Origin: an uncultured Poribacteria bacterium
GTDB lineage: Bacteria; Poribacteria; WGA-4E; WGA-3G
Assembly: GCA_958296135.2 (NCBI GenBank)
Contig: CATQHZ020000001.1
Coordinates: 928,001 to 992,000, forward strand
DNA length: 64,000 bases
Reading direction: 5' to 3'
The notes under the pieces were generated by a model that did no database searches, was not told the DNA's origin, and saw only the letters and a list, made by a program, of their open reading frames with translations. Positions 1 through 64,000 of this stretch are shown here, piece by piece (position 1 is the first letter of the stretch; every line of letters begins with the position of its first letter). A program made the position numbers and the translations under genes.

Positions 1-150
1 AAAATTGAAAATGCTGTTGCCAGAATAATAATGTAACACTGACGAGACTCACCACAGAAGCCTATTATTTGGCGATACCGTAGGGCGCGGGCCCGGCGAG
101 GGTTAATCGCCGAGGGTTCCCCCTCGCTCTGACGGTAATATTTAGAGGAG

Positions 151-1134
151 ATGCATCACATGAAAAAAACGATTATTGTGTTTGCAATTGTCGCTGCAAT
201 CTGTTTACTGACATGGCAGTTTGTTCAGTCTGAGCACCATGAGCAGCCTGCAGCCGACGTTGCGGAGATGGAAACCCAGGTCATCTTGGCAGAATTCCGG
301 TGGAACGGCGAGCATCATCAGATTTCGCTGGCAGCACTGAACGCCGCCATCGCGGAATTGCCCGTTTATCGCCAGCAAAATTATGAGAGTCGGGCCGATA
401 AAGCCGAGTATCTGGAGGAAATGATTGAGGAGCAGCTCAAAATCCTCCGCGCCGCCGACGAGGGATTTGACACCCTCCCGGAGCACCTCAAAAAACTGGA
501 GGACTACACCCATCAACTCATGGTTGAGAAGTTGACTGAGGCGGAAGTTGATGCGAAAATCGCCTATACCGATGAGGAACTCATGGCGCATTATAAGGCG
601 AATCTGAGCGACTACGTTGAACAGGCGAAGGTTCGCGCAACCTGCATCACGCTTGACGACGAAGACCTGGCGAATGAGACGCTTGACACAATCATCGCCG
701 GCAAAGACATCGTTGAGAGCGCGAAGGCGCTCGCCGAAGCCGGCAAACTCGCCAATGGCCCCGGCACCAATCGCGATGAACCGGGCAATACATTCCTCTT
801 CTCGAAGGCCGCCTCGGCGCAATGGGAGGAATTCATTAACGCCGCCTTCGCGCAAGAAATCGGCGAGATAACCGATACCGTCTTTGAGACAGAAGTCGGC
901 GATGAGACTTTCTACCTCATTTTCCGCAAGGAGGAACATCATCCGGAGCGACAAAAGGATTTCGCCGAGGTGAAAGACGACATCCAGCGCGAAGTTGAAC
1001 GGCAGAAGAAGCGCGTCCGCATCAACGAGTGGGTGGAAGAAATCTCGGCGCGCGGCAAACTGCAAACCTTCCCGGAAAACATTCCTGAACCTCCCGAACC
1101 GGAGGAAGCCGAATCTGAAGCATCCGAACAGTAA
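151..1134 (+). CDS. PpiC/parvulin-type peptidyl-prolyl isomerase (PrsA/SurA-like), N-terminal membrane anchor
   Basis: N-terminal hydrophobic segment; 'VRATCITL...AAFAQEIGEITD...FYLIF...FAEVKDDI' parvulin pattern; GAGGAG RBS; paralog of the next gene. Confidence 0.8.
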   Translation: MHHMKKTIIVFAIVAAICLLTWQFVQSEHHEQPAADVAEMETQVILAEFRWNGEHHQISLAALNAAIAELPVYRQQNYESRADKAEYLEEMIEEQLKILRAADEGFDTLPEHLKKLEDYTHQLMVEKLTEAEVDAKIAYTDEELMAHYKANLSDYVEQAKVRATCITLDDEDLANETLDTIIAGKDIVESAKALAEAGKLANGPGTNRDEPGNTFLFSKAASAQWEEFINAAFAQEIGEITDTVFETEVGDETFYLIFRKEEHHPERQKDFAEVKDDIQREVERQKKRVRINEWVEEISARGKLQTFPENIPEPPEPEEAESEASEQ

Positions 1135-1151
1135 ATCGCGATGTGCCTTTA

Positions 1152-1275
1152 AAACCTTCGCTCCGCGTACCGTAGTGCGAGGGAAAACCTGTCCCTCGCT
1201 ATGCTTCTCGGGGTTAAACCTTCGCTCCGCGTACCGTAGTGCGAGGGGCTGTCCCTCGCTATGCTGCGCGGGGTA
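1152..1275. repeat. Tandem pair (~64 bp period) of GTAG-type REP palindromes
   Basis: aaaccttcgctccgcgtaccgtagtgcgaggg...ctgtccctcgctatgct occurs twice (1152, 1216). Confidence 0.85.
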
Positions 1276-1296
1276 TCATGTTGATAGGAGATACAA

Positions 1297-2337
1297 TTGA
1301 AAATCGTAAACACAGTTATTCACATAGCCATCGTCCATGGCGGCGGCGCGCTGTTACTCGCCATGTTTGCGGTGCTGCCCCTCTTCACGGGCTGCGGTGA
1401 CAAGGCCATCGGGGCCGATGGAACCGTCATCGCCACGTATGAGTGGGAGGGCAAGCCGCATCACATCACGCTGGAGGAGATGCAGCAGGAGATCAGCGAG
1501 CTCCCGGAGTACAAGCAGCGTCAGTATCAGGACAAAGAGGGGCTTGAAACCTACATGCTCCTCATGGCGGAGAGCCGTCTTATCCTCAGCCTCGCTCGCG
1601 ACCAGAAATTGAACGAAGACCCGGAAATCCTCAAGAAGGTTCAGGACTATCTTCATGAGCTCATGGTAAAGCGAGTTACCGTCCAGGAGGTTGACGACAA
1701 ATTGGCGTTAACAGAGGACGACTATCTGCGCTATTATGAAGCGCACAAGGAAGACTATGTCCGTCCTGCGCAGGTGCGGTTGTTGTGTATCACGCTTACC
1801 GACGGGGCGCGCGCCGATGAAGTCTTTGCCGAAATCAAGGCTGGCAGAGACATCGCCGAGGTTGCCCAGGAGCTCTCGGATAGAGGCGAGCTGGTCGGTC
1901 CCGGTGCGAATCCCGCCTCGCCCGGCGATACGGATTACATCGGCCGCGGTGCCTTCCCTGAAGGCACCGAGCTGTTTATTGATGCAGCCTTCGCCGCCGA
2001 CATTGGCGAGCTGCATGACGGAGTTATTGGCGTGGCGGTGGGAAGCCAAAAATACTTCATGATGTTCCGTAAAGACGAGGCACGGGATGCTTACCAGAAG
2101 CCGTTTGAGGAAGAGGATGTCCGAAAGAATGTTGTGCGGAAGGTGGAGCGCGAAAAACGGAACGCGCTGCTGAAAGAGTGGGTTGCCCAACTCCGCGCCC
2201 GCGCGGAAGTCAAAACCTACACAGACCGCATTCCGGAAGCGGAACCTGAAGCCGAGGCGGAGCCCTCCGAACCCGAAGCGGAAGAGACTGAACCGGTGTC
2301 TCCTGAGGAGGCACCCGCGGAAAGTCAACCCGAGTAA
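1297..2337 (+). CDS. PpiC/parvulin-type peptidyl-prolyl isomerase, probable lipoprotein
   Basis: Lipobox-like FTGC; parvulin motifs 'DIAEVAQELSD', 'FIDAAFAADIGE'; acidic tail; paralog of 151..1134. Confidence 0.8.
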   Translation: MKIVNTVIHIAIVHGGGALLLAMFAVLPLFTGCGDKAIGADGTVIATYEWEGKPHHITLEEMQQEISELPEYKQRQYQDKEGLETYMLLMAESRLILSLARDQKLNEDPEILKKVQDYLHELMVKRVTVQEVDDKLALTEDDYLRYYEAHKEDYVRPAQVRLLCITLTDGARADEVFAEIKAGRDIAEVAQELSDRGELVGPGANPASPGDTDYIGRGAFPEGTELFIDAAFAADIGELHDGVIGVAVGSQKYFMMFRKDEARDAYQKPFEEEDVRKNVVRKVEREKRNALLKEWVAQLRARAEVKTYTDRIPEAEPEAEAEPSEPEAEETEPVSPEEAPAESQPE

Positions 2338-2445
2338 TTCCGCGTATCCTGTAGGGCGGGGGCCTGTCCCTCGCCCCAGCGGAAAATAGCCCAAGGAACG
2401 CAGCATGCAACAACGGCGCATGCGGCTCCAGCAAGGAGATTCTAA

Positions 2446-3789
2446 ATGACCAGGGACTATAATCGAACGCTTTGCGCCAAGACGAAGGAATACAAAATCG
2501 CCGCGACGCTCGTGTTCGGTCTGTTCTGCATCACCATCGCAGTGCAGAACGGCACAGCACGCACCATTGATAGAATCATCGCCCACGTTAACGACGATGT
2601 TGTCACGCAGTGGGAATTGGACACTTTAGTGAAACAGCGTGCGATGGAGCTCCAGCATGTCTACCGCTTCAGCGCGCGTGAAGCACAGCAGGAGGCAGAA
2701 CAGCAACGCGTAGAACTCTTGGACCGGCTTATCCGGCAAATGCTCTTACTTGAGGCCGCGCTTACCTTGAAAATCATTGCTACTGACGTAGAGGTAGAGC
2801 AGTATATCACAGAGTTTAAGAACCGGTATCAGATTGAGACTGATGAAGAATTTCAGAAGCAGCTGAACCGGGAGGGCCTCACCCTCGTCGCGTTTCGGGA
2901 GCAATCGGAACGGAACCTGAAGTCTGAGAAACTGGTGATGGGCAGAATTGTCCCGCGTCTCCAGATTCGGGACAGTGATGTTCAGCAATTTTTTGAAGAG
3001 AATCGGGACCAGCTTCCAACAAAATCGGATAAGGTGCGGCTGCGGCATCTGTTTATCGCCTTCAAACCGATGAAGGCAGACCGGCAGGCCGCGCTGGAGC
3101 AGGTGAACGCTGCACGGGCGGCGATTGCGGCAGCGCCAGCCCAGTTTGAAACTATTGCCCAACGTTATACGCCGCCGCAGAACGCCGACTCGCAGGTAGG
3201 GAAGTTGATAGAAGCTAGTCATGAGGAGCTCAGCAGTTTTCCGGAGACTTTCCAGGCGGTGCTCGCGAACCTCAAGGCCGGCGAGATGAGCGAACCGATT
3301 GAGGCAAACGAGGGACTCTATGTTTTCCGAGTGGAGACGAAGACCGGGGAGCTGACAGGATTTCGGTATTTCATCGTTCCGCTTTCGCTGAGCGAGGCGG
3401 CTATCGAGGCTGCGCGCGAACGCATCGCTGAGCTCTTCCAGAAATTGGAGGCGGGTGAAGATTTCAACGCCCTTACCGCTGAACATTCCGATGATGTAGA
3501 CACGAAGGAGAACGGGGGAGACCTCGGGGTGCGGGCCCTCACGGAGCTGAATCCCAAGACACGGAACATCGTTGCGGCACTTGATACGGGAGCCTACAGT
3601 CAACCCGTTGAGACTTCTTCCGGCCTGCACATTTTCAAAGTTGACGAGCGGAATACGCCCGAACTGAGCGAGGCAGAGAGACTGCAGATTATCTCTATCC
3701 TGCGCCAACAGCGTTTTCAAGAAGAGTGGGATGCATATACCGACCGGCTCATGGAAAACGCTTACGTGAAAATTAAGTTGCATGAATAG
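2446..3789 (+). CDS. surA: SurA-like periplasmic chaperone/PPIase
   Basis: 'IDRIIAHVNDDVVT' SurA N-terminus; two PpiC domains ('FNALTAEHSDD...GGDLG', 'SQPVETSSGLHIFKV'). Confidence 0.85.
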   Translation: MTRDYNRTLCAKTKEYKIAATLVFGLFCITIAVQNGTARTIDRIIAHVNDDVVTQWELDTLVKQRAMELQHVYRFSAREAQQEAEQQRVELLDRLIRQMLLLEAALTLKIIATDVEVEQYITEFKNRYQIETDEEFQKQLNREGLTLVAFREQSERNLKSEKLVMGRIVPRLQIRDSDVQQFFEENRDQLPTKSDKVRLRHLFIAFKPMKADRQAALEQVNAARAAIAAAPAQFETIAQRYTPPQNADSQVGKLIEASHEELSSFPETFQAVLANLKAGEMSEPIEANEGLYVFRVETKTGELTGFRYFIVPLSLSEAAIEAARERIAELFQKLEAGEDFNALTAEHSDDVDTKENGGDLGVRALTELNPKTRNIVAALDTGAYSQPVETSSGLHIFKVDERNTPELSEAERLQIISILRQQRFQEEWDAYTDRLMENAYVKIKLHE

Positions 3790-6700
3790 GAAATCCGTGC
3801 CAAAGCTGTCAAAAGAACGCCATTTTTTTCTTTGCTGCGCGCTGTTATCCATTGCAGGGCTCCTCGTATTCCCCGCGGTGCTTCTCGCGCAAACCGCTGC
3901 TGAAGAAGCACCGCCTGCAGCCCCGGAGATCGAGGAAAAAGTGCTCCCGGACGACGGTGAAAAAACGCCGGAGGCGGAAACTCCGCCGGAGGAGACAGAG
4001 AGTCCTGATGCGGGTGCAGAGGGGACAGAAGCGCAGCAGGAGAAATCCCCTGACGGACTGGACCCGGAGCAGATGGACCCGGAGCCGGGTATTGTCATCG
4101 GCGATGGGGACGAGATGGTGATGCAGGATAATCTCGTCCAAATCCACGGCAATGCCCTCATCAAATACGGCGATATGATTTTGCGGGCAGACCACGTCTG
4201 GGCCGACTTCAACGAGAATCTGCTGCGCGCTTCTGGCAATGTCCACCTCATCACTGGGGCCGAGGAGACCTTCTCCGATGAGCTTATCTTTAACCTTGAG
4301 ACGAAGAAGGGGATTGCGCGCAACGGGTTCACCTACAATGATCCGTGGTATTTCGGCGGTAGTGACATCTTTAAAATCGGCGACAAGAAGTCTTATATCC
4401 GCAGTGCGACGTTGACGACGTGCTCGCTGAAATATCCGCACTACTATTTCAGTGTTTCGCGTGTGATTGTCCGCGTCAATGAGGAGATGATTGCCAAAAA
4501 CATCGTTTTGCGCATCGGTGGGTTTCCGCTGTTCTATTTTCCGGCTATCCGCCGCGATCTTCGCAAAGGCAAGGTTGCCAAGATCATTGTGAAAGTCGGC
4601 ACGGATAGTTACCAGGGCCCCTATGTCAGTATCATTTTACCGATTGCCCGCAAGCGGCGTTACGATGGCGCGCTTCTCTACGACGAAAGTGCGCGGCGCG
4701 GGCGGGGGTTCGGATTTGAAGGAAAATATCGCTTCAACGATACGCAATTCCGTGAGATTTATATCCCTATTCCGCCGGATGCGACGCCCGCGCAACGCAC
4801 GAAGTTAGAGGAGAAGGCGAAGGAAATCCATGAGCGACTTGAGGGAGAGCACGATAGGTATTGGCTCAAGCAGCTGTTTCTGCCTTATGAAATTACGGCG
4901 GATGATGTCAACCGTGCTGAAGAGACAGCGGCGGAGCTCCTCATGCAACTAACAGAAGAGGGTGCGGACTTTGCGACACTTGCGCAACGTAATTCGGACC
5001 ACGAGACTCGGTATGAGGGCGGCGATTTAGGGTTTATTGTTCGCGGTGAGCGCATCGAGGAAAAAACACCTGCAACGTCCAAAACGCAAAACGCGCCAAA
5101 AGAGAAGACAGCTCCCGATGCCTCGCCGCCTCTTGATGAGGCGGCTACCCCTGAAGGCACGCCGATAGATGCGGCACCTGAGACAGGCGCGGCACCCGAA
5201 GCAGCCGAATCGCAAGACGCTGAAGCGGAAACAACCCAGGCACCGCCTGCAGAAAAACCCAAACTGGATCCGATTTTAGAGGAGGCCGCTTTTGAATTGG
5301 AAGAAGGCGAAATCAGTTCTGTCTTAAAGACGGAGTCTGCCTTTCATATCCTCAAAGTGGAGCGTGTGCTTGATGTCTACGGCGAACGCGAGATTCAACT
5401 CCGCCGGATTGATATCGCTATCGCGGCGAGCGATGAGACACAGCAGAAACTCCGCGAGACAACGGATATCATTCAGGCACGCGCCCTGGAAGGCGAAAGT
5501 TTTGAGCGGCTCGCCGCGGCATTCGCTGAGGTGACGTTATCCGAAGTGAACGATGGCGATGGCTTACCTCTCAGCGAGATGGATGCCAGTTGGCGGTATT
5601 CTGTCAGACGCTTAGAAGAACCGGGCGACATCACGCAACGCCGCCCCGTTTCCACACCGGAGGGGCTCTACCTTTTCCAACTGATTGAGAAAGAGGAGAC
5701 ACCGACTTTCGAGGTGCTCGCTGAGGAGCTCGATGCGGAGTGGGAGCTCTTCCTCGCGGAGGTAATGTCTTCAACGGAAGAGCCAAAGGCAGGTGAACAA
5801 ACATCTGCAGCCGGCGCATCTGTCCCGGCCGAAGGCGCATCGCCGGAGAGCCCGGAAACAGCGGAAGTGAGCTCGGATACGCCTGAGCCTAAGTCTCCTG
5901 AAGCGGAGGTGCCGGCAGAATCGCGGCCAAAGGACGCACCGGCTAGTTCCGATGAGGCAGTAGGAGAGGACGCTAGTTCCGATGAAGCAGAAGACGTGGA
6001 CGCGGAAGAACCGTTTACCGTCTACCGAAAACACGGGTACCGCGGCCGCTGGGAAGACCCGAGGGCTGTTGCATCAGAGGCGCAAAGTCTCTACGGCGGT
6101 GAATTTAGCAAAGTCATTCCGACTAAAAAAGCGTTTCGCCTCATTAAAGTTGATAAAAAGCGCGCCTATCGCGGGGATATCTATTTATATCGCGCGGACC
6201 ACTATTCTTTCGACAGGCAGAGTCCCTCTCGTATCGGCAGACGTTGGAACATGCGGTGGGGGCATAGGCAATCCCTCTATACTCCCTGGGACAGCCGCCG
6301 AGAAGGACGCCGGCCTATCAGTTTTACTGGGCGGACAGAATTGCGTGCGCTCACTTACAAAGAGGAACTGAAACTGCCGGGCGAATCGACGCTCAATACG
6401 TTTGGCATTCTCACTTACGGGGCTGCCTTCTCCGCCTTGGACGAGGGTGACCGGGATGATAACGGTAACCTCCGGTTTTCCCGGCAACCGACAGGGGATT
6501 TCACGGGACGGCTTGAGGTGCGGCATATTCACGATTTCACGGGCGAAGGCACCACCTCGCTTCAAAAGCTGCCGCAACTCACGCTGAACTTTTCACGGAT
6601 GCGGTTTAACGGATTGCCGGTTTTTAGAACCATCAATTCGCGGCTTGTGACGCTCTCGGAAAAATCTGCAACCGAAAAGCCGATTCTCTCGCTGTTTACC

Positions 6701-7849
6701 GTGCCAACCTTGGAAAACACCAGTTTTGATTTGGACATTGAGCTCGGCAACTTCTACCGGCAGGTTTACAAGAGCACACTCGTCGGTGATGAGAGGGACG
6801 TGTTCCTTCAAACGATGGATCTCGGGTTCGACTTGCGTAAGCAATCAACGCTGCTGATTACGCCGCTGCGCGAACTGCTCCTAAACATGAATTTCAATAC
6901 GAATATGATATGGCACGACCAGGACCAGGAGAAAAACCGCAACATTGTGCGCGGTGTCTATAGTTTCCGAGGTTCTGCAACCAATACGCTCTTCCGCGTC
7001 TACAATATCAACTTTATCCCGCGCATGCGCAAACTGCGGCACGAGATGCAGTCGACGGTAACGTTTGATTATCAGCCGCCTGTGGATGAAAACAAGAACC
7101 TCTATCCGTTCGGTCCTAGCACTTATTTCTATGAACGAAAATCGCTCTCCTACAATTTCGACACGAATATTGAGATTAAGACGCAGCGGAGCCAATCGCC
7201 GCATCGCGTACTCCAGTTGCGGACGCAGTTGCGTGCGGATTTTACGGAGTTCGACCCGCTCTATAAGCGCAGGTATGAGCCGATTGAGAGCAATTTGACG
7301 TTCATTCCGTTGCCGAGTCGGAGTTTGAATGTGACGGTGCGCCTCACGCACGATCCGAACCCAGACCCGGATGATGATAAGACTTTCAAGATGGTAGGGC
7401 TTCGTTCCAACATCCGTTATACGCGTCAGAGTTGGAACGTGAGTATTGGGAGTTCGTTCAGCAAGCGGCTGACTTCTCGGCAAGCTTCGCGTTCAATTAC
7501 GGCGAGTGGGCGGTACCGTTTTAGCGAGAATCTTGATTTCGATATCAATCTCATCTATTATCCGATCGATGGGCAATTCTATTCGCAGCGGCTTAGCATC
7601 AACCGGAATTTGCACGATTGGAACTTGCGGATTTCGTGGAGTCGTGTGGGTATCAAGCGCGGCGAGCCGCCTTACAACAACGTCCGTCAAGACTTTACGT
7701 TCCAGATTAGTCTCATTCCGGAGCCGGCTGTCTCGATGGGTGTGGGCTACGATGCGACGACAGATACGTGGGGGCTTCGCACGTTGTCAGCGGGTTCGCC
7801 TTACAATGCCTTTGGCGTTGGGAATTCGTTAGGCCGTTCTTATTTCTAA
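3782..7849 (+). CDS. lptD: LPS-assembly protein LptD with a large parvulin-domain insertion
   Basis: OstA-like N-domain ('LRADHV','ASGNV','FNLETKKG','TLTTC','PLFYFP'); beta-strand-rich C-terminal barrel ending in F; PpiC motifs in the middle. Confidence 0.75.
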   Translation: MNRKSVPKLSKERHFFLCCALLSIAGLLVFPAVLLAQTAAEEAPPAAPEIEEKVLPDDGEKTPEAETPPEETESPDAGAEGTEAQQEKSPDGLDPEQMDPEPGIVIGDGDEMVMQDNLVQIHGNALIKYGDMILRADHVWADFNENLLRASGNVHLITGAEETFSDELIFNLETKKGIARNGFTYNDPWYFGGSDIFKIGDKKSYIRSATLTTCSLKYPHYYFSVSRVIVRVNEEMIAKNIVLRIGGFPLFYFPAIRRDLRKGKVAKIIVKVGTDSYQGPYVSIILPIARKRRYDGALLYDESARRGRGFGFEGKYRFNDTQFREIYIPIPPDATPAQRTKLEEKAKEIHERLEGEHDRYWLKQLFLPYEITADDVNRAEETAAELLMQLTEEGADFATLAQRNSDHETRYEGGDLGFIVRGERIEEKTPATSKTQNAPKEKTAPDASPPLDEAATPEGTPIDAAPETGAAPEAAESQDAEAETTQAPPAEKPKLDPILEEAAFELEEGEISSVLKTESAFHILKVERVLDVYGEREIQLRRIDIAIAASDETQQKLRETTDIIQARALEGESFERLAAAFAEVTLSEVNDGDGLPLSEMDASWRYSVRRLEEPGDITQRRPVSTPEGLYLFQLIEKEETPTFEVLAEELDAEWELFLAEVMSSTEEPKAGEQTSAAGASVPAEGASPESPETAEVSSDTPEPKSPEAEVPAESRPKDAPASSDEAVGEDASSDEAEDVDAEEPFTVYRKHGYRGRWEDPRAVASEAQSLYGGEFSKVIPTKKAFRLIKVDKKRAYRGDIYLYRADHYSFDRQSPSRIGRRWNMRWGHRQSLYTPWDSRREGRRPISFTGRTELRALTYKEELKLPGESTLNTFGILTYGAAFSALDEGDRDDNGNLRFSRQPTGDFTGRLEVRHIHDFTGEGTTSLQKLPQLTLNFSRMRFNGLPVFRTINSRLVTLSEKSATEKPILSLFTVPTLENTSFDLDIELGNFYRQVYKSTLVGDERDVFLQTMDLGFDLRKQSTLLITPLRELLLNMNFNTNMIWHDQDQEKNRNIVRGVYSFRGSATNTLFRVYNINFIPRMRKLRHEMQSTVTFDYQPPVDENKNLYPFGPSTYFYERKSLSYNFDTNIEIKTQRSQSPHRVLQLRTQLRADFTEFDPLYKRRYEPIESNLTFIPLPSRSLNVTVRLTHDPNPDPDDDKTFKMVGLRSNIRYTRQSWNVSIGSSFSKRLTSRQASRSITASGRYRFSENLDFDINLIYYPIDGQFYSQRLSINRNLHDWNLRISWSRVGIKRGEPPYNNVRQDFTFQISLIPEPAVSMGVGYDATTDTWGLRTLSAGSPYNAFGVGNSLGRSYF

Positions 7850-7978
7850 TAGGGAGATATTCGTGAGCACGGACTTAACTGCCATTGAAAGCCGCCGGTT
7901 AGAAGAATGCATTGCGGCGAATGTTGCAAAGATTTTAGAAAACGTCGTATCATAGACGAACCGAGTCATTCCGCAATG

Positions 7979-8100
7979 CCGTAGGGTGAGGGTCTGTCCC
8001 TCGCTATCGGGACTGCGGGGGACAGGCCCCCGCGCTACGGTAGGGGGAAATTGTCCTTTCTCGTAGGGCGAGGGCCTGGGGGTGGGTAACCGCCATGCCC
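7979..8100. repeat. Cluster of GTAG-type REP palindromes
   Basis: ccgtagggtgagggtctgtccctcgc, gcgggggacaggcccccgcgctacgg, cgtagggcgagggcc. Confidence 0.75.
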
Positions 8101-8150
8101 CAATTGCTCCGTGTACCGTAACGAAGATACCGATAGCAAGGAGTAACAGC

Positions 8151-8948
8151 ATGCAGACAAATCCATGGGGCATGACGCGCTTTGAGGATAAAGTTGCCTT
8201 GATAACCGGCGGTGCCTCCGGCATCGGACGCGCTACTGCAGACCGCTTGGCGGCCGAAGGCGCGCATGTCATCATCGCCGATAATAACGCAGCGATGGCA
8301 CATCGGGCAGTCGCCGACATTGAGAACGCTGGCGGCAAAGCCGTTTATATGGCAGTTGAACTCGCTGATGACACAGCCGTCACTGCTGTCGGGCAAGCCG
8401 TAGCCGAACAATTTCCTGCGCTCCATATCCTTGTGAACAACGCCGCGATTTTGCGAACCGGCAAAATCGAAGATGGCGCGTGGCTGCCAAATTGGGAACC
8501 CGAAACCGCCATCGGCCTCAGAGGATGGGTGCTGATGACGCAGGTGCTACTGCCCATGCTCAAGCGAGAGGGGGGTGCTATCGTCAATCTCTCATCGGAG
8601 GGCGGCTTCCTCGGTAGGCCCGGGCAGTGGGTATACGATACGATTAAAGCGGGGTTGGTCTCACTCACGAAGACGATGGCGTATGAATTCGTTGCATACG
8701 GTATCCGCGTTAACGCTGTCGCGCCGGGTTGGATAGTTACAGAGATGCACTTCGGCAACGCGCCAGACCCGGCCGCTCGGAAGAAGGAATTGGAGGAGTC
8801 CCCGATTAACTCCTGCATTATGAAACGCCGCGCCGGACCGGAGGAGGTGGCATCCGCCATTGCGTTCCTCCTCAGCGACGATGCCTCTTACATCACCGGG
8901 CAAACCATTCACGTTGATGGTGGGCGGATGGGGATGTCTGTGGGGTAA
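8151..8948 (+). CDS. SDR family NAD(P)-dependent oxidoreductase
   Basis: TGGASGIG, NNAA, YxxxK (YDTIK), 'IRVNAVAPG', 'VDGG'; start moved to ATG 8151 behind AAGGAG. Confidence 0.93.
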   Translation: MQTNPWGMTRFEDKVALITGGASGIGRATADRLAAEGAHVIIADNNAAMAHRAVADIENAGGKAVYMAVELADDTAVTAVGQAVAEQFPALHILVNNAAILRTGKIEDGAWLPNWEPETAIGLRGWVLMTQVLLPMLKREGGAIVNLSSEGGFLGRPGQWVYDTIKAGLVSLTKTMAYEFVAYGIRVNAVAPGWIVTEMHFGNAPDPAARKKELEESPINSCIMKRRAGPEEVASAIAFLLSDDASYITGQTIHVDGGRMGMSVG

Positions 8949-9083
8949 ACCGGGGAATTCGCTGACTTTTCATAACGTCGTTGGCGTTTAAAAGCGGTGA
9001 GATTCTTTTTGGGATAAAAATCGGATGTATGCTAAAATAGTAGTGTCTTAAGACTTAACGCGGATAATCCGAGGTAAACCTCC

Positions 9084-10283
9084 ATGTTTGATGGCAAAAC
9101 ATTTTTAGAGAAGGTTCACATCAGAAACTATCTAAGTTTGCGTGATGTTGAGCTTCCGCTAAAGCCGTTGACGGTGCTCGTCGGTCCCAATGCGAGTGGG
9201 AAGTCAAACGTTTTGAATGCTTTACGTCTTCTCAATTGGATGATGATTGCTGAACAACTGCTTCCAGCTGAATTCATCCAAGGTTCCCTTTGGGCTGGTG
9301 GGGGAAGCCGCATCACTTTCGGGGTACAGGCGGGAGTGGGAACGGCTACAACTGCCTACGAGTTGGAGCTTGAAGCGTCAGTTGACAATCCTTTTGTTAC
9401 AGAGGAATTATGGGTTAATGATGTAAAGGTCATAGCACTCCGGCGCGGAAAAGGCGAAGTCCGGGATGAAAACGGCAAAAATTGGACAACCTATAGTTCT
9501 AATAAACTCGCTTTGAGGTCTGCGGGTGATTACGGAAACAAGCCTATCACGAATGCCTTGACGGAGTTTATGCGGGCTTGGCATTTCTATGATTTCCAGC
9601 CGGGGCGTATAAGAGAGCTGCTCGCAGGATTAGAGCAGCAAGTCGTATTCGGTAACCCGAAAGAGTTGCACGAATCACCACAGCTTGATGTTGAGGGTTC
9701 AACCTTATCGGCGTTACTCTCGTACTGGCATAAGAATGCGCCGGAGCGTTTTGCCTGCGTTAGTGACTCTCTCGCGGCCTCTACGAATATCAGCTTAGAC
9801 TACCTCCCAATTGGCGGTTCCAAACACCTCTGCCTTTTAGAAGGTTACGAGATAGAAGGCAACAAGAAGCCGATTCCTTTGGTGCGAGCTTCTGATGGCA
9901 CCTTGCGTCTCGTTGCGTATTACATTTTGCTCAACGAGCCGGAATTACCGCCGCTCATTGCTATTGAGGAACCGGAGCGGAATCTGCACCCCGGTGCGCT
10001 GTTAGACATAGCGCGGGTGCTTGAGCAAATTGCCGAACGCACCCAGGTGATTATCACAACGCATAGTTCTCAGCTGCTTGATGAATTTAAGGCGAAGCAC
10101 TTATCGGATTCGCTAGGTGTTTTACTTCTGCGCAACCTTCCCGGACGCGGCACAGAAGTCATGAACGTTGAGGAGATCCGTCGCGACAGAGCCTCATTGG
10201 ACGGTTGGATTGCGGATTTCGGCATTGGCAGTGCCATTTTCCACAGTTCGCTGCTACAAGATTTAATGGAGGACTCAGCATGA
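9084..10283 (+). CDS. ABC/AAA_21-type ATPase (OLD/AbiEii-like)
   Basis: Walker A GPNASGKS, signature SDGT, Walker B IAIEEPE, 'LHP', H-loop TTHS. Confidence 0.9.
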   Translation: MFDGKTFLEKVHIRNYLSLRDVELPLKPLTVLVGPNASGKSNVLNALRLLNWMMIAEQLLPAEFIQGSLWAGGGSRITFGVQAGVGTATTAYELELEASVDNPFVTEELWVNDVKVIALRRGKGEVRDENGKNWTTYSSNKLALRSAGDYGNKPITNALTEFMRAWHFYDFQPGRIRELLAGLEQQVVFGNPKELHESPQLDVEGSTLSALLSYWHKNAPERFACVSDSLAASTNISLDYLPIGGSKHLCLLEGYEIEGNKKPIPLVRASDGTLRLVAYYILLNEPELPPLIAIEEPERNLHPGALLDIARVLEQIAERTQVIITTHSSQLLDEFKAKHLSDSLGVLLLRNLPGRGTEVMNVEEIRRDRASLDGWIADFGIGSAIFHSSLLQDLMEDSA

Positions 10284-10795
10284 CTGCTGTCCGAATCTGG
10301 GCTTTGGGCCCATTCTATGATACGAAGACGGTCAAATCTTTGCCGCATAAGTTGGCACAACATTTACAACTTAAGGAGCTCTCTATCCGTGCCTCTTGCA
10401 GACGGGCCCTCCCGAGTCGCAATGGAAAAGGGGTACCGTTGAGCGAAGCGGTTCAGCATTACCTTGAACAAGAATCTTGTGTCATTTTTCTTATTGACAA
10501 CTGCAGTTCGATCGATACGGAACGGCGTTGGCACGCCCCGGACTCGCTTATCAACCAGGTCGAACGAGTTGTCAGCGATAGTCGTTTTGCGGGGAAAGTC
10601 TTTCGCGTCCACGATTTTCATGAGCTTGACGTGGCAGCGGTGCGTAACGCCCTTGGCCCGGGTTTAACGACGTGGGGAGAAGAGTGGGAGCGTGTCCTCG
10701 CGCGCTTTCATGAGGGGTTTGCTGATACCCCCGAGGAGGAAGTGCTACGAGATTTTGAGGCAGCCCTTGCGGAGGTGCGGCGTGAACAGACATGA
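10280..10795 (+). CDS. Hypothetical protein: DUF4276/Toprim-like N-half plus an antitoxin-like helical tail
   Basis: ATGA-coupled to the ATPase; 'VIFLID' strand; C-terminal 'EEEVLRDFEAALAEVRRE' resembles partners of PIN toxins. Confidence 0.5.
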   Translation: MTAVRIWALGPFYDTKTVKSLPHKLAQHLQLKELSIRASCRRALPSRNGKGVPLSEAVQHYLEQESCVIFLIDNCSSIDTERRWHAPDSLINQVERVVSDSRFAGKVFRVHDFHELDVAAVRNALGPGLTTWGEEWERVLARFHEGFADTPEEEVLRDFEAALAEVRREQT

Positions 10796-11267
10796 GATTC
10801 GGTGGCGCGTTTACCGAGCAACATTTGACACCAATGTCTTTCTGCGGACATTGTTGCAACAAGATAACCTGGCGAATTGTCTCCTCTCGCTTTGGCGTGA
10901 GGGCCGGTTTGTCCTCGTCTTATCGCGGACGATAGTTGAGGAAGTGCAGGCTGTTGCCTCACGCCCACAGCTCATGCGAAAATATCGGTACACACTGCAG
11001 GAGGTTGCCACGTTAATTAACCTCCTGACACAGCAAGCAATCATCGCTGATGTGCCGTTCTCATTTGCGTTCTGTCGAGATGAAACAGATAATAAGTTCG
11101 TCGATTGCGCCATCTTAGAGCGGGCGCAATTCTTGGTGTCGTATGATAACGACTTCTTGGATGACTCTAGACTGAAACGAGCTCTTTTTGAATTCGGGGT
11201 TGAGGTTATTAAACCACCGCTTTTCCTAGAGAAAATCCGGGGCGCGAAAAGGAGTCTATTACAATGA
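10782..11267 (+). CDS. PIN-domain toxin (PIN_3 / TIGR00305-like)
   Basis: 'ATFDTNVF', 'EEV', 'CRDETDNKFVDCA', 'LVSYDNDFL'; GTG start behind GGAGG. Confidence 0.85.
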   Translation: MNRHEIRWRVYRATFDTNVFLRTLLQQDNLANCLLSLWREGRFVLVLSRTIVEEVQAVASRPQLMRKYRYTLQEVATLINLLTQQAIIADVPFSFAFCRDETDNKFVDCAILERAQFLVSYDNDFLDDSRLKRALFEFGVEVIKPPLFLEKIRGAKRSLLQ

Positions 11268-11740
11268 TTCACATTTCAGAGCCGGTGACACTTGACAAAC
11301 TGTTGCCGCTGATTCAAAAACTGTCTGCAGGGGAACGTGAGCGGTTGCGTGAATCGCTGCTAGTCCCTGCAGCATCCGAGTGTGCCGTCGTGCGTTCCGA
11401 TGACACCGTTCCGGAGCCGCTAACGGCTGAGGTTAGAAAGGCTTTTGAATCAGTGCTTGCGGCGGTGAAGGATGAACCGGAAATGGCGCACGCGTTGCTG
11501 CGTGAGTCTCTTGACAATGCGTCGCGGCTTGATGCGGCTATCCTATTCTATCAAGAAGGTGCGGTGACGTTCGGCAAGGCTGCTAATCTTGCGGGTATCC
11601 ACCGTTTTGAGTTAGACGAGGTTTTCGCGGAAAGAGGCCTCTGGAAAATTGTTGAAGTAGGGCCACCGGAAGCATCGAAAGAGCGCATTTCGCACATCAA
11701 ACGCCTTCACAAATTGAACCGTAGGGCAGAGGAGCGGTAG
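11264..11740 (+). CDS. UPF0175-family protein (putative antitoxin)
   Basis: 'AILFYQEGAVTFGKAANLAGIHRFEL' is the UPF0175 pattern; ATGA overlap with the PIN gene. Confidence 0.7.
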   Translation: MIHISEPVTLDKLLPLIQKLSAGERERLRESLLVPAASECAVVRSDDTVPEPLTAEVRKAFESVLAAVKDEPEMAHALLRESLDNASRLDAAILFYQEGAVTFGKAANLAGIHRFELDEVFAERGLWKIVEVGPPEASKERISHIKRLHKLNRRAEER

Positions 11741-11851
11741 CGTTGGTTTTTGTGGATACCGATGCGTACGGCATTACAACGGCTCAACGCTCATGCCCCA
11801 CACCTCGTCCTCAGTCCGTTAAAATGGGCAAAAGTAGTTGAGGAAAAATTG

Positions 11852-13033
11852 ATGAAAATAACCGAAATCCAAACCGCACTCACCGAATTAAAACTTGGAG
11901 CCTGGCTCTTATACGATTTTCGAGGGATGAACCCGATTGCGCAAAATGTCGCCGGGCTCACCGATGCACATATTACTCGCCGATGGTTCTGTCTCATTCC
12001 TGCGCGAGGCGAACCGAAGTGGCTTATTCATGCTATTGAGACATCGAATTTCGTTGATGTCCCAGGGTGCATCGCGTGCTACACCGGATGGCAAGAGCTG
12101 AATGAGCAGATGGCGGCACTGCTCGCCGATGTCCGCAGCGTTGCGATGGAGTATTCGCCTCACGCGGCGATTCCTTACATTTCGCGCGTGGATGCCGGCA
12201 CGTTGGAGTGGATTCGCTCGTTCGGCGTTGAGGTCCACACGTCTGCAGATTTGGCGCAGCGCGTTGAGGCACGTCTGACTGAAGCACAAGCCGAGGGACA
12301 CCAAGCGGCGGCGCGGTTAGTATTGACCGCGAAGGACGAGGCGTTTGCGTGGATTGGCGAGCGGCTCCGCGCTGGTAAGCCAATAACGGAATATGACGTG
12401 CAGCAGTTCATTCTCCAGCGGTTTGAAGCGATGGAATTAACGACAGACCATCCGCCGATTGTCGCCGTGAATGCGAAAAGCAGCGATGCGCATTATGCAC
12501 CCACCGCAACGCAAACGCAACCTATCAAAAAAGGCGATTTCATCTTGATCGATCTGTGGGCGAAGCAGAAGGTATCGGCCTCGGTCTTCGCGGACACAAC
12601 GTGGGTAGCCTATGCAGGCACGACGGTTCCCGAGCGGTTCGTTAAAATCTTTGAGATTGTCAAGGGAGCAAGGGACAGAGCGGTGGCGTTCATCCGTGAA
12701 AAATGGGAGGCAGACGAACCGATTTACGGCTACGCCGTTGATGACTGCACGCGTGCGTATATCGCAGAAAAAGGCTACGGAGAGTTCTTTATCCACCGCA
12801 CCGGGCATAACATCGGCACGGCTATCCACGGTAACGGCGTGAATTTGGATAATCTGGAGACGCGAGACGAACGCGTACTTATTTCGGGCATCTGTTTCTC
12901 CGTTGAGCCCGGTATCTACCTTACCGAGTTTGGCGTGCGGACAGAGATTGACGTTTTTTTAGCCGGTCCAGGGAGAGACGGCGTAAAAGTGACAACCGCT
13001 CCCGTTCAAAATCAGGTATTGCCGTTGCTGTGA
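11852..13033 (+). CDS. Xaa-Pro aminopeptidase (M24 family)
   Basis: 'DAHY', 'LIDLW', 'ADTTW', 'HRTGHNIG', 'SVEPGIY', 'GVRTEID'; start at ATG 11852. Confidence 0.9.
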   Translation: MKITEIQTALTELKLGAWLLYDFRGMNPIAQNVAGLTDAHITRRWFCLIPARGEPKWLIHAIETSNFVDVPGCIACYTGWQELNEQMAALLADVRSVAMEYSPHAAIPYISRVDAGTLEWIRSFGVEVHTSADLAQRVEARLTEAQAEGHQAAARLVLTAKDEAFAWIGERLRAGKPITEYDVQQFILQRFEAMELTTDHPPIVAVNAKSSDAHYAPTATQTQPIKKGDFILIDLWAKQKVSASVFADTTWVAYAGTTVPERFVKIFEIVKGARDRAVAFIREKWEADEPIYGYAVDDCTRAYIAEKGYGEFFIHRTGHNIGTAIHGNGVNLDNLETRDERVLISGICFSVEPGIYLTEFGVRTEIDVFLAGPGRDGVKVTTAPVQNQVLPLL

Positions 13034-13769
13034 TCTGGTAGTTTCGCTTCTTCAAGTCATTGAGGATGTGGGCGAGGTAAATCCGGGCGTTAAGCAGCCA
13101 CTGTTCTGCATAAGCGGCGGCGAGGATAGGGAGCGCGGTTGCCAAGCGCGGTGCGTCAAGCAGCCACTGTTCCGCGTAAGCGGCGAAGTCTGTCTCCACC
13201 AGTCCGACGCTGCCGAGGGTGTAGACGACGTAGCGTTTGTCGGCTCGCGCTTCCTGCCGGGGCGCGAGCGGTGTTTCAAGGGTGAGACGTTTCGTGCCAT
13301 CAATTTCAAAGACCCAGAAGAAGTAGTCTTCGTTATGTGCGAGGTATCCGATTTCCACGTCAAGCCGATGTTCTGTTTCGGTGGTGAGCGGGATTACCTC
13401 CATATCGCGTTTCACCAAAATGGGGTAGATGGCGGCCAAAAATACCTGCTCGAATCCGAGGGGCCGGTGCGCGTTGTTGAGGATGTCCAGCAGAATCTGT
13501 TGTTCTTCAAGTTGGTGAAGTTCTAAGCAGCTTTTCGCAAAGACTTCATCTCGGAGTGCGCGTATTTCGGCGGGCGCGCTTGCATCCAGCGGCTGGAGTT
13601 GCTGCATCAATTTGTGGATGCGCCGGCGTTTCGGTGAGATGCGCCAGAGCGTCCAATGCCACAACGCCTGCCACGTCTCCTTTTGTAGCAATTGCCCCAG
13701 GAAGGCTCGCGTTGGAATAAAAATGCGTTCAAATAGGTTATCAGATGCAGGTTTGCGTTGTTGATTCAT
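12921..13769 (-). CDS. Hypothetical protein with a short internal repeat
   Basis: 282-aa ORF with protein-like composition; AAYAEQWLL twice; 3' end overlaps the peptidase gene. Confidence 0.55.
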   Translation of the reverse strand: MNQQRKPASDNLFERIFIPTRAFLGQLLQKETWQALWHWTLWRISPKRRRIHKLMQQLQPLDASAPAEIRALRDEVFAKSCLELHQLEEQQILLDILNNAHRPLGFEQVFLAAIYPILVKRDMEVIPLTTETEHRLDVEIGYLAHNEDYFFWVFEIDGTKRLTLETPLAPRQEARADKRYVVYTLGSVGLVETDFAAYAEQWLLDAPRLATALPILAAAYAEQWLLNARIYLAHILNDLKKRNYQITATAIPDFERERLSLLRRLSLDRLKKRQSLSARQTR

Positions 13770-13793
13770 GATTTTCGCGGGTAGTGAAAAATT

Positions 13794-13822
13794 TTGACTT
13801 TTGCCCGAGAATGTGGTATAAT
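13794..13822 (+). promoter_or_regulatory. Sigma70 promoter of tRNA-Leu(CAA)
   Basis: TTGACT-17 bp-TATAAT with extended TG. Confidence 0.85.
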
Positions 13823-13844
13823 ATACGTGCTAGCCTGCGAAAAC

Positions 13845-13929
13845 GCCGGAGTGGTGAAATCGGTAGACGCACTGGACTCAAAATCCAGCGGGCCCTAGGT
13901 CCATGTCGGTTCGAGTCCGACCTCCGGCA
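13845..13929 (+). tRNA. tRNA-Leu(CAA)
   Basis: Cloverleaf with long variable arm; anticodon arm ctgga-ctCAAaa-tccag; T-loop ggttcgagtcc. Confidence 0.95.
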
Positions 13930-14018
13930 TCCAACTGTGCGAGCGCGTAGGGCGATTTTCTGGGCACTCCCGGCATGGCGAGGGCCTGTTCCTCGTCCTA
14001 CGGCGCGCGGTTTTTTTG

Positions 14019-14810
14019 CTACATCGCTACGATTTTGCGCATCCGTTTCGCCAAATCGATTTGTGCATCCCGGTCTCCACCGACTTCATGGATGACGTAG
14101 CCGTCGTATCCGATGGTGCGAAACGCCTGCATGACAGCGGGCCAATCCGTGTCCCCTTCTAACAAATTAACGAACTGATGTGCGCCGCGCGAGAAATCCT
14201 TGAAGTGCACCCGTTTGATGCGCGAGCCGAGTTCGCGAATCCAATGTTCTGGGTAACCGTATGCCATCATGTTGGCCGTGTCCAGATAAGTTCCCACCCA
14301 ATCGCTGCCGATTTCGTCCACAATCTCCCGCATCTCCTTTGGGCTGAGCAGGAATTTGTTCCAGACGTTTTCAAGTCCGATGGCGACGCGATGGGCTTCG
14401 GCAGCAGGTGCGAGTTCGCGTAAAATCCCGATGAGGTTGTCCCAGACCTGTTGATAAATCCCTTCGGCGGTGAGTTGTCCGGGGTGCAATAAAATGCCGC
14501 CGGCTCCGAGCGCGGCTGCCACTTCGATGCCGCGGGCGAGGGAGCGTGTGCCTTTCTCACGCTCGGTTGCATCGAGGCTGAGCAGATTTCCTCTGTCGGC
14601 GTAGCCCGCCGTAATACTGCCGATATCCACACCGGCGGCTTTGCACGTCTCTGCGATATCGCGGAGTTCCGCATCGCTCATGTTAATGTCCGTGTCCTTC
14701 CCCTCGTTGAAAGTGAGTTCGACGGCATCGTAGCCGGCATCCTGACAAAGGGCTAAGGTATCGGGCAACGACATGTTTCCGAGGATGATCTGGGTAACGC
14801 CTATCTTCAT
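14019..14810 (-). CDS. Sugar phosphate isomerase/epimerase (AP endonuclease 2 TIM barrel)
   Basis: 'GYDAVEL','LENVWNKFL','DTAN','HFKD','GYDGYVIHE'; start at ATG 14810 behind AGGAG. Confidence 0.88.
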   Translation of the reverse strand: MKIGVTQIILGNMSLPDTLALCQDAGYDAVELTFNEGKDTDINMSDAELRDIAETCKAAGVDIGSITAGYADRGNLLSLDATEREKGTRSLARGIEVAAALGAGGILLHPGQLTAEGIYQQVWDNLIGILRELAPAAEAHRVAIGLENVWNKFLLSPKEMREIVDEIGSDWVGTYLDTANMMAYGYPEHWIRELGSRIKRVHFKDFSRGAHQFVNLLEGDTDWPAVMQAFRTIGYDGYVIHEVGGDRDAQIDLAKRMRKIVAM

Positions 14811-15046
14811 GTTCTCTCCTTTTCGGTGTAGAATTGCGCGGTTGTCAACGACTGAATGCAGAGGTGCCGGGTCTCGAGGCATTGTGGGCATCGCAAGGCG
14901 ACGTAGTATGCGTCGTTGAACACTGCATCGATGCATGTGGCATCTTGCGTGCCGCCTAAAAACTGGGCTTGCACCTCGTATTCGCGATGGCAATCGGGGC
15001 AGATTTGCAAGTCGTGCCCGATGTCAATTTTGTCTATCCAACTCAT
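14807..15046 (-). CDS. Small Zn-ribbon hypothetical protein
   Basis: CPDC...CPQC; stop overlaps the start of the epimerase gene. Confidence 0.6.
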   Translation of the reverse strand: MSWIDKIDIGHDLQICPDCHREYEVQAQFLGGTQDATCIDAVFNDAYYVALRCPQCLETRHLCIQSLTTAQFYTEKERT

Positions 15047-15129
15047 AAGTTCGACCCCCAAAGTTCATAAGTGCCGTAGTCGCGCGTTGGGAGTGTCCGT
15101 GTTTCGCGAGGTGCGGTTTCAAACCGCAC

Positions 15130-16455
15130 CTACGGGGTTGATGCTGCGGGAGTCTCCGGTTCGTCTGCGGGGACTAGAAATGGCTTAACCGATTTCAGGT
15201 AGCGACTCGGCACGCGCGCGTTGACGCGGACAGCCTCCGCGGCGTAGACAGTATCAAGCACGGTGCCGTGCTTATAGAGCAGATCCAAGGTTTTACCCTC
15301 CGTATAAGGGATACTGAGCTCTAGTGTAGCCCCGCGATTAACAAAACGCTGTGCCAACGCCTCCCTTAATGCCTCAATGCCGTCACCGCGTTGTGCGGAG
15401 ACAGCCAGTGCCTCTGGGTAGCGGCTCCGCAGGAGATGGAGTTCTTCTTCCGTTTCAAGCCGGTCGGTCTTGTTGAAAGCCATCAGCATTGGGATGTCGG
15501 TGGCATCCAATTCGGCGAGGACTTCATTGACAGCGTCGATCTGTGCCTCCGCCTCTGGATGGCTGACATCAACGACATGGAGCAGTAGTTCTGCTTCAAC
15601 AACTTCCTCTAGCGTTGCCTTGAATGCGGCGACGAGTTGGTGTGGCAGCTTTTTGATGAATCCGACGGTATCACTCAGCAGTATCTGCTGATTTTGCGGC
15701 AAGTTCACCTTCCGCGTGGTGGAGTCCAACGTTGCGAACAATTGGTTTTCAACGAGGACGTTTTCGCCGGTGAGCGTATTAAATAGCGTTGATTTTCCGG
15801 CGTTCGTGTAGCCGACGAGCGAGACGTTAATCTTTTCTTCTCGGCTGCGCCGCCGGACGTGCCGCCGCTTTTCTACCGTGTCTAGAGCCTTTTTGACTTG
15901 GGCGATATGTCGGCGGATCCAACGTCTGTCCATCTCAAGTTGCGTTTCGCCGGGGCCGCGGAGGTAACCTCCTCCTCCACCGCCGCCCGTTGCGAGTCGC
16001 GAGAGGTGTGTCCACATCCGCGTTAAGCGTGGTAGGGCGTATTCCAGTTGCGCTAAGGCTACCTGGAGACGTGCCTCCTTGGTCAAAGCGCGTTGTGCGA
16101 AGACTTGTAGGATGAGCCCGGTCCTATCCACGGTGGCGATATCGAGGACTTTCTCGATATTTCGCGTTTGCGCCGGTGACAGTTCTTCGTCAAAGATAAT
16201 TGCGTCTGCTTCAAGTTCTTCGGCGAGCGTTTTCAGTTCTTCAACCTTTCCTTCGCCAATAAAGTAGGTTGGGTTTGGCACATTGCGGGGCTGAATCGTC
16301 TCGCAGACAGGTTCAATGCCTGCTGTTTCAGTGAGTTGGCGCAGTTCCTGGAGCGATTCTTCTGTTTCGTGCATCAAGGCCTCTCGGAGTTTTACGCCGA
16401 CGAGGATGGCCCGTGAGGGCGGGTTGGGTGCTTGGGTATCATAAAGTTGTTGCAT
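15130..16455 (-). CDS. hflX: Ribosome-splitting GTPase HflX
   Basis: 'RGPGETQLE', GYTNAGKS, 'LFATLD', DTVGF, NKTD. Confidence 0.97.
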   Translation of the reverse strand: MQQLYDTQAPNPPSRAILVGVKLREALMHETEESLQELRQLTETAGIEPVCETIQPRNVPNPTYFIGEGKVEELKTLAEELEADAIIFDEELSPAQTRNIEKVLDIATVDRTGLILQVFAQRALTKEARLQVALAQLEYALPRLTRMWTHLSRLATGGGGGGGYLRGPGETQLEMDRRWIRRHIAQVKKALDTVEKRRHVRRRSREEKINVSLVGYTNAGKSTLFNTLTGENVLVENQLFATLDSTTRKVNLPQNQQILLSDTVGFIKKLPHQLVAAFKATLEEVVEAELLLHVVDVSHPEAEAQIDAVNEVLAELDATDIPMLMAFNKTDRLETEEELHLLRSRYPEALAVSAQRGDGIEALREALAQRFVNRGATLELSIPYTEGKTLDLLYKHGTVLDTVYAAEAVRVNARVPSRYLKSVKPFLVPADEPETPAASTP

Positions 16456-16557
16456 GGATTCTCCTTGTAAATGTTACAGAGATAGTATATCATAAAAGTG
16501 TGATATTTTCAATTAAAATCCGGTTTGGGAGAAAAACTTCATCAATTTTGATTTTTC

Positions 16558-16586
16558 TTGACATGCGTTCCATTTTTTGCTATAAT
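16558..16586 (+). promoter_or_regulatory. Consensus sigma70 promoter
   Basis: TTGACA-17 bp-TATAAT with extended TG. Confidence 0.85.
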
Positions 16587-16690
16587 TAATTTAGCAATGG
16601 TGAGCAGAGAATGGGCTATTTTTGCGGAAGTCCTGCGAATGGAGGGAATGCTCTGGCGCGGCTCCGATGCTGGCGCGAAAAAGATAGACT

Positions 16691-16753
16691 ATGGCAATCC
16701 AAAAACCGAAGAACCCTGAATTACCTGCTGGGCGATATGATATTGTATCAAAG
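16691..16753 (+). pseudogene. 5' fragment (MAIQKPKNPELPAGRYDIVSK) of an Rpn-like gene interrupted by an IS remnant
   Basis: Joins in frame to 17477 when the element is removed; 'YDIVSK' resembles Rpn N-termini. Confidence 0.55.
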
Positions 16754-17476
16754 GAGGAGAGTGCTAGAGCCCGAAAATCCGAGTAAATCGATTGAATTCT
16801 CGGTAAGTCTCGTTCATTCGTAACATATCTGATTTAAGTAGTTTTATCTCTCAGGTGAGAGGATGGCGAACGGAGCGTGAAGAACGTTTCCTGCTGCACG
16901 ATACCAAGAGGCAGGCGTAATGTCCTAACCCCCCGTGTGAAGCGTATTAAGAGTCGGTGGTGCGACTGCATCGCTGACGGTGGAGGGGGCCGTAAGTCCG
17001 ACGCGATTCCCTGCCGATTTTTGCGTAGGTTGTTTGTAATAACAAACAACCGAAGATGTGTCATTTGGCTTTCGCAAATGACACTGCGCGCGGTCGACGG
17101 CGCAGCGTATTCGCAAAGCCGAATGCGCATCTTCGGCGTTCGGTAGTCCCGAACGCCTACGCCGTCGACCGACAAAAATCGGAGAAAGGATTGTTTCGCT
17201 GCAGTATCTAGAACTACAAAGAAAACGTCGCGGCTGGTTTGACCGAGACGCAAAACGCCTGTGGAGCTCGCGTAAGACCTCGTAGTATTCGCATTTCTCC
17301 GATTTTGACGCAGTCTTATTCTGTTTACAGAATAAGACATCTTCGGAAACCTGCTTGGAAACCTTCGCAAGCATGCCTACGTCAAAATCGGCAGGTGCGT
17401 TTCGGAGGCGGTAAGTGATGAAGCAGGAACTTAGAAGTCTCGACTTATCTCGATATGTTGAGACTTCGGGGAACAG
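16752..17476 (+). mobile_element. Decayed non-autonomous IS607/TnpB-derived element
   Basis: Left end aggagga..ctag..cccgaaaatc and right end ..gtgatgaagcaggaact..gggaacag match the ends of the TnpB element at 32071..33480; AG at both termini; tnpB codon remnants. Confidence 0.8.
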
Positions 17477-17492
17477 ACTATTCACAAATTTA
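17230..17492 (+). ncRNA. Orphan TnpB omegaRNA scaffold plus flanking guide (boundaries approximate)
   Basis: Blocks gctggtttgac, aaacgcctgtggag, gtaag, ttcggaggc and gtgatgaagcaggaact are shared with the 3' end of the intact tnpB element. Confidence 0.65.
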
Positions 17493-17506
17493 TATCGGAG
17501 GCGACG

Positions 17507-17824
17507 ATGTACGAATCTTCTGTTGTTCAACACTTCTTTCAACAAGGCATTGAGCAGGGGCTCGAGCAAGGACTTGAGCAGGGACTTGAGCGGGGTGCGC
17601 GAGAGAGCCTCATTGAAGGCATTCTTGAGGCCCTAGACGTTCGATTCAATTCCGGCGTGTCGCGGACCTTGCATCCGGTGCTTGAATCGATTTCAGACTT
17701 GGAGCATCTGAAAGTTTTGCGTCGTGAAGCGTTTCAGGTCCAAAGTCTTGAAGCGTTCGCGCAGACGTTGGCGGCAAATGGCAATGGCACCGAGCCTGCG
17801 AAGAAAGCGGATACCGCAGCATAA
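17507..17824 (+). CDS. Rpn/DUF4351-type C-terminal domain protein (RpnS-like)
   Basis: 'MYESSVVQHF', (G-L/I-EQ)n repeats, 'LEALDVRF'; own GGAGG RBS. Confidence 0.75.
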   Translation: MYESSVVQHFFQQGIEQGLEQGLEQGLERGARESLIEGILEALDVRFNSGVSRTLHPVLESISDLEHLKVLRREAFQVQSLEAFAQTLAANGNGTEPAKKADTAA

Positions 17825-17987
17825 TTCCGGAAGCATCTGTCGGCAAATCTTCTTGCGGGTAGAAAGTTTTTGTATGCGTTGGCGCGGAGGCATCTGCGCC
17901 GGTTTCCATCGGATGCCGACGGCCGCAAAGGCGAGCGTCGCTTTCGCGGAGACAGCAACGTTTGCCCTAGGAGTTTGAGAAGACGTT

Positions 17988-19049
17988 ATGAATTTCACAG
18001 CAAATAACGTTCACGCAGGGATAACCATTTCCTCTACAGCTGCAGCTCGCGGTTGTGTGAGACAGATAAATGTCAACGGCAAGGACTTGCATTTGACGAT
18101 TCCGGCTGGCATTAAATCTGGACAAACCTTGTGCCTGAAGGGCCGGGGTTACTCCATCGACGGCGGAGAGCCGGGGGATTTATACGTTAAAATATCCATT
18201 CAGCCCCCTTTGACATCTCCGGAACAGAAGCGTGTGGAGTCTCAAGGTGAAGTGGAAAATGCAGTCAAGAGTTATCTATCTGGTTTGTTTCCATCTCCGT
18301 TTTCTGTTAAGCGGCAATATCCGCTTCGCATCGGTGCTAACCCTTCCAACGCCGACGTTGTGCTTTGTGACGGTGAAGGAAACCTTGCTGCTGTCGCAGT
18401 ATGCAAACGAAATGGGTTCATAGGTAACGGAATTACGCAGTTGCATGCCTACCTCGGCACAACTCATGCGCGATTCGGCATTTTTGCCAATAGCACGAGA
18501 CCCGAGTTGTGGACTTTTCACGAAAATCTGGGGCGGAATCAGTTCAAAGAGGTTCCTCGTGCTCGCTTTGAAAGTGCTGTTTTTGCGGAGCAAGAACGCC
18601 AATCGGCTCTTGAACAGCTTCAACAAAGGATTAACCTGCTAAACAAGCAAAAATCCGAGTTGGAACACGAGTCTGAGTGGCAGCAACAGCCCTCCGTGCT
18701 AGAACGGCTTAAACAGCAGACTGAGCAGTTAGAAGCCGCGAAATCCGAACTTGAAAAAGTTTTTGGCGTGAAGGCGTCGGAAGCCCTGAAATGGCTCAAG
18801 AATCTTCTTGAGGACGACGTTATCCCCGCAAGGGAAACGAGCGATGGCGATATCTACAGAACGCTGACGATTAGTTCTGCCTGCGCGAAACGGGGAGGGC
18901 GCGCAGTGATGTACGTTGGCGGAAAACAGTTGACCGTTAAAGTTCCTGCCGGCACGAAAGATGGGCAAACCTTGCGAATCCGAGGACAAGGTTACCCGAC
19001 AGTTGGCGGTGGACAGGGAGATTTGTATCTGAAAATCTCTGTCTCGTAA
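17988..19049 (+). CDS. DnaJ C-terminal domain - HsdR_N-like nuclease fold - coiled coil - DnaJ C-terminal domain protein
   Basis: 'IPAGIKSGQTLCLKGRG..GDLYVKI' and 'VPAGTKDGQTLRIRGQG..GDLYLKI' flank 'ADVVL..VCK..GITQLHAYL..FGIFAN'. Confidence 0.75.
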   Translation: MNFTANNVHAGITISSTAAARGCVRQINVNGKDLHLTIPAGIKSGQTLCLKGRGYSIDGGEPGDLYVKISIQPPLTSPEQKRVESQGEVENAVKSYLSGLFPSPFSVKRQYPLRIGANPSNADVVLCDGEGNLAAVAVCKRNGFIGNGITQLHAYLGTTHARFGIFANSTRPELWTFHENLGRNQFKEVPRARFESAVFAEQERQSALEQLQQRINLLNKQKSELEHESEWQQQPSVLERLKQQTEQLEAAKSELEKVFGVKASEALKWLKNLLEDDVIPARETSDGDIYRTLTISSACAKRGGRAVMYVGGKQLTVKVPAGTKDGQTLRIRGQGYPTVGGGQGDLYLKISVS

Positions 19050-19072
19050 ACCGGTGAGCATAGGGCAAAATT

Positions 19073-19240
19073 ATGTGGAAACACTTTCTCGTAGCATCAA
19101 TAACGGCCTTGATACTCACAGGCGTGGGTGTTATAAAGACGGATGTGTTCGTTGATGCTGCGGATGCCCTGAGCACGATGGTGTTGGTATTCATCGTAGT
19201 GTTTTTCGTAGAGAAAATTGTCAATTTCTTGTGGAAGTGA
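19073..19240 (+). CDS. Small 55-aa two-TM membrane protein
   Basis: MWKHFLVASITALILTGVGVIKTDVFVDAADALSTMVLVFIVVFFVEKIVNFLWK; fills the intergenic gap; too short for the ORF track. Confidence 0.55.
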   Translation: MWKHFLVASITALILTGVGVIKTDVFVDAADALSTMVLVFIVVFFVEKIVNFLWK

Positions 19241-19286
19241 AGAGTTGCATCAGCCAACTCAAAAATCTATTTTCAAAGGAGAATTC

Positions 19287-20474
19287 ATGCTCGCATTATC
19301 ACAACGCAGCCAAGACGTGACACCCTCGTCCACGTTGGCGATTACCGCGAAAATTAACGCCATGATAGCTGATGGCATTGATGTCGTCAAATTCGGTGCA
19401 GGTGAGCCGGATTTTGACACACCGGACTATATCAAAGCCGCTGCTATCGCCGCGCTTGACGCGGGACTCACCAAATACACGCCGGTTCCCGGCACGCCCG
19501 AACTCCGAGAGGCTGTCGCCGCGAAATACAAACGGGACAACGGCTTGGATTATGCCCCCTCGCAGGTAATCGTCTCTTGTGGCGCGAAGCATACTATCTA
19601 TAACATCCTGCAAGCTATCTGCGACCCGGGCGACGAAGTCATCCTCGCCGCGCCGTATTGGGTGAGTTATCCGGAGCAGATTAAACTTGCCGGGGCTATC
19701 CCGCGCGTGATTGATACCACGTCGGCGCAGAACTTCTGCATGCCGCCGGAACAGATTGAAGCGGCCATCAGTCCCAAGACAAAAGCGGTGCTGATTAACA
19801 GCCCGAGCAATCCTACTGGCACCACCTATGACGTGGAGACGCTCAAGCAGATTGCGGACATCGTCGTCAAACACCAAGTCTATCTCATCTCCGATGAGAT
19901 TTACGAGGCGTTGCTTTACGATGGCGCGACGCATGTGAGCCCCGCATCGTTCAACGAGGAGACAAAGGCGATAACGTTCGTCGTCAATGGGGTGTCTAAG
20001 GCGTATTCGATGACGGGCTGGCGCATTGGGTATACCGCCGGGCCTGAGGATGCGATTCAGGCGATGTCGCGTATCCAATCGCACAGCACGTCAAATCCGA
20101 CTTCTATCGCGCAGAGGGCCGCTGTCGCCGCGTTAACACAGCCGCAGGATGCCGTGGAAGAGATGCGGCAGGCGTTTGAGGAACGCCGCGATGTCATCTG
20201 TCAACGCTTTGATGAGATTGATGGCGTGAGTTACGTCAAACCACAGGGTGCGTTCTATATCTTCCCCGATTTTTCGGCGCACTACGGACGCACGCTTGAT
20301 GGGAAAAAGAGCAAGGGTTCAATGGACATCACCGATTATCTGCTCAATTCGGCAGGCGTTGGGGTTGTACCGGGCGACGGATTCGGCGCGGATAATCACC
20401 TCCGTCTCTCTTTTGCTACGTCGTTGACAGAGATTCATCGCGGGTTGGACCGGATTAAAGCGGCGTTGCAGTAA
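19287..20474 (+). CDS. aspC: Aspartate aminotransferase (PLP-dependent class I/II)
   Basis: GEPDF, NSPSNPTG, SDEIY, SKAYSMTGWRIG; start at ATG 19287 behind AAGGAG. Confidence 0.92.
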   Translation: MLALSQRSQDVTPSSTLAITAKINAMIADGIDVVKFGAGEPDFDTPDYIKAAAIAALDAGLTKYTPVPGTPELREAVAAKYKRDNGLDYAPSQVIVSCGAKHTIYNILQAICDPGDEVILAAPYWVSYPEQIKLAGAIPRVIDTTSAQNFCMPPEQIEAAISPKTKAVLINSPSNPTGTTYDVETLKQIADIVVKHQVYLISDEIYEALLYDGATHVSPASFNEETKAITFVVNGVSKAYSMTGWRIGYTAGPEDAIQAMSRIQSHSTSNPTSIAQRAAVAALTQPQDAVEEMRQAFEERRDVICQRFDEIDGVSYVKPQGAFYIFPDFSAHYGRTLDGKKSKGSMDITDYLLNSAGVGVVPGDGFGADNHLRLSFATSLTEIHRGLDRIKAALQ

Positions 20475-20544
20475 GTAGCCTGGCGAGGGACAGGTTCTCC
20501 CTCGCCCTACGGGGACTCGCGGCACCTCAATAGGAGGCATTATC

Positions 20545-22263
20545 GTGGCACAACAAACGGCACCAAACCTTGTCTTCGTTATTACCGATGACCAGGGTTA
20601 CGGCGACTTGGGATGCACTGGAAACCCTGTTATTCAGACACCGAATCTGGACGCGCTCGCTGAAAATAGCGTGCGGCTGCAGAATCTACACGTCGGCCCT
20701 ACCTGTTCCCCAACGCGCGCCGGCATCATGACTGGGCATTACTGCAACTCCACTGGCGTGTGGCATACCATCGGGGGCCGCTCGCTTCTGCGCAGCGATG
20801 AAGTTACGATGGCGGATATTTTCCGGCGCAACGGCTATAAAACTGGGATGTTCGGCAAATGGCACCTCGGCGATAACTACCCGTTCCGGCCGCACGATAG
20901 AGGGTTTGAAGAGGCACTCTACCACGGCGGCGGGGGTATCAGTCAAACGCCGGATTACTGGGGCAACGACTATTTTGACGATACCTATTTCAGAAACGGT
21001 TCGGAACAGCCTTATGAAGGCTATTGCACGGATGTCTGGTTTCGGGAGGCGATGGCGTTTATTGAACGCAACCGGGAGCGGCCGTTTTTCTGTTATGTGC
21101 CGACGAACGCGCCTCATGGGCCGTTTCGCGTTCCCGATGCCTACAGCGAGGTGTATCGGAGGAGAGGGGTGCCTGCGGAGCGCGCCAATTTCTATGGGAT
21201 GATATCCAACATTGACGATAACATGGCGCGGCTGCGGCACCATCTCCGAGTCTTGGGGCTTGAGGAGGACACGATTCTCATCTTCATGACAGATAACGGT
21301 TCCGCCGCAGGGTGCGATGTGGATAGGCAGCAGTTTGTGCAAGCAGGCTATAACGCGGGCATGCGCGGTAAGAAGGGTTCGCCTTATGAAGGCGGACATC
21401 GCGTGCCGCTTTTCTTGCAGTGGCCCGCGGGCGGGTTCACTGAAGGACGAGACGTGGACGAACTCACCGCCAACATTGACATTCTGCCGACGCTGATAGA
21501 GCTCTGTGGATTGGAAGTGTCCACACCGGCGCGATTCCATGGCACCAGCATCGCGCCGCTTTTGCGGAACGAGAAAGCCGACTGGCAGGAACGGGTGATT
21601 GTCACCGATTCACAGCGCGTTGAGAACCCGATTAAGTGGAAAGACAGCGCGACGATGTCACAGCGGTGGCGGCTCGTCAACGGCACTGAACTTTACGATA
21701 TCCAAGCCGACCCGGGGCAACGGCACGACATCGCTGATGCGCATCCGCAGGTAGTCGCCGAGTTGCGCGAGCATTATGAAGCGTGGTGGGCGTTGGTGTC
21801 GGAGCGGTTTGATGAGGAGTGCGCAATTGTCGTCGGCACGCAGCACGAGCAGGTTGCGTGTTTAACAACGCACGATTGGCACGGCGATGCACAGGCGTGG
21901 AATCAGGGCATGATTCGCCGCGGCATGGAATGCAACGGCTATTTGGCAGTAGATATCCCGGCAGATGGCGAGTATCGGTTTGAGCTCTGCCGCTGGCCGC
22001 ACGAGGAAGGGCGAGCGATTACGGAGGGCATCCCTGGGGAGCGTCTTGATTTGTATCACGGCGGCCGCGCCTTAGATTTGAAGACAGCGCAGATTCGCAT
22101 CGGTAACCAGACCGCGACGCAGAAAATCGCGCCGGATGCGACGGGTGTCGCGTTTACGTTTGACTTGCAAGCCGGGCAGACGCGCCTCCACACGTTGTTT
22201 TCCGACGAGACCGGGGAGTTAGCAATGGGGGCGTATTATGTGTATGTAACGCGTGTGGTTTGA
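20545..22263 (+). CDS. Arylsulfatase
   Basis: DDQGYGD, CSPTR (formylglycine motif), GKWHLG, TDNG, EGGHRVP. Confidence 0.95.
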   Translation: MAQQTAPNLVFVITDDQGYGDLGCTGNPVIQTPNLDALAENSVRLQNLHVGPTCSPTRAGIMTGHYCNSTGVWHTIGGRSLLRSDEVTMADIFRRNGYKTGMFGKWHLGDNYPFRPHDRGFEEALYHGGGGISQTPDYWGNDYFDDTYFRNGSEQPYEGYCTDVWFREAMAFIERNRERPFFCYVPTNAPHGPFRVPDAYSEVYRRRGVPAERANFYGMISNIDDNMARLRHHLRVLGLEEDTILIFMTDNGSAAGCDVDRQQFVQAGYNAGMRGKKGSPYEGGHRVPLFLQWPAGGFTEGRDVDELTANIDILPTLIELCGLEVSTPARFHGTSIAPLLRNEKADWQERVIVTDSQRVENPIKWKDSATMSQRWRLVNGTELYDIQADPGQRHDIADAHPQVVAELREHYEAWWALVSERFDEECAIVVGTQHEQVACLTTHDWHGDAQAWNQGMIRRGMECNGYLAVDIPADGEYRFELCRWPHEEGRAITEGIPGERLDLYHGGRALDLKTAQIRIGNQTATQKIAPDATGVAFTFDLQAGQTRLHTLFSDETGELAMGAYYVYVTRVV

Positions 22264-22308
22264 GAGTCGGGACGGTTAGAAGGGGCTCTCTCGGTGCGAG
22301 GGTTTCGT

Positions 22309-22521
22309 GAGGGACAGTGGACATCTCTGCAGCGAGGCTGCAGAGATGATAGCGTTAAAGGTAGCATGTTTACGCGGGGCGACACACGCACATTTTCTGT
22401 AGACGTGTCCGTATTGACGCGGGGCGACACACGCACGTTTGCTGTAGACGTGTCCGTGTTGACGCGGGGCGACACACGCACGTTTGCTGTAGACGTGTCC
22501 GTGACGGCCCTCGCGCTACGG
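22309..22521 (+). repeat. REP-loop insertion element with three tandem 45-bp units
   Basis: gagggaca[gtggacatctctgcagcgaggctgcagagatg...cgtgac]ggccctcgcgctacgg; units start at 22372, 22417, 22462. Confidence 0.9.
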
Positions 22522-23454
22522 CACTGAAAGGAAAGTGATGAACGCGTCCAGATCGGCGAAAAGCGCGTCGGCTAAATCGCCTACGCGCTTGGCGTTCTTC
22601 TCCGTTTCTTCATAATTGAGTTTCACGGAGTAGATATGCGCGAAGACGTGGCGAAAGCCTAAAAGGTTCTCTAATAGCCCAAGGGTTTCTTGAGAGACGA
22701 GCGGCGGACGTTCCTCGCGTGCTTCTGCCATTCGCTTCAGCAACGCCTTATGCCATTCTGCGCCTTCAGGCATATTCGCATCAAAATAGCGCGCGATTTC
22801 CCGGAAAATGTTCTCCATCCTCATATAGATTTCATAGAGGTATCTGGCAATCTCGATCTCTGCGCCGTGCCTGTATCGCGCAGGTGCTTCTTCGATGTGT
22901 TCTAACGCTTCTCCAATCTGTGCCGCGACGCGTTCTATTTCCGCGTGTTCCGCGGCGATGCGCCGTATCAGTTTTCGGCTATTCACTTCGTAAACGTCTC
23001 CTGCTTCACGTTGAGCGTCTGTCCTATAAATAGGCGCGCCGAACTCTGCGCCTTTTTCAATAGGAACGGCTTGACTTTGAACGCTCTCGCGAAACAGCCC
23101 TTCGCAGCTCTCAAAATCAACCAGATCTACTTTGAACCAACGGCTAATATGCTTGGCTTCTACGACTGCCTTGAGGTATTTGTCCTCCGGTATTCCCCAG
23201 ACAGCGATGTCAATATCCGACCATTTTGAGAACCAGTCCTGTTCCGCTAGCGAACCGAAGATGGCGACGCGCGTGGCCCCGAATTCCTCATAAAGCATTG
23301 CCGCCACGCGGTGTGCTGTCTGCCATGCGCGCTGCAATAACGCCTCATCTACTTTCCTATTGCGGAAGTGTTGGTTGAGACGTTCGCGATATGCAGCGAG
23401 TTCTGCTGGTGGTAAGTCTTTTGCCATGTGATGTGGGGCTGTTGGTTGATGCAT
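22516..23454 (-). CDS. Fused minimal nucleotidyltransferase (MNT) - HEPN RNase
   Basis: FGS-x11-DID MNT motif; HEPN RX4HXY (RHVFAHIY); AGGAGG RBS. Confidence 0.85.
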   Translation of the reverse strand: MHQPTAPHHMAKDLPPAELAAYRERLNQHFRNRKVDEALLQRAWQTAHRVAAMLYEEFGATRVAIFGSLAEQDWFSKWSDIDIAVWGIPEDKYLKAVVEAKHISRWFKVDLVDFESCEGLFRESVQSQAVPIEKGAEFGAPIYRTDAQREAGDVYEVNSRKLIRRIAAEHAEIERVAAQIGEALEHIEEAPARYRHGAEIEIARYLYEIYMRMENIFREIARYFDANMPEGAEWHKALLKRMAEAREERPPLVSQETLGLLENLLGFRHVFAHIYSVKLNYEETEKNAKRVGDLADALFADLDAFITFLSVP

Positions 23455-23487
23455 GTTAGAAACCTCCTTTGCCTCGTTTCGCGAGTG

Positions 23488-24534
23488 TCACTGGGAGATG
23501 TTCGCCATTTCTAATATTCGATCGATTAACGGGCGGTAAGTTGAGTTATGCAAATGTTCTTTATACCATTCCGCATAAGTTTCTTCTGCTAGGTGTTCTT
23601 GAATCAACCGGTTTTCCTCCAGCAACGTCCATAGGTTGTGGGTAGCGCGGTTGCAAAACCCATGCATACGGTTAGCTTTCAATCCGTCTGTTCCATACTT
23701 TTGACAAGCGGGACAGGGACATTTCCTTAATTTCTCCCATTCTTGTGGAGATGGTTCGCGCACCCTCCAATTACCGAACTGCGCCACAGTCCGATCTCCA
23801 ATTCCCGGTAATTGCACGAGTCCCCGAGCCGCCCGAACGCGCCATCCGGCTGAATCGACTGAGTCTACTCCTAACAACGCGGCTAAGTGCAATGTCGCTG
23901 TTCCGCCGATGCCAAAGACGTGCAATTGCCGATTTTCCAATTTGACACGAACCTGACGCACTTTGTCAAGGACATCTCCGTATGACATAGCCTTCGGTGC
24001 ACGCAGAAGGTTGGGGACAATCCCACCAATGGCACAGACAGTTTTTTTTCGGAGCTGTTCATTTGCTTCAAACTGGCGAAGATATTCGTCCAAGCAACGA
24101 CTGATATGTAAAATCGGGACGTACCCATCGTGACAATAGGCCTGGTTGACACGCATCGTCCGTTGGAGACAATCAAGTTGTTCATCGTCACTCATACGCG
24201 GTGTCGGGATATAGTCTTGAGGAATTGCGTACCAGTCAGGACGGGCCTGCTCCACGAATTCTTCATAATCTTGACGTGGCACTTCCTCTCCAGACCGTGA
24301 AAATCTGAATGCCCCGTTATCCAAGTAAATTTTGACATCCGCCGGAACATTAAGACAGGTGTGCAGCCCTTCCTCCATGGCTTGATAGCGGCGAGCAGGA
24401 CTTCGATGGAAATCCGCGTAGGAGACCATTACTGCTCGCAAATGAGGTAAATGATAATCGGAATCAGCCTCCCACACCTCCGGTTTGATATTGACGAGGT
24501 TCAGGCCCGCGACGATTTTCATCTTTAATTCCAC
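23488..24534 (-). CDS. tRNA-guanine transglycosylase-like (DpdA/TGT family) protein
   Basis: LDNGAF (cf. DSGGF), HVFG, DSVDSAGW, Zn site CPCPAC...HN; start is GTG 24534 or ATG 24522. Confidence 0.8.
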   Translation of the reverse strand: MELKMKIVAGLNLVNIKPEVWEADSDYHLPHLRAVMVSYADFHRSPARRYQAMEEGLHTCLNVPADVKIYLDNGAFRFSRSGEEVPRQDYEEFVEQARPDWYAIPQDYIPTPRMSDDEQLDCLQRTMRVNQAYCHDGYVPILHISRCLDEYLRQFEANEQLRKKTVCAIGGIVPNLLRAPKAMSYGDVLDKVRQVRVKLENRQLHVFGIGGTATLHLAALLGVDSVDSAGWRVRAARGLVQLPGIGDRTVAQFGNWRVREPSPQEWEKLRKCPCPACQKYGTDGLKANRMHGFCNRATHNLWTLLEENRLIQEHLAEETYAEWYKEHLHNSTYRPLIDRILEMANISQ

Positions 24535-26033
24535 CGTGCCTTTCGTCGAAAACGTGCTGTAATCTTCTGTCCAATCTCAGTGGCAATCTGTTTTCCTGCT
24601 TGTTTGGAGAGGTCGTGTGCCAGTTGCGTCACGGTAGGTATCAGGTACCTTACAGGTTCAACTGCCATGAAGGAGTGATCCCTATCAATCATCAGACCGC
24701 AGGTCTGCAAAGAGGATAGAATCTTCTGCACGATTTCTTGCGGCTTGCCAAGAGAATCAGTGTAGAAAAACTCATAGCGCGGAAGTTGCTGTTGAGGGTT
24801 TTTGGAATGCCCGATGAAGAACATGTAGACGTGAGCAATTTCACACAACTTTTGGTACCGGGCAATATCTACTTCTGGATACTGATCTTGATAGGTGCTG
24901 AAGTAAGTGTCAAGGTTATCAAGATCTGCTCTAACGTTCAAATTCGCTCTTGTCGTGAATGAACGACGGATAAGGCAGGTAGTCACAGTTTGTTCCAAGT
25001 TGCCGCCTACGAACGACGGTAACGCCAACAGCATACTCATGGCTTGCCCGTCGCTGAGGGCGTAATTACCAAAATGCCAATTCGGATCAACATGTTTCGC
25101 GATGTACCAATCAACGACTGCACTGTAGACGTTCAGTTCGACTTTCTTGGAAACACCGCAGTAAATCACATTAATGGCCCCTGAAAGAATCAGGCAATTG
25201 AGCAGTTCAAGGATTGCTTCACGGGTGAAATCGCCCCGCGGGTTATCAGTTTCAGCGAAGTTGTGTAGGTAGGCATCCTGGGGGAACAGACTTCCATCTC
25301 TGAAGATGATGTCGGGTTTCTGTCTGTTTGCCTTCAGCAAGTAGTTAAGGTCAAATTTATACTGCCCAACATCCATTGCTGAAGTTAAACACCTTTCATA
25401 ATCTTCACGTTCAAGTTCATCTTGATAGGATGGATCAATCAACATCCACCGCAGTAATTCCTCATCGGGTCTTGGGTTAAATATCTTGTCAAATTTTACA
25501 CGACCGTCCTGCTCCATGCGTAGTACCCCCGCCGCGTTGTTGAGGACGAACGGAGCATGACGCTTGAAGAAACGCCCCGGAAAAGGAACGGCACTATGAT
25601 GCTGACTTACATCAGAAGCCCCGATGATAGGAACACGTCTGTCCCAAATAGTCTCGTCAACCGTGATTGGGTTGAGGAAGTACTCACCAACGATGTGAGC
25701 ATCAAGGTGTTGTTTCACAGCTTCCTCATCAAGATTGACCCGCCATCGCGCTTCGCTTTCGGTTGGCGGCTTAATCGTGACGTGTTTCTTGCTCATCCCA
25801 AATCCGCGAATTGCAACCCTTCTTAGTAAGCTGGCTAGCACTTCTGACCTGGATGAGTTTTGCTCAATCTGATGTTTGAGGTCGATAATAAAGTCACGGT
25901 AAAGTTCACGTGGATTGATTTGTTGCAAGGCTTCATGGGCTTTCTGAAGCGTCGTATCCCAATCCTTCTCAATTTCCACGGATCGCTCCATGTAAAGGGC
26001 TGTTGTTGCGACTGGATCGTGGCTACGCATCAT
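24525..26033 (-). CDS. nurA: NurA-family 5'-3' nuclease
   Basis: 'GASDVS', 'RDGSL', 'GVSK', 'P..TQLAHDLS' match NurA motifs; AAGGAGG RBS; overlaps the herA stop. Confidence 0.72.
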   Translation of the reverse strand: MMRSHDPVATTALYMERSVEIEKDWDTTLQKAHEALQQINPRELYRDFIIDLKHQIEQNSSRSEVLASLLRRVAIRGFGMSKKHVTIKPPTESEARWRVNLDEEAVKQHLDAHIVGEYFLNPITVDETIWDRRVPIIGASDVSQHHSAVPFPGRFFKRHAPFVLNNAAGVLRMEQDGRVKFDKIFNPRPDEELLRWMLIDPSYQDELEREDYERCLTSAMDVGQYKFDLNYLLKANRQKPDIIFRDGSLFPQDAYLHNFAETDNPRGDFTREAILELLNCLILSGAINVIYCGVSKKVELNVYSAVVDWYIAKHVDPNWHFGNYALSDGQAMSMLLALPSFVGGNLEQTVTTCLIRRSFTTRANLNVRADLDNLDTYFSTYQDQYPEVDIARYQKLCEIAHVYMFFIGHSKNPQQQLPRYEFFYTDSLGKPQEIVQKILSSLQTCGLMIDRDHSFMAVEPVRYLIPTVTQLAHDLSKQAGKQIATEIGQKITARFRRKARWN

Positions 26034-27558
26034 CGGTTGGTCCTCCTTGTTTCGATTTGTTGATTTCGTCAAGCCATTTCTCTTCCATTTCCTCGAAAAT
26101 TTTCGGTGTTTGGCCACCCTCGGAATCTTTCGTTTCCCGTTCTCGGATTTTTACGGGAATGGCGTGTCTCACACTCTCATAAGTTCCAGAAAGCAGACAC
26201 GTTCCTTGAGGCATCTTCGGCAAAGCATTCAACATCTCCGCTGATGCGTCCGATCGCACACCACGAATGGCATCCAACTGATCCGGTTCCAACGCAAAAA
26301 CTAACCTTGTGTTACATTGGCGAATTGTTCGCTTGTCAATGTCAACCGGACTTTGTGTCATGAGAACCATAGCGATTCCATGATGCCGCCCGATACGAAC
26401 CCCTTCTCGGATAATCTGTTTGCAGGCACTGCCTTCTCCCTCGGGAACAAATAAATGTGCTTCGTCTATCACGGCTACGTAAGGAGGAATATGGCTGTGA
26501 AGCCGCAGCGTCTGAAGTTCACGCAAAACTGCTATCGCAATGATTTGCAGTTGTGTCGTCGTCAAACGTTTACAGTTGATCGCCATGCAGGGATACATGT
26601 TCTGCCGCCAGGCTGCATTGTCGATGCCATCGCCGAAGATTTTGTTTTCCTTAAGAGCACCTGTTCGAGCAACAGCCATTTTGAGACTGCGCTTGTCTGT
26701 TTGCAATTGTTCTTTAGCATCTTCCATTTGATTTAACAAATCATCAATTGAAAATTTAGCAAAATCTTCGGATGCAGATTTGCTCTGCAATCCGCGAAAT
26801 GCCAAACTTACAATATCTTTCTGCAAATCAGTCATTCCGGATGGAAGGAGATCTAATAATTCAGACTCCGCCAAAGTGGAGATTCGGATGCTGAAATCAA
26901 CGCCCGGTTCGACAACTTTCCCGCCTAGTTTTTTAACTAACGCAGAATATTCATCCTGTGTGTCAATAAAGACAACGGGCAAGTGATGTTTCACAAGTTC
27001 TTCGGCAATGACACCCATTGCATAACTCTTCCCACTCCCCGTTGTCCCGCAGAGAAAGAGATGCCGCTGAATGGCCTCACGCTTGAGAATAATTTCGGTT
27101 GTGGCCCCTGCAACCGTTTCGCCAATTCTCAGGCCTTGTGTTGTGGTTTTAACCAGACCGAGTGTTTGCACAATTTCGTCATCGTTAGCAATAAACACCT
27201 CTGCCCCGGATTGGGGCAGCGTTTGCGGTGGTTGCATAGTCTGCCCGATGATCTCGTCAATCAATTCGGCTTCAGCGAGACGGTAGATAGTTGTGCTATC
27301 TTCTTCGGCCGGATAGGTTCTCTGCATCTCCATCTTATCCCGAACATTGATGTCTTCAGCACCTTCGTTGGGATTATGCTCATAGGCACTATGGATTCGA
27401 CCTATGAGCGCACTTTTGGTGTTGTTCCGGAATGCAGGAACCCGGACAAGGGTTCCCGGTTTGACATCTTGCCCGGTCTTCAATTTAATCCGGACCTTTT
27501 CAAACGTTGGAGTTTCCTCATCCGAAATAACTGTGCCAATTGAATCTGTATTGGACAT
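26023..27558 (-). CDS. herA: HerA/FtsK-family ATPase with N-terminal HAS barrel
   Basis: GTTGSGKS, 'VIDEAH', 'GRHHG', 'TQSP'; N-terminal beta barrel 'IGTV..GTLV..IGRI'. Confidence 0.88.
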   Translation of the reverse strand: MSNTDSIGTVISDEETPTFEKVRIKLKTGQDVKPGTLVRVPAFRNNTKSALIGRIHSAYEHNPNEGAEDINVRDKMEMQRTYPAEEDSTTIYRLAEAELIDEIIGQTMQPPQTLPQSGAEVFIANDDEIVQTLGLVKTTTQGLRIGETVAGATTEIILKREAIQRHLFLCGTTGSGKSYAMGVIAEELVKHHLPVVFIDTQDEYSALVKKLGGKVVEPGVDFSIRISTLAESELLDLLPSGMTDLQKDIVSLAFRGLQSKSASEDFAKFSIDDLLNQMEDAKEQLQTDKRSLKMAVARTGALKENKIFGDGIDNAAWRQNMYPCMAINCKRLTTTQLQIIAIAVLRELQTLRLHSHIPPYVAVIDEAHLFVPEGEGSACKQIIREGVRIGRHHGIAMVLMTQSPVDIDKRTIRQCNTRLVFALEPDQLDAIRGVRSDASAEMLNALPKMPQGTCLLSGTYESVRHAIPVKIRERETKDSEGGQTPKIFEEMEEKWLDEINKSKQGGPTDDA

Positions 27559-27889
27559 TATGACCTTCCTATCATGCAGCACATTGACCTAATGAACGAA
27601 CTCTTAGGAATTGCTGTGCTGCATCGCTAATTTCCGCCCTGCAAGTTGACTGCCTCCGTATCTGAGTTGCAGGTATTGACGCGCGTCAAAACTACGCGTA
27701 ATGCTTGACTAAACCCGATGCGATGTGCGCGGCTACGCGCCTAAGCGGGGCCGGGGGCCGAAACGTCGCCGACCGAAGTCCACGAACCCGCGTCTTTTGC
27801 ATGCACAACGCACTTAACCTAATGACATCACAACGCTACCAAACAGACGCTGTTGGCAGTCGGCGTTGAATGCCGTTGCTGATACGAAA

Positions 27890-27918
27890 AGTTTAACACA
27901 AAATCGTTCTGATGTCAA
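27890..27918 (-). promoter_or_regulatory. Sigma70 promoter upstream of the herA operon
   Basis: Minus strand TTGACA-17 bp-TAAACT. Confidence 0.65.
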
Positions 27919-28004
27919 ACTTTTTTTGTGCGAAATAGGATGTGTGAACCCTCCTTCATTAATTCTAACACCTTTCGTTCGTTTTTGCAAATTAAAATTC
28001 GCAA

Positions 28005-28919
28005 CTACGAAAAATTGGCGGCATACTCAGTGGCGAACGCATCCGCAAACGCATGGTTCAGCCGGATCGCCTCGCCTAAATCTACTAACGCCTTCTCATA
28101 GTCGCCTTTTTTGTAGTGGACGATGCCGCGTTCGTAGTAGACATGCGCATAGTCATACTCCAATTGAATCGCACGATCGAAGTCGGCAAGTGCCTTGTCA
28201 TATTCCCCAAGGTGCCGATAGGCAATGCCTCTTTGGCAGTAGATAACCGAATCTTCGGGACCAAGGCGGACGGCTTCATTAAAGTCTGTAATCGCTTTGT
28301 CATACTCGCGTTTTTCGGTGTAGACATGCCCGCGGTTGAGGTAAGCGAGGAAATACCCGGGTTTAATCCGAATGGCTTCGTTGTAGTCTGCGATGGCCTT
28401 GTCATGCTCGCCCATGTGTCGGTGGGCGGAGCCGCGGTTGCGGTAGGCGAGCGCGTATTCCGGATTGAGTTCAATGGCTTTCGTGTAATCGGCGATGGCT
28501 TGCTCGAGTTCTTCTTTGCGTCTGTAAGCGTAGCCGCGGTTGCAGTAAGCCATAGCATATTGCGCATCGATGCGGATTGCTTCGTTGTAGTCTGCGATAG
28601 CCCGGTCATAGTCGCCTTTTTCGTCGTAGGCGAACCCCCTGTCGCAGTAGGCGGTGGCGTATTGCGCGTCGATGCGTATTGCTTCGTTGTAGTCTGCGAT
28701 AGCCCGGTCATACTTTTCTTTGTTGCTGTAAGCGTAGCCGCGGTTGCGGTAGGTTTTGGCATCCCCCGGGTCAATTTTGATGGCTTTGCTGTAGTCTACG
28801 ATAGCTTTGTCAAATTCTTGTAGGTATCGGTAGACATCCCCCCGGTCGCGATACGCCTCGGCGTTTCGTGGGTTTAGTCGGATTTTTCGGTTCAATTCAT
28901 CGATATATCGATTGTTCAT
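28005..28919 (-). CDS. Tetratricopeptide repeat protein
   Basis: About 8 tandem 34-aa repeats 'AY.NRG.AY...YD.AIADY..AI.I.P'. Confidence 0.95.
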   Translation of the reverse strand: MNNRYIDELNRKIRLNPRNAEAYRDRGDVYRYLQEFDKAIVDYSKAIKIDPGDAKTYRNRGYAYSNKEKYDRAIADYNEAIRIDAQYATAYCDRGFAYDEKGDYDRAIADYNEAIRIDAQYAMAYCNRGYAYRRKEELEQAIADYTKAIELNPEYALAYRNRGSAHRHMGEHDKAIADYNEAIRIKPGYFLAYLNRGHVYTEKREYDKAITDFNEAVRLGPEDSVIYCQRGIAYRHLGEYDKALADFDRAIQLEYDYAHVYYERGIVHYKKGDYEKALVDLGEAIRLNHAFADAFATEYAANFS

Positions 28920-28991
28920 ACGCTGCTCCGTTATTGGGGTAGGCGCGGTTTGTTGCCGCGCCTACCGCGAGTGTCTCTACGTCAATGCAGA

Positions 28992-29741
28992 TTAATCGAA
29001 CTGCTTCAATTTTCCCCACAGCACTGGCAATTTATCCGACGGTTCCACGGCGAATGCGGTATGCCAGATGCCGTTGTTCATAATCCCCTGGATTTCGTCT
29101 TCAGAGAGGGCATCGTTAAACAGCCCTACTTCGTCCATGATACAGGCGGAGATGAAGCCGGTGCCTTTGTCTGTGGCGAGCCATGCCGTCTGGTCTTGTT
29201 CTTGGAGTTGGAACTTGGGCACGTCTTGTGCGACTTTTTCCTCGCCGTTGACGTAGATACTCGCGGTTTTTCCATCGTATGTGTTCGCGACGTGGTACCA
29301 TGTGCCAGCCTTGACGGTTACGCCGCTGCTGATATCCCAGCTGTTTGTCCAGCTGCGGAGCAGGTTTCCGCCGTTTTTGTAAGGCACGTAGCGGTTGTTG
29401 CTCTGGTCCCAGATGGAGAAGTAGTTTTGCTGTCCGGCGATGTCGGTAAACTGAATCCACAAGATGAAGCTCATCTTATCCGTTACTGCGCTGTCGCCGA
29501 TGGGGATGGTGACGGTGCCGCCCTTCTTAATCTCGGCTGCGCCGTCCACTTCGCCGTCCACCCATTCGCCTTTGGTGATCTGGCCGTCGTGTCCGTTTTC
29601 AGATGCGTCTTCGGCGGTGTCGCCCTTGCCTTCGTCTAATAGCCATATCCCGATAATTTTATCGGGCTCGATTTCGGTATGGCTATAAGGGGTGCCGATA
29701 CCGAGCGCAATCATCGCGCAGAGAATTAGTTTGAACGTCAT
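28992..29741 (-). CDS. Secreted LamG/concanavalin-like domain protein
   Basis: Signal peptide; 'WLLDEGKG','WYHVA.TYDG','YVNG','MDEV.LFN.ALSEDEI'; C-terminal AVEPSDKLPVLWGKLK. Confidence 0.88.
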   Translation of the reverse strand: MTFKLILCAMIALGIGTPYSHTEIEPDKIIGIWLLDEGKGDTAEDASENGHDGQITKGEWVDGEVDGAAEIKKGGTVTIPIGDSAVTDKMSFILWIQFTDIAGQQNYFSIWDQSNNRYVPYKNGGNLLRSWTNSWDISSGVTVKAGTWYHVANTYDGKTASIYVNGEEKVAQDVPKFQLQEQDQTAWLATDKGTGFISACIMDEVGLFNDALSEDEIQGIMNNGIWHTAFAVEPSDKLPVLWGKLKQFD

Positions 29742-29900
29742 ATTTTCTCTCCCTCTGTTACGTAAATTCTGTCGTTTCCTGTAGGTGCGGTTTGCAACTG
29801 CGCTTACCGCGGGGTGTTGCTGCATGAGTCCTAGTGTTAAAATTATATGCGATCTGCGGCGAAATTGCAAGTTTAATTTCATTTTTTTTGCGATTTTAAT

Positions 29901-29929
29901 TTGACAAATTGCGAAATGTTGGGTATACT
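29901..29929 (+). promoter_or_regulatory. Sigma70 promoter of tRNA-Leu(CAG)
   Basis: TTGACA-17 bp-TATACT. Confidence 0.8.
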
Positions 29930-29956
29930 ATATACAACATAGCAGATGTCAGGTTT

Positions 29957-30042
29957 GCCGGGATGCTGGAATTTGGTAGACAGGCTAGATTCAGGTTCTA
30001 GTGTGCATTATGCGCGTAAGGGTTCGAGTCCCTTTCCCGGCA
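29957..30042 (+). tRNA. tRNA-Leu(CAG)
   Basis: Anticodon arm ctaga-ttCAGgt-tctag; long variable arm; acceptor gccggga/tcccggc. Confidence 0.95.
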
Positions 30043-30214
30043 TTTTGAAATCGTCACCTAGTCCGTATCGCGATGGTTTCGGGAGCGATCGCGAGGGACA
30101 GGCCCTCGCGCTACGGTTTGTGGGCGTTCTTCGGTTCGGTGAGGGGCATGTCCGTCGTGCTATGGTTTGCGGGCGTTCTTCGGTTCGGTGAAGACTAGGG
30201 CTTTGCGCAACTAA

Positions 30215-31402
30215 TTATTCTGCAGGTTTCTCTAACGTTTCCGGTACGAGTTTCAAGAAGATACCTACGGCAAGATAGCCGACTCCTCCTAAGACATATC
30301 CGGCGTAATTCAACCCGAGCAAATCTGCGACGTTGCCGACAACGATGGGTCCCGCCGCGCCGCCAAAATCACCAGTGAGCCGCCACAGGCCGAGGAATTC
30401 TCCCTTCGTGCTTTGCGTGTTTCCGCTAGCAAGCCATCTGCCTTTCGGTTCCTGAGGTGCCAAATCTGCTCCCAGTGTCATCATTGTGCCGGATGCGATG
30501 CCGTTACCGATGCGCATGAAAATGGCTACCCCCAATAACGCCGTGAGCGTGTGCGTTAACGGCATGAGCAACATTCCTGTAGCAAAAATGCATATCCCCG
30601 GTACTGTGGCGTATCGTCGTCCAAACCTGTCCATCATAAACCCGGCGAGTGGGAACATAGACATATCTACTGCTGAGGAAATCATCACCGTCCAGCGTAC
30701 CTTTTGCGTTGTTAGGCCGATGATTTCGTCGCCGTAGAGCGGAATGATGAGGTGCGCGCCGCGGCGAATTGTCTGGACGAAAACCTGTCCGAGTCCCGCC
30801 GTGGCCAGGATGCGCCGATGCTGATAGAAAACGTGTCGTAACCTGCGGAGATAAGGCACTTTTTCGCCGGTTGCCTGCGAGATTGCCGGTGGCATGTGCG
30901 GCAGGAAGAAAAAACAGAGGACGAGGTTCAAAAGCACGATGCCTGCGTAAACGAAGAACGGGATGCGGAGATTCGTGCCGAGGAAGATAGCACCGAACTG
31001 CCCGGCGAAGGTGCCCATCCGGTTCACGCCGCCGAACAGCGCGATGGCTCTGCCTCGCTGCGCGATGGGGATGACATCTGTCATATAGGCGTGTCGGGAG
31101 AGCATCCAAAACGCGTTTCCGATGCCGCCAATCAGTTGTGCGGCGATGAGTTGGACAAAATTCCCCGCTATGCCCATTCCAATTGTTGAGATGCCTATCA
31201 TGCTGAGTCCGAGCAACATGGCTGCTTTTCGTCCGAGCCGTTCCACGAAAAAGCCGGCTGGGATATTTCCGAGAACTCCTACTGCGAGCACGAGCATTGT
31301 CAGCGTGTATGACAGCTCAAACGATTTGACGTAAATCGAGAGTGTCGGTGAAACGATGCCGCCGCCTGTTGCGAGGAGAAACGCGGGAATATAGATGGGC
31401 AA
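30215..31402 (-). CDS. MFS transporter
   Basis: About 12 hydrophobic segments; 'G.FVERLGRK' and 'G.MMDRFGRR' motif A; true start uncertain. Confidence 0.88.
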   Translation of the reverse strand: MPIYIPAFLLATGGGIVSPTLSIYVKSFELSYTLTMLVLAVGVLGNIPAGFFVERLGRKAAMLLGLSMIGISTIGMGIAGNFVQLIAAQLIGGIGNAFWMLSRHAYMTDVIPIAQRGRAIALFGGVNRMGTFAGQFGAIFLGTNLRIPFFVYAGIVLLNLVLCFFFLPHMPPAISQATGEKVPYLRRLRHVFYQHRRILATAGLGQVFVQTIRRGAHLIIPLYGDEIIGLTTQKVRWTVMISSAVDMSMFPLAGFMMDRFGRRYATVPGICIFATGMLLMPLTHTLTALLGVAIFMRIGNGIASGTMMTLGADLAPQEPKGRWLASGNTQSTKGEFLGLWRLTGDFGGAAGPIVVGNVADLLGLNYAGYVLGGVGYLAVGIFLKLVPETLEKPAE

Positions 31403-31521
31403 GATGAGTGAAACTCGGCTAAATTTGTTGCCTTGGATTTTGGGGGTTCCTCTGACATGGCGATGGCCAGTCTCGCCCTACGGGTTGGGTGGCGATTTCT
31501 CTTCCGTTTCCCGAGATGGTA

Positions 31522-32061
31522 TTAAAGCGCCGTTAGCGCATCAGCGTAGCACTGATAGGTGGCTTCGTCAAAAAGAATAAATTGGATGCATGTGGGGACT
31601 GAGCCGCTGCTGGCGACAAATTCCTTCACGGTGCGGAGCGCGATGGCCGCCGCTTTCTCTGTCGGGTATCCGTAAATACCGGTGCTAATTGATGGGAAGG
31701 CGAGCGTGTGCGCGCCATTTTCTACGGCAAGTTGGAGGCTTTCTCGGTAGCAGCTGGCGAGCAATTCGGGTTCACCGGCGGTGCCGCCCTCCCAGATGGG
31801 CCCGGCGGTATGAATGACATGCTTCGCGAGAAGGTTGCCGCCGGTAGTGATAACGGCTTTGCCTGTCTCTATGCCGCCTTGGCGTTCGCGAATTTGGGCG
31901 CATTCTTGTTCGATTGCTTCGCCGCCGGCGCGCCGAATTGCCCCGTCTACGCCGCCACCGCCGATAAGTGCCGTGTTCGCGGCGTTGACGATGGCATCTA
32001 CCTGCGCTGTAGTGATGTCGCCTTGGATGAGCTCAATGCGGGCATTTTGTGTAAGGTGCAT
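31522..32061 (-). CDS. Macro domain protein (O-acetyl-ADP-ribose deacetylase, YmdB-like)
   Basis: [39 protein letters not shown]. Confidence 0.93.
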
Positions 32062-32260
32062 GGTTTGTTTCTGTTCCCTGAAATCGAGACATATCTGGAT
32101 AAATCCGTGCGAATCCGTCCGATTTCTGAAGTTCCTGCTTCATCACGAGGTGCCTCCGAATGAGGGCTTACCTTCGCTCCACAGGCGTTTAAGGTATTAC
32201 CTCTCGGATACGAGAGGTAATACCCATGCCTCTCCGTCAAACCAGCGGCGAGGGTTCTAA
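32055..32260 (-). ncRNA. TnpB omegaRNA (scaffold overlapping the tnpB 3' end; guide = flank 32070-32055; boundaries approximate)
   Basis: Position at the right end; blocks aaacgcctgtggag...gatgaagcaggaa conserved with the sister element. Confidence 0.65.
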
Positions 32261-33480
32261 ATTTATAGCAGCGTTCCGGTCGCGGTCCATCCGCAACCCA
32301 CAGTCACTGCAGTGATACTCACGTTCCGATAACGTGAGCGTATCCTTCTTATATCCGCAAGCACTGCACGTCTTCGAGGAAGCGAACCACTGAGATGCTT
32401 CCTCAATATGCACGCCAAGTGCCTGTGCCTTCGTCTTTAACTTGGAGAGGAATCCACCCAGTGCAGCGTCCGACAATGCTTTCGCAAGCCGACGGTTCTT
32501 GAGCATACCTTTGACGTTCAGAGACTCAATGCCTATCGCCGACACGCCCTGCACAATCGCCGTGCTGGCTTTGTGATGCGCGTCTTCGCGGATGCAAGCG
32601 ATACGATAGTGGATACGGACAACACGTTCCTTCTTTTTCCACCAATTCTGACTACGATAGACTGAACGACTCAGGGCGCGCTGCGCACGGCAAAGTTGAC
32701 GTTGATAACGGGCCAAGGCGCGTGGGTTTCCAAAGGTGCGTCCATCAGAGCAAGTGGCGAGGGTGTTGATACCCACATCGATGCCCACGGGAGGCAAACC
32801 ACGTAAATCGGGCTTGGAAACCATTGACAGGGTTTCGACGAGCACCGATGCAAACCAACGATGCCCTCGCTTCTTAATCACTACGCGCATCACGTCGCCT
32901 TTGAACCGCAATGCTTCAAACGTCCGCACCCAGCCTATCTTCGGCAGGAAAAGCCGTTTACCTTCACATTTTATCGCATTGCGTTTATTGTCGACGCGAA
33001 ACGATTGTTTACCCGACTTCCGCTTATACTTTGGAAACTTGGCAAGTTTGTTTTTCCACCGTTGACACGCCGTGTTAAAATCATCGAAGGCATGTGATGC
33101 TACGCGGGCGATGAGCGGTTTCTGCCAGTCAAACTGCGTATCTTTTACGGCATTAAACCGAGTGCGTAGCGTGCGCCCATTCCGCCATTCGCCTTCAGCT
33201 AACCCTGCTTTGAAATCGGACAAAGCAGCGTTATAGACAAATCGGCGGAATCCCGCGTGCTGATGAAATTGTTGAACCTGTGCCGTTGTCGGGCGCAGTG
33301 CAATATTGTGCGTTTTCATGAGGTGTTCCCGTATGCCGTGTTTGCCTTTATCACAAGGTGGGCAATGCGCTGGCGGTGATATCATTGCCCAACACGGTAA
33401 CACTTATGTTGCCGTTTATCACGATAAATCCGCTTTTACCACGATGTGTCTCGATTTTCGGGGGCTAGGAACGTCCTCCT
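32071..33480 (-). mobile_element. TnpB-only IS607-like element (no transposase gene)
   Basis: AG dinucleotide at both ends; subterminal inverted repeat gaaatcgagacatatc (32080) / gatgtgtctcgattttc (33443); ends shared with 16752..17476. Confidence 0.75.
32237..33319 (-). CDS. tnpB: RNA-guided endonuclease TnpB
   Basis: RuvC GIDVG / IESLNV / DRDRNAAINL; Zn finger CSACG...CSDCG; 'RFVYN'. Confidence 0.95.
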   Translation of the reverse strand: MKTHNIALRPTTAQVQQFHQHAGFRRFVYNAALSDFKAGLAEGEWRNGRTLRTRFNAVKDTQFDWQKPLIARVASHAFDDFNTACQRWKNKLAKFPKYKRKSGKQSFRVDNKRNAIKCEGKRLFLPKIGWVRTFEALRFKGDVMRVVIKKRGHRWFASVLVETLSMVSKPDLRGLPPVGIDVGINTLATCSDGRTFGNPRALARYQRQLCRAQRALSRSVYRSQNWWKKKERVVRIHYRIACIREDAHHKASTAIVQGVSAIGIESLNVKGMLKNRRLAKALSDAALGGFLSKLKTKAQALGVHIEEASQWFASSKTCSACGYKKDTLTLSEREYHCSDCGLRMDRDRNAAINLEPSPLV

Positions 33481-33534
33481 CGGCACGGCGAGGGACAGTT
33501 CCTCGCGCTACGGTTTTGGTGCTGCTTGCGTTAC

Positions 33535-33706
33535 GAGGGACAGTGGACATCTCTGCAGCGAGGCTGCAGAGATGACAAAGTTAAAGTAAGGTAGCGTGTT
33601 TACGCGGGGCGACACACGCACGTTTGCTGTAGACGTGACCGTGTTTACGCGGGGCGACACACGCACGTTTGCTGTAGGCGTGACCGTGACGGCCCTCGCC
33701 CTACGG
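33535..33706 (+). repeat. REP-loop insertion element (two 45-bp units)
   Basis: Same ends and core as 22309..22521. Confidence 0.88.
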
Positions 33707-33711
33707 TTCTC

Positions 33712-34677
33712 TCACCGTCTTTTCTGAAGAAAGCCGGTCTGATGCAATTCCTGCAGCACAAATGGTTCTATCGGGTTCTCGCTGTTGAGTCGTGCGTAGC
33801 CGATACCCTGTTCTGCGCAGAAGCGTTGCAAGTTGGCACAAAAAGTTTTGTGTTGATGCTGATACTGCGCAAGGGTTTCCTCATTCATCGTAATGGCTTT
33901 CGTTTCGCCGGTTTCGGCATCTTCCAATTGCCACTGGTGTCCGTAGGGTGAAGCCTTGTCCTTCGCCATGCCCGTTTGAATTGGCTCTGTCTCCTCCGAG
34001 CTCATTAGATGAATTGCGGTTAGCGAGAACCCGCGGCCTGCCAATAGCTTGAAACCGGTTGCGTAACCGTCTGCATCTAAAAAATCTGACAAGATGACAG
34101 TGACACCTGGCCGGGGTTGATGTGTTGCAAGGTGGCTGAGGCAGGCGGTTATTCGGGTTCCGTCTGCATGGCGAGGGACAGAGGCGGACGGCTGCCCTAC
34201 GGTTACGGAAGGCGGTTCCTGTGCCTCAATTGTCTCAAGAACCTTCGTGATGCGTGGGAACTGCGATTTTCCTGATGTCGGCGGCAGGGTTGCAACGAGG
34301 CGTTCTGCGAACGTGTAAACGGCGAGGCTGTCGGAATGGGCAACTGCAATGAAGGCTAGTGCCGCTGCAATCTGCTTTGCGCGCGTTAATTTTGTCGGAT
34401 TCCCAAACTGCATCGAGCGGCTATTATCGATGAGGCATGTGACTGGCAGTTCTTCGTCGGCTTGGAAGAGTTTGATAAAGGGCTTCTCTAGGCGTGCGTA
34501 GACGTTCCAGTCGAGGTGCCGCAAATCATCGCCGAGTTCATAGACGCGATAATCGGCGAATTCGATGCCGGTTCCGCGGTTGAGGCTTCGGCGTTCGCCT
34601 CTCAATTTTCCGCGGAACGAGTGTTTCGTGCGGATAGAGTAAGGTTGAAGTTGTTTCAGAAATTCCGGTGTCAACAT
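33712..34677 (-). CDS. DUF58 domain (vWA-like, MoxR-associated) protein
   Basis: 'GIEFADYRVY..GDDLRHLDWN.YAR', 'DNSRSM', 'SDFLD'. Confidence 0.9.
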   Translation of the reverse strand: MLTPEFLKQLQPYSIRTKHSFRGKLRGERRSLNRGTGIEFADYRVYELGDDLRHLDWNVYARLEKPFIKLFQADEELPVTCLIDNSRSMQFGNPTKLTRAKQIAAALAFIAVAHSDSLAVYTFAERLVATLPPTSGKSQFPRITKVLETIEAQEPPSVTVGQPSASVPRHADGTRITACLSHLATHQPRPGVTVILSDFLDADGYATGFKLLAGRGFSLTAIHLMSSEETEPIQTGMAKDKASPYGHQWQLEDAETGETKAITMNEETLAQYQHQHKTFCANLQRFCAEQGIGYARLNSENPIEPFVLQELHQTGFLQKRR

Positions 34678-34869
34678 CGGTTTTAGCGTATTTGTCCCAC
34701 AATGTGCCAGTTCGTGATGGACGCAAGTGCCAGATTCTCCACCGTTGCACGCTTTGGCAGCGCGCCTACGGGGTCGCGTACAAGTTCAGGCCTACAAGTT
34801 CAGGCCCACAAGTTTTGTGAGGAATTATAGCAGCTCTGAAGAAAAAAAGCAAGAAATTTCAAATTTAAC

Positions 34870-34898
34870 TTGACAAACGCGGGAAAATGTGTTATAAT
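34870..34898 (+). promoter_or_regulatory. Sigma70 promoter of the tRNA cluster
   Basis: TTGACA-17 bp-TATAAT. Confidence 0.88.
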
Positions 34899-34971
34899 TA
34901 TTAACGGTCTTCACGTTTAGGGGTGGTAGCGGCTGTAAAAAGTTTTGCTGCCTTTAACTCACAACGAATTT

Positions 34972-35046
34972 CGGGGCGTAGCGCAGCCCGGCTAGCGCGT
35001 CTGCTTTGGGAGCAGAAGGTCGGAGGTTCAAATCCTCTCGCCCCGA
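34972..35046 (+). tRNA. tRNA-Pro(TGG)
   Basis: tctgc-ttTGGga-gcaga; acceptor cggggcg/cgccccg. Confidence 0.95.
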
Positions 35047-35063
35047 TCTGCCATACAAAATGC

Positions 35064-35137
35064 GCGCCTATAGCTCAATCGGATAGAGCAACGGATTTCT
35101 AATCCGTAGGTTGCAGGTTCGATTCCTGCTAGGCGTG
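35064..35137 (+). tRNA. tRNA-Arg(TCT)
   Basis: acgga-ttTCTaa-tccgt. Confidence 0.95.
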
Positions 35138-35191
35138 TTAGGGAAGGCGTAGTTTGCGCGGGACAGGCGTTCGCGCTGCGATAAATCTTGC

Positions 35192-35264
35192 GGTGGATGT
35201 AGCTCAGGGGTAGAGCACTTGACTGTGGATCAAGTGGGCGTGGGTTCAAATCCCATCATCCACC
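35192..35264 (+). tRNA. tRNA-His(GTG)
   Basis: cttga-ctGTGga-tcaag; G-1 encoded, C discriminator. Confidence 0.95.
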
Positions 35265-35434
35265 TTTCATCGGCTTGTAGTGCGGGATACCCTCCTGTCC
35301 TGCACTACGGGGGGCATTCTAAGAGAGGATGGGCGTTAAGACGGGCCTGTCCGCCCGACGGTTTGCGGTTCTGCTTAGCGTGGTTACTGTTTCAATCGCG
35401 ATGCTGTTCTGTCGGGTTCAAAGCGAGAAAAGGT

Positions 35435-35507
35435 GCGCCGTTAGCTCAATTGGCAGAGCATCTGACTCTTAATCAGGCGGTTGAAGGTTCGATTCCTTCA
35501 CGGCGCA
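35435..35507 (+). tRNA. tRNA-Lys(CTT)
   Basis: tctga-ctCTTaa-tcagg. Confidence 0.95.
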
Positions 35508-35564
35508 ATTTTTCTGTATGGCCCGAAGGGGGCTGCGTGAGTTTTTGAGCGCGCGAGCCCTTTT

Positions 35565-35649
35565 GGGCGGGTGCTGGAATTGGTAGACAGGATAGACTTA
35601 GGATCTATTGGGGTTACGCCTCGTGAGGGTTCAAGTCCCTCCTCGCCCA
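35565..35649 (+). tRNA. tRNA-Leu(TAG)
   Basis: ataga-ctTAGga-tctat; long variable arm. Confidence 0.95.
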
Positions 35650-35844
35650 TACTGAAACCCGTGGGTTATGGCTTTCTAGTGTTCGGCATGCGTGATGCGG
35701 TATCAAGGATGCAATAGCATTTTCAGGATGGTTATCGCGCTTCGGTGCCGCCGAGAAAACTCTACCTACTACGCGATAAAATCGGAGCGCATTCCAAAGT
35801 TTTTGGAGAAGTAACTATTCCGATAAAGCACCGCGAGGTGCTTC

Positions 35845-37197
35845 ATGTCTATAGGAGATGGCCGTGTTCCGCTTTGCGGCCGTACAGAAAATTTGAAAGT
35901 TGAAGTTGAAAGGCTAGACAGCACGCAAGTCCGTTTGGATATTGAGGTGCCTGTTGAAGATGTCAATCAGGCACTTGAGGAGACGTACCAGTCTCTCCGC
36001 GACCAGGTGGCGATTCCGGGTTTTCGGAAAGGGCGCGTTCCGGTCCGAATCCTAAAGACGCGTTACCCTGAGTACATCAACAGCGAGAGCGTCCGGCACC
36101 TCGTCGTCAACGCGTATGAAGAGGCTATCTATGCGGAACATTTGACACCTCTTGCGCAGCCTGTTTTCGCGCCGCCGCTCAAACAGCTCAACGTCAGCGA
36201 GAACCGGCCGCTCATCTTCTCCGCCACCGTTGACATCCGCCCGAGTCTCAGCCTGCCCCAGTATGATGAACTGACGACAGACAAGGCCCCTGTTGATGTG
36301 CCGCGCGAAGAAGTCGACGCGTATATTGAGCAGCTGCGTTCACAATCCGCAACTTATGAGCCGCTTGAGGACGAACGGCCCGTCCAAGAGAGCGATTGTG
36401 TCCGATTGGACTGGGAGTGCTTTATCAACGGTGAACACGTTGAGGCTGAATCCCGCCAAGATGTCGACGTAGAGCTCGGCGTAGGCGCATTTCACGAGCA
36501 ACTTGAGGCAGTACTCATTGGCATGGAAATCGGGGATACGCGGGCGGTAGAGATTCCGTTTGATGCAAACCACCCTTCGCCTATCCTCGCCGGAAACACT
36601 GCGCGCTATGAGTTGACACTGCACGCGCTTACGCGGAAGCTGCTCCCCGAGTTGGACGACGAATTCGCGAAGGACCTGGGATATGAAAATTATTCCCAAC
36701 TCTACGGCGTTATCTGGAACAATCTCGTTGAGGAAGAACGGAGCCGGCATGTGGAGCGTCAACGCGCTGAACTCTTAGAGCAACTCATTGAGAAAACCGA
36801 TATCACTGTGCCGGAAACTTTAGTGCAGCAGGCACTCCGGAACCTGCAACAGCAATTTGCTGCAGAGCAGGCGCAGCAGGCAGGGGCAGGCGCGTCAGCG
36901 GGGCATCCGAGCGGCGCGCTCCCGGCAGAATTGCGGCCAGATGTGATTAAACAGATAAAGCAGTCTTGGCTCTTTGATGCAATCGCCGAGCGCGAAGGCA
37001 TTCACGTTACTGACGATGAATTGGAATTAGAGATTCGGCGCGCCGCGGAGCATCAGAATAGGGATGCACAAGACTATGCCAACTTGCTCAAATCGAGCAA
37101 CCGCTTGGAAGATTTCCGCAGCCAATTACAGAACGAGAAAATCTATCAATTCCTGATCCAACGTGCATCCACAAGTCGTTCACTTATCATCACGTGA
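35845..37197 (+). CDS. tig: Trigger factor
   Basis: IPGFRKGRVP ribosome-binding motif; 'LPELDDEFAK'; upstream of clpP; start may be TTG 35893. Confidence 0.93.
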   Translation: MSIGDGRVPLCGRTENLKVEVERLDSTQVRLDIEVPVEDVNQALEETYQSLRDQVAIPGFRKGRVPVRILKTRYPEYINSESVRHLVVNAYEEAIYAEHLTPLAQPVFAPPLKQLNVSENRPLIFSATVDIRPSLSLPQYDELTTDKAPVDVPREEVDAYIEQLRSQSATYEPLEDERPVQESDCVRLDWECFINGEHVEAESRQDVDVELGVGAFHEQLEAVLIGMEIGDTRAVEIPFDANHPSPILAGNTARYELTLHALTRKLLPELDDEFAKDLGYENYSQLYGVIWNNLVEEERSRHVERQRAELLEQLIEKTDITVPETLVQQALRNLQQQFAAEQAQQAGAGASAGHPSGALPAELRPDVIKQIKQSWLFDAIAEREGIHVTDDELELEIRRAAEHQNRDAQDYANLLKSSNRLEDFRSQLQNEKIYQFLIQRASTSRSLIIT

Positions 37198-37315
37198 GTT
37201 TTTCGTGCTGGCATCAAGCCTTTAGGCGTTGACGTGGCAGGGAACTCCGTTTACCTATCCGCAGGTCGCGTCAAGCGCGGAGACTTGGTATAACGCGTCG
37301 CGAAATACGAAAAAT

Positions 37316-37915
37316 ATGCTTATCCCCTTTGTTGTTGAACAAACCAGCCGAGGCGAACGTTCTTACGACATTTATTCTCGGCTTCTTGAAGACCGGATTA
37401 TCATGATAGGTTCACCGATTGATGATAATACGGTAGCGAACGTTGTCACGGCGCAGATGCTATTCTTAGAGGGCAAAGACCCGGGTGCTGACATTACCCT
37501 CTATATCAACAGTCCCGGCGGTTCTGTCTCAGCGGGCTTGGCTATCTACGACACAATGCAGTATATCAAGTCTGATGTGCAGACGTGGTGCATCGGTAGG
37601 GCTTACAGCATGGGTGCTATTCTGCTTGCTGCGGGCGCGCCAGGGAAACGCTATGCGTTGCCCCACGCGAAGGCCCTCATTCATCAGCCGATGGCGAGCG
37701 GTATCGGTGGGCAAGCTTCCGATATTAGCATCCATGCGGCCGAGATTCTACAAGAACGGGAGCGGCTTTACCAAATCTTGGCGAAGCATACCGGTCAGCG
37801 GATAGAGAAAATCGCTGCGGATGCGGATAGGGATTTTTATATGACAGCGGCGGAGGCCCTTGAGTACGGCATCGTGGACGAGGTTGTTGCGCAGCGTGCG
37901 GAACAACAGCGGTAA
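37316..37915 (+). CDS. clpP: ATP-dependent Clp protease proteolytic subunit
   Basis: '[12 protein letters not shown]', YINSPGG, AYSMG, IHQP, DRDFYM. Confidence 0.97.
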
Positions 37916-37995
37916 GCGCGGGGGTGCTCCGTGTGCGGTTTGTAAGCGCGCCTCTGGTGTGCGTGCTGCGTAAGCCAAAAAGGATAGAACCTATT

Positions 37996-39519
37996 ATGTC
38001 ACAATCAATATACGGTGAAATGTCTTGTTCTTTTTGCAAGCGGGATAGTTCGCAAGTCCGCCGGCTCCTTCAGGGACCGCGGGCTAACATTTGCCTTCAA
38101 TGCATCGTCCGTCTTTCAGAAGCAACGCATGAGCATGCGACGTGTGCGTTCTGTGGGCTCAATAACACGCAGGTTGCGTCTGGGCTGCTGAGTGGACTTG
38201 AAGCAAACATCTGTCACGACTGCCTGGGTCAGTGCATTTCTGTTTGCAACGATGTTCTGGCGCAAGGGCCGAGTAACCGTGCTGCCGGTTCAGTGGATGC
38301 GTTTTCTCCCTCAAAATCGGAGAATGTGAACACGCGGCAGCGGCAGCCCCGTGGCCAGCGTGAGAGAGCAGAAAGCAAGAAAGAGCCCGAGGTCCCGAGT
38401 ATCCTTACTGAAGAACCGCCTACCCCCACCGAGATTAAGGCGCGGCTTGATGAATACGTCATCGGGCAGGAGCGCGCGAAAAAAGCGTTATCCGTCGCCG
38501 TTTATGCCCACTACAAACGCTTAAAACACGCTCTGACGCTAGGAAAGTCCACGGATGCTGACGATGTTGAGTTAGATAAGAGCAACATCTTGATGATGGG
38601 GCCGACCGGTACTGGGAAAACCCTGCTGGCGCAGACGCTTGCCCGCGTGTTGAACGTTCCGTTCGCGATTACGGATGCGACAACGTTGACGGAAGCGGGC
38701 TATGTTGGCGAGGATGTGGAAAACATTCTTCTTAAGCTTCTGCAAGCGGCGGATGGGGATGTTGCGCGCGCGGAAACCGGTATCATCTATATTGATGAGA
38801 TCGATAAAATTACCCGCAAATCCGAGAATCCTTCGATTACCCGCGATGTTTCCGGCGAGGGTGTGCAGCAGGCGTTGCTCAAGATTCTGGAAGGCACCGT
38901 TGCGAGTGTGCCACCCCGTGGTGGCCGCAAACACCCGCAGCAAGAGGTGATTCAGGTGAACACCAAGCCGGTTTTGTTTATCTGCGCTGGTACCTTTATC
39001 GGGTTAGAGAACCTTATCAAGCATCGGCTTGGAAAACGGCGCATCGGTTTCGGTTCCGAGATTCAGCCTGCCGGCGGCGCAACTTCCGTAGCCGCAAGGG
39101 ACACAATCCTCACCCAGGCGACACCGAAGGACCTGGTTCGATACGGCTTAATCCCTGAATTAATCGGCCGGCTGCCGATTGTGACAACCTTGCGTGAATT
39201 GGACGCATCGGCGTTAATCCGCATTTTGACGGAGCCGAAAAATGCGTTGGTGAAACAATACGCGCAACTTTTGGCCTACGAGGGTGTGCAATTAGTCGTC
39301 ACCGATGCGGCCTTATCCGCGATTGCGCAAAAAGTGATTGAGCGTGAGACCGGCGCGCGCGGGTTAAGGGCTGTGTTTGAAGACATCATGATGGATACGC
39401 TCTATCACCTCCCTTCGCTTGATGGGGTGGAAACGTGTCATGTTACGGAAGTGTGTGTGCTTGATAACGAGCCGCCGGAGCTGATTTACAGTGAGTCGGA
39501 GGAACGAAAAACGGCTTAG
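37996..39519 (+). CDS. clpX: ClpX ATPase with a duplicated N-terminal zinc-binding domain
   Basis: GPTGTGKT, '[14 protein letters not shown]', RKH, IGF loop, TGARGLR. Confidence 0.97.
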
Positions 39520-39771
39520 TTGGCTTCTGTTCCGACAAAATTCACCGACTAGTGGAAAAATTCTTGATGCCACATTATTTCGTCAGGGGTGCTTTGCGCA
39601 AAACCTGGCATAAAAATTCTCTGACGAGAGGTGTCGGTTCCAATTAACCTCTATCGTTCGGCGTTGCCTGATTCCGCACGAGTCAAGTTCGGGTGTTTTG
39701 GTTTCCCTACAGCGGGGAGACGAATCAACCTCATCAAGAATTCGCCACTGCGCCATAAGGGAGGACAAAAA

Positions 39772-42207
39772 ATGTCAAGAGAACCTGAAATTATCCGCTT
39801 ACCCATTGTCTATCTGCCGCCAGATTTTGAGACGATTTTTCCGCGGTCCAAATCGCTTTTGAACGTTGCACGCAAGATGGGTGTCAGCGCGACGCACGCG
39901 GCACTCCGCGCCCAGCGGCGGATCATCCTTCTCCACCAAGTTTTCCCCATGGCAGCAGATGAAGAAGTCACCTCTTCTGAGCAGCTCCATGGTGTCGGTT
40001 CAGTTGCACATATCATTGAGTTCTATGAGCCGGGCGATGGCACTATCCGCCTTGCGGTTGAGGCGGAGCACCGCGCTATTGTCCTTCGGTGCGCGAATAT
40101 GGAAGAATTTTTGAAAGCGGAGGTGCAAGTTGTGCCGGAGGAACTCGGCTTGGCGAGTGCTGCTGCGCCGTTGATGCAGGAAGTCCGCAAACTTTTCGGA
40201 ACGTTCGCTGCCTCAATCAATGCTGGGGGCCGCCAGAAAGAGCTCGCCGAGATCAAAGGCACCTTAGATAAGCAGGAGGAGCCGGGCCACCTCGCCGATA
40301 CGCTTGCAGGATTCATACCGCTGTCTATAACAGACCGGCGCGTCGTCATTGAGGAGTTGAACCCGATAAAGCGGTTGCAGTTCGTTGGGCGGCTCTTGAA
40401 GGAAGAGTTGGAGCGTGTTGAGCTGAAGGATGACATCCATAATCAGGTGCGCGAATCTGTTCAGAAGACGCACCGCGAATTCTATCTTCAGGAGCAAATG
40501 AAGGTTATCCAGAAGGAGCTCGGGCGCGATGAAATCGCTGAGGTTGAGGAGCTGCGGGAGCAGGTGAAAGCTGCTGGGATGCCCGAGGAGGCGGAGGAGA
40601 AAGCCCTCAAGGAACTCGCTCGGCTTGCGCAGATTCCTCCGATGTCGGCTGAATCCGGCGTTATCCGCACGTATGTGGATTGTATTCTCGCCTTACCGTG
40701 GAACGAACGCACCGAGCATCAGGTGCAGCTCCCCGAGGCAGAACGCATTCTTGATGCAGACCATTATGGGTTAGCGAAGCCGAAGGAGAGCGTGCTGGAG
40801 TATCTCGCCGTTTTGCAGCTCGTCAAGCATTTGAAGGGCCCTATTCTCTGTCTTGTTGGGCCGCCGGGTGTGGGGAAGACATCGCTGGGGAAATCGATAG
40901 CCCGTGCTACCGGCAGAAAGTTTGTCCGCATGTCACTCGGTGGGGTGCGAGATGAGGCGGAGATTCGGGGGCATAGACGTACCTATATCGGCTCGATTCC
41001 GGGGCGTATTCTCCAGGGGCTTCGCGATGTGAAATCGAAAAACCCGCTGTTCTTGCTGGACGAGATTGACAAGTTGAGCTCTGATTTCCGGGGAGACCCG
41101 GCCTCAGCACTCCTTGAAGTGTTGGACCCGGAACAGAACGCCACTTTCCGGGACCACTACCTCGATATCCCGTTCGATCTTTCAGATGTGATGTTCGTTA
41201 CGACAGCGAACACGCGTATCACTATTCCGGCTGCGCTTCAAGATAGGATGGACATCATCGAGTTGCCGGGCTACACCGATTTCGAGAAGCACAACATCGC
41301 TACCTTCGCGCCGAATGGGCTAATTCCAAAGCAGCTCAAGTTGCACGGTTTGTCGGAAGAGCACATTAAGTTTACGGAGGAGGCGATTTTTGAAATCGTT
41401 CACAAGTATACCCGCGAGGCAGGTGTTCGCAATCTTGAGCGTTCTATCACTAGCGTCTGTCGCAAAATTGCGAGGCAGATTGTGACGGATGACACGCCGG
41501 AGATTGAAGTTGACATCACGCCGTTGAACCTGAGTGACTACCTCGGTCCTGCGAAGTGGACGCGCACGAAGGCAGAGGAGCACGACGAGATCGGTGTCGC
41601 GACCGGGCTGGTTTGGACGCAAATCGGCGGCGATATCGTTTCCGTTGAAGCGACAACGATGCAGGGTGAGGGGAAGTTGAACATGACGGGGCAATTGCAG
41701 GAAGTGATGCGCGAATCGGTGCAAACTGCTGTGGCCTATATCCGTTCTAACGCTGAATCTTTTGGGCTTAGCGGGCATCGTTTTGATGAACAGGAGCTCC
41801 ATATCCATATTCCGGAAGGTGCTGTGCCGAAGGATGGCCCCTCTGCAGGCATCACTGTTGCGACGGCGATTCTGTCGGCGTTAACGGGCAGAGCGGTTCG
41901 CAAGGATGTCGCCATGACAGGTGAGATAACGCTCCGGGGGCGGGTTCTAACCATCGGCGGGCTCAAGGAGAAGGCACTCGCCGCCTATCGCAATGGCATT
42001 TGTGACATCATTATTCCGGAAGAGAACGAGAAGGATTTGGCGGACATCCCGACAGAGATTCGGGAGGGGCTTCACTTCCACAAAGTAACGGACATGACGC
42101 AGGTGCTGTCGATAGCCTTCGCCGATGGCGAGGGGCTGGTTTCGGATGCGGCGGACATGCCGGTGCCAACGGCGGATGTGCTTTTGGGTGAAGATTTCAC
42201 CGGTTAA
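39772..42207 (+). CDS. lon: Lon protease
   Basis: [30 protein letters not shown]. Confidence 0.97.
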
Positions 42208-42342
42208 TTTTTCGGTGGGATGCTGCAGGAACCCCGTAGGCGTATTAATGTGGGTGCGTATGATTGATAAGGCATCGAGACGCGGAATGTCTCTCCTACC
42301 CCGTAGGCGTATTAATGTGTGTGCGTATCCCTGGGACATAAT

Positions 42343-42627
42343 ATGCGATTGGACAAATTCCTACAAGTGAGCCGTCTTGTGAAGCGGCGAACTGTGGCAA
42401 ACACGCTCTGCAACCGTGGCAAGGTTTACGTCAATGGCCACCCTGCAAAGGCTGGGAGGGCCCTGGCTGTCGGCGATATTCTCCGTTTACCGGCACCGGA
42501 ACCGGCATTCACCGAGCTCGGTGCGCCAGAACGCGACGCTGTTGAGCCTGAATACGAGGTGCTAGAGATTCCCTCTGGGAATGTTTCACGCGCTCGTGCG
42601 CCGACGTTATACCGGCTCCGGCGATAG
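42343..42627 (+). CDS. S4-domain RNA-binding protein (YabO/RqcP/Hsp15-like)
   Basis: 'MRLDKFL..SRLVKRRT.A...C..G.V.VNG..AK'. Confidence 0.88.
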   Translation: MRLDKFLQVSRLVKRRTVANTLCNRGKVYVNGHPAKAGRALAVGDILRLPAPEPAFTELGAPERDAVEPEYEVLEIPSGNVSRARAPTLYRLRR

Positions 42628-42690
42628 GAGGGGAGCCCCAAGAACAACGGAGTTATCGCCGACGGCGATGACAGCCCTGGGAATCAGGAT

Positions 42691-43743
42691 ATGAACGCAC
42701 AGACACCCTCCAACGCACGCTTTGCGCCAGTACAAAAATCGCTGCCACGTATCGGCATTACGATGGGGGATGCTGCGGGTATCGGTCCGGAAATCATCGT
42801 CAAGGCGCTGGCAGCCCCGGGTCTCTATGAGGTGTGCCGTCCGATCGTCATCGGCAGTGCGGCAATCATAGAGGCCGCGCTGAGGTTCGCGCCGGCGGGG
42901 TGCGAGCGAGCGGTGCGGCTGACAGATATAGAGAGCTGTTCTTACCCTGATGGCACGATTGATGTGCTGAATATCACTTCCTTGTCACCTTCGGAGATTG
43001 CGTTGGGTAGCATCGATGCGCGTGCCGGTGCTGCCGCCGTGAAGGCAATTGAGGTTGCAACGCGCCTTGCGCTAGATGGGCAACTTGATGGCATCGCGAC
43101 CGCGCCTATCTGCAAGGCATCCATCCATCTCGCCGGTTGCCCGTACCCCGGGCATACCGAGATACTCACCGCGCTGACGCACACCGCTAAAAGTGTCATG
43201 ATGCTTCAGTCCGAGCGTTTGACTATTTCTTTCGTTACAAACCACATTCCGTTGGCAGAAGTTCCGAAACACCTCTCGGTGGAAAGAATTGTAGATGTCG
43301 TATGCATCACACGAGCGGCCCTTGTCCGCGGCGGTATTCCCTATCCGCGTCTTGTTGTCGCAGGATTAAACCCGCACGCCGGCGAAAAGGGGATGTTTGG
43401 AGAAGAGGAGAGACAGCTGATTGCCCCGGCGATTGCGGAAGCGAAAAGGCGGCTCGGCTTGCAAAAATGTGGTACCATTGCCGGTCCTTTGCCTGCGGAT
43501 ACCCTTTTCATTTCAGCGAGCCAAGGGCGTTGGGACGCGGTGATTGCTATGTATCACGACCAGGGTAACATCCCGATAAAACTTCTCGCCTTTGGTGAAA
43601 TTGTCAACATCACGCTCGGTTTGCCGATTGTGCGCACGAGCGTAGACCACGGGACGGCGTTTGATATTGCTGGTAAGGGCGTTGCCAACGAAACGAGCCT
43701 CGTCGCGGCGATAAAATGCGCTGCACGGCTATGTAACTTGTAG
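42691..43743 (+). CDS. pdxA: 4-hydroxythreonine-4-phosphate dehydrogenase
   Basis: MGDAAGIGPE, GHTE, LNPHAGE, MYHDQG, RTSVDHGTAFDIAG. Confidence 0.95.
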   Translation: MNAQTPSNARFAPVQKSLPRIGITMGDAAGIGPEIIVKALAAPGLYEVCRPIVIGSAAIIEAALRFAPAGCERAVRLTDIESCSYPDGTIDVLNITSLSPSEIALGSIDARAGAAAVKAIEVATRLALDGQLDGIATAPICKASIHLAGCPYPGHTEILTALTHTAKSVMMLQSERLTISFVTNHIPLAEVPKHLSVERIVDVVCITRAALVRGGIPYPRLVVAGLNPHAGEKGMFGEEERQLIAPAIAEAKRRLGLQKCGTIAGPLPADTLFISASQGRWDAVIAMYHDQGNIPIKLLAFGEIVNITLGLPIVRTSVDHGTAFDIAGKGVANETSLVAAIKCAARLCNL

Positions 43744-43791
43744 TCCGAGGGGGGCTGTTCCTCGCCGTACGCTGCCCTGAGTAAAAAAACG

Positions 43792-46700
43792 ATGCTCAAA
43801 AGATTACTCCTACTTTCCTTTGCAATATGCCTCTCCTTTCATATAGGATTGTCCGCGAACGCCGCAGAAATCGCGCCGCTAAAAATTGTCGCTATTTCTG
43901 CGGATACTTTGACAGTTCGCTTCACACTGCCGGCGTTACAGTTAGACGAAGCCGAGAGCGGTGCTACTGTCTATTTTGAAGGTTCGGATTGGACGCTTGA
44001 TGCTGGGCTGCCCCGTCTGCCTATCTACACCCGGCTCATCGGCATTCCTGTTGTCGGCACGCCTATTGTCACCGTGATTCGGGCGCACCCAGAGATAAAG
44101 ACGGTTCAGGCTGTCGTCTCCAACCCGCTTGTAGCAGACGGGCACATCTCTTCGTTGACACATTTCTATCCGCAACGGCTCGTGGAAGTCGTGCCGAGTG
44201 GGTTTGTCCGAGAACGGCGTATCGCGGGTTTGCAAATCAATCCTGTGCAGTTCAATCCGGCGACGCGGCAGTTAAAAATCTTCTCTTCCGTGGAATTCCG
44301 TATTTACTTTCCCGGTGCGCCTGTGGGGCTAGCTGCACCGGCGGCATCTGTCGCCAGTTCCCGGCAATATGAAGCGATGTTCCAAGACATGCTGTTTAAC
44401 TACACTCAGGCGCGCCAATGGAGAAAACAGCGGGGCCCATCGCCATTAAGGCCGGGGATGCGAGACTTGACGACGTTGCGTCGGCCTGGTGAGCAAACCT
44501 TCGCTGCGCCAGAGCTGCCCGCTGAGCGCATTGCGACAGACAAAAAACAGCGGTTTAAGATACCTGTCACCCAGACGGCTCTGTATCGCATCACCTATAA
44601 CAATTTGAAGGCGGCAGGGGTTGCGCCGGAAACGATTAACTTTGACAGCATTCGTCTGGATAGCGGTGGACAGAAGCAGGGAATCTATATCTTTGACGAG
44701 AACGAAAATGAGACGCTGGATAGCGGCGAGAAGTTGGTATTCTATGGGCGCGCGCTGATTGACAATAAATTTACTGATGAGAACATCTATTGGCTCAGTT
44801 TTTCCACTGTTGGGGATAGTGTTCCTGTTGAAACGTCGCGCGTGGGAGAACGCGATGCAACCCCGCGCACGCAAAACCTCGTTGCGCCGCGCGCGTTTTT
44901 GACTCGCACCCGTGTGGAAGAAGACGTACATCATGATGTGTTAGCCGGGTCTGATATTAAGTCCGAATTGGCAGACCACTATTTCTGGGTGGCGTTCCGC
45001 GGCGGCAACATTGATACGAGCCGCAAGGATTTCCCCATCACGCTTCCGGGTGCGGCACCGCGGCTGGAGATTAATCGGACTGCGACGTTGCGCGTTAAAT
45101 TCCAAGGGGCGTCCCGTAGAGGTATAGCACTTCACCGCGCCCGGTTGGCTTTCAACGGTATACAACTAGGACGTGTCGAGGAGTGGAAACGCCAAGCCTC
45201 GCAGATTGCAACACGCAATCTGGAACATCGGCTTATCCATGCAGACCAGGTGAATTTCATGCGTATTGAGGCACTTGACACGAACAAGACCGCGGAGGGT
45301 GCCTACGATTTCTATTTGGACTGGTATGAATTGGATTACTGGCACGATTTCGCGGCGGAGAATAACCGCCTAGAATTCAATTCCAACACGGAACCCCGCA
45401 GTCGGGGCACCGTGCAATACCGCGTGACAAACCTCTTTGATGAGGAGATAGATGTGTATCAACTTGGCGATGGCGGCATCAGGAGTAGGCTTGTCGGCGG
45501 TGAAGTCACCCGGGGCGGTGCGACGCGTCGTCTGCTGTTTGAAGATAACATTACACAACATACGCGCTATTTTGTCATCGGTAGCACGGCGTATCGGAGC
45601 ATCAACGCGCTCGTGCCGACACCGCCGCCGACGCTCAGGAATCCTGCCAACCAAGCCGATTACATTGTCATCACGCATCCGACGTTTCGCGAGCGTATCC
45701 AGCCACTCGTTGACTTTCGGCGTTCGCAAGACTTGACAACCTTGGTGGTTGACATCGGCGATGTTTACGATGAATTTAGCGATGGGCTGTTTAATCCGTT
45801 TGCGATTCAGAAGTTTTTGCGGTATGCGTATACGAGTTGGCAGCGGCCTGCGCCGACTTATGTTGTGCTTGTTGGCGATGCGCACTACGATTACAAGAAT
45901 GCGACGGTGCAGCGCTACCGCCGCGACCCGAATTTTCGGGGTACCTACGATTTGTACCCGATTTTTGTGCCGACATACCATGGCTGGGCACCAGAGTGCG
46001 GTGAGACCGCCATGGATCATCGGTTTGTGAACATCAGCGGCGAGGATGCGCTGCCGGATATGCAGATCGGTAGGCTTTCTGTCCAAACGCCTGAAGAGCT
46101 CAGGGTGATGGTGCAGAAGATTATCAATTACGAACAAAACCTGAAGCCGGGACGCTGGCAAGCCACGTTAATCCAAGTTGCTGATGATAATTCGGACAAT
46201 CCCACCGATGGCATTTTTGAGGCATCCCGCGATGAGCTCATTCGGGATACTATTCCCGTTGGCTATGACACGCGCCAGATCTACCTCCGGAAAGTGAAGA
46301 GTCCTGTTTTAACGAGTTCGCTGATTCGTCGTGCGCTGAATGAAGGCGCGCTTGCTATTGAATACGCTGGGCACGGTGGCATCCAGACTTGGGCAGACGA
46401 GTCAATTTTCCGCATTGAGGATGTGGTCAATTTGCGGAACCGGTACCTTCCGTTTGTCATCACGACGACATGTCTGAATGGGCAGTTTGATAAACCGCAG
46501 CAGGTTGGCAACTTCTGTCTCAGTGAGCAGTTTTTGTTAGGCGAGTATGGTGCGATTGCGACGCTTTCTGCGACGCGGCTCACTTACGCTTCCGCAAACG
46601 CCGAGTTTGACAAAGACCTTTTTAAGTCCTTGTTTTCTGTCTCGCCTGCGAGTGTTGGAAACATTGTTGCGGATGCGAAGATCAAGTTTATCACGCGTAT

Positions 46701-49700
46701 CCGAAACCAGCTGTGGATTCCCGGTACTGAGCAGTATACGCTCTTCGGGGATCCGGCGACGCGGCTTGCGCGGCCCGATTTGGAAATCCGGGTTGAATTG
46801 GAACGCATTGCCGTTAACGATACGCAAGAGCTTGTTGTCCAGCAGAATGAAGTTGGTACGTGGATAAATAACATCGAGAACGTAGTCAATGACGGTTCTG
46901 GTAAGATTGCGGAGTTGCCCGAGGACAGTCAGCCGAATGCTTGGCGAAAAGCAGAAGATTTTGGCACAGAGGCACTTACAGCCACCGCCGCGTTCGCGAA
47001 TAATTTTGACGATGATTTGGGCAATGAACTCGTTCGGCGCGCCACGGGCCGCGTATGGCAGGGTGAATACGGCACGATGCGCCTTCAAATTCCTAACAAC
47101 GCGCTCCCCGGTAGCGGCGTTGTCCGCTTGTTTGCTTTTGATGATACCCGTGCTGCTGTCGGTGGTGCCCGCTTTTGGGTGGAAACGCCTGTCGTGCGAG
47201 ACATCTATGAAGTCTTGGATATTCCGACGGATACGCTGAGTATCAGTGTTCTCATTGTTGATGACAAGGGGGCGGCGGGCATCCGCAGCATCAGCGTGTT
47301 GTGGGACGATACGGCGCGGTTTGAGGACGCGACGGTACCGATGGTGAGGGTTCCTGTCGGTAGTGCGGCGGCACAGGCTTTGGCACAACGAGGGGATGTT
47401 CCACAAGGTGGCCAGTGGTATCAGTTGCAAACGCTTATCCCCCTTCCTCAGAGCGGCAGGCAAGTGCGTTACCGTATTCGCGTCACAGATAGCACTGGGC
47501 ACGAAGTGGCACATCCCTCGAAAACGGAGCGGAGCATCGTCAAGGTGCCGGAGGGCCCGAATATCGCGGTGGGCACTGATGAAACCGCCAAAGAGCCGAT
47601 CCGCTACCAGTTCAGCGAGGCGAAAGATGGGTATGAATTGGTTGCTGAGTTGATTAACAACGGTGGCCGGTTTGTCCAAGCTGATATTGATGTGGTGTTC
47701 GCGGAGGGAAATCCGGATGCCGATGGCGATAGCCGAGTTGACGAAGAGGCTGATATTTTGGGTATCACGACTGTCAAAGCGGCTGATTGGGAGGAGGGTA
47801 CGTATGCGTTGCAACGCGCTACTGCTGTTATTGATATCCACCCTCTTGGCACGGGTGTGCATAAGATTTACGCGCTGGCAGACCCGGAGGAAGATGATAG
47901 CGACAAGATTCTCGGTGCTGTTCAGGAGGTGCGCGTTTTTGATAACAAGAAGTATGTCTCTTTCATTGTCAACGATTTTAACTACAAACCTGCCGAGGAG
48001 ATCACGGCGTTTAGCCTCGACCGGGTGTTTGACATCCACTTCCCGCCCGGTGTGATTGCGACGAAAAATGAAGGCATTCCGCTCTCTGTCTCTTCGTCGG
48101 CCCCGGAAAAGGTGGTGCAGCCGGACATCCAGTTTGCGCCGATTCCGCGCGTCGCCGCCTTGCGCCGTGGGCTGATTCGGCAGGGAGACGCGGTTGCCCA
48201 ACACTATTCGGCAGCCTTTCGCACGGGGCATACCACGTTAGAGAAACCCGCCGAGGTCAAACTCCGTTTTGATGTGAGTGCGCTGGCAGACATCGTGCGC
48301 GAAAATAGCGAGCTCCGTCCAGGTACGCCAGCGTTTCAAGCTGCTGTTGCTGAAACAGCGTCGCAACTTGCTATTTATTCGTGGCAGGCGGATGCTGCTG
48401 CTTGGCGGCGTTTAGCATCACAAATTGCGCGTGTAACTGCGGAGAGCGGTGCCGATTTTCTATTGGAGAACTATGTTACCCCTATCCAGATAGAGAACGC
48501 CAGTGAACAGGAGCTCACTGCCGATGACATTACCATCAACCCGAACCTCACGCCGGCTGGAAGTTGGGTGATTCTGTTTTTAGATTCGTCGCAATATGAG
48601 GTATTTCTCAAGCGGAAAGGCGAGGCACTCATCCAGAAATTGGACAAGGCGGGGCAGCTGGACATCCCTTTGCGCGAGGAGGCGTTCGGGTTAGAACTGC
48701 TAATTCCGAGTCAAGAAAGCACACCGCTGGGGCAAAATCTCGCCTTTGAATTCGCCGATGTGCTAGCATTTGAGACTGACTATGACAGGCAGGGTGATGT
48801 TGTTCTTGTCGGTACGCGCAATGCGAACGCGGGGAACGGCAGTGCCAGCGTCAGTGCCCGCCTTGGCCCGAAGGCAGGATTTGAAGTAGGCGATTGGTTC
48901 ATCTTCTTTACCGGTCCCGCGGGTTATGAGATTCGTGATGCTGCGACGGACCCGGTGCATTTGCCGAACGGTGTCCAAGTGCGCGGAAAAATCGGTGAGA
49001 GTCTTTTCCTCAGTCACCTCGGTCTTGAAATTCTGGTGAACAGTAGCACAGAAAACTTTGAGTTTGGCGATAAGATTAAATTCAGCAGTGCGCGCGTTGG
49101 CACGATTACGGCAGAAGTGACAGCACTTACTCCCTTCGCGCTGATGCGTAGCACCGATACCACGCCGCCCTCTTTTCAGATTTGGGTGGATGGCCTCCAA
49201 CCGCAGACTGGCAGCGTTATCCCCCCGCGTCCGACTATTTCCCTTTTAATTGAAGACACGAACGGTATTGATATTGAGACCCTCACGCTTGCGAGACGGA
49301 AAGATAGCGGCGAATTTGAACCTATTCTTGAGGATTCAGGTGCGCGAGGGACGGGCCCTCGCGCACCGGTTACGGAGCACACCTATCAACGCCGCACCGA
49401 GAGCGGCATCTACTCCGTGCCAATTGACTACAAGCCGATCTTATTCCCCGGCGAATGGACTTTTGACATTCGCGCGCAGGACTTCAACGGTAACCCCCTT
49501 GGCGGTGAGGATGGCGGCATCACCTACCGCTTTTTCGTCATAGAGGAACCGGACCTCACGCCGCCTGAGATTGAAATCCAGATCGTGTCTACAGACACCG
49601 ATTCGGATGCGCCGCCGCTGCTTTTCGCCGATGGTGCCGTGCTAACCGAGCAACCGCATTTTGACATCAGGCTCACCGATGATGGCGCGATTGACGGGCC

Positions 49701-50211
49701 CACCTTTAGTCTCGCCTTAAGTCAGGTCTACGAACAACCGGTGCCGTTGGATGCATCGGCTTATGCCTTCCGGTTCGATGCTGCCGCGCCGACGACTGCG
49801 AACGCCACTTTCGCGCCAGACCTGGTTAACGGCGACTATCAGCTCTACATCATGGCAGCCGACACGAGTCAAAACACGGCGGAGTTGTCGGTATCCTTCA
49901 CCTTAAATGAGGCGGTCGCGCTTCGCGAAGTCTTCAACGTCCCGAATCCTACACCTGATGGCAGAACAGCGTTTACCTATCAGCTCGCGCAGCCGCCGGA
50001 TACGGTAAGCATCAAGATTTACACTGTTGCTGGCAGGCTTATCCGCACGTTGTTAGATGCGAGTGCGCGCCGCGGCACGAATGAGACGCAGTGGGATGGC
50101 CGCGATGAGACAGGTGTCCGCTGTGCGAATGGAGTCTATCTCTATCGAGTTATTGCGCATACGGCAGAGGGGCGTGTGGAGCAGGTTGGGAAGTTGGCGA
50201 TTTTGCGGTGA
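43792..50211 (+). CDS. Large secreted C25 (gingipain/PorU-like) cysteine peptidase with propeptide, Ig-like domains and a FlgD-Ig C-terminus
   Basis: Signal peptide; 'ADYIVIT', 'LVGDA', 'IGRL', YAGHGG, TTTCLNG, 'LFGDP'; C-terminal 'PNP..IKIYTVAGRLIR..WDGRD..G.Y.Y'. Confidence 0.88.
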   Translation: MLKRLLLLSFAICLSFHIGLSANAAEIAPLKIVAISADTLTVRFTLPALQLDEAESGATVYFEGSDWTLDAGLPRLPIYTRLIGIPVVGTPIVTVIRAHPEIKTVQAVVSNPLVADGHISSLTHFYPQRLVEVVPSGFVRERRIAGLQINPVQFNPATRQLKIFSSVEFRIYFPGAPVGLAAPAASVASSRQYEAMFQDMLFNYTQARQWRKQRGPSPLRPGMRDLTTLRRPGEQTFAAPELPAERIATDKKQRFKIPVTQTALYRITYNNLKAAGVAPETINFDSIRLDSGGQKQGIYIFDENENETLDSGEKLVFYGRALIDNKFTDENIYWLSFSTVGDSVPVETSRVGERDATPRTQNLVAPRAFLTRTRVEEDVHHDVLAGSDIKSELADHYFWVAFRGGNIDTSRKDFPITLPGAAPRLEINRTATLRVKFQGASRRGIALHRARLAFNGIQLGRVEEWKRQASQIATRNLEHRLIHADQVNFMRIEALDTNKTAEGAYDFYLDWYELDYWHDFAAENNRLEFNSNTEPRSRGTVQYRVTNLFDEEIDVYQLGDGGIRSRLVGGEVTRGGATRRLLFEDNITQHTRYFVIGSTAYRSINALVPTPPPTLRNPANQADYIVITHPTFRERIQPLVDFRRSQDLTTLVVDIGDVYDEFSDGLFNPFAIQKFLRYAYTSWQRPAPTYVVLVGDAHYDYKNATVQRYRRDPNFRGTYDLYPIFVPTYHGWAPECGETAMDHRFVNISGEDALPDMQIGRLSVQTPEELRVMVQKIINYEQNLKPGRWQATLIQVADDNSDNPTDGIFEASRDELIRDTIPVGYDTRQIYLRKVKSPVLTSSLIRRALNEGALAIEYAGHGGIQTWADESIFRIEDVVNLRNRYLPFVITTTCLNGQFDKPQQVGNFCLSEQFLLGEYGAIATLSATRLTYASANAEFDKDLFKSLFSVSPASVGNIVADAKIKFITRIRNQLWIPGTEQYTLFGDPATRLARPDLEIRVELERIAVNDTQELVVQQNEVGTWINNIENVVNDGSGKIAELPEDSQPNAWRKAEDFGTEALTATAAFANNFDDDLGNELVRRATGRVWQGEYGTMRLQIPNNALPGSGVVRLFAFDDTRAAVGGARFWVETPVVRDIYEVLDIPTDTLSISVLIVDDKGAAGIRSISVLWDDTARFEDATVPMVRVPVGSAAAQALAQRGDVPQGGQWYQLQTLIPLPQSGRQVRYRIRVTDSTGHEVAHPSKTERSIVKVPEGPNIAVGTDETAKEPIRYQFSEAKDGYELVAELINNGGRFVQADIDVVFAEGNPDADGDSRVDEEADILGITTVKAADWEEGTYALQRATAVIDIHPLGTGVHKIYALADPEEDDSDKILGAVQEVRVFDNKKYVSFIVNDFNYKPAEEITAFSLDRVFDIHFPPGVIATKNEGIPLSVSSSAPEKVVQPDIQFAPIPRVAALRRGLIRQGDAVAQHYSAAFRTGHTTLEKPAEVKLRFDVSALADIVRENSELRPGTPAFQAAVAETASQLAIYSWQADAAAWRRLASQIARVTAESGADFLLENYVTPIQIENASEQELTADDITINPNLTPAGSWVILFLDSSQYEVFLKRKGEALIQKLDKAGQLDIPLREEAFGLELLIPSQESTPLGQNLAFEFADVLAFETDYDRQGDVVLVGTRNANAGNGSASVSARLGPKAGFEVGDWFIFFTGPAGYEIRDAATDPVHLPNGVQVRGKIGESLFLSHLGLEILVNSSTENFEFGDKIKFSSARVGTITAEVTALTPFALMRSTDTTPPSFQIWVDGLQPQTGSVIPPRPTISLLIEDTNGIDIETLTLARRKDSGEFEPILEDSGARGTGPRAPVTEHTYQRRTESGIYSVPIDYKPILFPGEWTFDIRAQDFNGNPLGGEDGGITYRFFVIEEPDLTPPEIEIQIVSTDTDSDAPPLLFADGAVLTEQPHFDIRLTDDGAIDGPTFSLALSQVYEQPVPLDASAYAFRFDAAAPTTANATFAPDLVNGDYQLYIMAADTSQNTAELSVSFTLNEAVALREVFNVPNPTPDGRTAFTYQLAQPPDTVSIKIYTVAGRLIRTLLDASARRGTNETQWDGRDETGVRCANGVYLYRVIAHTAEGRVEQVGKLAILR

Positions 50212-64000: not shown

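What the first reader, a model, noticed from the sequence alone, without database searches (positions are those of the whole stretch)
23488..27558. Candidate new defence/modification system: HerA ATPase + NurA nuclease + TGT/DpdA-like transglycosylase
Seen: three tightly coupled genes (herA/nurA overlap; nurA stop abuts the tgt-like start), visibly more AT-rich than the flanks, with intact motifs (Walker A/B and Arg finger; NurA D..DGSL..K..H; TGT DNGAF, HVFG, DS, CxCxxC/H). No mre11/rad50, dpdB/C or que genes are adjacent. Known: HerA-NurA is a DNA end-resection machine, HerA powers anti-phage systems with Sir2 or DUF4297, and DpdA-type TGT paralogs exchange guanine for 7-deazaguanines in DNA. 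Inference: either a restriction-modification-like system (TGT marks self, HerA-NurA degrades unmarked DNA) or a glycosylase-like sensor of deazaguanine-modified phage DNA feeding HerA-NurA. I know of no named system with this trio.
Basis: partly seen in the sequence, partly recalled or inferred. Interest (0 to 1): 0.9.

Follow-up and report, generated by a model that had tools for sequence, protein, structure and literature searches.

The report
HerA–NurA–transglycosylase DNA-guarding gene cassette
A 4.5-kb inserted block carries three intact genes (a DNA-pumping ATPase, a nuclease and a guanine-swapping enzyme) that belong to a widespread, apparently unnamed four-gene cassette, most likely a new kind of DNA-marking defence system.

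Summary
Window 23455-27957 is a discrete 4.5-kb, AT-richer insert, absent from a same-genus genome. It encodes HerA (26023-27558), a NurA-fold nuclease (24525-26033) and a stand-alone TGT-superfamily enzyme (23488-24522), all on the minus strand with overlapping or abutting genes. The TGT is not the housekeeping tgt, which lies elsewhere, and it reaches no curated cut-off for Tgt, arcTGT or DpdA. Its catalytic Asp pair and Zn site are kept.

The trio is a reduced form of a larger conserved cassette. Of 32 metagenomic or viral loci with enough upstream DNA, 26 hold four genes: a DpdC-family DUF6884 protein, NurA, HerA and TGT. Two hold the trio alone, as here. Two non-homologous NurA types with their own HerA types swap repeatedly beside one orthologous TGT. 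A third partner module (CapP-like, HerA-like, SbcD, SbcC/LmuB-like) also occurs.

PADLOC 2.0 names no system, and my ten literature searches found no description. Most likely (about 0.42) this is a Dpd-like 7-deazaguanine modification module coupled to a HerA-NurA restriction motor, analogous to TdpABC. Nothing is shown biochemically. Rivals are a modified-DNA sensor, a repair module and a Cap10-like protein modifier. Two relatives keep NurA-HerA without an intact TGT, which argues against strict restriction-modification addiction.

The parts
23455..27957 (.). Inserted island: the trio plus a 399-nt upstream leader.
   Evidence: In same-genus genome G066 the flanking MNT-HepT and TPR genes are 428 bp apart. 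Homology to the window stops at 23454 and resumes at 27958. GC is 0.48 against 0.543/0.533 in the flanks.
26023..27558 (-). herA: FtsK/HerA-superfamily ATPase, 511 aa from the likely ATG (the longest ORF starts at 27582).
   Evidence: Pfam DUF87 3.5e-21, AAA_10, HerA_C. PADLOC HerA 1.9e-30. PDB 4d2i HerA E 2e-13. Walker A 171-178, VIDEAH 363-368, invariant R391. 69-73% identical orthologues sit beside NurA_c6 in L020, L022, L023 and L024.
24525..26033 (-). nurA-like nuclease (type 'c6'), 502 aa from the likely ATG (the longest ORF starts at 26117). It overlaps the herA stop by 11 nt.
   Evidence: The Pfam NurA hit is sub-threshold (E 0.013). The model's best fold match is NurA 2ygk (Foldseek E 1.3e-6; Z 17.8). 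The next matches are T. kodakarensis, P. furiosus and D. radiodurans NurA and TdpAB chain G (Z 10.6-13.1). ESM Atlas gives 30 of 30 NurA sets. Invariant residues include D141, DGSL 246-249 and H453.
23488..24522 (-). tgt-like: stand-alone TGT-superfamily catalytic domain with Zn site, 344 aa from the likely ATG (the longest ORF starts at 24534).
   Evidence: PF01702 3.3e-16. NCBIfam arcTGT 62 bits, tgt_general 39, DpdA 23, Tgt 17, all below cut-offs. A profile search finds arcTGT 1iq8 at E 3.3e-12 with the catalytic and Zn residues aligned. The model (pLDDT 82.2) gives Z 24.9 to arcTGT, 20.6 to Tgt and QTRT2, 19.2 to DpdA 7ui4 and 14.0 to Cap10.
27890..27918 (-). Promoter-like site TTGACA-17-TAAACT (with TG) inside the island leader. 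Weak evidence only.
   Evidence: It matches 10 of 12 consensus positions, but the number of such sites in the region (5) is not above the shuffled expectation (6.2).

Best explanation
The island is a three-gene operon, herA / nurA-like / tgt-like. It is a reduced copy of a widespread four-gene cassette: a DpdC-family DUF6884 protein, NurA, HerA and an arcTGT-like transglycosylase.

Most likely mechanism: a Dpd-like restriction-modification-type defence module.
- The TGT-like enzyme exchanges guanine in the cell's own DNA for the 7-deazaguanine base preQ0. The genome encodes QueC and QueD homologues of the preQ0 pathway.
- In full cassettes the DUF6884/DpdC-like enzyme converts the inserted preQ0 further. 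This copy lacks that gene, so the mark would stay preQ0, or DUF6884 paralogues elsewhere in the genome would act.
- A HerA hexamer with a NurA dimer is the ATP-driven translocase-nuclease that destroys DNA without the mark, as the HerA/NurA-like TdpAB pair is reported to do for phosphorothioate marks.
- HerA may also supply the ATPase help that ParB-like DpdB gives DpdA.

Shown here: gene content, folds, conserved catalytic residues, conserved linkage, and the insertion/deletion polymorphism.
Inferred: DNA as the substrate, preQ0 as the base, restriction of unmarked DNA, and any physical coupling between the proteins.
For: 1. Linkage. Among 81 metagenomic or viral loci, the gene immediately upstream of the TGT is HerA in 45, NurA_c6 in 12, DUF6884 (c0A) in 10 and none of these in 4; 10 loci have no room upstream. 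Of the 32 loci with at least 5.2 kb upstream, 26 hold all four genes, 2 hold HerA, NurA and TGT only, 2 hold c0A and TGT only, and 2 hold TGT alone.

2. The same TGT recruits different motors. NurA_c4 and NurA_c6 show no detectable sequence relation (hhalign probability 0.05), and their HerAs are about 30% identical. On the TGT tree the two architectures need at least 12 switches among 60 labelled rows.

3. c0A is DpdC-family. Pfam DUF6884 scores 1e-8 to 1e-13 and PADLOC gives DpdC 1.7e-4 and PDC-M57A 2e-9. The CSxxK and ILSAxxG motifs are kept. DpdC is described as DUF6884 in PMC12235509 and as DUF328 in PMC12839542. DpdA/B insert preQ0 and DpdC converts it on DNA (PMC10164549).

4. Rosetta stone. 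The same genome encodes a TGT+DUF5591 fusion next to an HKD-SNF2 helicase.

5. Mobility and accessory status. The trio is a clean 4.5-kb indel relative to G066. The TGT is found in 13 of 176 genomes of the phylum and in 0 of 2 of the same genus. One homologue lies on a mobilizable cyanobacterial plasmid.

6. The NurA-like model resembles TdpAB chain G (Z 12.0).

7. Catalytic and Zn residues of the TGT are invariant. The protein lacks the C-terminal tRNA-binding domains of arcTGT (344 aa against 582).

8. QueC is present twice, and QueD-like and QueF genes are present. A separate canonical tgt exists (532 bits).
Against: - No experiment supports the model. DNA rather than tRNA or protein as the substrate is inferred only from the neighbouring genes.
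- The TGT is nearer arcTGT, a tRNA enzyme, than DpdA in both HMM score and structure.
- Two of the 9 phylum genomes with NurA_c4-HerA lack an intact TGT. G120 has none in the genome at E<=1e-20, and G152 keeps only residues 2-72 and 289-342. In a classical restriction-modification pair this should be lethal.
- The window copy lacks the DpdC-like gene.
- The proteins are unusually conserved for arms-race genes: the TGT is 54-92% identical across all loci.
- PADLOC 2.0 names no system. Flanking genes are mostly housekeeping with only scattered defence hits. I scanned 150 of 228 flank clusters and had no background rate to compare with.
- There is no match in 50,697 phage records and only 1 in 72,556 plasmid records.
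- QueE and FolE were not checked.
Confidence: 0.42

Rival explanations
1. DNA repair or maintenance module. HerA-NurA (and, in other loci, the HerA-like/SbcD/SbcC set) resects broken ends as in archaea and Deinococcus. The TGT and the DUF6884 protein deal with damaged guanines or abasic sites, for example by direct base exchange.
For: - HerA and NurA are nearest to the archaeal end-resection pair.
- Bacterial NurA-HerA acts in recombination in D. radiodurans (passages of PMC12977600; listing of PMC9960219).
- The cassette co-occurs with SbcD/SbcC-like genes and an IrrE/M78 peptidase in at least 9 loci.
- The DUF6884 member YfjM was reported among binders of abasic and RNA-base lesions, and YaaA is an oxidative-stress protein (PMC11701544).
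- Sequence conservation is high.
- Within the phylum the TGTs form one clade (99*). In 7 of 12 phylum loci the cassette sits at the same secDF / sigma-54-activator site.
- NurA-HerA persists without the TGT in 2 genomes.
Against: - Distribution is patchy (13 of 176 genomes, 0 of 2 same-genus genomes), and the window copy is a fresh indel at a new site.
- The cassette occurs on a plasmid.
- The M78 protein matches CapP, a regulator of defence operons (3.7e-19), and the SbcC-like protein matches LmuB (1.8e-29).
- Repeated swapping of motor types is more typical of defence modules.
- No TGT-family enzyme is known to me to repair DNA (recalled, not searched).
Confidence: 0.2
2. Modification-dependent (type IV-like) defence. 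The TGT, with the DUF6884 protein where present, recognises or excises 7-deazaguanine or other odd guanines in invading DNA. This creates covalent intermediates, abasic sites or nicks on which HerA-NurA loads and degrades the invader. The host's own DNA is not marked.
For: - The linkage evidence is the same as for the main model.
- This model tolerates loss of the TGT with NurA-HerA retained, because nothing then attacks self DNA.
- Phages with 7-deazaguanine DNA exist (listings and abstracts of PMC6884629 and PMC10516641).
- A DUF6884 member is reported to bind abasic lesions.
Against: - The full set of transglycosylase residues, including the Zn site, is invariant. This fits base exchange rather than mere binding.
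- c0A-TGT pairs exist without a HerA/NurA of the cassette's types next to them: 10 of 81 loci have c0A as the immediate upstream gene. That looks like a stand-alone modification module, although several of these loci carry the alternative HerA-like/SbcCD module nearby.
- DpdC-family enzymes act on preQ0 already in DNA, which makes more sense on self DNA.
Confidence: 0.15
3. The TGT does not act on DNA. It modifies a protein, as the TGT-like Cap10 does to the CBASS cyclase CdnD, or a tRNA or other RNA, and so primes or regulates HerA-NurA.
For: - Cap10 is among the five TGT-superfamily representatives that top the structural search (Z 14.0; entry title 'Cap10-CdnD complex containing NDG modification').
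- The nearest solved relative is a tRNA enzyme.
Against: - Cap10 scores far lower than arcTGT, Tgt and DpdA (14.0 against 19-25).
- No CD-NTase or QueC-like gene is adjacent.
- The partner gene in relatives is DpdC-family, which acts on DNA.
- The tRNA-binding C-terminal domains of arcTGT are absent.
Confidence: 0.08
4. In this genome the trio is a non-functional remnant of the four-gene cassette, on its way to loss.
For: - The DpdC-like gene is missing.
- Relatives show decay: the TGT is broken in G152 and absent in G120.
- No RNA data were available.
Against: - All three ORFs are full length and keep every residue that is invariant in their families.
- The same c0A-less trio recurs in L117, and with the other NurA type in L099.
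- The gene junctions keep the family's 11-nt overlap.
Confidence: 0.08

Closest known systems
Dpd system (dpdA-K; 7-deazaguanine restriction-modification of Salmonella Montevideo and others)
   Same: Both pair a TGT-superfamily enzyme with a DpdC-family (DUF6884/DUF328-like) enzyme. In the relatives of the window the two bracket an ATPase and nuclease set. Dpd islands without dpdC, or without restriction genes, also exist (PMC12235509 passages), which parallels the c0A-less trio and the c0A-TGT pairs seen here.
   Different: - The TGT is not a DpdA equivalog (23.4 bits against a cut-off of 200; Z 19.2 against 24.9 for arcTGT).
- There is no ParB-like DpdB and no DpdD-K helicase or PLD set next to it in the window.
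- The motor and nuclease are HerA and NurA instead.
- que genes are not adjacent.
TdpABC (phosphorothioate-based system of thermophiles; PDB 8wet, 8wfd 'TdpAB')
   Same: A translocase plus a NurA-like nuclease is encoded with one DNA-modifying enzyme. TdpAB chain G is a structural match of the NurA-like model (Z 12.0 and 11.1). tdpC alone makes the mark (PMC12914056 introduction passage). That TdpA is HerA-like and TdpAB is the restriction part is my recollection, not read here.
   Different: The modification chemistry differs: backbone sulfur by TdpC against base exchange by a TGT. No TdpC homologue was looked for. Sequence similarity to TdpB was not detected.
Archaeal and Deinococcus HerA-NurA end-resection complex
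   Same: The best solved relatives of both proteins belong to it (4d2i HerA E 2e-13; 2ygk NurA Z 17.8). The two genes are adjacent and overlapping.
   Different: - There is no mre11/rad50 in the window.
- The NurA is too divergent for Pfam's threshold and carries a helical N-terminal extension of about 115 residues.
- The pair is linked to a TGT and usually a DpdC-like gene.
- It is accessory and mobile.
BRC (BREX-related capture) system, PMC12839542
   Same: It is the only published association of a HerA/FtsK translocase with a TGT that I found. It is proposed to mark DNA with 7-deazaguanine (section 36 read).
   Different: BRC has PglZ, DUF6079/BrxC-like, STAND NTPase, DUF4007 and GNAT, and no NurA or DpdC. 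None of those BRC components is among the window's flanking genes. Its supplementary locus tables could not be seen.
SIR2-HerA and DUF4297-HerA anti-phage systems
   Same: A HerA ATPase is paired with an effector. The window's HerA hits PADLOC HerA models (1.9e-30).
   Different: The effector here is NurA, not SIR2 or DUF4297. A base-exchange enzyme is added. NCBIfam anti-phage HerA equivalog cut-offs are not reached (51.7 against 800).
Type IV CBASS Cap9/Cap10
   Same: It has a TGT-like accessory protein (Cap10) in a defence operon. Cap10 is a structural relative (Z 14.0).
   Different: There is no cyclase and no QueC-like gene here. Cap10 modifies a protein. It is much more distant than arcTGT, Tgt and DpdA.

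Membership tests
HerA (FtsK/HerA-superfamily ATPase) | HerA central (DUF87) domain above the Pfam cut-off | tested here: met
   76.7 bits against a cut-off of 23.2.
HerA (FtsK/HerA-superfamily ATPase) | Walker A, Walker B and a conserved arginine | tested here: met
   GTTGSGKS 171-178, VIDEAH 363-368 and R391 are invariant in 21 HerAs of both types.
HerA (FtsK/HerA-superfamily ATPase) | Hexameric ring that translocates dsDNA | not testable with these tools
   No oligomer was modelled.
NurA nuclease | Sequence model PF09376 at its gathering score | tested here: not met
   15.4 bits against 21, E 0.013. NCBIfam and PADLOC give no hit. A profile search against PDB sequences gives no NurA.
NurA nuclease | NurA fold (RNase H-like core with the NurA-specific elaborations) | tested here: met
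   2ygk gives Z 17.8, rmsd 4.2 A, 278 aligned. Ranks 1-11 are NurA entries, TdpAB chain G and TM1739; Argonaute and EndoV follow at Z 10.1 or below. Foldseek E 1.3e-6.
NurA nuclease | Acidic residues and histidine of the metal site | tested here: inconclusive
   D141, D246 (in DGSL), D308, H409, D450 and H453 are invariant. No residue-level superposition on a solved NurA was available.
NurA nuclease | Encoded next to, and working with, HerA | tested here: met
   Adjacent with an 11-nt overlap here and in L022-L024. Binding itself was not tested.
TGT superfamily (PF01702) | Pfam model above cut-off, catalytic Asp pair and Cys3-His zinc site | tested here: met
   59.7 bits against 26.3. D72, D227, C272, C274, C277 and H299 are invariant and aligned to the arcTGT motifs. 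Z 24.9 to 1iq8.
Bacterial queuosine Tgt (TIGR00430) | Equivalog score | tested here: not met
   16.6 bits against 306.75. The genome's real tgt lies at G000:C1:4111780-4112850 (532 bits to PF01702).
Archaeosine TgtA (TIGR00432) | Equivalog score and C-terminal tRNA-binding domains | tested here: not met
   62 bits against 350. The protein has 344 aa against 582, and the alignment covers only the catalytic part of 1iq8.
DpdA (NF041059) | Equivalog score | tested here: not met
   23.4 bits against 200. PADLOC DpdA 2.9e-6 over 64 residues only.
Dpd system | ParB-like DpdB and DpdC next to the TGT | tested here: not met
   None among the window's flanking ORFs. No c0A/DUF6884 in the window. A DpdC-family gene is present in most relatives. 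No DpdB model was searched in them.
Dpd system | 7-deazaguanine in DNA and restriction of unmodified DNA | not testable with these tools
   Needs LC-MS and challenge assays.
BRC system (PMC12839542) | PglZ, DUF6079, STAND NTPase and DUF4007 with HerA/FtsK | tested here: not met
   None among the 10 flanking ORFs.
TdpABC | NurA-like TdpB and a translocase with the modifying enzyme TdpC | tested here: inconclusive
   Structural likeness to TdpAB chain G is Z 12.0. TdpC was not searched, and I had no TdpA or TdpC sequences.
Type IV CBASS (Cap9/Cap10) | CD-NTase and QueC-like Cap9 beside the TGT-like Cap10 | tested here: not met
   Absent from the flanks. Cap10 gives Z 14.0 only.

The most novel reading that the evidence does not exclude
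The cassette is not an immune system. It is a new DNA-maintenance pathway in which a transglycosylase and a DpdC-like enzyme exchange or process damaged guanines directly in DNA ('base-exchange repair'), coupled to HerA-NurA or HerA-like/SbcCD end-processing machines. An IrrE/CapP-like damage switch controls it in some loci.
Probability: 0.12. Interest if true: 0.9.

Novelty: new variant of a known kind. Interest (0 to 1): 0.74.

Why it matters
If the main reading is right, 7-deazaguanine marking of DNA is not confined to the large dpdA-K islands and to phages. It would also occur in a compact, widespread cassette that couples a new TGT clade to the HerA-NurA motor-nuclease. That would give bacterial HerA-NurA, whose role outside Deinococcus is unclear, a defined job.

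It would also offer a small three- or four-gene system for studying how a hexameric translocase helps a base-exchange enzyme reach duplex DNA. The repeated swapping of two unrelated NurA/HerA pairs and an SbcCD-type module beside one orthologous TGT is a natural experiment in effector modularity. The system is directly testable with LC-MS of DNA and phage panels.

Tried and rejected
I went on with the genome search and an alignment-based metagenome scan.
- I did not build a TGT tree against named DpdA, arcTGT and Tgt sequences, because no reference sequences were available to me. In its place I used curated HMM scores and structural Z scores. All 10 sampled distant relatives (27-41% identity) also score best on the arcTGT model, far below its cut-off, and none is a DpdA equivalog.
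- Complex prediction with the NurA-like and TGT proteins gave no verdict (score 0.00). This is no evidence either way.
- The look-up of sequencing runs listed no RNA holder.
- A profile of the NurA-like family against PDB sequences gave only insignificant TrmD hits (E about 0.08).
- Rfam found nothing in the island.
- Promoter and terminator scans were not above the shuffled expectation.
- Defence-island enrichment is inconclusive. I scanned 150 of 228 cluster representatives of 287 flank ORFs from 36 loci. They gave a few restriction-modification, GajB-like, DRT-like, AriA and mad2/3/8 hits among mostly housekeeping families, and I had no background rate.
- tblastn against 50,697 phage records found nothing.
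- Papers: 0 hold HerA+NurA+DpdA. The 6 with HerA+transglycosylase+7-deazaguanine do not describe this cassette (passages of two read, the rest judged by title and abstract). The 11 with NurA+transglycosylase are irrelevant by title. PDC-M57 gave 0. PMC10853773 has no NurA, TGT, YaaA or deazaguanine in its main text.
- Supplements are closed, so locus tables of PMC12839542, PMC12235509 and PMC10853773 that might list such loci were not seen.
- I considered the MNT-HepT gene as a fourth member of the operon and rejected it, because it is conserved next to the empty site in G066.

Full report
**What is in the window.** Three co-directional minus-strand ORFs fill 23488-27582.

Comparison with relatives puts the likely starts at 27558 (HerA, 511 aa), 26033 (NurA-like, 502 aa) and 24522 (TGT-like, 344 aa). 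With these starts herA and the nurA-like gene overlap by 11 nt, exactly as in loci L022-L024. The tgt-like ATG follows the nurA stop after 2 nt.

- **HerA is unambiguous.** Pfam DUF87 scores 3.5e-21 and PADLOC HerA 1.9e-30. The best solved relative is S. solfataricus HerA. Walker A, Walker B and an arginine are invariant across 21 homologues.
- **The middle protein misses Pfam's NurA threshold** (15.4 against 21 bits) and has no NCBIfam or PADLOC hit. Its AlphaFold model (pLDDT 71.9, pTM 0.75) nevertheless matches S. solfataricus NurA best (Foldseek E 1.3e-6; Z 17.8, rmsd 4.2 A over 278 residues). T. kodakarensis, P. furiosus and D. radiodurans NurA and chain G of TdpAB fill the next ranks. 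All 30 ESM-Atlas feature hits are NurA sets. I call it a NurA-fold nuclease of a sequence-divergent branch.
- **The third protein is a TGT-superfamily catalytic domain** (PF01702 3.3e-16). The Asp pair and the Cys3-His zinc site are invariant in 24 homologues and align to the P. horikoshii arcTGT motifs. It reaches no curated equivalog cut-off: arcTGT 62 of 350, DpdA 23 of 200, Tgt 17 of 307. Structurally it is nearest arcTGT (Z 24.9), then Tgt and QTRT2 (20.6), DpdA (19.2) and Cap10 (14.0). The genome has a separate canonical tgt (532 bits).

**It is an inserted block.** In same-genus genome G066 the two flanking genes (an MNT-HepT fusion and a TPR protein) lie 428 bp apart. Homology to the window ends at 23454 and resumes at 27958. 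The 4503-bp block has GC 0.48 against 0.543 and 0.533 in the flanks. The MNT-HepT gene therefore belongs to the backbone, not to the system. The TGT family occurs in 13 of 176 genomes of the phylum, two of them weak or fragmentary, and in 0 of 2 other genomes of the genus.

**The trio is part of a larger, widespread cassette.**

- The TGT has 1499 database relatives at E<=0.001, and the best 120 are 62-92% identical.
- In a library of 50%-identity representatives there are 501 hits at E<=0.001, 278 at E<=1e-10 and 55 at E<=1e-30.
- An alignment-based scan of metagenome contigs found 126 relatives, of which 80 loci were kept. A scan of viral contigs found one.

Profiles built from the phylum's loci classify the neighbours. 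The gene just upstream of the TGT is HerA in 45 loci, NurA type c6 in 12, a DUF6884 protein (c0A) in 10 and none of these in 4; 10 loci have no room upstream (81 loci in all).

Among the 32 loci with at least 5.2 kb upstream:

| Architecture | Loci |
|---|---|
| c0A-NurA(c4)-HerA-TGT | 21 |
| c0A-HerA-NurA(c6)-TGT | 4 |
| All four genes, divergently arranged | 1 |
| Trio without c0A (L099; L117, which has the window's architecture) | 2 |
| c0A-TGT only | 2 |
| TGT alone | 2 |

c0A carries Pfam DUF6884 (1e-8 to 1e-13). It keeps that family's CxxxK and LSAxxG motifs (the motifs are described in PMC11701544). It weakly hits PADLOC DpdC, and hits PDC-M57A at 2e-9. DpdC is itself described as a DUF6884 protein (PMC12235509) or a DUF328 protein (PMC12839542).

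The window has no c0A. The genome's other DUF6884 genes belong to a different clade (c0B) that sits next to secDF with or without the cassette.

**Modularity.** The two NurA types show no detectable sequence relation (hhalign probability 0.05), and their HerA partners are about 30% identical.

On a TGT tree of 89 near-full-length sequences (of 93 sources), the two architectures need at least 12 switches among 60 labelled rows. All phylum TGTs plus L040 form one clade (99*) in which type a and type b interleave. One genome (L024) has both pairs in tandem.

A third partner set consists of a 218-aa protein, a CapP-like M78 peptidase, a 352-aa protein, a HerA-like ATPase, an SbcD-like protein and an SbcC/LmuB-like protein. 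It precedes the TGT on a mobilizable Aulosira plasmid and flanks it in at least eight metagenomic loci.

The same genome also encodes a TGT+DUF5591 fusion beside an HKD-SNF2 helicase. This links TGT domains and the DpdC/ArcS-type domain functionally.

**Mechanism.** DpdA with DpdB inserts preQ0 into DNA, and DpdC converts it to the amide on DNA (PMC10164549, abstract and passages). T. kodakarensis HerA-NurA is a 6:2 complex that digests both strands of dsDNA, and its authors raise a defence role (PMC12977600 passages). tdpABC pairs a single modifying gene with TdpAB (PMC12914056 passage; PDB titles).

From these I infer a Dpd-like marking module (TGT, with or without the DpdC-like enzyme) coupled to a HerA-NurA restriction motor, with HerA possibly standing in for DpdB. 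The genome has QueC (two copies), QueD-like and QueF genes.

Only linkage, folds and residues are shown. The substrate, the base and restriction itself are inferred.

**Evidence against, and rivals.**

- Of the 9 phylum genomes with NurA(c4)-HerA, G120 has no TGT and G152 has a gutted one. This is awkward for a strict restriction-modification pair. It fits a modification-dependent sensor or a repair role better.
- Conservation is high.
- Flanking genes are mostly housekeeping.
- There is no phage copy and only one plasmid copy.
- The SbcCD/IrrE-like company recalls archaeal herA-mre11-rad50-nurA repair operons. However, the M78 protein scores as CapP and the SMC protein as LmuB.
- A Cap10-like protein-modifying role is possible but weakly supported.

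**Novelty.** PADLOC 2.0 names no system for the NurA-like or TGT proteins. My ten literature searches and the passages read found no description of a HerA-NurA-TGT or DUF6884-NurA-HerA-TGT cassette. The nearest is the seven-gene BRC system, which has HerA/FtsK and TGT but PglZ, BrxC-like, STAND, DUF4007 and GNAT partners and no NurA or DpdC. Supplementary tables could not be seen.

I rate it a new variant of a known kind (a modification-linked motor-nuclease system), well supported as a conserved genetic unit and untested as to function.

Noticed in passing
L038 = G000:C1:2710000-2725000 (ORFs at locus 3453-6755 and 6822-8753): The same genome has a 643-aa TGT+DUF5591 fusion directly after a 1100-aa HKD(PLD)+SNF2 helicase (PADLOC C3a139 9.6e-80, DrmD-like) and an 814-aa protein of unknown family. 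This may be a second deazaguanine-type defence locus. The fusion has no PADLOC hit.
   Followed up: partly
G000 contig C2 (143,886 bp): 69058-69774, 77523-77897, 96840-97004, 99042-99683: A second set of deazaguanine-related genes lies on a small contig: two PTPS/QueD-like domains, a DUF6884 gene of the c0B clade, a weak QueF-like match and a second QueC.
   Followed up: no
window 22516-23454 (-): A fused MNT-type nucleotidyltransferase plus HepT-like protein (Pfam HepT-like_2 9.9e-27; PADLOC PDC-S09 2.3e-08) starts 33 nt after the tgt stop with its own AAGGAGG. It is conserved at 88% DNA identity in G066, where the island is absent, so it is not part of the system.
   Followed up: yes
window about 30070-30130: A roughly 35-nt sequence just after tRNA-Leu(cag) recurs at 90-100% identity in many dispersed and clustered copies across same-genus genomes G066 and G065. 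It is a dispersed short repeat of unknown kind.
   Followed up: no
window 32237-33403 (-); L029 6089-7330: An IS605 OrfB/TnpB-like gene lies 4 kb from the island. A homologue lies next to the gutted TGT in L029 (G152).
   Followed up: no
L121 (AP018313.1, Aulosira laxa plasmid6) 248-8887; also L098, L075, L100, L057, L069, L055, L110, L104: An alternative six-gene partner module of the TGT: a 218-aa protein, a CapP-like M78 peptidase, a 352-aa protein without a family, a HerA-like ATPase (DUF87 only 3.9e-4), an SbcD-like phosphoesterase and an SbcC/LmuB-like SMC ATPase.
   Followed up: partly
L036 = G000:C1:4298000-4317000: In 7 of 12 phylum loci the cassette sits between DUF6884 paralogues next to secDF and a sigma-54 activator. 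That site is empty in this genome: secD, secF, two c0B genes, then the activator.
   Followed up: yes
L022 12855-13346 (-): In G158 a 163-aa GIY-YIG protein occupies the place of c0A upstream of herA.
   Followed up: no
window 17988-19049 (+): An odd ORF combines a DnaJ C-terminal domain hit (2.3e-22) with a weak HSDR_N_2 hit (8.7e-4).
   Followed up: no
window 34971-35650 (+), 29956-30043 (+), 13845-13929 (+): A cluster of five tRNA genes (Pro, Arg, His, Lys, Leu) plus two single tRNAs. None abuts the island.
   Followed up: yes
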